Shown piece after piece: positions 1 to 32,000 of a stretch of DNA of 32,000 nucleotides. This DNA comes from Candidatus Hermodarchaeota archaeon (GTDB taxonomy: Archaea > Asgardarchaeota > Heimdallarchaeia > Hodarchaeales > Hodarchaeaceae). The notes beneath the pieces are model-generated. The model saw only the letters and a list, made by a program, of their open reading frames with translations. It was not told where the DNA came from and did no database searches. The translations under genes were made by a program, and so were the position numbers. Within the stretch, counting starts at the first letter, position 1, and every line of letters starts with the position of its first letter. The DNA lies in the NCBI GenBank assembly GCA_048886185.1, contig JBHLKY010000010.1, positions 108,526 through 140,525 of the forward strand. Direction: 5' to 3'.

Positions 1-1787
1 AATGTGTTAAGTGGTCTAATTTGGGCTTCATTTAGTATGAATCTTGGATTACCACGACTCAAATATGTATAAATAAAATAGGGGATATCTCTTTTTTCCG
101 TTTTATACCAATGTTTTCGAGTTTTAACTAAGTTCCCATTATGTACATTTTGACTTAATCCTAATTCAAGATAATCAGATAAGTTTTGATCATGAATGTC
201 ACTGATATCTTCCTGTATATTTAATAACCACATTTTTTTTTCTTGTTCTGATAAATTGTTAAAATCTTCTTTTGAGAAGCAATATTTTTGAACATATCGT
301 GTCCTAGTTAGGGTTGGAACCACAAATTCATCTTTAATTTTATAAGACGCTAATTCTTTTGTAGTAAATGTAAAAAAACTATTATTTCCAGTAGCAATAC
401 CTCTCATAACTTTGAAAAATTTTGATAATTCAACAAGTTTTTCATTGATTTCATAATTAGTGAAGGCATCTGGATTTGTCCAATTCCGTTCAGGATCTAT
501 ATCAATCTGTCTTTTACTATGGAGTTCACCATCTGACCACTTAAAAACCTCATTACTTTCAATTTTCAAGTAATTAAAGATTTTCTCCTTAGAAGTCCAC
601 TTTTTCACTACTAGTAGCTTTGTTATTTCATCTTCCCTTGGTTTTCGCCCCTCTATTACAAAAATACATGCAGCAGTATCCACTCCAGGAAATATATCTA
701 GTGAATGATGAAATACGATAATATAAGGAACTCTATATCTCTCCTTCAAGATCATCTTAAGATAATCGCTATTTCTTGATTCAAAAATTATTGTTGGAGT
801 TATAAAGACCATTCTACCGTCCTTAATTAGAAGTTTCAATGATTTAAGGATGAAGTACATGAATAGACTGGATATTCTATTGAATTTTCCTCCGAAATTT
901 TGCTCAATCTCATTTCCAATCCTATCTTTTATTCTTGATGAAAGCATATGATGTCGAGAATAAGGGGGATTGCAGATAATACAATCAAAACCATTTGATT
1001 TAGTTTTTAGAAATGAATCAAGGCCTTCTGCTGAAGATATGGCTAGTTCATCGTGAATACTATTCTCAAAGTTATTTTCAGCTGTTGTTAAGAAATCTCC
1101 TTGCTTCAGTTCCAGTTTAAACTGAGAATTGTACAGATTCACCTTACATATCTCATATAACAGGGGATGAAGTTCAATACCAGTTATTTTCCCTTGAAAG
1201 TCTTCCGAAATCGACTGGAGAGCTTGAATAAAGGTTCCTGGCCCAGTACATGGATCGAGGATATTCCTTGGGTTATTTTCTAGTGATAATGTAACCATGA
1301 ATTCTGCAATATGTTTAGGCGTCCAAAATTGGCCTAATTTTCGTCTGAACCGTTGATTTAATACTTTTAAAAATAATAACGATAAAATATCTGATGATTG
1401 ATTCAGTAATCGTTGATCAAATTGGAGTATTGTCTGTGAAATAACCAATGTGCTGGAATTGGCTATAGAATCAACTATAGAGGAGGTGAACATTTGAGGA
1501 TAAGTTTGCTTTAAAAGATCAGAAGTTGTTTGATATGTGGCATAGATTGTTTTACTGTCTAGTGGTCCTTTTCCATAGGAAACGATAAATCTAAGACGAT
1601 TAAGGATAAGTAGGGCGGCAAGTTGTCTATATGTATCGACAGATTTTAAAGGAATATCACACATCTTTGAGAAAGAAGATAACTCCTTTTGATCGTGAAT
1701 ACTAATCCTTTCATTAAAATTGAGTGGAATGGAGTTAATTATTGTTTGAAATGTTTTCCCTATCTCATTTGGTAATTCTTCGGTCAT
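1..1787 (-). CDS. N6-adenine DNA methyltransferase, gamma class (M.TaqI/Eco57I-like), 3'-truncated by the window edge
   Basis: Not in the ORF track because there is no stop inside the window. Hand translation from ATG 1787 (GGAG 4 nt upstream) gives RRKLGQFWTPKHIA (motif X), ILDPCTGPGTF (motif I), FDCIICNPPY (motif IV, ~960-990) and a TaqI-C-like tail (WYK...LFTYLSRGNPRFILNEA). All motifs checked are in the same frame. Confidence 0.9.
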   Translation of the reverse strand, partial: MTEELPNEIGKTFQTIINSIPLNFNERISIHDQKELSSFSKMCDIPLKSVDTYRQLAALLILNRLRFIVSYGKGPLDSKTIYATYQTTSDLLKQTYPQMFTSSIVDSIANSSTLVISQTILQFDQRLLNQSSDILSLLFLKVLNQRFRRKLGQFWTPKHIAEFMVTLSLENNPRNILDPCTGPGTFIQALQSISEDFQGKITGIELHPLLYEICKVNLYNSQFKLELKQGDFLTTAENNFENSIHDELAISSAEGLDSFLKTKSNGFDCIICNPPYSRHHMLSSRIKDRIGNEIEQNFGGKFNRISSLFMYFILKSLKLLIKDGRMVFITPTIIFESRNSDYLKMILKERYRVPYIIVFHHSLDIFPGVDTAACIFVIEGRKPREDEITKLLVVKKWTSKEKIFNYLKIESNEVFKWSDGELHSKRQIDIDPERNWTNPDAFTNYEINEKLVELSKFFKVMRGIATGNNSFFTFTTKELASYKIKDEFVVPTLTRTRYVQKYCFSKEDFNNLSEQEKKMWLLNIQEDISDIHDQNLSDYLELGLSQNVHNGNLVKTRKHWYKTEKRDIPYFIYTYLSRGNPRFILNEAQIRPLNT

Positions 1788-1829
1788 TTTCTCCGTATCC
1801 GCTGATATTGCCAAAACTCATTAAGGTAT

Positions 1830-2291
1830 TCACACAATGTATGGTAATTTTGCTGGGGTTACACCTAATAAGCGGTAATAAACAAGTATCTGGCCTCGAT
1901 GTTGAATGTTATGTTCTAACATCTCCAAGAGCATTTCCGCTTTAGTCGCAGGCCGATTAAAATCATTATACAGATCAAAGAGAGTAGTGGGAGGTAATTT
2001 TTCAAGATAATCCTTTGCTTTTTGGCTGACATCATCATATAAGTTTATGATATCTTCAACTGAATTATAGGTCTTTAAATTATAGGTTAATGGTTCCCAA
2101 TGATCATTAATTACCCCCTGAAGGTAGTATTCAATAGAACGGATCATGTGAAGAAATATTTCTCCTAAAGGGCGGCCAGATTGAACAGGCTCATCTAATA
2201 ATATCTGATTTGTAAGTTGATCAATGAGTAATTTTGTTTCCTCAATATATCGTTCAATTGCGGATTTTAATAGCTGATAAACATTATTCAT
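1830..2291 (-). CDS. DinB/YfiT-family protein
   Basis: 153 aa; N-terminal His (FLHMIRS) plus C-terminal EHNIQHRGQILVYYRLLG give the three-His metal site typical of DinB. Confidence 0.85.
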   Translation of the reverse strand: MNNVYQLLKSAIERYIEETKLLIDQLTNQILLDEPVQSGRPLGEIFLHMIRSIEYYLQGVINDHWEPLTYNLKTYNSVEDIINLYDDVSQKAKDYLEKLPPTTLFDLYNDFNRPATKAEMLLEMLEHNIQHRGQILVYYRLLGVTPAKLPYIV

Positions 2292-2325
2292 TCTTTTTTA
2301 TCTCACTAAGATAATTTTGATTTAT

Positions 2326-3099
2326 TTACTCTAAAAGTAATGATTTCGCTACATCTATCATTCTGGCGAATCTTGTGTTCTTGATCTTCATATAAGAGAT
2401 CAGTTGGTCTAAGACCTTAATTCGATATGCATGTCCAGTACAGGCTGGATGAAAGGTGTAATTTAATATTCGATGGTTGGGTTGTATGTCCTGTATTTCT
2501 AGCATAGCATCAAAATGGCCTTTCCAGATTTCCAACGCCACACTAGGCGAATGTTGGTGCTCTTCAAAAATAACCCAGTCATCTAAAAACCATTCGACAG
2601 GGAATTCGATCATCTTATTTTTGGATTCAGGAAAACCAAGAACATAAGGGTGATCATCGGCCATTAAACTGGAATCATAGATATATTCAGCCTCGGCAAG
2701 CAATTTCAAGGTATTTGATGAAAGTTTAAAGTAAGGCGCACGAAAACCACCTATCTTCTCAACAAACTTTGTTAAGATTCGTGTTGTATTATCGATAATG
2801 GTTTTCTCTTCATCGATTGAGAGTGTATCAAAATATTCATGGAGATATCCATGTGCAGCGATTTCATGTTTGTTTTCAACAATTCTTTTCGTCAGTTCAG
2901 GGTATTTTTCAGCTACCCACCCGCAGACAAAGAATGTAGCGTTTATTTTGTGTTTTTTGAGGAGCGATAGAATTCGTGGTAATCCCCTTCTAACAGCAAA
3001 AAGTCCCTTTGAAATCCTTCCAGGCTCTTCTAGCTGTCTAATTTGAGCACTATCGGCATCAAAATCGAAAGTTATACAAACTGTGATTTCATTACTCAT
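2326..3099 (-). CDS. Polysaccharide deacetylase (CE4) family, PuuE/HpPgdA-like amidohydrolase
   Basis: TFDFDAD, ATFFV, HGYLHE, GFRAP, YDSS, LDDW and TFHP motifs; GTG start. Confidence 0.85.
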   Translation of the reverse strand: MSNEITVCITFDFDADSAQIRQLEEPGRISKGLFAVRRGLPRILSLLKKHKINATFFVCGWVAEKYPELTKRIVENKHEIAAHGYLHEYFDTLSIDEEKTIIDNTTRILTKFVEKIGGFRAPYFKLSSNTLKLLAEAEYIYDSSLMADDHPYVLGFPESKNKMIEFPVEWFLDDWVIFEEHQHSPSVALEIWKGHFDAMLEIQDIQPNHRILNYTFHPACTGHAYRIKVLDQLISYMKIKNTRFARMIDVAKSLLLE

Positions 3100-3124
3100 T
3101 TTAAAGTCACCAATACTATAGACA

Positions 3125-4054
3125 TTATTTTTTACGTAAAATTGGTAGTGTCATGCAATGAGGCCCTCCACCACCACGAGAAAGCTCCCCTCCTTGAATG
3201 GGCAATACTTCTACACTTCGGTCGTTCAATTCTGCAATAACTCGTTCATTCCATTCATAAATTACGACTTTTTTCCTATCTAAACACACGACATTGGCAC
3301 CAAACAAATATAACTCATTATCAGAGATAGCAATTCCCTCTGCATCATAATATTCTCTTATAAAATCCATTAACCGTATAAATTCGATTGGTTCATCTTT
3401 TCGTACTATTCTTAATGGGAATGTCTCTACAGACGCAGGATGATATATAAAAAGATCCTTATCAATGAACATTAGCCCTCCATCAAGATGAACTCGCCAA
3501 GAGGGCAATGGAACATAAATTACCTTTCTTACAACATTTTTCTCTAGCAATGGCTTTATTACTTGAAAAACTCCTTCCTCATTAGTGCGAATTCCATTAG
3601 AACCAATCATTAAAGTATATTCATCAGGATAGACAAAATCTCCTCCCTCCAATAGACCAGGTGCTTCTATTGAAACCAGCTGGGGTATTCCTAGTTTCAT
3701 TAATGATCGTGCTATTAGAGTTGGCTCTGGTCTTCTGACTTGATGTGCCATCCGCATCTGAATATAACCTTTATTAGTGATTGCACCAGTGTCTCGGGTA
3801 TAAACCATGTTTGGATCGATAACTGCCGAATCTTGTTCTTCTAGGAGGTCGTTAAGTAAGAGTACGTCAATATTTTCTTTTCGTAGAAGCTCACAGAAAG
3901 CATCATGCTCTTGCTGGAATTTACGCCAATAGACTACATCACGAAACGTTAATTCTTGATAAGTATCTTTTGTAACTTGAGTTATTTCAACACCAGGGCG
4001 GTACATTAGTACCTTTCGTAATGGATAGTATTCACAAGTTGCACCGTATTCCAA
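3125..4054 (-). CDS. Arginine deiminase/amidinotransferase (pentein) family enzyme, short form
   Basis: PNMVYTRD, LEGGD, HLD and C-terminal GGGGPHCMT catalytic Cys motif; TTG start with GAGGTA SD at 4061-4066. Confidence 0.85.
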   Translation of the reverse strand: MEYGATCEYYPLRKVLMYRPGVEITQVTKDTYQELTFRDVVYWRKFQQEHDAFCELLRKENIDVLLLNDLLEEQDSAVIDPNMVYTRDTGAITNKGYIQMRMAHQVRRPEPTLIARSLMKLGIPQLVSIEAPGLLEGGDFVYPDEYTLMIGSNGIRTNEEGVFQVIKPLLEKNVVRKVIYVPLPSWRVHLDGGLMFIDKDLFIYHPASVETFPLRIVRKDEPIEFIRLMDFIREYYDAEGIAISDNELYLFGANVVCLDRKKVVIYEWNERVIAELNDRSVEVLPIQGGELSRGGGGPHCMTLPILRKK

Positions 4055-4102
4055 GACATCTACCTCATGAATTACGTTCTTAAATGGGGAGAATGATCTC
4101 GC

Positions 4103-4110
4103 TTTAAATA
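4103..4110 (-). promoter_or_regulatory. TATA-like box for the deiminase-PuuE-DinB unit
   Basis: TATTTAAA on the minus strand ~50 nt upstream of the 4054 start. Confidence 0.4.
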
Positions 4111-4127
4111 GTACTTCGAAAAAACTC

Positions 4128-4460
4128 TTAGGCTATTTTAAGTCCATTAGGTACTTTTCTATCTGGTTGAAGTAGAACAACTCCCCCGTTCTTTTTCACT
4201 ATGACTCCTAAGATCAGGACTTCAGACATGAAATTCGCAATTTGCTTTGGAGGGAAGTTTACAACAGCAATTACTTGTCTATTGATTAGTTCTTCTTTTT
4301 TGTATAAGGTTGTAATTTGAGCAGATGATTTTTTTATTCCTAGAGACCCAAAATCAACCTTTAATTTGTAAGATGGTTTTTTTGCGCCCACGAAGTCATC
4401 TACCTCAATGATTGTTCCAATACGCATGTCAACCTTTTCAAAATCATTCCAACTGATCAA
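4128..4460 (-). CDS. csaA: CsaA tRNA-binding/export chaperone (OB fold)
   Basis: WNDFEKVDMRIGTI, KPSYKLKVDFGSLG, SSAQIT, VVNFPPKQIANFMSEVLILG. Confidence 0.92.
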   Translation of the reverse strand: MISWNDFEKVDMRIGTIIEVDDFVGAKKPSYKLKVDFGSLGIKKSSAQITTLYKKEELINRQVIAVVNFPPKQIANFMSEVLILGVIVKKNGGVVLLQPDRKVPNGLKIA

Positions 4461-4554
4461 TACATTACCTACCTAGCTAAATCCTTCGTTAAAATATTCG
4501 TTGGTTTTGTGTTATCGTCAATTTCCCTATTTTACCATTGTTTTAACTCTGAGG

Positions 4555-5415
4555 TTAATGTGAAATTATTTTTAGAATTATATTTATCAATCTAAATCCG
4601 TTCATAAGTGTTTTATTATCCACATCGTTTTCTGGATTATAAGCAGTTAGCGCTGCAGCCTTGATCTGAAAATTTTCTTTGATAAGCTTGATAGCTTCTT
4701 CCATCTCGTCAAGAGAAAGGCCTTCTGGCGTGGGAAAGTCCACACCTGGAGCTTCTGAAGGATCAATCACATCAATATCGATGTGTAGATAAACTTCTTG
4801 AGTTTGTGAACTGAGCTGTGTAAGCCGATGTTGAAGGTTCTTCTGAATTCCAGTTTTTTTTAATGTGTCAGCATCAAGAACAAGAACTTCAGTACTTTCA
4901 AGAAGCTCACGTTCTTTGGGATCTAAGTCACGAACACCAATATGAAGAGTCTGAGATTCTTGAATCGGCCGCATATTTTCAATCATAGAAAATATATCTT
5001 GATAGCACTGACCCGTTGCAATTGCTAATCCCATACCATCAAAGAATCCACTAGGGGTTGTTTCAGGAGTATTAAAATCACCATGGGCATCAAACCATAT
5101 AATTCCAGGTTTTGGTTCATCAAATCCAGCAAGAGTACCAAGACATGTATTACAGTTTCCTCCCAGAATGAAAGGAAAAAAACCAGCATTTAATGCTTTT
5201 TTAACAACCTTTCCTAGAGAATTGCTTAAAACAGCAGTAGTTCTCACTACGTCTTTAAATTGTTCAAAAAGCTGGATGCATTCCACCATTACCTCATGAC
5301 CTTTATTTTTTAAATTCTGATCAATTCCTGCTTCTATAAAGCGGATTGGCCCCTTTCCCATGCCAAATTTCTCTTGACCTAAATGGAATGGAACTTGAAT
5401 GAGAGCGATCTTCAA
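4555..5415 (-). CDS. Arginase/ureohydrolase-superfamily protein with a non-canonical active site
   Basis: GGNCN (for GGDHS), WFDAHGDFNTPETTPSG, HIGVRDLD, HIDIDVIDP; TTG start with GGAGG upstream. Confidence 0.85.
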   Translation of the reverse strand: MKIALIQVPFHLGQEKFGMGKGPIRFIEAGIDQNLKNKGHEVMVECIQLFEQFKDVVRTTAVLSNSLGKVVKKALNAGFFPFILGGNCNTCLGTLAGFDEPKPGIIWFDAHGDFNTPETTPSGFFDGMGLAIATGQCYQDIFSMIENMRPIQESQTLHIGVRDLDPKERELLESTEVLVLDADTLKKTGIQKNLQHRLTQLSSQTQEVYLHIDIDVIDPSEAPGVDFPTPEGLSLDEMEEAIKLIKENFQIKAAALTAYNPENDVDNKTLMNGFRLINIILKIISH

Positions 5416-5457
5416 AACTCAGTGACCTCCTGTCAGTGTTCAATCATATTCTCTGAA

Positions 5458-6543
5458 TTATGGTTTTATAATGGCCTTCATAACTCTTAAATGCTCAACA
5501 TCGTCTAAAGCCTTTGCTGCTTCTTCTAATGAATACTCATGACTTATAATGGTTTTAAAAGGGTAGATAGTTGAATATCTTATGATTAAATTAACTGCCA
5601 AATAAAAGTGACTGAAATCACTGCCCCAAGATCCTTTTATTGTCAGATGTTTCTTATTTATGTCTAGATGTGGGTTTATTTGTACATCCCCAGCGTCAGT
5701 ATATTGGCCAACTATGGTGTATGTTCCTCCCTCCCTAGTCATTTCCAAACCTTCTTTAACTGCCGTTGGTACTCCTGTAGCTTCAATCGTTACATCAGTC
5801 CCGCGATTATGGGTGAGTTCTAATACCTTCTTAACTCTCTCATGAGGATCAGCATCCAATATGTTAATGGATGTGTCAATCCCAAAAGCAGCAGCAATCT
5901 TCAAACGGTGAGCAGGACCACCAAGCATGATAACATTAAAAGCTCCACTTAATTTTGCTAATAATGCTGCCATTAAACCAACAGGTCCTGAACCCTGTAT
6001 AGCAACTGAATCACCTAGTTTGATTTCAGAACGCTGAATTGCATGAATTGCAGTGGGTAACCCGCACCCTGCTGCCATAAATATTCTCATAAAAGCGTTA
6101 TATGGGAGCTTAATGATTTTAACGCCAGGTTTCAGATAAATATACTCAGACCACCCACCGAGAAGACCTTCTTTAGCTGAATACGTGATACCATATACCT
6201 TTCTATTAGGACACCGAGTACTAGTTTTTGCTACAAGACAATACCAGCAATTATTACAGGTTTCATGTACATCTAGAAATGTGATTGGATCCCCCTCTTG
6301 AAGTCGCACTCCGTCAATATCAACAACTTCACCATTTAACTTTTCAATAGTTCCAGTAGAAACATGCCCTGGGATAATTGGATAAGGTACCCCAGCTAAA
6401 CGACCTTTCTGAAGATGAACATCTGTTCCGCATACTTCTGAATAAGCTGTTTTTATTAATACAGCTCCTGGTTCCAAACTTGGGTAAGGTTGTTCCTGTA
6501 ATTTAATTGTACCGTCCTTTTTCATTATAATAGTTTTAACCAT
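5458..6543 (-). CDS. Zn-dependent medium-chain dehydrogenase (TM0436-like subgroup)
   Basis: CGTDVH, IPGHV, structural Zn CNNCWYC-x8-C, GCGLPT, Rossmann GSGPVG. Confidence 0.88.
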   Translation of the reverse strand: MVKTIIMKKDGTIKLQEQPYPSLEPGAVLIKTAYSEVCGTDVHLQKGRLAGVPYPIIPGHVSTGTIEKLNGEVVDIDGVRLQEGDPITFLDVHETCNNCWYCLVAKTSTRCPNRKVYGITYSAKEGLLGGWSEYIYLKPGVKIIKLPYNAFMRIFMAAGCGLPTAIHAIQRSEIKLGDSVAIQGSGPVGLMAALLAKLSGAFNVIMLGGPAHRLKIAAAFGIDTSINILDADPHERVKKVLELTHNRGTDVTIEATGVPTAVKEGLEMTREGGTYTIVGQYTDAGDVQINPHLDINKKHLTIKGSWGSDFSHFYLAVNLIIRYSTIYPFKTIISHEYSLEEAAKALDDVEHLRVMKAIIKP

Positions 6544-6570
6544 TGAACCAATTCCTGAAAATACTGTTCA

Positions 6571-6584
6571 TTATAAAGCTTTTT
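6571..6584 (-). promoter_or_regulatory. BRE/TATA-like promoter of the dehydrogenase-ureohydrolase unit
   Basis: AAAAAGCTTTATAA on the minus strand, ending 27 nt upstream of ATG 6543. Confidence 0.5.
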
Positions 6585-6600
6585 AAACATATTTTCGATT

Positions 6601-8094
6601 TTAGGAGTTACTTTTCTTTATCAAATAAATTGTGGATTTAGTTATTTCTAATTCTCTATCTGAACTTCTTAAATAAGAGATCACAGTACCTAATAATGCA
6701 AATAGGGAGAAAAGAAGAAACGTTTGTCCTAAACTTGTGTAATAACTTGAAATAAATACTGTTCCTGAAGTAATGTTATTTGGATTATTTATGAGGAAGA
6801 ATAAAGTAAATATCGATGAGCTAATAGTAGTACCTAAAGCAAATCCAATATTTCGCGAAAGACCTATTAGACCAGTAACCACACTCACATCTCCTTTTGG
6901 GGCTACATTCATCACAGAAGTACCATTTGACACGGTAAATGTAGTTAAAGATCCTGCTGAGAATGCAACTAGCGGTACAAGAATAAAAATAATTTCTTGC
7001 GAATTATTTGGGAATATATTAAACAAAACGGACAGAGACAAAACAGAAAAACCTAATATTACCGCACCAAATGAGGTCGATCGTTTTGCATCAATCTTTT
7101 CAGCGAAAAAACCTGCAAATGGTCCCATGACCGCCATTGCGAGAGGAGGGACGACCATTAAAATCCCTGTCTGATCTGGTGGGAATAATAGAACCTCCTG
7201 ATAATAGAATGGTAAAAGAAAAATAACACTATAATAAACCATATAACAAAGAAAAGAAGAGCTAATACCTGTTAAAATTGTTTTATCCCTCAGAATGTCC
7301 ACAGACACCATTGGTGTTGGATGATTACTTTCTATAAATAGGAAAATAATCCCAGATACTAAAGCGATTAAGATTAGAACTCCTCCGATGAGTTCTCCTT
7401 TAAATAAAGTCAAAATTCCTTGAACTAGAGAAAAAGCAGTGATGATAAAAACAAACATTCCCCCATAGTCAAGTTTATACCTTTTTTCGGGAGTTTCTGG
7501 AATGAATAGTTGAACCAGTAGAATTCCAAGTAATCCTATTGGTATATTTATCAGAAATATACTTGGCCACCCCACATATTTTGTTAAAAAGCCCCCAATA
7601 GCTGGTCCTGTAGAAAGTGCAGATGCAACTACTAGCGAATTAATACCGATAGCTCGACCCCTTATTGATGGTTCGACATATGTTATTACCAATGCCAAAC
7701 CATTGGCCATAAGACCAGCTGCACCAATTGCTTGAAGGGCTCGAGAGAGAACAAGAATCTCTAAAGAAGGAGAAAAAGCACAGAAGAGAGATCCCAATAT
7801 AAAAAATAACATTCCAAGTTGGAAGATTCTTTTTCTACCATAATTATCCCCTAAAGATCCACCAATTCCTATTAAGGATGATATTACAAGAAGATAGATA
7901 ATAGTCACCCATCTAACTCCTTCCATATCAGTTTTTAATGCCCTTGCTATTGTAAATAGAGAAATATTAACAATACTTCCATCAATGGCTGACATAAACG
8001 TTCCAATGGCAGTTATAGGGAGAATCATTCTTAATGGAATAAACATGGGGCTTGATGAAGGAGTATCAGAGGCTATATTGGTGATTTTTTCCAT
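6601..8094 (-). CDS. MFS transporter, DHA2 (14-TM, EmrB/QacA-like)
   Basis: IDGSIVNISL, motif A GSLGDNYGRKR, RALQAIGAA, GPAIGGFLT..GWPSIFLINIPIG. Confidence 0.9.
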   Translation of the reverse strand: MEKITNIASDTPSSSPMFIPLRMILPITAIGTFMSAIDGSIVNISLFTIARALKTDMEGVRWVTIIYLLVISSLIGIGGSLGDNYGRKRIFQLGMLFFILGSLFCAFSPSLEILVLSRALQAIGAAGLMANGLALVITYVEPSIRGRAIGINSLVVASALSTGPAIGGFLTKYVGWPSIFLINIPIGLLGILLVQLFIPETPEKRYKLDYGGMFVFIITAFSLVQGILTLFKGELIGGVLILIALVSGIIFLFIESNHPTPMVSVDILRDKTILTGISSSFLCYMVYYSVIFLLPFYYQEVLLFPPDQTGILMVVPPLAMAVMGPFAGFFAEKIDAKRSTSFGAVILGFSVLSLSVLFNIFPNNSQEIIFILVPLVAFSAGSLTTFTVSNGTSVMNVAPKGDVSVVTGLIGLSRNIGFALGTTISSSIFTLFFLINNPNNITSGTVFISSYYTSLGQTFLLFSLFALLGTVISYLRSSDRELEITKSTIYLIKKSNS

Positions 8095-8191
8095 CTTTCC
8101 AAAAATCTCCTTGCAAATGATGGTGAAATTGAATCAATACTTTGTATCAATTAAATACTTTGATGAAATTGAATCTGAACATTATGTCTTG

Positions 8192-9136
8192 TTATCCTCG
8201 GTTCACTAGAGTAATACCTATAATTATAAGTAAAATAGATGATATATGAATCACTGGGTCAAAAATTTCTCCTAAAAGAATAATAGAAAGACTAACACCA
8301 AAAATTGGCACTAAATTTTGAAAGATTGCTGCGCGACTTGCAGATAACCTTTTGACTCCTTCTAGATAAAACCAATATCCTAAAACTGTGGACATAAATG
8401 CAAGATATGCAATCCCTAGCCAGATTCCTTCGGGAACTTGAAAGTAAAGGAGAGGGTTAATATATTCTGGATTTAAAAGAAGGGCTACTGGGACAATAGT
8501 CAAGAATCCAAAAAAAGATACCCATGTAACGATGTACAAGGATGAAGGTTGATATGAGCTATTTTCACATTTATTCAAGAAATCTCTAGAGATTACAATA
8601 TATAATGCATAGAAAATAGCTGCAAGAAAAATCAAAATATCGCCAAGAATTCGATATTCAACCTCTGTGTTTGGAGAGAAAAGAAAAATCAGTATAACTC
8701 CCGTAAAGGACAATAAAGTTCCAATAATCCTCATTCGACTCAAATCTTCCATTTTTAAAAGTAGGTTGGCAAAGATTATTACTAGAGTCGGGTGACTACT
8801 TACAATGACAACTGCATCACTAGCAGAGGTGTAGTCTAGACCTATTAAATACCCTGCTTGGTAAATAGTAACAGATATTAGTCCCATAAAAGCGAGGATT
8901 TTCCAATGACTCTTCATAAAGCTAATATTTAGGCTTTTCTCCTTAATTCTGAGTATTAAAAAGAAACACGGAATCACAAGCAAATATCGCAGACTTGCTA
9001 TAATCATAGGGGCCCCACCAACTTCATCAGAAACCAGCCAACGTCCTAATGGCCATGTTCCGGCCCAGATGAGAGCAGTTGCCAGCAGTAGTATGTATGC
9101 TCCTATTTCATAGTTTCTTTCTATTGTTGGCTTCAT
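8192..9136 (-). CDS. DMT/EamA-family transporter
   Basis: Two EamA repeats (LIWAG, ASLRYLL, GLDYTSAS; GVKRLSASRAAIFQNLVPIFGV), about 10 TM. Confidence 0.9.
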   Translation of the reverse strand: MKPTIERNYEIGAYILLLATALIWAGTWPLGRWLVSDEVGGAPMIIASLRYLLVIPCFFLILRIKEKSLNISFMKSHWKILAFMGLISVTIYQAGYLIGLDYTSASDAVVIVSSHPTLVIIFANLLLKMEDLSRMRIIGTLLSFTGVILIFLFSPNTEVEYRILGDILIFLAAIFYALYIVISRDFLNKCENSSYQPSSLYIVTWVSFFGFLTIVPVALLLNPEYINPLLYFQVPEGIWLGIAYLAFMSTVLGYWFYLEGVKRLSASRAAIFQNLVPIFGVSLSIILLGEIFDPVIHISSILLIIIGITLVNRG

Positions 9137-9251
9137 AGATAATCCTCAGCGTTTTAAAAATGTCTGCTTAAGAGTTAAATATAGGTAAAAGAGAAGAAAT
9201 AAGGAACTCATAAGACAATCCAAGGGACAAATTATTTATTCTTATTTGTTT

Positions 9252-11837
9252 TCAAGGTTTCCTCTGATATTTCTTTATTGTACCAAGAGTGAGAACAAAT
9301 ATCAAAAACAGTATAAAAGGAGGGAAGGATGCATAAGCATCTGTAAGTACTGGAGGACTGTTATTGATTTCAAATTCCCCCCATTCTTCCTTATAAAATG
9401 AATTTAAACCATGAGAGCATGTAGCGTTTATCATTAGGTAATATTGGCCATCTATTACATTTGTTGTATCCCAATCATAAGAAGTGATAGTTAAGCCTGA
9501 GCTTATTTCAGTCCAGTTCTGCTCATCCCAACCAAACCCTAGTTGTAAATAATAGAGAGAATAAGTTACCTTATGATTTTCAGTATCAAGTGATTCGAGC
9601 CACCGAATTGTGATTGTGCCGTTAATTTGTGTTCGTGACCAATCATCTGGGTTTGCAGGATCCCAACTAGTAGGAGAGGTTATTATTGGGCTTGTAAGAT
9701 AATGAATAGAACTATAATCATTATTTGGTTCTGTTTCTGGATTCTCATCATAATTATATTCATCATAATAATTAGATTGACCCAGTCTCCCAACCTTCAA
9801 TTTATAGTCTACAATACCATCTTTATCATCATCGGGGACTCGATAATTATCCCAAAAATTATGGTCGAACTCATAACAGAGACCATCACAATAGGCTTGA
9901 TAGAATTCTGCAGTTTGATATCTATTTCCGATAAAATCATTCAGTTTAATGATATTATTTTCTGGAATTGGATCACCAGATTCAAACCAATAGTAACCAG
10001 TAATACCATAATCTCTATTATGCCAGATAATGTTATTATCAATAATATTCCCAGCAGAATAACTAATTTCAATACCATTTCCAATGTTATCATAGATAAA
10101 ATTCAACGAAAGAATTGACTTATTTACAGAATCGATGGAAATGCCATTTTCATTTGAAAAAACTTTATTTAGGGTTAGATTACACTCATTCGATTCAGCA
10201 TAGAGAGAAATTCCATAATCATTGTAGTAATCGGATTTGTTTCCATTATTGAAAACATCATTACTTACAAGCGTTATATATGGAGAATTATAAATCGATA
10301 TCCCATTTTTACTATTGTTATGAATCTCACTGTTAAAAATAATAGAATTTTGGATATGATTAAAGGTAATTCCATTTCCATTGTTAAAAGAACTGTTTAT
10401 GTTTGAAAATGTATAATTATAGGGCTCAGAATATCCGCTAACAATTAAACCAGAATACTTATTGTCGATAGTTTCTACATTATGGATAGAGCTGTTATTA
10501 CAATCTTCGAGATAAAGTCCAATATCATTATTGAAGGTAAAAATGTCAGATAGTTCAATATTCCCAGAAAAATGAAGATAAAATCCAGTTCTGTTATTTT
10601 TTGAGCATGTAATTTCTGAAAAAAGACTATTCTCAGAGGCATGAACGTAAATACCATGTCCATTATTTTTAGAGCAATTTATGTTAGAAAAGGTGCTATT
10701 TCCACAATCTGTAATATAATTTGCATGATCGGAAGAAAATTCATATCGGTTATTCCCAAAACTAGATACATCTTTTATTACACAATTTTCACTATCCCAA
10801 AGATAGAATCCATCAGCCAAGTTATTATAGATAGTTAGATTTGATAGAGTGCAAAACCTAGATAGTCCCAATTCGATACCATATCGGGAATTATTAAAGA
10901 TAACATTATCTTTTATTGAATTATTATCAGACATGCTAGAATAGATCCCTTGATAATTATTAGAGATAATGTTGTCTGTAAAAGTGGAATTTCTTGACTC
11001 ATCAATATCCAATCCAGCTCTATAACCATTATTGTAAATATTATTTCTTGAAATAGTGCAGTTTCTTGATTTCCTTATTATTAATCCCTCGTTAATGTTA
11101 AAAGAAACAAAATTATTAGAAATAATCGTAGTATTTGAAGATAAAATAAGTATTCCTTCCGAACTTCCATCACATACCGTATTGAAAATCAAGTGATTCC
11201 CTTTTGTTTGATCAAGTAGAATTCCTGCTTCCTGAAGAGTGTTGTTTACAAGATTTGTAGAAATAACATTAGTATTAGAATCTTGAAGAACAATTCCATA
11301 ATTCAAATTATTAAAAATAATATTGTTGTAAATATACCCGTTACTCACATTTTCAAGGTAAATTCCTCTTGTACCATGTTGCAGCAAACAGTTGGTAATA
11401 TTGAAATAAACATCAGTATTTCTAATATCTATTAAATTAAAAGAACCAGTAGGGTCAGTAATATTTTTATTATTAATACTATAGGGTTTAACTGGGCTTC
11501 CATCGCCAGGAAAGGCTTCAAAATCTGTATTACCATTTATTATGATCGGTGAAGAATTTTCATAGAATGATGGTGCAGTGATAGAGACAATTTTGAAATT
11601 TGGTCTATTCAGCTGTGAGGGGACAGAATGAAATTCTTTTTTTCTAAGAGAATAGCCAGTGTAAGATTCATGATTCTCATAAACTTGTATTGAATGCTGA
11701 TTAATATTCTCGACTGTTTGAGCTGAGTTAACAGCCCTAGCTCCCGAGCTTGGAATAGGAATTCCTATTAGTAGAATCAGAAGAACCCCTGTTTTAAAAA
11801 GATGGATTCTAACTAAAATATCCCCTTTTTGTGTCAA
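9252..11837 (-). CDS. Surface parallel beta-helix (NosD/CASH) protein with Ig-like domain and C-terminal membrane anchor
   Basis: N-terminal hydrophobic signal, PIIING..GDGS..PY motif, many N-x-I-x-x-N-x-x-x-GI repeats, DDDKDG Ca-binding-like loop, Ig-like segment (WDTTNVIDGQY), then TM plus basic tail. Confidence 0.85.
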   Translation of the reverse strand: MTQKGDILVRIHLFKTGVLLILLIGIPIPSSGARAVNSAQTVENINQHSIQVYENHESYTGYSLRKKEFHSVPSQLNRPNFKIVSITAPSFYENSSPIIINGNTDFEAFPGDGSPVKPYSINNKNITDPTGSFNLIDIRNTDVYFNITNCLLQHGTRGIYLENVSNGYIYNNIIFNNLNYGIVLQDSNTNVISTNLVNNTLQEAGILLDQTKGNHLIFNTVCDGSSEGILILSSNTTIISNNFVSFNINEGLIIRKSRNCTISRNNIYNNGYRAGLDIDESRNSTFTDNIISNNYQGIYSSMSDNNSIKDNVIFNNSRYGIELGLSRFCTLSNLTIYNNLADGFYLWDSENCVIKDVSSFGNNRYEFSSDHANYITDCGNSTFSNINCSKNNGHGIYVHASENSLFSEITCSKNNRTGFYLHFSGNIELSDIFTFNNDIGLYLEDCNNSSIHNVETIDNKYSGLIVSGYSEPYNYTFSNINSSFNNGNGITFNHIQNSIIFNSEIHNNSKNGISIYNSPYITLVSNDVFNNGNKSDYYNDYGISLYAESNECNLTLNKVFSNENGISIDSVNKSILSLNFIYDNIGNGIEISYSAGNIIDNNIIWHNRDYGITGYYWFESGDPIPENNIIKLNDFIGNRYQTAEFYQAYCDGLCYEFDHNFWDNYRVPDDDKDGIVDYKLKVGRLGQSNYYDEYNYDENPETEPNNDYSSIHYLTSPIITSPTSWDPANPDDWSRTQINGTITIRWLESLDTENHKVTYSLYYLQLGFGWDEQNWTEISSGLTITSYDWDTTNVIDGQYYLMINATCSHGLNSFYKEEWGEFEINNSPPVLTDAYASFPPFILFLIFVLTLGTIKKYQRKP

Positions 11838-12275
11838 AAATTACACCACATCTCCACTATTAATCTCCGTTTTAAGTGAAAGAAATCAATCGTGTGAAAA
11901 TCTAAAAGCAGATTAAAAATATTTTCATTTTTTGCCAGAGAATATTAGTTCCAGTTGGTTATTGCCTCAACCTAGCTCAATTAACAATTTCATTAAATAA
12001 ACTAATATAATAAGGTAAATAGTGATTAAATTGGTTATGAGTATTTTTTATGGCATTATCTAGAGTCTTGGTTAATATTCTCAAAAATATTATTGGAATT
12101 ATTGGCTACTAATTTCATTGGACGAAAAGTTTATTTATTATGTCATGATGGAAGTCAGGGGAAATACTAGTTCGATTTTAGGGAGATGCTTTTTACACAT
12201 TCCACACATTGATTTAACTGTTAAAAGACTTTGAAAAAGATAAATTGTGTTATTAATAAAAAGAAGTGAATTGGT

Positions 12276-13127
12276 ATGGTTTCTATTTATACAAAAGTGG
12301 GCCTAGCTTTTTTTGCTTTAGGAATAACAATTATTATTGTACTCTCCGTACTCCGTGTCCCCATACCTTTTTTTGCAGGAAGATATGGTCAATCTATATC
12401 AATGGAACCCATCCCAATAAATGGCAGTTATGTTGATATTCAGATTCCTGGAAGCTATTCTCATCCATTTAGTAATTTACAACTGACTATTAGAAGTACT
12501 ATCTTAGGGGAACCTGGGGAAGAGCTCTGGGGAAGTGTTAAGTTATTATATTCAAATCTTGGAAAAGATATATTTGGGGAACTTCCCGCTTGGGGGGATA
12601 CGTCATTTTATTTAAATTCTGGGGGGATAGGAAATGAGCAACAACTGACTACATCTATGACCCTGAATCGAAAATACGCTTCCAGTAGTTTTAGTCTATA
12701 TTTGCGGATTAAATGCGACCCCACATTTAATCCTGACGTTAAATATACTGGATCTCTTTATTTGAAAGAGTGTGAAATTGAAGTTATCTATACTCTTTTT
12801 GCAGCAGTTATACCACCAATCATTATACTAATCGGTTTAGTAGTATTTATTGGAGGCTTTTTAATCAATTATAGAAAACTTACAGCCAAACCTAAATTTA
12901 GGGATGTGCCAAGTGGATGGGAACCATCCTTGAAAATGGGGACTGCCTTTGAGCCTAAGGAGAAAAAAGCAACGATGACTATTAAACCTACCAAAGAAAA
13001 GCCTAAAAAGAAATTTGTGAAGAAAACAGTCCCCACAAAGGGTCCTGAACATGCTTGTAAATACTGTGGGAAAAGCGTTTCCACTTCGGCTTTTTTCTGT
13101 CCACACTGTTATGGTAAGTTGCGATAG
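12276..13127 (+). CDS. Two-TM membrane protein with Lys-rich linker and C-terminal zinc ribbon
   Basis: TM near the N-terminus, second TM (AAVIPPIIILIGLVVFIGGFLI), CKYC-x10-CPHC at the C-terminus. Confidence 0.75.
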   Translation: MVSIYTKVGLAFFALGITIIIVLSVLRVPIPFFAGRYGQSISMEPIPINGSYVDIQIPGSYSHPFSNLQLTIRSTILGEPGEELWGSVKLLYSNLGKDIFGELPAWGDTSFYLNSGGIGNEQQLTTSMTLNRKYASSSFSLYLRIKCDPTFNPDVKYTGSLYLKECEIEVIYTLFAAVIPPIIILIGLVVFIGGFLINYRKLTAKPKFRDVPSGWEPSLKMGTAFEPKEKKATMTIKPTKEKPKKKFVKKTVPTKGPEHACKYCGKSVSTSAFFCPHCYGKLR

Positions 13128-13203
13128 CAGCCACACGAATGAATCAAAGAACTTTTCGACTAATTATTATGGTGTTCTAGAAATTTATTATTATGGTGAT
13201 TTA

Positions 13204-14025
13204 TTGGGCTGTACTACAGGCGCTAAAGTCTTTAAGGATAGACAAACACTAGTTGTGTTTAAAAATAAAGACTTTAAAGAAAGAAACCATATCGATGAAC
13301 TCTTCCTTGAAGATTATAATGCATTTGGTGTTCGGGGTGTTAATCTTCAAATTAAAAAATCAACTGGCCTATCAATTGGAGTCAATCAACATGGTCTTGT
13401 GGCTGTGAACTCGAACATATTGGCCACTCCAGATTCCCCTTATGATCTGATAACTGAACGTATTGTTTTGGAAGCCAAGACTATTGATGAAGCCGTAGAA
13501 ATATGTGAAAGAGAAATTAGATCTACAAATTATCAATGGTGCAATATGGTTGTAGCAACCCCAGAACAGCTAATAGCCTTGGAAATTACATCTTCGGAAA
13601 TTGCTACTGTACGATCACGTGATTACTTAGTCCGCACGAATCATCATTTGATTCTTGATACCAATGAAATATTGATAAATGTTGATCCCGAGAAAGAATG
13701 GCAAAATATTGAGCATAGTAAGATTCGGTATAAAAATGCTGATAGATATCTTAAACATGCCTCAGATATCCAAGCAATATATTCAATGCTTGCCTCACAC
13801 CAAGAAAAGGGCTCAATATGCCGTCATGGGACTGCATATGCCCAGGATTTGTCGTATACAAGTGTTTACAGCTATCTAATAGCCATTAATATCGAGGAGA
13901 GCCCTAAAATAATTTTCAACGTATCAAAAGGACCTCCTTGTCAAAACACTTATGTTAAATTCAATCTAGAATTTCCATTAACTCCTAAGAAGAATAATTT
14001 AATTAAGGATTCTTTCCCATATTAA
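13204..14025 (+). CDS. Ntn-hydrolase (peptidase C45/C59/C69-like, N-terminal Cys nucleophile)
   Basis: Start moved from 13051 to TTG 13204, which follows GGTGAT, giving MGCTT; FKNKD, GVNQHGL and RTNH motifs. Confidence 0.75.
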   Translation: MGCTTGAKVFKDRQTLVVFKNKDFKERNHIDELFLEDYNAFGVRGVNLQIKKSTGLSIGVNQHGLVAVNSNILATPDSPYDLITERIVLEAKTIDEAVEICEREIRSTNYQWCNMVVATPEQLIALEITSSEIATVRSRDYLVRTNHHLILDTNEILINVDPEKEWQNIEHSKIRYKNADRYLKHASDIQAIYSMLASHQEKGSICRHGTAYAQDLSYTSVYSYLIAINIEESPKIIFNVSKGPPCQNTYVKFNLEFPLTPKKNNLIKDSFPY

Positions 14026-14037
14026 CAATTGAATAAA

Positions 14038-15459
14038 TTAGCCATCTAGGGGGGGCCAATTATCGTTGTGAAAAATAAGTCCCGAGTCTTTATCCGTTCT
14101 CTCAAAACCATGAGCTCCAAAATAATCTCTTTGAGCCTGAATTAGATTAGTTGGTAGTGAGGGGTTCCTATAACTGTCATAATAAGATAAAGCTGATGAT
14201 AAGACTGGTAAAGGTATTCCATTTTCCACGGCTAGTTTAATTATGAATCTCCAGTCTTTTTGACAATTATTTAAGACATTAACAAAATAGGGATCTAAGA
14301 GAAGATTATCAAACCCTTTTTGAAAAACCCTCTCAATCTGCTCCAAGATACGAGCACGTATAATGCACCCATTACGCCATATATGAGCTATATCTTTAAG
14401 GTTCAATTGCCATTGGTATTCTTTTGAAGCTGCTTTAAGTAATGAAAATCCTTGAGAATAATTACAAATTTTGGTAGCAAGCAGTGCCTTCTGTGCTGCA
14501 TCGACCAGCAAATTTTTTTCCCCTAAGAACTGAGGAGTCGGACCTTTCAATAAATTGGAGGCTTTTATTCTGTCGTTTCTTTTAGATGAGATATTCCTAG
14601 CAAAGACTGCTTCCATAATACTTGGCGCTGGTATTCCAATTTCTAATGCTTCTTGGCTAGCCCATTTTCCAGTACCTTTTTGCTTCGCAGAATCCAGAAT
14701 CAAATCAATTAAGGGTTTCCCTGTTTCAGGATCTTTTTCAGATAAAATTTTAATAGTAATTTGAATTAAGTAGGAATTGAGATCTCCCTTATTCCATTCA
14801 GCGAATATTCTTTTTAATTCAGAAGGTTTCATATCAAATATTTTCTTTAAAATATAATAAACCTCTGCAATTGATTGCATATTGGCATATTCGATACCAT
14901 TATGTATCATTTTCACATAGTGACCCGCTCCATCAGGACCGAGGTAACTACAACATGGATCCCCATTAATTTTCGCAGAAATTTTGTAGAATAACTTTTC
15001 TATGTGTTTCCAAGCTTCTTTTGACCCTCCGGGCATGATTGAAGGTCCTCTTAAAGCCCCTTCCTCACCTCCAGAAATACCTATCCCTAGAAAATGAATT
15101 CCTTTTTTCCTCAGTTTTTCGGTTCTCTCGATTGTATCTCTAAAAAAAGAGTTCCCACCATCAATAATTATATCTCCTAATTGTAAAAAAGGTAGGAGCT
15201 TTGAAATTAAATCATCAACTGGCAAACCAGCTTTAACCATAAGAATCAATATTCGGGGTCGTTTTAAAGTGTTGCAAAGGTTTTCTAAGCTATAACATCC
15301 TATGATATTCTTCTCAGACCCCTTTCCATTGATAAATTCTTCAAGCTTTTGTGTCGTTCTATTGAAAACCGCAATGGTATAACCATTTCTTTCCATATTC
15401 AAAACTAAATTTTGACCCATTACTGATAATCCAATAAGACCAATTTCAGCTTTTATCAT
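14038..15459 (-). CDS. gnd: 6-phosphogluconate dehydrogenase, decarboxylating, long NADP-type
   Basis: IGLIGLSVMG, NRT, MVKAG, DGGN, SGGEEGA, KMIHNGIEY, QKGTGKW, QAQRDYFGAH. Confidence 0.97.
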   Translation of the reverse strand: MIKAEIGLIGLSVMGQNLVLNMERNGYTIAVFNRTTQKLEEFINGKGSEKNIIGCYSLENLCNTLKRPRILILMVKAGLPVDDLISKLLPFLQLGDIIIDGGNSFFRDTIERTEKLRKKGIHFLGIGISGGEEGALRGPSIMPGGSKEAWKHIEKLFYKISAKINGDPCCSYLGPDGAGHYVKMIHNGIEYANMQSIAEVYYILKKIFDMKPSELKRIFAEWNKGDLNSYLIQITIKILSEKDPETGKPLIDLILDSAKQKGTGKWASQEALEIGIPAPSIMEAVFARNISSKRNDRIKASNLLKGPTPQFLGEKNLLVDAAQKALLATKICNYSQGFSLLKAASKEYQWQLNLKDIAHIWRNGCIIRARILEQIERVFQKGFDNLLLDPYFVNVLNNCQKDWRFIIKLAVENGIPLPVLSSALSYYDSYRNPSLPTNLIQAQRDYFGAHGFERTDKDSGLIFHNDNWPPLDG

Positions 15460-15465
15460 TATATT

Positions 15466-16755
15466 TCACATTTGCTTAAATTTCTCTTCAACAGTCCATA
15501 ATCCAATTGCTGGATTTCTGATGAAAAATATCTCCTCACCGTCAGGAAGTTGATTAAATCCTTCTTTCAACTTACTTGGATTATATACATTAATAACTTC
15601 AGAAAGATCTTTGTATTGATAGTTGACTCTTTCGATCTCATTCTTTCTGATGTATCTAGGGCAATATGTTATCTTAAATCTATTCTCAGAAGATCCATGA
15701 ATTAAATGAGCAGCTGCCGAAAGATTCTGTTGTAAATCTTCATTTTTCTTAACTAGATTAATAATTTCACTGCTATTACGATAACCGTACTTTCTAATTA
15801 TTTGATCTATTGTTTTATCCTCACCAAATTGTTTTAATCCAGGTGCAAGGATGATAAGTTCTCCATCATCCTCTAGTGCCATTCTTGTTCTATAAATTGC
15901 CTTATTGCCTAACCAAGTACTCTTAAATTTCGTCGGATCTAGGAAAACAACAATTTTATCTATTGGATTATTTAAAAAGGTTAAATTGATTTTTTGACTT
16001 AATTTTGCAGCTTTTTTGAATGATTGATTATCATTTCCAGTATATATACCTTTTAGTGTTGGTTTTCCAGATTCATCTACAGTTAAAACTGTTAGGATAT
16101 ATAACAGTGGAATGTCTGATAAAAAGGTAGATTCTGCATAATCAAATAGTTCCCTGACAGGATTATCGCTCTTCCCAATCATTCGTTCCATTCCATAACA
16201 GGCGCCTAGGAAATGACTTTTATTGATTATGTCACTTCCACCAACTCCTACTAGGATATTCTTATTACCATTTGCCATACCTGCTACTTCATGAGGAACA
16301 ACTTGTCCGATTGAAATTATTAAGTCGTAATTCGTTTCTAAGATCTCTTTATTTATTTCAACTTTAATGGAATAATTCACTTTACCCTCAGATAAATCTT
16401 CTACAACCTCTTGTGGAACTACTCCTATCTCGATAACATCATTACGCCAATCATGAACCATAAACCTCTCTTTAGGAATACCTTCAAACATTACTGATAT
16501 CTCGTTGTCAGTTAGGGGGGAATGTGTTCCTAATGCTGGTAATACTTTCACTTGACAATTTTTTTTTAAAAGATGATATAGAACTTGAGTTATTTGTCCC
16601 CCTTTTGAATGATATCTAGTAAAATCAGGCGGAATCAAAAGAATTTTCTTTGGTGAGCCATCAAATTCGTTTATTAATTCTTCTAAGAGTTTTTTCTTCT
16701 GATTAAGGGTGATTTCTTTTTCTATGGATTCTAAACTCTTAAGAATAATATTCAC
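15466..16755 (-). CDS. LarA-family (DUF2088) nickel-pincer racemase/epimerase; probable D-gluconate/D-mannonate 2-epimerase (GntE-like)
   Basis: PPDFTR, ALGTH, PHEVAG..NGNKN (cofactor Lys), KSHF (Ni His); sits between a sugar kinase and gnd. Confidence 0.8.
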   Translation of the reverse strand: MNIILKSLESIEKEITLNQKKKLLEELINEFDGSPKKILLIPPDFTRYHSKGGQITQVLYHLLKKNCQVKVLPALGTHSPLTDNEISVMFEGIPKERFMVHDWRNDVIEIGVVPQEVVEDLSEGKVNYSIKVEINKEILETNYDLIISIGQVVPHEVAGMANGNKNILVGVGGSDIINKSHFLGACYGMERMIGKSDNPVRELFDYAESTFLSDIPLLYILTVLTVDESGKPTLKGIYTGNDNQSFKKAAKLSQKINLTFLNNPIDKIVVFLDPTKFKSTWLGNKAIYRTRMALEDDGELIILAPGLKQFGEDKTIDQIIRKYGYRNSSEIINLVKKNEDLQQNLSAAAHLIHGSSENRFKITYCPRYIRKNEIERVNYQYKDLSEVINVYNPSKLKEGFNQLPDGEEIFFIRNPAIGLWTVEEKFKQM

Positions 16756-16758
16756 CTC

Positions 16759-18336
16759 TTAATCTATCTCTTCCTCAGATTGGATTATTTGATAATTATC
16801 TGGTGTTTGATAAACTTCCATATATCTTCTGTAGAGTGTGGTGAGGATTTTTTTTAATTTATTATCTTCAGGTAGTATAGGGTCAAGTGTGGTCACTGGA
16901 GGCATTTCCTCAAGTACTCCCAAATAAGTTAAGGCTCTCATACCAGTTGCCCATGCGACTGATTGTTTTGTTTTCATAATAACAACTTTTTTATTTACTA
17001 ATGACGCTAAAAATCGCAAAAATAATCGTGATTTCCGTGCGATTAATCCTGTTAATCGAATTTCATTGTAATTATCTGGAGTGTCAAGAACTTCTAAATT
17101 ATGTTTATACATATTCACAATACCAATTATCAGAGAGATATAAAGATCAATACAATTTATTGAGTTTTCTCTTATTATAATAAATCCCCCTTTTACTCTT
17201 CCTCGTCCATTTGGTCCCCTTGGTTCTCCCTCAATATATGGAAAGTATAGAGGGATTTTTAAAAAGTATGATTCCAAGTCTGCAGCAATATCTTCAAGTT
17301 TTTGCAGAGCTTCTTTTTCTAATCTTTCAATATTAACATTATTACTCTCAGTAATGAAATTTTTGAAAGCTACCTTAAAGTTTTTACCAACCCATACAAA
17401 TGATGTACCAACATTGTTGAATGGAATAAGTTCAACCCATTTGTTGTCATCTATTTGACACATTTGAATAAGTCGACTCCTATACTTTGATTTTGGAGAT
17501 TTTCTCATTCTCCGAAATGCTCCTGTGGAACTTGCAGATCCTATGAGAATATCTTCACTATCAACTCCTGTTGCCCAAAAGGCATCAATTCCATCAATTG
17601 TGCCAGTTACAATATAGGTATTCCTAAAATTATCTAAAAGCTGTTTAAATTTATCTTTGATAGGAAAAACTGTACCCATGGGGATTATTTCAGGTAAGAT
17701 GGATAATTCTAAATCCAAGTTCTGAAGAAGTTTTTCATCCCAATTTCTATGTTCTAATGAATATAATCCAGTATAAGAAGCATTGGGGACTGTAGAGAAG
17801 ATTTTTTCAAGTGGTAAATCGGTTAAACTCCAAGTAAGATAATCATTAATGGTTGTTATCTTGAAGCACGAGCTAAATGAAGATTCTTTAATTTTCAATA
17901 GTTGGACATAAGGTAGGGCCCCACTGTATAGACTTCCTGTTCTTTCCTGGAAATTGGATGGTAAAAACTTCACATAATCCTGTGCACCTTGATAAGCATA
18001 CGTAAAAGCGTGTGTTAATGGTTGAGCTTCTTTGGAGAGTAAAACAAGTGATGGTCCAATGCTTGAAATAGATAATGAATACACATTGATGTTTGGCCAA
18101 TCTTTCAGTAGAGTGTAAAGTTGATTTTCAACAATATTCTTTAATGTAGTGACGTTGATTCTCTTTTCATTATCCCAGATGAGATAACTTTGCTTTTTAA
18201 GAGCGTTATAAGTCGCTATTTGCTCACTTAATTTAGTTCCTGCTCTATCTAGGAGTAACAATCTAATTCCAGAACTACCTACATCAATACCAATGGTACA
18301 GACGGAATCATCTGTAGAAGTCATTCTTTTATTCAC
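16759..18336 (-). CDS. FGGY-family carbohydrate kinase, probable gluconokinase (start may be ATG 18324)
   Basis: IGIDVGSSGIR, YTGLYSL, GTIDG, SASSTG, PYIEGEPRGP. Substrate inferred from context only. Confidence 0.8.
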   Translation of the reverse strand: MNKRMTSTDDSVCTIGIDVGSSGIRLLLLDRAGTKLSEQIATYNALKKQSYLIWDNEKRINVTTLKNIVENQLYTLLKDWPNINVYSLSISSIGPSLVLLSKEAQPLTHAFTYAYQGAQDYVKFLPSNFQERTGSLYSGALPYVQLLKIKESSFSSCFKITTINDYLTWSLTDLPLEKIFSTVPNASYTGLYSLEHRNWDEKLLQNLDLELSILPEIIPMGTVFPIKDKFKQLLDNFRNTYIVTGTIDGIDAFWATGVDSEDILIGSASSTGAFRRMRKSPKSKYRSRLIQMCQIDDNKWVELIPFNNVGTSFVWVGKNFKVAFKNFITESNNVNIERLEKEALQKLEDIAADLESYFLKIPLYFPYIEGEPRGPNGRGRVKGGFIIIRENSINCIDLYISLIIGIVNMYKHNLEVLDTPDNYNEIRLTGLIARKSRLFLRFLASLVNKKVVIMKTKQSVAWATGMRALTYLGVLEEMPPVTTLDPILPEDNKLKKILTTLYRRYMEVYQTPDNYQIIQSEEEID

Positions 18337-18413
18337 ACATAACTTTTTTGAATCCAGATATTACTAGAAGATAAAAATTATCACACTGATTGAGAATTCC
18401 GAGTTTGAGAACA

Positions 18414-19421
18414 ATGGATTGGAATTCCCGCGAACGAGTATTAACTGCTTTTAAACATCATGAACCTGATCGTGTTCCATTATTTGAAGCTTGGATTGAA
18501 TCAGAAATAGTTGAGGCTCTTGGAGGAGATCCTTATCTTGCGAGGGAAAGACTTGGTCTTGATTGTATGCCACTTGGGGAACATCCAGAAAATACTAAAG
18601 CGTACAAAAGTGGAATAGATGAATGGGGACGTATCTTTAAAAATGGACATTATCAAATGGGGATGGTTAAAACAGAGAAAGACTTAGAGAAATATTCTGC
18701 GCCCACTTCGCATGCTCAAGATTGGTTTCCATGGGAAAAAATAAAAATCGTTAAGGAAAAATATTCGGAGAATTACGCTTGTTTCTTTGCATGGCATGAT
18801 TGTTCTCTAGGATTAACTTACTTGAGTATGGGAATGGAGAACTTCTTTCGATCATTATATGATCAACCTGAATTAGTAAAAGCAGTGATTGAGAGGAGTA
18901 CTGAATGGACAATTGCCGTAGTAGATCAAGCTAACCAAAGTGAAGTAGACTTCATAATCCTAGGAGATGATGCCGCGGACAATTCACGTCCTCTGATTTC
19001 TCCCAAATTATTTGGTGATTTGATCCTTCCTGAATACAAAAAAATTGTGAAGGCCTCTGATGCCCCAATAATATGGCATAGCGATGGTCACATTACTCCT
19101 TTGCTTTCAATGATCATCGAAGCAGGTTTTATGGGTGTACATTCATTAGAAAAAAAAGCTAATATCAATCTAGCAAATATTAAAAGGCAATATGGTGATA
19201 AATTAGTTTTAGCAGGGAATTTAGATACTACTGAAATTCTAAGTCAGTCAGATCTTACTCTTGTCAGAAAAGATGTTGAGCGATGTTTAAACGAGGGTGC
19301 CCCAGGAGGAGGATTTCTATTCTCATCTAGTAACAGCTTGTTTGAGGGTCATGATATAAGTGCAATTCTGGAGGCTTATCGTTACGCGAAGGAAATTGGA
19401 GAGTACCCAATTCATATTTAG
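18414..19421 (+). CDS. Uroporphyrinogen decarboxylase-fold (URO-D/MtaA-like) protein of unknown function
   Basis: SRERVLTAFKHHEPDRVP, DEWG, MGMENFF, GDD, WHSDG, LAGNLD, PGGGF. ATG 18414 preferred over TTG 18390. Confidence 0.8.
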   Translation: MDWNSRERVLTAFKHHEPDRVPLFEAWIESEIVEALGGDPYLARERLGLDCMPLGEHPENTKAYKSGIDEWGRIFKNGHYQMGMVKTEKDLEKYSAPTSHAQDWFPWEKIKIVKEKYSENYACFFAWHDCSLGLTYLSMGMENFFRSLYDQPELVKAVIERSTEWTIAVVDQANQSEVDFIILGDDAADNSRPLISPKLFGDLILPEYKKIVKASDAPIIWHSDGHITPLLSMIIEAGFMGVHSLEKKANINLANIKRQYGDKLVLAGNLDTTEILSQSDLTLVRKDVERCLNEGAPGGGFLFSSSNSLFEGHDISAILEAYRYAKEIGEYPIHI

Positions 19422-19424
19422 GAA

Positions 19425-21029
19425 TTAGCTCTCCTTTCTCTTTTTAATCCTCGCATAAAAAAGAAATTCTTCCTTCCCAGGGATTAGTTCAATTTCATGG
19501 TCTTCGGTTAACTTGAGTTTTTCTGATATCTCTTCAGGAATTTTAATAACGTTATTCCTCACTTTTACAATCTTAGAGCTTTCAGCATCTTTAATAACAG
19601 GAACACCTCGAAATCTATCGCGAATATTTTCTTGAAAAGATACTGCCTTACGTATCCCTTTTTCTACTACTTTTTCGAATTCCTCATGTGAGTCAAATCC
19701 CATCATTGATGTGACAACATTTGGATCAATTAACTTGACTTGTTGTTTTACTATTATTTCCTCCCAATCCTCCCTTGTGATTCTATAAAGGGAAGAAATA
19801 TTAATATTCTTTTTTTTGATGGGAATATCTTCTGATTCGATTTTTGATTTTGATACATGAAACTGAATTTTTTTTGTCCCACTTCTTGAAACTCTTTTAT
19901 TTGTTGCCTTTTCACTCGTTAATCTGGTGGGTTTCACCTTTAAGTTGGCAAGGAAAACCCCTGCTCTCTCCTCTAATGTATCAGTAAAAGGAACCTTTAA
20001 CAAAACATCTCCCTTAATATAATTAATGATTTTGTCCTTTTTTCTAATTCTAATGGGTTCTAATACACTATAGAACTCTTGTAGGTCTTTTGCTTCAATC
20101 TGTTTGAGTTCATCGAATATTTTAGGAATTATTACTTTACTCTCTTCGACTATATCATTAGTTCTTGATCGAATTACCCCACTATCTAGAGCTATCTTTG
20201 TTATCGCTGTTGTTAAAGATGTTATACCCATTACTAATGAAAAAGCGACCAATCCTGCAGAAAATATATCAAATGGAAGAATATCCACAAGTAGGAAAAG
20301 AATAACCAAAACGCTCCATTTTAATGTCTGTATTGGTCCTTCAATTGTCTTGAGGAATAATTGCACAGGATCGAGAATAATATCAGGAATATGTAATCTG
20401 AAAAGTCGACTATATTGGAATATAAGCTCTGTGAAACCTATGGTTAGAAATATAATATCCGCGTAAGGATTCAACATATTTAGTTCTTCCAACAGAGTTA
20501 GAATTTCTAGAATTACTGCTAACTTCCATAGGTTAAGGAGAAAATAGGAGATAAGAGGAGGGAGATCAAAGATGATATCTTCAAAGACTTCTGAAGAAGG
20601 GATTGTGAACCAAACGAGAAAGATCAAGATTAAGTAAAAGATTAGTATTTGATTAATTGTAAACGCTATTTCGGGACTTAATGTTATCTTAAAGGTTTTA
20701 TTGGGATATCCCAAATGCACAATAAACCAAGAGACGACATAACCTATGATACTCCCCCCACTGACCTGTCCTGCGGTTAAAGACCTTAATTTTCTTGATT
20801 GGAGTCTTGCTACAACTGAAATTAATAAACCAATTCCTCCCAGTCCAATTAAGTAAACAGGCTCGATAATTGGCCTAAAAAAGACGCTGAACACCCAAAT
20901 TACATTAACAAATACTCCTAAACCCGCTATTTTGCTTCTATATTCTTTATTATCAGTAGAACTCCATAATTTTTGTCCAAATAACTTCACATCAAGCTCT
21001 CTAGCCAAATATCTTTCCTCGTTAGGCAA
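19425..21029 (-). CDS. Polytopic membrane protein with cytoplasmic C-terminus ending in an AbrB/MazE-like segment
   Basis: Roughly 7-8 hydrophobic helices in the first ~280 aa; terminal VIKIPEEISEKLKLTEDHEIELIP. Confidence 0.7.
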   Translation of the reverse strand: MPNEERYLARELDVKLFGQKLWSSTDNKEYRSKIAGLGVFVNVIWVFSVFFRPIIEPVYLIGLGGIGLLISVVARLQSRKLRSLTAGQVSGGSIIGYVVSWFIVHLGYPNKTFKITLSPEIAFTINQILIFYLILIFLVWFTIPSSEVFEDIIFDLPPLISYFLLNLWKLAVILEILTLLEELNMLNPYADIIFLTIGFTELIFQYSRLFRLHIPDIILDPVQLFLKTIEGPIQTLKWSVLVILFLLVDILPFDIFSAGLVAFSLVMGITSLTTAITKIALDSGVIRSRTNDIVEESKVIIPKIFDELKQIEAKDLQEFYSVLEPIRIRKKDKIINYIKGDVLLKVPFTDTLEERAGVFLANLKVKPTRLTSEKATNKRVSRSGTKKIQFHVSKSKIESEDIPIKKKNINISSLYRITREDWEEIIVKQQVKLIDPNVVTSMMGFDSHEEFEKVVEKGIRKAVSFQENIRDRFRGVPVIKDAESSKIVKVRNNVIKIPEEISEKLKLTEDHEIELIPGKEEFLFYARIKKRKES

Positions 21030-21174
21030 TTTATAGAATTTGCTAATTATCTAGAGTTGCTAAACAATCATATATTACGATTTTTTGAGAGGTAAATGAT
21101 TTATTCGAATTCAGTATTATAGGCATAAAAAAGTATAAGTTGTATCCAAATCAGAAATGAAGCTTATAGAAATT

Positions 21175-21192
21175 ATCAAAAAAGAAAAGAGG
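21175..21192 (-). terminator. Oligo-U archaeal terminator candidate
   Basis: TCTTTTCTTTTTTG on the minus strand just after the 21205 stop. Confidence 0.4.
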
Positions 21193-21204
21193 TCATGAGA
21201 GAAG

Positions 21205-22290
21205 TTAATTTCTCTTCTTTGACCTTTTTAGTAAAACCAAACCTAGTGTGAGGATCGCTGGAAGTATAGTGAGTCCAGGAGTACCATTTGTAATGGTCTC
21301 TTCTTCTGCGATTGTCCAAAGACTAAAATGAGTCGTGTTACAATAAAGGGTATTTTCTTCTAACCATTGATGTTTAGGGGATTCCCATTTCTCGGAAGAT
21401 TCGTTATAAAACATGAACTTAAGCTTTTCCATGTTTTTAATGCCTAGCTGATTCTTTATTTGATTAGTAAAAGTATAGGAAAAGTTTGCTTGAACCTGAG
21501 CGGAATTGTTCATTTCAATAGCAATCGTCTGGGTACGGATCTGAAACTTAGATTGCTTCATTTCCCTAGGAGATTTTTCATATTCAGTCACAGTAATCTC
21601 TGAGCCTTGATTCAATATCAACTGAAGAGAGAAACCACTTTGTGTCTGGATTTGATATCTATTACCAGCCTGAAGAGCAAATCCTGTTCCATTCTTACAT
21701 TCAAATGGTATTCCAGGAGTAGGATTACGTTCAGAGCTCATATCGTTTTCTGGCGCAAGAATAGTCCAAATACTGAAGTGTGATGTACTACAAAGAACAG
21801 CTGCTCCATCTGTTTTCTTTTCAACCCAATTTTGATGAGCATATTCCCATTGAAATTTGGAAGTGTTATAGTAGGCCCATCTAAAAGTGGAAACATTACC
21901 AAGGCCGTTTAATTCTTGATTAGTATAATTCCTACATAATGTAGCATTCATCGCAACAGTACCATTTAATTCAATGTGCATGTACCTATTAACAGAACGT
22001 GTTTGGTTTGGTAACAGGCCTGTAGGATTGGTATCTGATTCATTAATTTGAATTCTTGCACATTCGTTTGTTCGTACCTGTATTTGATTACCTGTCATAG
22101 TCCTTATATGTGTTCTATTTCCAGCTGTTATATTAAACATTTCTCCGTTACCTGAAGTTATCCAAGGATTCTCTGGGCTTCCAGCTGTTGGTGAGGTGTT
22201 ATCAGCATTCACGGAAGCTAATAAGTAGATTCCTAGAAGATTGAGAATAAGTAAGGAGAAAATTAAGTGTTTCTTTTTCATATCTATCAC
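21205..22290 (-). CDS. Secreted surface glycoprotein with two ~150-aa repeats, each ending in C-x-T-x-HFS-x-W, and a PGF-CTERM-like anchor
   Basis: Signal peptide, HFS at aa 171-173 and 321-323, many N-x-S/T sequons, TPGL followed by TM and basic tail. Confidence 0.8.
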   Translation of the reverse strand: MIDMKKKHLIFSLLILNLLGIYLLASVNADNTSPTAGSPENPWITSGNGEMFNITAGNRTHIRTMTGNQIQVRTNECARIQINESDTNPTGLLPNQTRSVNRYMHIELNGTVAMNATLCRNYTNQELNGLGNVSTFRWAYYNTSKFQWEYAHQNWVEKKTDGAAVLCSTSHFSIWTILAPENDMSSERNPTPGIPFECKNGTGFALQAGNRYQIQTQSGFSLQLILNQGSEITVTEYEKSPREMKQSKFQIRTQTIAIEMNNSAQVQANFSYTFTNQIKNQLGIKNMEKLKFMFYNESSEKWESPKHQWLEENTLYCNTTHFSLWTIAEEETITNGTPGLTILPAILTLGLVLLKRSKKRN

Positions 22291-22557
22291 CTATATAAAA
22301 TATTTAGTAAAACTTCCATAATGAAGAAGTCAATTTTCTCTATTCCTTGCATATATAATTTATTTGAGGAACACTTTTTTGGTAGGTTGTTTAGATGATA
22401 ATAGCATTCCTCATTCCTCTAAATCCCAGAAGTTCATCTGTCTGTATTTTAATTTGTTTAAAGTAACTATTTGAAGAAATCCTCTGTTAAGGGTTTCTAT
22501 ATACTATAGGGAAAAGTCAAGGAACCATTTGATTCAGAAACTTAAATTGGTTGCAGA

Positions 22558-24063
22558 TTAATTCGTTTTATTACGCCTGTTGATTGCCTCAATTAAAATT
22601 TTAAATTTAGCGGAATTAAGAAAATAGCGGTCTCCTTTGAGAGTGATGAGATTGATCCTCTGAAATTTTTTTGTATGATATCTAATTGATTCTTTTGATT
22701 CTCCTATATACTCTGTTAATGCATTAAGATCCCATGAGTTCATTTCTTTAAAAGCCCTCGCAACTCTAAAACCGACTCCAGAAATTATAGCAAAATAGAT
22801 TTCTAAGAAATCAGGATTTGGTTGTTCTCGTAGTAAATAAAAGATCTCATATTGACCATAAATTTGTCTTTTAATTATCTTGAAATCTTCCAATACTTGT
22901 AAATGCCATCGAAGGCTAGAGGTCCCTATATCTAATTCTCGCTTTAATTCACGAAAATGTAGGAACCCGCGTTCTTCAAGTATATCAATTATTTGAGTCC
23001 GATAGGGATTCTCAAGTACATCGTATTCATCTATTCTTCGAACAACTGGTGGATAAAGAATTTGTCCAATTAATAATAGTGGTGTGAGTAAAAATCTTGA
23101 GAACCAGTCACGATCTATTGGAATTTCAATTCTTTTTGGTTTTAAATCCCATTTACTTATCATATAAGCTAATCCAACGACTAATAATGATACTGAGGTG
23201 ATTATTATCCCGATTTGAATAGTTTCCTCAGAAATATTGAATAATGGAAACAAATCCATTTCAGAAAAAGTAGATTGTGAACTAGAATTAGTCTGAGTGA
23301 CAATTGTATGTTTAATTCCGGAAGTGATGAGAGAAGTTAAAAATTGGCTATAAAGAATAGAGGATGAATTAAATTCAGCAAGTGATAGAGGAACAGCAAA
23401 AACAAATCCTGCTTGTTTATTATATCCTGTGATGGTTGCTTTACCATCAGGGGTATTTTGGCTTGTTGCAATACTAAATGAATCATCCAAGGAGTAAGTT
23501 ATTCCTAAGTTCCCTCTTAGTTCTATTGTAGAATTTTTTGACATTTGAAAAGGATCTCGGGTAAATGTTTCATTTACTATAGTCAGTGTTATATCTCCAG
23601 CTATATTCCCAGATGGCCATTCTTTTGGCCCAGAACTCACACTTAATCCTAATAAATCGTGGAGGGCTCCTGGAAATCGCCATATCTCTGGGGATATAAT
23701 CCCATACAGTCCCCCTTCGTGTATGAAATTTTCAATGGCACTTACAATTGTTTCATTAAATGGAGAACTTACTTGATCTAGAATCATTATAATGTATGAA
23801 TAAGTGTCCAAGTAGTTCTCACCTAGAAATAAATTGTTTAAGTCATCAGAAGTTCTAATATTTACTATATTACTTGTTAGATTTAAAGATTGATTTAGAG
23901 TCATTGCTAAGGAGTTATCAACTTCATTCTCTACAATGAACAGTATAGAGTCCTTCGGAAAAACGACAGTTGAACTTAAGATTGAATTCAAATTAATGAA
24001 AAGAATGACAAAAATAAAAATCACTAATAACAGGTTTTTTTGCAGTTTTTTGCTTGATTTCAA
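22558..24063 (-). CDS. Membrane-anchored transcriptional regulator: extracellular domain, TM, two winged-helix domains
   Basis: Signal/TM at the N-terminus, TM at ~23160-23222, then VLENPYRTQIIDILEERGFLHFRELKRELDIGTSSLRWHLQVLE and a second HTH (KESIRYHTKKFQRINLI). Confidence 0.8.
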   Translation of the reverse strand: MKSSKKLQKNLLLVIFIFVILFINLNSILSSTVVFPKDSILFIVENEVDNSLAMTLNQSLNLTSNIVNIRTSDDLNNLFLGENYLDTYSYIIMILDQVSSPFNETIVSAIENFIHEGGLYGIISPEIWRFPGALHDLLGLSVSSGPKEWPSGNIAGDITLTIVNETFTRDPFQMSKNSTIELRGNLGITYSLDDSFSIATSQNTPDGKATITGYNKQAGFVFAVPLSLAEFNSSSILYSQFLTSLITSGIKHTIVTQTNSSSQSTFSEMDLFPLFNISEETIQIGIIITSVSLLVVGLAYMISKWDLKPKRIEIPIDRDWFSRFLLTPLLLIGQILYPPVVRRIDEYDVLENPYRTQIIDILEERGFLHFRELKRELDIGTSSLRWHLQVLEDFKIIKRQIYGQYEIFYLLREQPNPDFLEIYFAIISGVGFRVARAFKEMNSWDLNALTEYIGESKESIRYHTKKFQRINLITLKGDRYFLNSAKFKILIEAINRRNKTN

Positions 24064-24468
24064 AAAACAACCTCTATAATCTACTCTAACACAGTCACAT
24101 GACTTAAAGATATTACATCTTTTTTATTTATAGGATCACTTTTTTTAAGCTCTCTAAATCTCAATAGAGAAAAATAAATTAGCTTGAAGAAATTAAGAAT
24201 TGTAATAGTACAGGGAAAATGCTATATTTTAAGTATTTTCATTTAACTCTGTCTTCTTGTACAAACATTCCATATCCTTACGCAGAATCCTTTTTTCAAT
24301 ATTTATTAGATGTTTGAGAAAGGTTAAAATTAGTAAGCAGGGTATTTTCAGAATCAATGGAAAATTTGGCTATCGATGGTAGATCCTTATGATCAGAATA
24401 AAATTTTTCACCAAATTTATGATGATGTGGGACAGTCTCGATAAAGATGTATAATATATGTTCCTTTC

Positions 24469-25542
24469 TTATTTTAACTTGGAGCATTTGACAAAGTATA
24501 TTATTGCTGAAAAAGACAAAATAGCATAAATTATGCTTATATTCCAGTTTATTGTTTTAGAAATAATGCTTCGTTTTGAAGAGGAAACTATAGATGATTC
24601 TACTAGTGAATATGATGTTCCTGGTGTCATTGTTCTTGGATATAAAGGAGAGATATAGCCCTCAAAGAAGATATCAAGAGTTCCCTGAATGTCTTGTGAG
24701 AACATTTTAAATGTTGAATTCATGGTGTTGAATAACAACCGATAAGTGTGCCCCTCGTTCCCTCGATGATAATAATGTTTGATTCCATGCATATCAAGCA
24801 GCTGTGAGAAGTTATCATAAGTATGGTAAATATAATCACCTTTACCAGTTGCTAGAAACAATGACTTGTTGTAAAAGACCTCAAGATGATGATGTGGAGA
24901 AGCGGTAAAAATCATCTCATCTGAAGGCCATGTTCGTCTATAATGAATGAGAAATATCTCCTCTCTGAAATCAGGTATCCCTCCTCCAGAGAATAAACCA
25001 TTAAATAAGTTTGGGTGCCGAACGAATATTGTAACTGCTCCCATACCACCCATGCTAAATCCATAAATAAACCATTTATTACAATTTAATTGGAGGAAAG
25101 TAGTATTTGCATCTTCCATACAAGCCAAGACTTTCTTTTCACCATTATTAGGAGCATAATAATCGCCTACCGCGCCTTCAGCGAAAACCAATGCTAATCC
25201 GAACTCTCTTGCTGTTTGAATGAGCGGAGAATCTAGCATGTTTTCTTCTGGCTGTTCCCAGAAGTCCCCAATCAAGTAGGTTTCATGATCACCTGTCAGA
25301 TGAGGAATAATTAATACAGCTCCAACAGGTTCTTGTGGAGGATGATATAGATAATAATGTAGTATTTGCTCATTTACTTCAATGTTATGACTTGTTAATG
25401 ATTCTTCTATTGTTGTTGCATCTAAAGGAGAAGACTGGATTACAGGAAAAATGTGAGAAATTAGTAAAACATGTATAATAAAAAGAAAAATAGCCTTTTC
25501 TATATGAAATGTGTAGATTAACTGGAACTTTAGTTGAGCCAT
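24469..25542 (-). CDS. Cell-surface alpha/beta-hydrolase (esterase) with signal peptide and C-terminal TM (ORF track start 25560)
   Basis: GFSMGG nucleophile elbow, GKGD, EGHT, Ser/Thr-rich stalk, terminal TM. Confidence 0.8.
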   Translation of the reverse strand: MAQLKFQLIYTFHIEKAIFLFIIHVLLISHIFPVIQSSPLDATTIEESLTSHNIEVNEQILHYYLYHPPQEPVGAVLIIPHLTGDHETYLIGDFWEQPEENMLDSPLIQTAREFGLALVFAEGAVGDYYAPNNGEKKVLACMEDANTTFLQLNCNKWFIYGFSMGGMGAVTIFVRHPNLFNGLFSGGGIPDFREEIFLIHYRRTWPSDEMIFTASPHHHLEVFYNKSLFLATGKGDYIYHTYDNFSQLLDMHGIKHYYHRGNEGHTYRLLFNTMNSTFKMFSQDIQGTLDIFFEGYISPLYPRTMTPGTSYSLVESSIVSSSKRSIISKTINWNISIIYAILSFSAIIYFVKCSKLK

Positions 25543-25661
25543 CCCAACATCTTCCCTCATCTTATATTATTTTAAGAGCTTGATTAATGCAATTAGTTAC
25601 GAATTGAATTTCTAGGATATTTGGAGCCAAAATTTAAAATATTATAGGTTTTAGTAATAAT

Positions 25662-26111
25662 TTAGAGTTTTTTTGGCTTTCTCTTTACAGCTACGATTTT
25701 CTTTACGTCTAGAATGTCATTAGTCTCGAAAATTCTGATCCATAACCATCGTCCGTCACGTAATTGCTTACTATCTCGGATGAGATTGTAAATTTTCGGA
25801 CTTAACTCATTCTTCATTGACAGAGTTTTTTCTGCTTCTTTCTTGCTAAGAGTGATCAATATCGTAAAAGCTCCTTTTTCTGGGAATAAAGAGCATAATG
25901 TGCGACCACTTTTTCGATATCTAACTGTCCATCCATATTTTTTACCATAAAAAACAGTCTCTTGTACAAAATCATAGTTATCATTGAGATAATTTTCTAT
26001 TTCCCTCCAAAGTGTCCTTGCCTTTCCAATATAAGACAATATTTCCTCAATTTCTGGTTTGATCAAGTTCTCCATCATTCGAAGATATTTTTGTTCGATT
26101 TCTCTCACCAA
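25662..26111 (-). CDS. DUF3788-family protein
   Basis: YGKKYGWTVRYRKSGRTLCSLFPEKGAF and DGRWLWI. Confidence 0.8.
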   Translation of the reverse strand: MVREIEQKYLRMMENLIKPEIEEILSYIGKARTLWREIENYLNDNYDFVQETVFYGKKYGWTVRYRKSGRTLCSLFPEKGAFTILITLSKKEAEKTLSMKNELSPKIYNLIRDSKQLRDGRWLWIRIFETNDILDVKKIVAVKRKPKKL

Positions 26112-26209
26112 TTTTTATTTTGTATGTAAATGAGTAATTTGCGAATATATTGTTTAGATTTTCTTTTAAATTTCTGCGAAGATTTATTAAATATAAGGGG
26201 TCACAAAGG

Positions 26210-26542
26210 ATGACATTTGAAAAAACAAGCTTTTCACCCAAAAAGATTTCTTTTAATGTACCAACTTACTTGAGTGCTATCCCAGATTTAAAACAATTAG
26301 ATTTAACCCCAACGGAACAGAAATTATATCTTCAATTGTCATTAGAGTTCCAAATCATTATGGATGGCGCACCGAGCTTTCAGATAGGAGCATATAAATG
26401 GAATAAGGTTCTACCTCAGCGTTTAGAAATGTACGGGATAACTCAAGAGGAATGGGAAAGAATATCTGCTGTTGGTGATAATAATGATGAGATCCAAGAT
26501 CAACTAGTTCAGTTAGTTGAGAAACTCGAAAATTATTCGTAG
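26210..26542 (+). CDS. Hypothetical soluble protein (110 aa)
   Basis: ATG 26210 preceded by AAGG(A); protein-like composition; no family recognised. Confidence 0.6.
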   Translation: MTFEKTSFSPKKISFNVPTYLSAIPDLKQLDLTPTEQKLYLQLSLEFQIIMDGAPSFQIGAYKWNKVLPQRLEMYGITQEEWERISAVGDNNDEIQDQLVQLVEKLENYS

Positions 26543-26571
26543 TTGAATCCTATTTTATTTGGAAAATTTTT

Positions 26572-26588
26572 AGAAAAAAGAGAGAAAG
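26572..26588 (-). terminator. U-rich terminator candidate for the histone gene
   Basis: CTTTCTCTCTTTTTTCT on the minus strand ~30 nt after the stop. Confidence 0.45.
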
Positions 26589-26618
26589 CGAGTAGATACC
26601 AAACAGCAGAAGATTGTT

Positions 26619-26822
26619 TTATTTCTCGGCTGCTAGTTTAATATCTGACTCTTTTACTGTTTTTCGTCCAGAATGGCGTGCGATTTCAACAGCATATTTT
26701 GCGAGATTTGTAGCATAATCTGTAAGGATTTCATTTAAACGATTAATCGCATCTGCCGAAACACGGAAAGCGCCAGCATTCCGGATAATTTTTTCAACAC
26801 GGGCGTGTGCGAACCCTGACAT
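26619..26822 (-). CDS. Archaeal histone (HMfA/B-like singlet, 67 aa)
   Basis: IIRNAGAFRVSADA...IARHSGRKTVKESDIKLA; ATG 26822 with AGGTGA SD. Confidence 0.95.
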   Translation of the reverse strand: MSGFAHARVEKIIRNAGAFRVSADAINRLNEILTDYATNLAKYAVEIARHSGRKTVKESDIKLAAEK

Positions 26823-26854
26823 TAATTTCACCTTTTCTCTGCTATGAATTGTTG

Positions 26855-26875
26855 TGAGTCCTACAATAGACTCAT
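26855..26875 (-). promoter_or_regulatory. Inverted repeat/hairpin in the predicted histone 5' leader, containing a 4-codon uORF
   Basis: TGAGTC-TATTGTAG-GACTCA; ATG AGT CTA TTG TAG at 26875-26861. Confidence 0.5.
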
Positions 26876-26897
26876 ATAGGGCGGGTAACGTATAATA

Positions 26898-26913
26898 TAT
26901 TTAAAGCTTACTC
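26898..26913 (-). promoter_or_regulatory. BRE + TATA of the histone gene
   Basis: GAGTAAGC TTTAAATA on the minus strand; predicted TSS ~26875. Confidence 0.6.
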
Positions 26914-27002
26914 TATTTCTCGATATAAATACCAGTTCACTAGTAAAAAAAAGAGTTTGAGCGAATATCATGAATATTGCTAGTTGCCAGACTTAGTACC
27001 AA

Positions 27003-27275
27003 TTAACAAAAAATTAAATTAATGAATACAAATGATATATAAGGAATATCTGCTATTCCATCGTCATCTAGCTCAGTAGATGACCCTGGGTAGTAATAAT
27101 TAGACGCGAATACGGTTCCTATTCCATTATCCTCCGCTGCTCCCCAACCATTGGATACAAAATCATTCTGATAGATGAAATTATACTGGCTCTCATCTTT
27201 AGGTATCGAAATTCCCCAATTGACATTTTCGACAATGGAGTTACGACCGATTGAATTGGATAAATTACTAGCCAT
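27003..27275 (-). pseudogene. Internal fragment of a NosD-type beta-helix gene
   Basis: NSIGRNSIVENVNWGISI, YNFIYQNDF, NYY..DDDGIADIPY resemble the late part of 9252-11837; stop directly upstream; no signal peptide or anchor. Confidence 0.6.
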
Positions 27276-27484
27276 TCAAGTACTAAGAGATAGAAGAAAA
27301 CCATTAATGAGTAAATGAAACTCATTAGATCTCCCCCTGACATAACACTAAGAAATACTCCTAAAGCTCCTGGTAAAATCAAGATTTTAGGATTAAAAAG
27401 CGGTCGTGTGTGTTTATTTTCCCAAATATAATATCGAGCTTTGTCTATTAAACCAATCGTTTGACCGTTAGCCACATTGTGCAC
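27119..27484 (-). CDS. Small membrane protein, probably disrupted at its 3' end
   Basis: Two hydrophobic helices; the last ~50 codons overlap the NosD fragment out of frame. Confidence 0.45.
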   Translation of the reverse strand: MHNVANGQTIGLIDKARYYIWENKHTRPLFNPKILILPGALGVFLSVMSGGDLMSFIYSLMVFFYLLVLEWLVIYPIQSVVTPLSKMSIGEFRYLKMRASIISSIRMILYPMVGEQRRIME

Positions 27485-27494
27485 CTATTTGTTT

Positions 27495-27932
27495 TCAAAT
27501 AAGAAATAAATATAAGAAAACTCCCTGAATAATTAGGAACACTCCTAAAAACATAGAATTAGCGTTTTTAAAAAGCCAATCAACTCTTGCCTTATGGAGG
27601 CGTTTCATTTCATCTACGTGTAAACCTGAGTAAGGGACAGCATTCAAATCCTGCATTGAATCGCCAGCAGCCAATCCTCCAAGGCTTGCAAATAAACCTC
27701 CCAATCCCAGACTAATTATACTTATGAGAACTATAAAAGTGTCAATTGGAGTACTATGGGGAGGAATGAATGGTAAAATCAAATCTAGAAGATTAACTTG
27801 AAGGAAGGTAAAGATGATCAAAATAAAGGAAAAAACTAATAAAAAACCACAGACTAGTAATTCACCAAGTAAAACAGATTTAAAAAGAATCAGAAAAGTT
27901 GAATTCTGTAAATATTTATTCTCCTCAGACAT
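27495..27932 (-). CDS. Hypothetical three-TM membrane protein (ORF track start 27959)
   Basis: Three hydrophobic helices; ATG 27932 preferred as start. Confidence 0.65.
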   Translation of the reverse strand: MSEENKYLQNSTFLILFKSVLLGELLVCGFLLVFSFILIIFTFLQVNLLDLILPFIPPHSTPIDTFIVLISIISLGLGGLFASLGGLAAGDSMQDLNAVPYSGLHVDEMKRLHKARVDWLFKNANSMFLGVFLIIQGVFLYLFLI

Positions 27933-28093
27933 CTCTTGATCCCCACATGGAGGTTTCACACTAGTCCTCAGTTTTCATAGCTTATTAAATTTTCTATGGT
28001 GGAATACTCTTACATTGATATTGAAAGATCCATATATATCTAGGAAAAAAACCTCTGTCATGATAATTCATCTTTCTCTTCAAATTTAATGGA

Positions 28094-28423
28094 GTGAATT
28101 TTCGCCGGTTCAAGAATTCTGGTTCCTTTTTGATTTTCAGGACTAATCATAATGTCCTGTTTGTAATTGATCTGGTGGGAATAGGACAGCTAGTAATCCT
28201 TATAGTAGTGGGCTTCCTCCTGCAGGCAGCACTAGATTATCCAAGTGGTGCTTTAGGGGACTGGATTGTTCAGCGATGGATTCTTTTCTTTGGTTTTTCT
28301 TTCCAAGCATTAGCTTTTGCTGCCTCATTTTTTGTAGATTCCCTTTCAGGGCTGCTTGTCGTGCATATAAATTTAAATGGAATTCTTTTATTGGATATTA
28401 AACTATTCATGAGTGAATTGTAA
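28094..28423 (+). CDS. Possible small hydrophobic protein
   Basis: Only long ORF in the gap; no motif recognised; the three minus-strand frames are interrupted by stops. Confidence 0.3.
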   Translation: MNFRRFKNSGSFLIFRTNHNVLFVIDLVGIGQLVILIVVGFLLQAALDYPSGALGDWIVQRWILFFGFSFQALAFAASFFVDSLSGLLVVHINLNGILLLDIKLFMSEL

Positions 28424-28456
28424 ATAATTCTCCTCTTTTCGGAGGAAACTAGATAA

Positions 28457-29707
28457 TTATGGTTTTTTCTCATTTTTGATAAAGAGAATGATTATAGCAA
28501 TGATTATTAAGCAAAAAATAGCTGAAATTCCAAAATTGGATCTGAATGATCCCTGTGATCCAGCAAAGATACCACCTAGAATTGACCCAATTCCAAAACC
28601 GAGATTTTGACTTGCAGCTAATATTCCCATAAACGTTCCCCTTCTATCTTCGGAAATATGGTCTGCAACGAGGGCTGGGCCAGCAATAAAAAGACCAATA
28701 TAAATTGGTAAAGAATAGAATAAAGCTGGAAGGATGTAATTCTCTGTGGATATAATAAAGCTTCCCCATACTAAGAAATAACCAATATAACAAAGAATTA
28801 GAATTTCTTTGAAGCCTCTCTTTTCTCCAATTTTTCCCGCAAAATGTGAAGCTGCCGTACCACTCAATGTAGCGATGCCAAAGACCACCCCTATTAAGAA
28901 CGCAGGGGTATGAAGTTCATAAATAAAATAAATCGTTATGAATATGCCCGAAAAACCAGCTTGGAAGCTATGAAGAATGGCAATAATAAAAAGCACAATA
29001 AGAATCTTTGAGTTGAGAAGATTAGTAATTATACTATTTGAAAGTGTCTTTTTAGGATGAATAGAGCTCTCTATAAGTTCCTTGGAGGAGTGACGTAAAT
29101 CAAAAGAGAAAAAAGTAACAATTAATCCCATGAAACACGCCCCTATTGATAAAAAAAACAATGCATTCATTCCCAAGGGTTCATAGAGGAATCCTGCAAC
29201 AATTGTTCCAAAAAAGTATCCTAATGATGTTGACGCCATCAAAGAACCAAAAATATCTTCTTTATCCGTTAAACTAGCATATTTCAGGACGGCTGGATTA
29301 AAACACGCCAATAAGCTATAGATTAATACATAAGCAACGAAGAAAAGGAAAGGATCGGAGATCGATATTAATGTAAGAAAAAAGATTAAAAAAATAAGAA
29401 AACCACCCATCATCACTGTTCTTGATCCAATTTTATCGACAATCCATCCAAAGATAAAAACTGAAAAAATCATAGAAAAGAAAGGCAAACCATTAAGCAT
29501 TCCTGTGAGAAAGTAATCTCCATTAGAGATTTCAAAAAAATAGGGACTAACGAAAGGCTGAACTAACCCCCATGGAATCGTCCAGATTAGATTCACAAGT
29601 AATACTGAAACAACATTGCGGTCAGCTGAACTAACATATTGGAAACTCCACATGTTTCTAGTAATCACCATTTTTGTTTTTAGCCATATTTTAATAAGCT
29701 CAATCAT
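28457..29707 (-). CDS. MFS transporter (12-TM)
   Basis: Motif A GWIVDKIGSR, GKIGEKRG in the second half, EDRRGTFMG. Confidence 0.88.
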   Translation of the reverse strand: MIELIKIWLKTKMVITRNMWSFQYVSSADRNVVSVLLVNLIWTIPWGLVQPFVSPYFFEISNGDYFLTGMLNGLPFFSMIFSVFIFGWIVDKIGSRTVMMGGFLIFLIFFLTLISISDPFLFFVAYVLIYSLLACFNPAVLKYASLTDKEDIFGSLMASTSLGYFFGTIVAGFLYEPLGMNALFFLSIGACFMGLIVTFFSFDLRHSSKELIESSIHPKKTLSNSIITNLLNSKILIVLFIIAILHSFQAGFSGIFITIYFIYELHTPAFLIGVVFGIATLSGTAASHFAGKIGEKRGFKEILILCYIGYFLVWGSFIISTENYILPALFYSLPIYIGLFIAGPALVADHISEDRRGTFMGILAASQNLGFGIGSILGGIFAGSQGSFRSNFGISAIFCLIIIAIIILFIKNEKKP

Positions 29708-29906
29708 TAAGGCAATTTTTAACGAACCTTAAACACACCAAGGAGGACACTGTAACCTCAATTCTTCGCTCATTCTTATTTGAAACAAGAAATTGTTGCA
29801 AATATATTGTTTTTCCATACATTTTAATATGATTATTCAGGAATTCATACGAGGTTTCGTAGCAGTGTTAATCTCTATTAAACTACCTCTACAAGTTGAT
29901 TCTCCC

Positions 29907-30772
29907 ATGAAAGGGTATTATCTTAGGGATTCAGGATTATCAGAAAGGTGTATCTCAATTGAATCAGAACCAGCTCGGGAGATTCTCACAAATCATTTCT
30001 TGGTAAGTAGTCCACTTGTTTTTCTTTCACGCGAAGCTGTTAAAGATTGTATTAGATTCTTTTTTACTTTACAAAATGAATCATATACCATTTCAGAAAT
30101 AGCTGACGTTGTTCCTTTAAGTGGATCTTTAACTTATGACGTATATAACGCTTTTTTTGAACTTTTTCAGCACCCCCTCCAAAGGAGTTTTATTGGAATC
30201 AGTAGATACCGAAAGCATGATGTTTGGGATACAGAAGTTTCTTACACCAATTTTGAGGGTCTTCCTATTAATACTAAAATAGTTTTAATTGGAGATACTA
30301 TTGCAACTGGAGCTACTATTACTCAAATTATCGAATTAGTTCAAGCCCAACTTCAGGCACCAATTATCTTCGTTATCATCTCAATTGCTGGTTCATTAGT
30401 AGAGCTAGAAGACTTGTTAAACTCGAGAAATCTCTTCAAAACACTTTTCCAGATACAGAGATATGGTGTCTATTTACCGAAGCTTATTTTGGACTCGAAG
30501 CAAATGGAGCAGACATGCCAATTTTCCATCCAGACACGATCTCAACAGATAGCCTGAAAATACAAACAAATGAAAAAATTGGAAAATACTTAGGAAGGCA
30601 TCTCTGTTCCATTCTCGACTGGGGAAAACGAACAAACTCACCCTATAAACACTTTATAGAACTTAAAAAGACTCTAGAAGGATTTACCATTGATAGAAAG
30701 AATGAGTTTTATCTCTGTATGCTTAATCAATGCACGAAGTACTTAGCCACCTTAAAAAACGCAACTACGTGA
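29907..30772 (+). pseudogene. Type I phosphoribosyltransferase (UPRTase-like), split by a 1-nt frameshift at ~30402
   Basis: IVLIGDTIATGAT PRPP motif. Adding one base after GTA (30399-30401) gives GSLVGARRLVKLEKSLQ...FGLEANGADMPIFHP and joins the two ORF-track pieces into ~288 aa. Confidence 0.75.
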
Positions 30773-30773
30773 A

Positions 30774-32000
30774 TCATGATTCTATCGAACCTAAATTTTT
30801 AAATAACATAATTGATGTTTGTACCCCTTTCTCGAACCACTCGATCATAAGATTCTCATTAGGAGCATGATTGCCTTGATCTGGTTGACCGTATGGGATG
30901 ATATACATTGGTTTTCTAATGTGCTGATAAAGATTATAGAGAGGTAAACTTCCTCCTAACAATGGAACTTTTACAGGTTCTTCCCCAGAACCCTCTGTTA
31001 TTGATTTGACTAATACTTTCGTCCATTGGAGATTTACTGGGGTATAAATTGGTGCGAAACCTGCTTCAAAATTCACGGCACATCTGTCAATAATCTCTTT
31101 CCACCGTTCTGATCGTCTTTTTAGTTTTTCAAGATGCTTCAAGAATAATTTTTGGATATGAATAGGTTGTTGATGAGGGACTAGCCTGAAATCTATTTCC
31201 ACGATAGCTTCTTTTGGAATAATGGTTTTCGCATGCTCTTGAACATGCCCAGATTGAAATCCACGTACATTAAAAGTTGGTCGAAACATCACTCTATGCA
31301 CAAGGGGAGTTATATCCTGTTCTCCTCCAAAGTAGTTAATTCCGAGTAATTCTTTATACATTTTAGCAGTTCGGTTGAGCTCTTCAGCTGTTTTGATGGC
31401 TATCTCATCAGGTGTAAAGACTTCGTCATAAAATCCTTCAATAAGGCATCTACCATTTTCATCAATCATACTTTGAAGAATGTGCATCAAGTCAATAGTT
31501 GGATTTGGTTGGATACCTCCAAAATTCCCAGAATGAACGTCGCTGTTGGCGGAGATTAGATGTATCTGTGCTGTGACGATCCCTCTTGCCCCAAAACATA
31601 ATGTGGGCTTCCAAGAGGGATCCATGGGGCCATCAGACACAATTACCAGATCGATGTCTTCAAAGAAATCTTTCTCCTGAATGAGAACTTTCTCTAAATT
31701 GGGTGAACCACTTTCTTCTTCACCATCAAGTAAAAATTTAATTCTCAAACCTAGCTCTGATAATTTTGTTGTGCATTCAATTGCAACAAGATGAGCAAAA
31801 AATTGTCCTTTATTATCTCCTACCCCTCTTGCATAGATTCGCCCATCACGAATTTCAGGTTCAAATGGTGGGGAGATCCATTGATCTAAGGGTTCAGGTG
31901 ATTGAACATCATAATGTCCATAGATCAGTAGTGTCAGAATTCTTGATCCATTTTGTTCTCCAGAATTTGGTACCCATTCAGCTAAGATTACTGGATTACC
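30774..32000 (-). CDS. M20/M25/M40 metallopeptidase (ArgE/DapE/dipeptidase-like), 5'-truncated by the window edge
   Basis: The frame is open to 32000: YGHYDVQ, GRIYARGVGDNKGQ, DGEEESGSPNL, DVHSGNFGG, NHAPNE. Confidence 0.92.
   Translation of the reverse strand, partial: GNPVILAEWVPNSGEQNGSRILTLLIYGHYDVQSPEPLDQWISPPFEPEIRDGRIYARGVGDNKGQFFAHLVAIECTTKLSELGLRIKFLLDGEEESGSPNLEKVLIQEKDFFEDIDLVIVSDGPMDPSWKPTLCFGARGIVTAQIHLISANSDVHSGNFGGIQPNPTIDLMHILQSMIDENGRCLIEGFYDEVFTPDEIAIKTAEELNRTAKMYKELLGINYFGGEQDITPLVHRVMFRPTFNVRGFQSGHVQEHAKTIIPKEAIVEIDFRLVPHQQPIHIQKLFLKHLEKLKRRSERWKEIIDRCAVNFEAGFAPIYTPVNLQWTKVLVKSITEGSGEEPVKVPLLGGSLPLYNLYQHIRKPMYIIPYGQPDQGNHAPNENLMIEWFEKGVQTSIMLFKNLGSIES

Follow-up and report, generated by a model that had tools for sequence, protein, structure and literature searches.

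How an archaeon would use a sugar-acid kinase, a nickel-pincer epimerase homolog, and a 6-phosphogluconate dehydrogenase encoded side by side is the question raised by a locus in a 32,000-nucleotide stretch of contig JBHLKY010000010.1 (the window). The window is syntenic with named Hodarchaeota and Heimdallarchaeota genomes, in agreement with the Asgard host that a preliminary description had deemed probable. The locus consists of three minus-strand open reading frames (ORFs), namely the kinase gene (16,759–18,336), the gene for the LarA homolog (LarAH, 15,466–16,755), and gnd (14,038–15,459). A 3-bp gap (GAG) separates the kinase TAA from the LarAH GTG, and a 6-bp gap (AATATA) separates the LarAH TGA from the gnd ATG. 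The ORF coordinates, gap sequences, and family matches bear out the co-directional three-gene operon that had been claimed. The operon is flanked downstream by a convergent gene (13,051–14,025, plus strand) and upstream by a divergent one (18,390–19,421, plus strand), and no transporter gene was found among its genes. The 53-bp divergent intergenic region 5′ of the kinase (18,337–18,389) contains the A/T-rich TAATTTTTAT at 18,371–18,380, which is a candidate archaeal TATA-type promoter. Based on the sequence comparisons below, we consider it probable that the three genes are transcribed as a unit and serve to break down or salvage aldonic acids of six carbons by way of the epimerase (likely D-mannonate to D-gluconate), the kinase, and Gnd.

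The third gene encodes a 473-aa, long-form Gnd that scores 674 bits on NF006765 (cut-off 413) and 666 bits on TIGR00873 (cut-off 427). The N33-R-T35 NADP (2′-phosphate) motif and K183/H186/N187/E190 can be read directly, and the protein is firmly predicted to be an NADP-dependent decarboxylating 6-phosphogluconate dehydrogenase. The second gene encodes, from its GTG start, a 429-aa protein that scores 641.3 bits on NF052594 (cut-off 500), with the runner-up, the MAR LarAH6 family, at 81 bits. This score assigns LarAH firmly to group 18 of the LarA homologs (NF052594 of NCBIfam, "putative hexonate epimerase") and places this putative NPN-dependent hexonate 2-epimerase in the hexonate-epimerase branch and not among the lactate or malate racemases, a placement that the preliminary description had proposed to check. 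The best PDB match is 4NAR, the Thermotoga maritima GntE2 apoprotein (E 9e-32). Alignment to 2YJG and 4NAR mapped the LarAH residues onto LarA (LarA numbering in parentheses): D44 (D72) and R47 (R75) within D44-F-T-R47, H78 (H108) in ALGTH, H155 (H174) in H155-E156-V157, K165 (Lys184) in GNKN, and H181 (H200) in NKSH. By this alignment, K165 occupies the cofactor-Lys position and H181 the Ni-ligand position. The Asp-Thr-Arg, His, and cofactor-Lys motifs pointed out earlier can thus be read directly in LarAH, and the NPN-binding and catalytic residues are invariant or nearly so across 20 homologs. LarAH also carries the specificity signature of the GntE branch, with E156 and V157 after the second catalytic His, W281, and A349 and H350, the last two being placed on LarA W358/T359 via motif identity with published group-18 members and not by structural superposition.

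Conversion of D-mannonate to D-gluconate is the published activity of LarAH groups 19 and 20, whose loop E-V, alpha-11 W, and alpha-14 A are also present in group 18 (PMC7583248). The Asgard protein agrees with group 18 (G2E3) of Desguin et al. 2020 in family score, NPN and catalytic residues, and motif strings, which are identical to those of ACP_2683 and Acid345_4308 (Dataset S1 of that study); the published members are all bacterial, whereas the LarAH described here is Asgard (PMC7583248). GntEs were described as exclusively bacterial or eukaryotic in a 2024 JBC paper, and the most recent survey states that the GntE-type branch is absent from archaea (PMC11770544). [quoted passage not shown] 2023, PMC10307638). 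A search of the genome for larB, larC, and larE, likewise suggested beforehand, recovered all three above cut-off (larE, 276 bits; larB, 237 bits; larC, 142 bits, with Pfam Ni_insertion at 288 bits). They are adjacent in the order larE-larB-larC on contig C1 (205,679–208,650), away from the operon. These genes occur in 21 of 22 genomes of the Hodarchaeales genus whether or not LarAH18 is present, because a second LarA homolog exists (C1:97,146).

The longest ORF of the kinase gene encodes 525 aa. The ATG at 18,324 (Met5 of this ORF) is the more likely start, because the 10-residue N terminus preceding IGIDVGSSG then matches the orthologs. Pfam FGGY_N (76 bits) and FGGY_C (30 bits) both exceed their gathering scores, and the NCBIfam scores are weak (XylB, 100 bits; gntK_FGGY, TIGR01314, 80 bits). 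Since the latter is far under the equivalog cut-off of 648.55 bits, we label this FGGY-family sugar-acid kinase as a predicted gluconokinase-like hexonate 6-kinase and not as GntK. When a profile of the kinase family was compared with the PDB, the best match was the FGGY gluconate kinase of Lactobacillus acidophilus (3GBT/3LL3, of the Bacillus subtilis GntK type) with 121 bits over the full length, while glycerol kinases reached at most 54 bits. The catalytic and ATP-site Asp and Gly motifs are kept, and 27 family members show no variation at G16, D18, G20, G245, D248, G310, T311, T429, and G430. The clade comprises ∼30 proteins, all in Asgard-labelled records; scores fall from 648 to 157 bits on leaving it, and a very long branch parts it from every other FGGY kinase. 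The top-scoring model for nine of its ten nearest outside proteins is gntK_FGGY. The kinase accordingly belongs to a lineage-specific, isolated FGGY clade with gluconokinases as its closest outside kin, so that the gluconokinase proposed in the preliminary description holds for the relatives of the enzyme but not at the level of the equivalog family.

The full triad is present in 9 of the 22 genus genomes. Full-length kinase is found in ten, Gnd in the same ten, and LarAH18 in nine of those; an 11th genome (G077) has only a kinase fragment at a contig end. Kinase and Gnd always occur together, LarAH18 never occurs without both, and the genes sit next to one another in every case, in kinase-LarAH-gnd order. 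The triad is kept in GCA_048938105.1, GCA_048886865.1, and Heimdallarchaeota B3_Heim, and also on divergent contigs with different flanks (L011, L016, L048, and L049), where kinase identity drops to 48%. In the closed genome CP070695.1 (a 4.94-Mb chromosome), kinase and gnd are 66 bp apart and LarAH is missing; the kinase is nested among those of LarAH-bearing operons (SH-aLRT 99). We interpret this genome as a secondary loss of the epimerase and a natural deletion variant. In this genome, which retains the kinase-gnd pair, Gnd must still use the product of the kinase. Beyond this genus, the module is essentially absent from 378 further Asgard genomes (400 in all). This confinement, together with the 54–60% identity of the epimerase and Gnd to bacterial proteins, is consistent with an ancient uptake from bacteria, joined to a kinase that is specific to Asgard archaea.

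In the proposed pathway, group-18 LarAH, loaded with NPN by LarB/LarE/LarC, would invert C2 of a hexonate, as its family and conserved residues suggest. The most likely reaction would be D-mannonate to D-gluconate, with transient hydride transfer to the cofactor and a 2-keto intermediate. The FGGY kinase would then phosphorylate D-gluconate at C6 to give 6-phosphogluconate, a step suggested by its nearest relatives and by the fact that kinase and gnd stay paired where the epimerase has been lost. Gnd, the family assignment of which is firm, would convert 6-phosphogluconate to ribulose-5-phosphate, CO2, and NADPH by oxidative decarboxylation, and ribulose-5-phosphate could proceed to ribose-5-phosphate through RpiA or into the ribulose monophosphate enzymes (HPS), both of which are present in the genome. 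A search for canonical Zwf found none in the 22 genus genomes. The bypass of glucose-6-phosphate dehydrogenase that had been claimed agrees with this result, and the kinase is the only recognizable source of 6-phosphogluconate; another source, such as the haloarchaeal Azf-type glucose-6-phosphate dehydrogenase (an SDR), may nevertheless exist. Two further expectations were not borne out. The first was entry into the pentose phosphate pathway: transketolase (Transketolase_N) was not found in the genome, so carbon would not flow via the classical nonoxidative branch and there would be no full pathway to enter. The second was a supply of mannonate from hexuronates: UxaC was not found in the genome by HMM or tblastn, nor was UxaE by tblastn, the one method applied to it, nor UxuA by HMM, and the Mannitol_dh_C HMM for the fructuronate reductase UxuB had no match in the 22 genus genomes. 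Zwf, UxaC, UxuA, and transketolase were all detected in Thermotoga, which served as a control. Unassigned SDR-type reductases exist in the genome, an SGL-type gluconolactonase was not found, and no intracellular mannonate- or gluconate-forming enzyme was recognized. Uptake from the surrounding sediment, or production by some dehydrogenase, is therefore the probable origin of the hexonates. With no hexuronate-derived supply, mannonate is a substrate that we infer. Given that the searches for Zwf, UxaC, UxaE, UxuA, UxuB, and transketolase had no match, the operon would constitute a stand-alone route from hexonate through 6-phosphogluconate to ribulose-5-phosphate; it would not be a pathway for hexuronates, nor would it lead into a complete pentose phosphate pathway.

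The same operon logic could serve a different epimerase substrate, either 6-phospho-D-mannonate, which would yield 6-phosphogluconate after the kinase has acted, or another aldonate that reaches gluconate, with pairs such as L-gulonate/L-idonate, D-altronate/D-allonate, and D-galactonate/D-talonate. We regard this as unlikely, though with several observations in its favor. The very high Km of GntE1 for mannonate (PMC7583248) suggests a different native substrate, group 18 is still termed 'putative', and the genome is without a recognized mannonate-forming enzyme. The gene order matches a kinase-first pathway, and in the 80 closest bacterial loci a PfkB kinase lies directly upstream of LarAH18 in 23 and a PdxB-type 2-hydroxyacid dehydrogenase, from a family that acts on a phosphorylated aldonate, lies between LarAH18 and Gnd in 18; the kinase-epimerase-dehydrogenase order and the PdxB-like enzyme would both fit an epimerase working after phosphorylation. 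However, the characterized relatives all use nonphosphorylated 2-hydroxy acids, the E,V…W…A,H signature matches the mannonate/gluconate epimerases, and the kinase must take gluconate itself given that the kinase-gnd pair outlives epimerase loss. One form of this alternative, based on the gene order, is that LarAH18 would be the first nickel-pincer enzyme on a phosphorylated sugar acid (6-phospho-hexonate to 6-phosphogluconate) in a route that replaces the Zwf branch, which we view as improbable. If true, hexonates from the environment or derived from mannose would reach ribulose-5-phosphate by an archaeal route that is complete in itself, and this route would replace the Zwf branch in the closest archaeal relatives of eukaryotes.

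It is very doubtful that LarAH acts on some unrelated 2-hydroxyacid and is only a passenger beside a kinase and Gnd that by themselves salvage gluconate. One closed genome does without the epimerase, and the distribution of larBCE and the second LarA homolog would agree with such a role, but LarAH18 in the genus is never without kinase and Gnd, it holds the same slot where the kinases are only 48–56% identical, and its linkage to Gnd is independently conserved in many bacterial phyla (Gnd within 6 kb in 58 of the 80 loci; 32% of the group-18 contexts listed in Table S1 of Desguin 2020, PMC7583248). Bacterial contamination of an archaeal MAG is hardly credible: despite a contamination estimate of 4.96% and the bacterial likeness of LarAH and Gnd, the 209-kb contig has a GC content of 0.348 against 0.352 for the genome, shares >15 kb of synteny with several independently assembled Hodarchaeota/Heimdallarchaeota genomes including the closed chromosome, and carries a kinase family confined to Asgard-labelled records, and all 79 of 79 bacterial LarAH sequences lie across one supported branch (SH-aLRT 96) from the Asgard side.

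The preferred reading, a hexonate operon of epimerase, kinase, and Gnd, has a counterpart in T. maritima. There, the conversion of D-mannonate to D-gluconate by GntE2 (TM0442, LarAH20, 4NAR) was shown biochemically (PMC7583248), and a hexuronate-to-pentose-phosphate shunt with GntE2, an FGGY GntK, and Gnd is attributed in that paper to Rodionova 2012. The same three activities are proposed here and 4NAR is the closest structure, but GntE2 belongs to group 20 and the Asgard LarAH to group 18, with low alignable identity. The Thermotoga route also lies within a UxaC/UxaE/UxuB hexuronate regulon, in a host with the Zwf, UxaC, UxuA, and transketolase that were not found here. Of the Thermotoga clustering given in the preliminary description, only the linkage to the FGGY kinase, and not that to gnd, is confirmed, with the kinase present in 86% of group-20 contexts (PMC7583248). 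Bacterial LarAH18 loci lie in hexuronate clusters (UxaC, UxaE, SDR, and KduI), usually with a PfkB kinase and often with a PdxB-like dehydrogenase; the Asgard operon has an FGGY kinase and none of these genes. The partial pathway of Heimdallarchaeia (PMC10307638) and the haloarchaeal oxidative pentose phosphate pathway with Azf likewise combine Gnd, no canonical Zwf, and an output of NADPH and ribulose-5-phosphate. In contrast to them, 6-phosphogluconate would here come from the operon kinase (with the epimerase) and not from glucose-6-phosphate oxidation, and the module is accessory.

No new kind of pathway emerges from the operon; the archaeal variant is new, while the module concept has been published for bacteria. 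With this operon, archaea join the GntE-type (hexonate epimerase) branch of the nickel-pincer LarA superfamily and the isolated FGGY kinase clade gains a clear functional hypothesis, and the natural epimerase-deletion variant can steer experiments. The largely bacterial ancestry of the operon agrees with the published view that the origin of these enzymes is not common to the eukaryotic ones. [quoted passage not shown]

The operon consists of three reverse-strand ORFs, namely an FGGY kinase (16759-18336), a LarA homolog that starts with GTG (15466-16755), and gnd (14038-15459), which encodes 6-phosphogluconate dehydrogenase (Gnd). At the junctions, the kinase stop is followed by 3 bp (GAG) before the GTG, and the stop of the LarA homolog by 6 bp (AATATA) before the gnd ATG, confirming the co-directional arrangement and gap lengths in the preliminary description. 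Downstream, a convergent gene ends 12 bp from gnd; on the other side, 53 bp separate the kinase ORF from the start of a divergent gene. Given these flanking genes and the tight gaps, the triad is a cleanly bounded unit. The kinase start is probably the ATG at 18324 rather than the GTG at 18336, because orthologs show 10 residues ahead of the IGIDVGSSG motif.

The source MAG (4.84 Mb, 96% complete) contains no assembled 16S rRNA gene. The window (contig C10, positions 108526-140525) shares synteny across many genes with GCA_048938105.1 (Promethearchaeota archaeon) and GCA_048886865.1 (Hodarchaeota archaeon), and also with CP070695.1, a closed 4.94-Mb Candidatus Heimdallarchaeota chromosome. The contig itself is 209 kb long with a GC content typical of the genome, and genes for Orc1/Cdc6 and the small subunit of PolD are found elsewhere in the MAG. 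The suggested Asgard origin is thus borne out by the synteny with named Asgard genomes and by the Orc1/Cdc6 and PolD genes, and contamination is very unlikely.

Against NCBIfam NF052594 ("nickel-dependent putative hexonate epimerase"; cut-off 500 bits), the LarA homolog reaches 641 bits, versus at most 81 bits for malate, lactate, and other racemase families, and so a lactate or malate racemase identity does not hold. NF052594 corresponds to group 18 (LarAH18) of Desguin et al. 2020 (PMC7583248), whose function as a hexonate epimerase was predicted from signatures shared with groups 19 and 20, the two experimentally shown D-gluconate 2-epimerases (GntE). The same study reported Gnd in 32% of group 18 contexts and proposed that GntE activity probably lets mannonate into the pentose phosphate pathway (PMC7583248). 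The closest solved structure is 4NAR, the apoprotein of Thermotoga maritima GntE2 (E 9e-32); the LarA apoprotein 2YJG and Mar2 are far weaker matches. Structure-sequence alignments and 20 homologs pair D44/R47, H78, H155, K165, and H181 with LarA D72/R75, H108, H174, K184, and H200, respectively, in keeping with the Asp-Thr-Arg, His, and cofactor-Lys motifs described earlier. The same alignments reveal the GntE-branch signature E156-V157, W281, and A349-H350. A link to eukaryotic GntE (Phytophthora LarAH15) was considered and rejected; the protein has no significant match to NF052592, which covers LarAH14/15/16, giving no sign of a special relationship between the Asgard and eukaryotic enzymes.

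The nickel-pincer (NPN) cofactor genes larE, larB, and larC, which the preliminary description proposed to look for elsewhere in the genome, each score past their cut-off and lie side by side on contig C1. Within the window's genus, 21 of 22 genomes have LarB, with or without LarAH18, probably because a second LarA homolog is present. In the source MAG, this 468-aa protein (C1:97146-97751; L050:1417-2823) has the malate racemase LarAH6 family as its top NCBIfam match, at 255 bits versus a cut-off of 500. The cofactor supply is therefore present, yet it is not specific evidence for the triad. On C1 (194000-212000; L132), larC-larB-larE sits between a block of acyl-CoA dehydrogenase, AllF-like, and AllG genes with two SDRs and a xanthine-dehydrogenase-type molybdoenzyme. 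In the relative GCA_976602785.1 (L016), the triad with KduI and an SDR occupies the gap between the same two blocks.

The kinase belongs to a narrow family. Both FGGY domains are found, yet the protein is very divergent, and the NCBIfam scores for XylB (100 bits) and gntK_FGGY (80 bits) are far under the cut-offs. A word-indexed search of 5.8 billion proteins returned just 33 relatives, each of them either in a record labelled Hodarchaeales, Heimdallarchaeota, or Promethearchaeota or on an unnamed metagenome contig. When 1.84 billion representatives were searched exhaustively with a profile, three full-length cluster representatives scored at least 648 bits and the next only 157 bits. Among the ten nearest outsiders, gntK_FGGY was the best family for nine and tied with XylB for one. 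Against PDB sequences, the family profile matched gluconate kinase 3GBT/3LL3 over its full length (121 bits) and glycerol kinases in the N-domain only (at most 54 bits). D18 and D248 are invariant, which fits an active FGGY kinase. Based on the PDB match, the nearest outsiders, the invariant Asp residues, and the sub-cut-off gntK_FGGY score, we annotate the protein as a putative gluconokinase-like FGGY kinase outside the GntK equivalog. In one genus member (G062:C168:27166-28713), the kinase contains an in-frame TGA, reflecting either a pseudogene or a sequencing error.

The family assignment of Gnd is unambiguous at the sequence level, with 674 bits against NF006765 and 666 against TIGR00873, both well past the NCBIfam cut-offs, an NRT NADP motif at residues 33-35, and K183/H186/N187/E190. 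The closest non-Asgard proteins are from Lentisphaerota and Latescibacterota (57-59% identity). Two short fragments resembling the Gnd C terminus lie about 2 kb apart on the reverse strand of contig C3 (92718-94929; L134 about 4719-6930) and match Gnd residues 337-420 and 398-467 at 42-64% identity. They bracket a 469-aa ORF without a Pfam match, adjoin the Orc1/Cdc6 and PolD small-subunit genes, and are ordered in a way that is non-collinear with a simple insertion. These may be what is left of a second gnd, or traces of an integration event.

The kinase-LarAH-gnd order repeats in Heimdallarchaeota B3_Heim and in several divergent contigs with different flanks. Across 400 Asgard genomes, LarAH18 exceeded the cut-off only in the window's genus (9/22 genomes). 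A near miss in another Asgard family (G159, L026) scored 472 bits, is very divergent with a very long branch, and has no gnd or FGGY gene within 1.5 kb. The full-length kinase was likewise confined to the genus (10/22 genomes), with one fragment outside it, in a different Asgard family (G138:C687); in an eleventh genus genome (G077), just a fragment of the kinase is seen, at the end of a contig. Within the genus, full-length kinase and Gnd occur in the identical set of 10 genomes, adjacent every time, and LarAH18 lies between them in nine. The exception is the closed genome CP070695.1, where kinase and gnd are spaced by 66 bp and LarAH18 is missing. In a kinase tree rooted with gntK-like outsiders, the CP070695.1 kinase is nested among LarAH-bearing operons (SH-aLRT 99), and therefore the epimerase was lost secondarily while kinase and Gnd were kept intact. 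This loss offers the strongest available case for the kinase producing the Gnd substrate itself, by converting gluconate to 6-phosphogluconate, with the epimerase serving to broaden the range of usable substrates.

When one genome per prokaryotic species was scanned by pattern, about 590 LarAH18 relatives emerged, the best 80 of which are all bacterial and span at least eight phyla. The typical order at these 80 loci (L052-L131) is SDR, (PfkB kinase), LarAH18, (PdxB-like 2-hydroxyacid dehydrogenase), Gnd, often with UxaC and UxaE nearby. Gnd lies within 6 kb of LarAH18 in 58 loci, a PfkB-family kinase directly upstream in 23, and a PdxB-like dehydrogenase with DUF3410 between LarAH18 and Gnd in 18; an FGGY kinase is nearby in two, and one of the Asgard type in none. 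The Asgard operon thus keeps the LarAH18-Gnd core without the bacterial hexuronate context, and its kinase slot, filled by FGGY rather than PfkB, appears to reflect non-orthologous displacement. An unrooted LarAH tree places 79 bacterial sequences on one side of a branch and all Asgard-context sequences on the other (SH-aLRT 96). One transfer suffices for this distribution, and we infer its direction from the wide bacterial versus narrow archaeal distribution only.

Several window genes were considered as partners. The URO-D/MtaA-CmuA-like methyltransferase homolog (18390-19421, forward strand), sub-threshold for all equivalogs, lies divergently next to the operon in every close relative, the LarAH-less genome among them. 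It was rejected together with a C45 hydrolase (13051-14025), since both are conserved in close relatives only, also flank the LarAH-less variant, and are missing beside distant triads. A Zn-dependent dehydrogenase (5458-6543, Pfam Glu_dehyd_C), a candidate glucose/mannose dehydrogenase giving hexonates, was not included because its NCBIfam matches are non-specific and sub-threshold and its linkage holds in close relatives only. Next after the methyltransferase homolog is a 534-aa ORF without a Pfam or NCBIfam match (19425-21029, reverse). At 9252-11837 (reverse), a protein of 861 aa with several NosD/right-handed beta-helix repeats adjoins EamA and DHA2-type MFS transporter genes, a block kept in close relatives and missing from CP070695.1. 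Also on the reverse strand (3-1814 and 3125-5415) are an Eco57I/N6-adenine methylase-type restriction-modification gene at the window edge and arginine deiminase/DDAH-like and arginase-family (agmatinase-like) genes around a small tRNA-binding-domain protein.

The genomic context supports part of the proposed pathway. Canonical glucose-6-phosphate dehydrogenase (Zwf) was not found in any of the 22 genus genomes, consistent with the suggested bypass of this enzyme and making the operon kinase the only recognizable 6-phosphogluconate source in a search that covered canonical Zwf; a haloarchaeal Azf-type enzyme may be another. The outline of the preliminary description is largely right, although the missing hexuronate and transketolase genes mean that it needs adjusting. 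UxaC and UxuA were not found in the genome, UxaE, Eda, KdgK-like PfkB, and KduI had no tblastn match there, and UxuB-type Mannitol_dh_C was not found in 22/22 genus genomes, leaving no hexuronate pathway to make mannonate. Neither an SGL lactonase nor a transketolase was found in the genome, and without the latter there is no classical pentose phosphate pathway to enter. RpiA and 3-hexulose-6-phosphate synthase are present. The match to the latter (C15:38395-39018; L136) falls inside a stop-to-stop frame of 822 aa, hinting at a fusion protein. In the adjusted route, hexonate would be converted to 6-phosphogluconate and then to ribulose-5-P and NADPH by the group 18 epimerase, the Asgard-specific gluconokinase-like FGGY kinase, and the bacterial-type Gnd, and ribulose-5-P could go into ribose-5-P synthesis or be used by the ribulose monophosphate enzymes. 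The hexonate could come from uptake or some dehydrogenase; this source, the epimerase substrate, and whether kinase or epimerase acts first are what we infer.

Our literature search found no papers joining Heimdallarchaeota or Hodarchaeales with mannonate or gluconate, and NCBI already labels the B3_Heim ortholog "D-mannonate epimerase." In Hodarchaeales the locus is thus a conserved but accessory operon with a predicted role in hexonate use, and a new archaeal variant of a concept published for bacteria. As such, it would revise the taxonomic range so far given for GntE-type enzymes and would account for an otherwise orphan Gnd in the closest archaeal relatives of eukaryotes.

Follow-up and report, generated by a model that had tools for sequence, protein, structure and literature searches.

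Does the minus-strand open reading frame at positions 21205–22290 of the window (the whole 32,000-nucleotide stretch of DNA analysed here) encode a surface protein that cleaves its own chain and, if so, what might such cleavage serve? In animals, adhesion GPCRs sense force, and PIDD, NLRP1 and CARD8 are activated, through self-cleavage by ZU5/GAIN domains, and the Hodarchaeales are the archaeal order placed nearest to eukaryotes. The initial annotation of this locus had proposed a surface glycoprotein with tandem GPS/GAIN-like autoproteolysis motifs, and possibly a prokaryotic relative of the GAIN fold.

Gene product and tandem repeats

The reading frame exists as annotated, and the plus strand carries no overlapping frame of 60 or more amino acids across 21205–22290. 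The frame itself extends to a GTG at 22290, and the ATG at 22281 (M4), which has a GGTGA motif 8 nt 5′ of it, is on sequence grounds the likely start codon; the gene from this ATG (21205..22281, minus strand) encodes 358 amino acids, as in the 100% identical record P0002. The protein begins with a signal peptide, MKKKHLIFSLLILNLLGIYLLASVNA, as read from the sequence (22204..22281, minus strand; the cleavage point is a predicted one), and the structure model has a helix at residues 4–24 followed by a disordered stretch. Only about 11 residues lie between this signal peptide and the first repeat, and no passenger domain is present. The sequence contains exactly 16 N-x-S/T sequons, which agrees with the earlier count of about 16; shuffled versions contain 6.2 ± 2.1 of them, with one of 5000 shuffles attaining 16, and seven of the sequons are retained in at least 29 of 32 orthologues. 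The C-terminus is a putative sorting and anchor signal of the Heimdall-CTERM type, weakly matched by NF045529 (21208..21285, minus strand), and here too the features previously described are present: GTPGL, a hydrophobic helix and the basic tail KRSKKRN. On these features, the gene would appear to encode a Hodarchaeales cell-surface protein that is secreted and N-glycosylated.

The two repeats of about 150 residues that had been proposed are borne out by comparison of residues 30–185 with 186–340 (31% identity, E 7e-25, repeats of about 145 residues), and both finish in C-x-T-x-H-F-S-x-W. The predicted autoproteolytic sites are H171-F172-S173 in LCSTSHFSIWTI (site 1, F172|S173; 21772..21780, minus strand) and H321-F322-S323 in LYCNTTHFSLWTI (site 2, F322|S323; 21322..21330, minus strand), the second of which lies 39 residues from the C-terminus. 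Both HFS triplets are invariant in 32 of 32 orthologues, as are the C, T and W of both motifs, with the sole exception that T319 is Ser in one; the upstream Trp pairs W148/W155 and W302/W309 are likewise invariant in these 32. Some orthologues have three tandem copies, and in two such proteins each of the three repeats keeps H, F and S. Each repeat has one Cys, to which the initial annotation had drawn attention; it is invariant in the 32-orthologue set, but it is Tyr in one repeat of orthologue P0007 and is usually Ala, Gly or Gln among wider relatives.

Fold of the repeats and register of the HFS motif

AlphaFold2 models of the protein (domain pLDDT above 90), which are all-beta save for one short helix per repeat, were compared with known structures in two independent PDB searches, and both placed nothing but ZU5, GAIN-subdomain-B and FIIND structures at the top (Z 10.3–7.2, against 6.0 or less for unrelated sandwiches). 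Repeat 1 (residues 41–180; 21751..22170, minus strand) and the membrane-proximal repeat 2 (residues 188–331; 21298..21729, minus strand) are each modelled as a ZU5/GAIN-B-like beta-sandwich. VIA-align gave Z 10.3 for the BAI3 GAIN domain, 9.8 for ankyrin ZU5, 9.7 for CD97, 9.2 for the rat NLRP1 FIIND and 8.6 for CARD8, with 18 superfamily chains at Z 10.3–7.2 and the nearest unrelated fold at 5.7 or less. Repeat by repeat, the matches included ankyrin ZU5 (10.1), the CD97 and BAI3 GAIN domains (9.4) and CARD8 (8.6) for repeat 1, and BAI3 GAIN (10.3), CD97 (9.7 and 9.0) and GPR110 (8.1) for repeat 2. When the single-domain model of repeat 1 (pLDDT 94.6) was compared exhaustively with 48,161 chains, the first 19 rows (Z 10.1–6.1) held ZU5, GAIN and FIIND chains and, apart from these, only three axonemal chains. 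When the full model was used in Foldseek, the ankyrin ZU5A-ZU5B tandem ranked first (E 4e-6), followed by GAIN, NLRP1 and UNC5b; a further Foldseek comparison gave TM 0.60/0.56 against ZU5-ANK. Among ESM Atlas models, repeat 1 superimposes on the PIDD1 ZU5 model with TM 0.76 and rmsd 2.8 Å over 134 residues, and an SpvB-associated bacterial cluster is among its Atlas neighbours. The suggestion of a prokaryotic GAIN-fold relative is therefore supported for both repeats, which match GAIN and ZU5 structures alike.

Sequence models are silent on this relationship. Pfam ZU5 (PF00791), GPS (PF01825) and GAIN (PF16489) do not match the surface protein at E ≤1, Pfam and NCBIfam scans found no significant family beyond the weak Heimdall-CTERM match, and no PDB sequence fell below E 0.05 in a profile search; it is by fold and motif that the protein is assigned to the superfamily. 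PF00791 matched in 0 of 151 Asgard genomes, a count that is uninformative, since the controls were likewise 0. As for two other comparisons named in the initial annotation, PGF-pre-PGF (TIGR04213) matches neither the surface protein at E ≤1 nor any of ten wider relatives at E ≤0.01, and the Nup98 C-terminal domain lies outside the best 50 rows of every structure search, which does not exclude kinship. We conclude that the protein very probably consists, on the strength of these models, solely of two tandem beta-sandwiches of the ZU5/GAIN-subdomain-B/FIIND/'MAIN' superfamily.

In the models the HFS residues form a turn, between strands 162–169 and 174–180 in repeat 1 and between strands 314–319 and 324–330 in repeat 2, and this modelled turn is in the same structural position, before the last strand, as the HL|T site of adhesion GPCRs. 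Alignments to the N-terminal fragments of cleaved GPR110 (566), GPR97 (249), GPR56 (382), Gpr126 (827) and ADGRL3 (854) end at F172 or F322, with F322 paired with the GPR110 and GPR97 residues, and both Phe residues thus coincide with the P1 Leu of the adhesion GPCRs (L566 in GPR110, whose cut site is H565/T567; PMC7060178). The match of fold and of HFS register thus supports the initial idea at the level of fold and motif. The GAIN/GPS regions of adhesion GPCRs and polycystin-1 share with the Asgard protein the subdomain-B fold (Z up to 10.3), the H-hydrophobic-S/T register, two upstream Trp residues and the membrane-proximal position; however, it is without the helical subdomain A of GAIN (Arac et al. 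2012) and without a 7TM or 11TM region, having a single C-terminal TM helix, and its one Cys per repeat, in place of the four of GPS, means that there are no GPS disulfides. The label GPS/GAIN-like therefore suits the fold and the motif, but does not extend to subdomain A, to the four-Cys set or to a Pfam GPS or ZU5 match. PIDD1, NLRP1 and CARD8 share the fold as well, and PIDD provides a parallel to the tandem HFS motifs, with a tandem ZU5 pair that is cut at HF|S in each domain, while CARD8 and NLRP1 are cut at SF|S (PMC3210808); the strand past the cut remains docked. These three are cytosolic metazoan death or inflammasome proteins with LRR, UPA, DD or CARD domains, whereas the Asgard protein is extracellular, glycosylated and archaeal, and is missed by the Pfam ZU5 model.

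The prokaryotic proteins most like it are those with MAIN (Microbial Autoproteolysis INducing) domains, such as B. subtilis YfkN, which have been reported from bacteria and archaea (Brogan & Rudner, bioRxiv 10.64898/2026.05.12.724683, May 2026). They are defined by a GAIN_B-like beta-sandwich in which a conserved HFS precedes the last strand, by a signal peptide and by a location immediately ahead of the surface anchor, and the surface protein has all of these features. In that preprint the HF|S cut was demonstrated by Edman degradation and S-to-A mutants, the products remained associated and nearly all of the HFS-motif domains assayed were cleaved; all of its cleavage experiments used bacterial proteins. 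MAIN proteins are described as large (mean 158 kDa), with adhesion or enzyme passengers, one MAIN domain and a sortase or SLH anchor, whereas the Asgard protein, likened to them by fold and motif, has 358 residues and no passenger. Its repeats come in two, sometimes three, tandem copies, its anchor is of the archaeosortase type, and the gene beside its own, for a membrane regulator, is conserved. According to the preprint, MAIN domains have not been linked to signalling; it makes no mention of repeated MAIN domains in tandem, of PGF-type anchors or of Asgard archaea. Earlier, self-processing had been predicted for bacterial ZU5-superfamily autopeptidases of polymorphic toxins and surface proteins (Zhang et al. 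2012, PMC3482391), which are prokaryotic and secreted like the Asgard protein but, unlike it, lie N-terminally in giant RHS/SpvB toxins or enzymes; those authors derived eukaryotic ZU5 from bacteria and did not treat archaeal or Asgard forms.

By analogy with these relatives, we predict that each repeat probably cleaves itself at the Phe–Ser bond. The Ser hydroxyl would attack the preceding peptide bond with the assistance of His, and an N-to-O acyl shift and then ester hydrolysis would follow. The cut pieces would remain docked because the strand past each cut completes the sheet of the preceding domain, and the last strand of domain 2 would then be the only remaining link to the anchor, so that force or unfolding could shed one or both domains.

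Anchor, relatives and the adjoining regulator gene

NF045529 scores 11.9–16.8 bits on the surface protein, below its cut-off of 24 (PGL stands in place of PGF), and exceeds that cut-off in orthologues P0045 and P0061 (26.0 and 28.3 bits). The genome encodes at least 18 Heimdall-CTERM proteins and two heimdallarchaeosortases (NF045528; 260.8 and 233.7 bits, cut-off 130), which were found with a protein query and NCBIfam after PF09721 (Exosortase_EpsH) had given nothing in the genome, and in locus L005 a sortase gene is immediately downstream of the surface-protein orthologue. A heimdallarchaeosortase would be expected to process the C-terminal signal.

HFS is present in 127 of the 145 distant relatives listed, usually 38–56 residues from the C-terminus, and some of these proteins bear PKD, CARDB, BNR or beta-helix passengers. 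The best 150 profile matches end in tails of archaeal or GPI-like type and in no case in LPXTG; the profile also matches protist proteins, whose tails are GPI-like, and an extended search with the repeat profile added a few archaeal proteins and none of the named bacterial MAIN proteins. A domain tree built by a quick method (162 rows, 144 columns) shows only two groupings, one of the orthologues (SH-aLRT 96) and one of the rows whose tails are GPI-like (82); it does not resolve deep branches, and we draw from it neither a donor nor a direction of transfer. Literature searches on Heimdall-CTERM, and on Asgard archaea together with GAIN, ZU5, GPS or Nup98, found no Asgard form.

Upstream of the surface-protein gene lies a partner gene (22558..24063, minus strand) for a bitopic membrane protein, in which an N-terminal signal/TM segment is followed by an ectodomain of about 240 residues that is ThuA/GATase1-like in its Atlas model; a TM helix then leads to an HVO_0163-type winged-helix (wHTH) module in the cytoplasm (residues about 345–501). 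The regulator gene adjoins a surface-protein orthologue in L003, L004 and L005, and at least 16 contigs are common to the two families. In seven of eight other Asgard loci, which represent three further families, an HFS-domain gene adjoins a gene for an HTH_HVO_0163_N membrane protein; the cytoplasmic modules of two of these regulators are homologous to that of the local one (E 3e-27 and 5e-15). PF24266 has only four matches in the genome. The pairing with the regulator is conserved in Hodarchaeales and recurs across Asgard lineages. A complex prediction with the regulator ectodomain (32–272) and the tandem domains (40–332) gave no answer (score 0.00), which bears neither way on binding. By its sequence, the 276-nt spacer between the two genes (22282..22557, minus strand) is AT-rich and contains TATA-like runs. 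It may therefore hold a separate promoter for the surface-protein gene, and the two genes may be transcribed separately. We consider a functional link of some kind between the two proteins to be reasonably probable.

Competing readings and significance

Does the conserved motif indicate cleavage at all? The repeats could instead be non-cleaving envelope spacers or binding modules of a structural or adhesive glycoprotein, comparable to the spectrin-binding ankyrin ZU5, with HFS kept for packing of a core Phe and for a folding turn. Ankyrin and UNC5 ZU5 domains do not cleave, nor do some GAIN domains with H-x-S/T, and the best single structural matches include ankyrin ZU5; in addition, a protein with no passenger has nothing to release, and its dense, conserved glycosylation would suit an envelope protein. 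A purely structural role would, however, allow changes at His and Ser, yet both, like Phe, are invariant in 64 repeat copies and kept in most distant relatives, and the assayed bacterial domains with the same motif were, as described above, nearly all active. We therefore regard this reading as unlikely; if it is nevertheless correct, the protein would be an ordinary envelope glycoprotein with a ZU5-like fold.

If the repeats do cleave, they need not signal. The membrane wHTH protein could be a local transcription factor that senses through its ThuA-like ectodomain and switches an envelope gene, so that adjacency could mean merely that the regulator controls the surface-protein gene. Neighbouring regulator-target pairs are common, the ectodomains of these regulators vary by lineage around a conserved cytoplasmic module, and the TATA-like runs in the spacer fit such control; but the pairing has outlasted changes in gene order, in orientation and in HFS-protein architecture across several Asgard families, which suggests more than operon habit, and we hold this explanation to be possible although not probable. 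Far less plausible is a true analogue of GAIN receptors in which shedding would expose the last strand, which would then activate a membrane partner as its tethered agonist. Site 2 is suitably close to the membrane, the register equals that of the GAIN domains that bear a Stachel, and the gene for a membrane partner is conserved; on the other hand, the receptor features named above (subdomain A, the 7TM/11TM domain and the GPS cysteine pattern) are missing, and removal of the TM helix by an archaeosortase would leave a peptide of about 15 residues on lipid.

The absence of a passenger, together with retention of the gene beside that of a bitopic wHTH protein, leads us to favour a view of the surface module as a detachable element whose state would be coupled to, or controlled by, the regulator. 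Taken as a whole, this best explanation (tandem self-cleaving domains that stay docked, are processed by an archaeosortase and form such an element) has, in our judgement, a better than even chance of being correct. Signalling by shedding, as a component of it, is doubtful. More speculative still, and improbable as it stands, is an Asgard-wide two-component mechano- or contact-sensing device formed by the HFS protein and the bitopic wHTH protein, in which self-cleaved domains would be pulled off the cell, the exposed stalk strand or the loss of the bound ectodomain would be sensed and the regulator would read shedding into transcription, with the eukaryotic ZU5/GAIN module possibly of archaeal origin. 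If true, this would amount to the logic of adhesion GPCRs or of RsgI in archaeal form, divided between two proteins. RsgI-type anti-sigma factors with SEAL domains also couple an autoproteolytic extracytoplasmic domain to transcription control across the membrane, but their cleaving domain has a SEA-like fold and shares one polypeptide with the regulator (PMC10328401), whereas the Asgard system would involve two gene products and its coupling is a proposed one.

Bacterial ZU5-superfamily autopeptidases (predicted in 2012) and HF|S cleavage by MAIN domains (the 2026 preprint) were already known. What sets the Asgard protein apart is the absence of a passenger, the tandem copies, the archaeosortase-type anchor and the linkage to a wHTH regulator gene. 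Among prokaryotic relatives, cleavage has been demonstrated only recently and for bacterial proteins alone, in which its described role is to release large passengers, with no link to signalling; the archaeal protein is a minimal form, with the cleaving-type module alone and in tandem as in PIDD. It is thus a small and tractable protein for the study of cleavage in archaea, of MAIN-type function without a passenger and of any coupling between shedding and regulation. It also bears on the source of the eukaryotic ZU5/GAIN module, since relatives detectable by sequence occur both among Asgard archaea and among protist proteins that bear GPI-like tails, so that this module could be archaeal, not bacterial, in origin.

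The surface protein and its repeats

The open reading frame of the surface-protein gene, 21205–22290 (−), has no rival of at least 60 aa on the opposite strand, and the gene likely starts at the ATG at 22281, since GGTGA precedes this codon and the 358-aa product agrees with an identical database record (P0002). The protein has a typical N-terminal signal peptide, two repeats of ~145 aa each that are 31% identical to one another (E 7e-25), and a C-terminal tail made up of GTPGL, a hydrophobic helix and KRSKKRN. The endings of the repeats are LCSTSHFSIWTI and LYCNTTHFSLWTI, so the initial annotation had correctly recognized both the tandem repeats with His-Phe-Ser (HFS) endings and the TPGL-TM-basic anchor, and its approximate count of 16 N-glycosylation sequons proved exact (16 N-x-S/T, compared with 6.2 ± 2.1 in shuffles of the same composition, one of 5000 of which reached 16).

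Conservation was examined in an alignment of 32 orthologues, whose identity to the window protein is 35–74%. None of them departs from the C, T, H, F, S and W of either motif, or from the two Trp that lie upstream in each repeat, except one orthologue with Ser in place of T319; two orthologues have three repeats, with HFS in each. Seven sequons are retained in at least 29 of the 32, among them N318 within CNTTHFS; this N318-T-T sequon (21337–21345 (−)), three residues ahead of H321, is present in all 32, and a glycan so near the predicted cut site may affect cleavage or docking. Its repeat-1 counterpart is present in most orthologues, while the window protein has CSTSHFS there.

The tail of the window protein scores below the Heimdall-CTERM cut-off (11.9–16.8 bits versus 24), and orthologue tails score above it (26.0 and 28.3 bits). 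The window's genome encodes at least 18 Heimdall-CTERM proteins and two heimdallarchaeosortases (260.8 and 233.7 bits) that lie on contigs other than the window's (C8 and C7), and in the orthologous locus L005 the gene that comes next after the tandem HFS gene, on its downstream side, is for a heimdallarchaeosortase (L005:7274–7990 (+); NF045528, 258 bits).

Fold and register of the predicted cut sites

AlphaFold2 modelling on the orthologue alignment gave pLDDT >90 across both repeats (94.6, with pTM 0.87, for a single repeat), and each repeat is predicted to be a β-sandwich in which HFS occupies a tight turn linking the penultimate and last strands. A Foldseek search of the PDB placed the ankyrin ZU5A-ZU5B tandem at the top (E 4e-6), with the GAIN domains of BAI2, BAI3 and CD97, NLRP1 and UNC5b next. 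VIA-align Z scores were 10.3 for BAI3 GAIN, 9.8 for ankyrin ZU5, 9.7 for CD97, 9.2 for the rat NLRP1 FIIND, 8.7 for BAI2 and 8.6 for CARD8, with unrelated sandwiches from 5.7 downward, and in a Foldseek-independent search of 48,161 representative chains rows 1–19 (Z 10.1–6.1) were ZU5, GAIN or FIIND together with three axonemal chains. Among ESM Atlas models, the closest are those of hypothetical proteins from Bathyarchaeota and of PIDD1 from vertebrates (TM 0.76, rmsd 2.8 Å over 134 residues), and a bacterial SpvB-associated cluster is also among the neighbours. On these models the assignment of both repeats to a ZU5/GAIN-B/FIIND-type fold is secure, and the suggestion of a GAIN-fold relative is borne out by the PDB matches (Z up to 10.3).

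In cleaved adhesion GPCR structures the N-terminal fragment is a separate chain. In several of these the last aligned pair contains the model Phe, F322 or F172; the partner residues are 566 in GPR110, 249 in GPR97, 382 in GPR56, 827 in Gpr126 and 854 in ADGRL3. We take the N-terminal chains of GPR56 and GPR97 to end at the P1 Leu. Because the model Phe is the last residue aligned with the cleaved fragments, H-F|S of the repeats stands in place of H-L|T. The cleavage site of GPR110 is H565/T567 (PMC7060178).

ZU5, GPS and Nup98 domains were united by Zhang et al. 2012 (PMC3482391), who also predicted that toxins and surface proteins of bacteria contain ZU5 autopeptidases. PIDD has a pair of HF|S cleavage sites within its tandem ZU5 domains, CARD8 and NLRP1 are cleaved at SF|S, and the Phe is buried (D'Osualdo et al. 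2011, PMC3210808). The MAIN (Microbial Autoproteolysis INducing) domains reported from bacteria and archaea combine a GAIN_B-like fold with a conserved HFS; for bacterial members Edman degradation placed the cut at F|S, cleavage was lost on S-to-A mutation and the products remained associated. The domains follow a signal peptide and a large adhesion or enzyme passenger and precede an anchor, and the authors note no associated signalling (Brogan & Rudner, May 2026, bioRxiv 10.64898/2026.05.12.724683). That TxHFS endings are common in prokaryotic surface domains, as initially remarked, is accounted for by this already known ZU5/MAIN-type kind. The window protein shares the fold and HFS of MAIN domains but differs in having no passenger, tandem copies and an archaeosortase-type anchor; the MAIN preprint makes no mention of tandem copies, Asgard archaea or PGF-type anchors (bioRxiv 10.64898/2026.05.12.724683).

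Each repeat probably cleaves itself, at F172|S173 in the first and at F322|S323 in the second, given the invariant His, Phe and Ser, the register matching known cut sites and the cleavage of bacterial domains with the same motif. Cutting at both sites would give three pieces joined only by strand docking, and the anchored remnant would be a ~15-residue peptide on membrane or lipid. As there is no passenger, the cleaving module itself would be the functional element.

Distribution and wider relatives

Close relatives all come from Hodarchaeales/Heimdallarchaeota metagenome bins; the genome containing the window (4.84 Mb, 96% completeness) has a single copy of the gene, and matches occur in 18 of 24 genomes from the order, in most cases one per genome. 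A repeat-profile search of 1.84 billion representative proteins gave 266 matches at E ≤1e-3, of which 150 were listed, and HFS is present in 127 of the 145 relatives examined from these. Among the matches listed, most relatives are small (200–450 aa) with 1–3 domains, a TM helix and a basic tail, and the last HFS is usually 38–56 residues from the C-terminus; a handful of large relatives show the MAIN-type architecture, with PKD, CARDB, BNR, β-helix or Big_3 passengers. In scans that included the wider relatives, the repeat domain matched no Pfam or NCBIfam model. The domain is present in 26 of 151 Asgard genomes sampled. The strict motif occurs in species genomes of 13 Hodarchaeales, 6 Bathyarchaeia and one bin labelled Patescibacteria (locus L024; C[NST]T[TS]HFSxWT, 33% identity), and this last occurrence may reflect either a binning error or gene transfer. 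In another Heimdall-class genome a 404-aa protein with a CARDB/DUF11 domain (L039:12–1226 (−)) adjoins a triple-HFS protein; it matches the repeat profile weakly (E 2.9e-5) and lacks the HFS motif.

About 30 relatives among the matches listed (profile E 1e-14 to 1e-7) end in ...THFSTWGV[FY] followed by a hydrophobic tail without basic residues that, from its sequence, looks like a GPI-anchor signal. Members include P0213 from Planoprotostelium fungivorum (Amoebozoa) and P0177 from a marine-eukaryote transcriptome (MMETSP); in a tree of poor resolution the group is a separate clade (SH-aLRT 82), and a Pfam scan of them matched no family.

The membrane-regulator neighbour

Upstream on the same strand lies a regulator gene (22558–24063 (−)), a 501-aa open reading frame encoding a signal/TM segment, a ~240-aa ectodomain, a TM helix and a cytoplasmic HVO_0163-type winged-helix module in which WHLQVLEDF is invariant. 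The database gene call (P0065) has 448 aa, and the 501-aa form is probably correct since its residues 41–52 are conserved in orthologues. A likeness of the ectodomain (residues ~35–256) to ThuA/class-I glutamine-amidotransferase (GATase1) in its ESM Atlas model (TM 0.71/0.78) is a lead only. On its cytoplasmic side the TM helix is followed by a hydrophobic segment, FSRFLLTPLLLIGQILYPP, whose conservation extends across lineages.

The regulator gene adjoins the surface-protein orthologue in all three orthologous loci examined (L003, L004 and L005), one of them 37% identical, and the families coincide in taxonomic range, with at least 16 contigs in common. When eight further Asgard loci with an HFS-domain gene were considered, in seven (three further families; L033–L038 and L040) this gene, encoding a single- or double-domain protein of 222–403 aa, adjoins one for a bitopic HTH_HVO_0163_N + HTH_24 membrane protein, with varying gene order and orientation. 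The L038 and L040 regulators are homologous to the window regulator in the cytoplasmic module (pairwise E 5e-15 and 3e-27, respectively), and pairwise comparison found no homology between the ectodomains. As the window's genome has only four PF24266 matches, the adjacency is not due to chance. In four of five loci of the f14 family a third small gene (167–183 aa, one TM segment near residue 104–136) follows the regulator gene, pointing to a cassette of three genes.

Other neighbours include, downstream, a 534-aa multi-TM protein with a soluble C-terminal part (19425–21029 (−)), whose gene also adjoins the surface-protein gene in L003 (66% identical), the closest relative only, being 4 kb away in L005 and not seen in L004; the weak likeness of its last ~50 residues to AbrB/MazE/SpoVT domains in an ESM Atlas model (TM 0.18/0.41) is again only a lead. 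The window also contains an MtaA/URO-D-family methyltransferase (18390–19421 (+)), an 861-aa β-helix/NosD-type protein (9252–11837 (−)) and an Eco57I/N6-methylase-type gene that is incomplete at the window end (3–1814 (−)); the remaining genes are for transporters and sugar metabolism.

What the surface protein does is best indicated by its conserved regulator neighbour, and the link may be one of simple transcriptional control or of signalling by shedding. The ZU5/GAIN-B/MAIN kind was already known, and what is new here is a minimal, tandem, archaeosortase-anchored Hodarchaeales form with a conserved membrane-regulator partner. It would matter more if it proved to be coupled to the regulator, or if the eukaryotic module turned out to have arisen in archaea.
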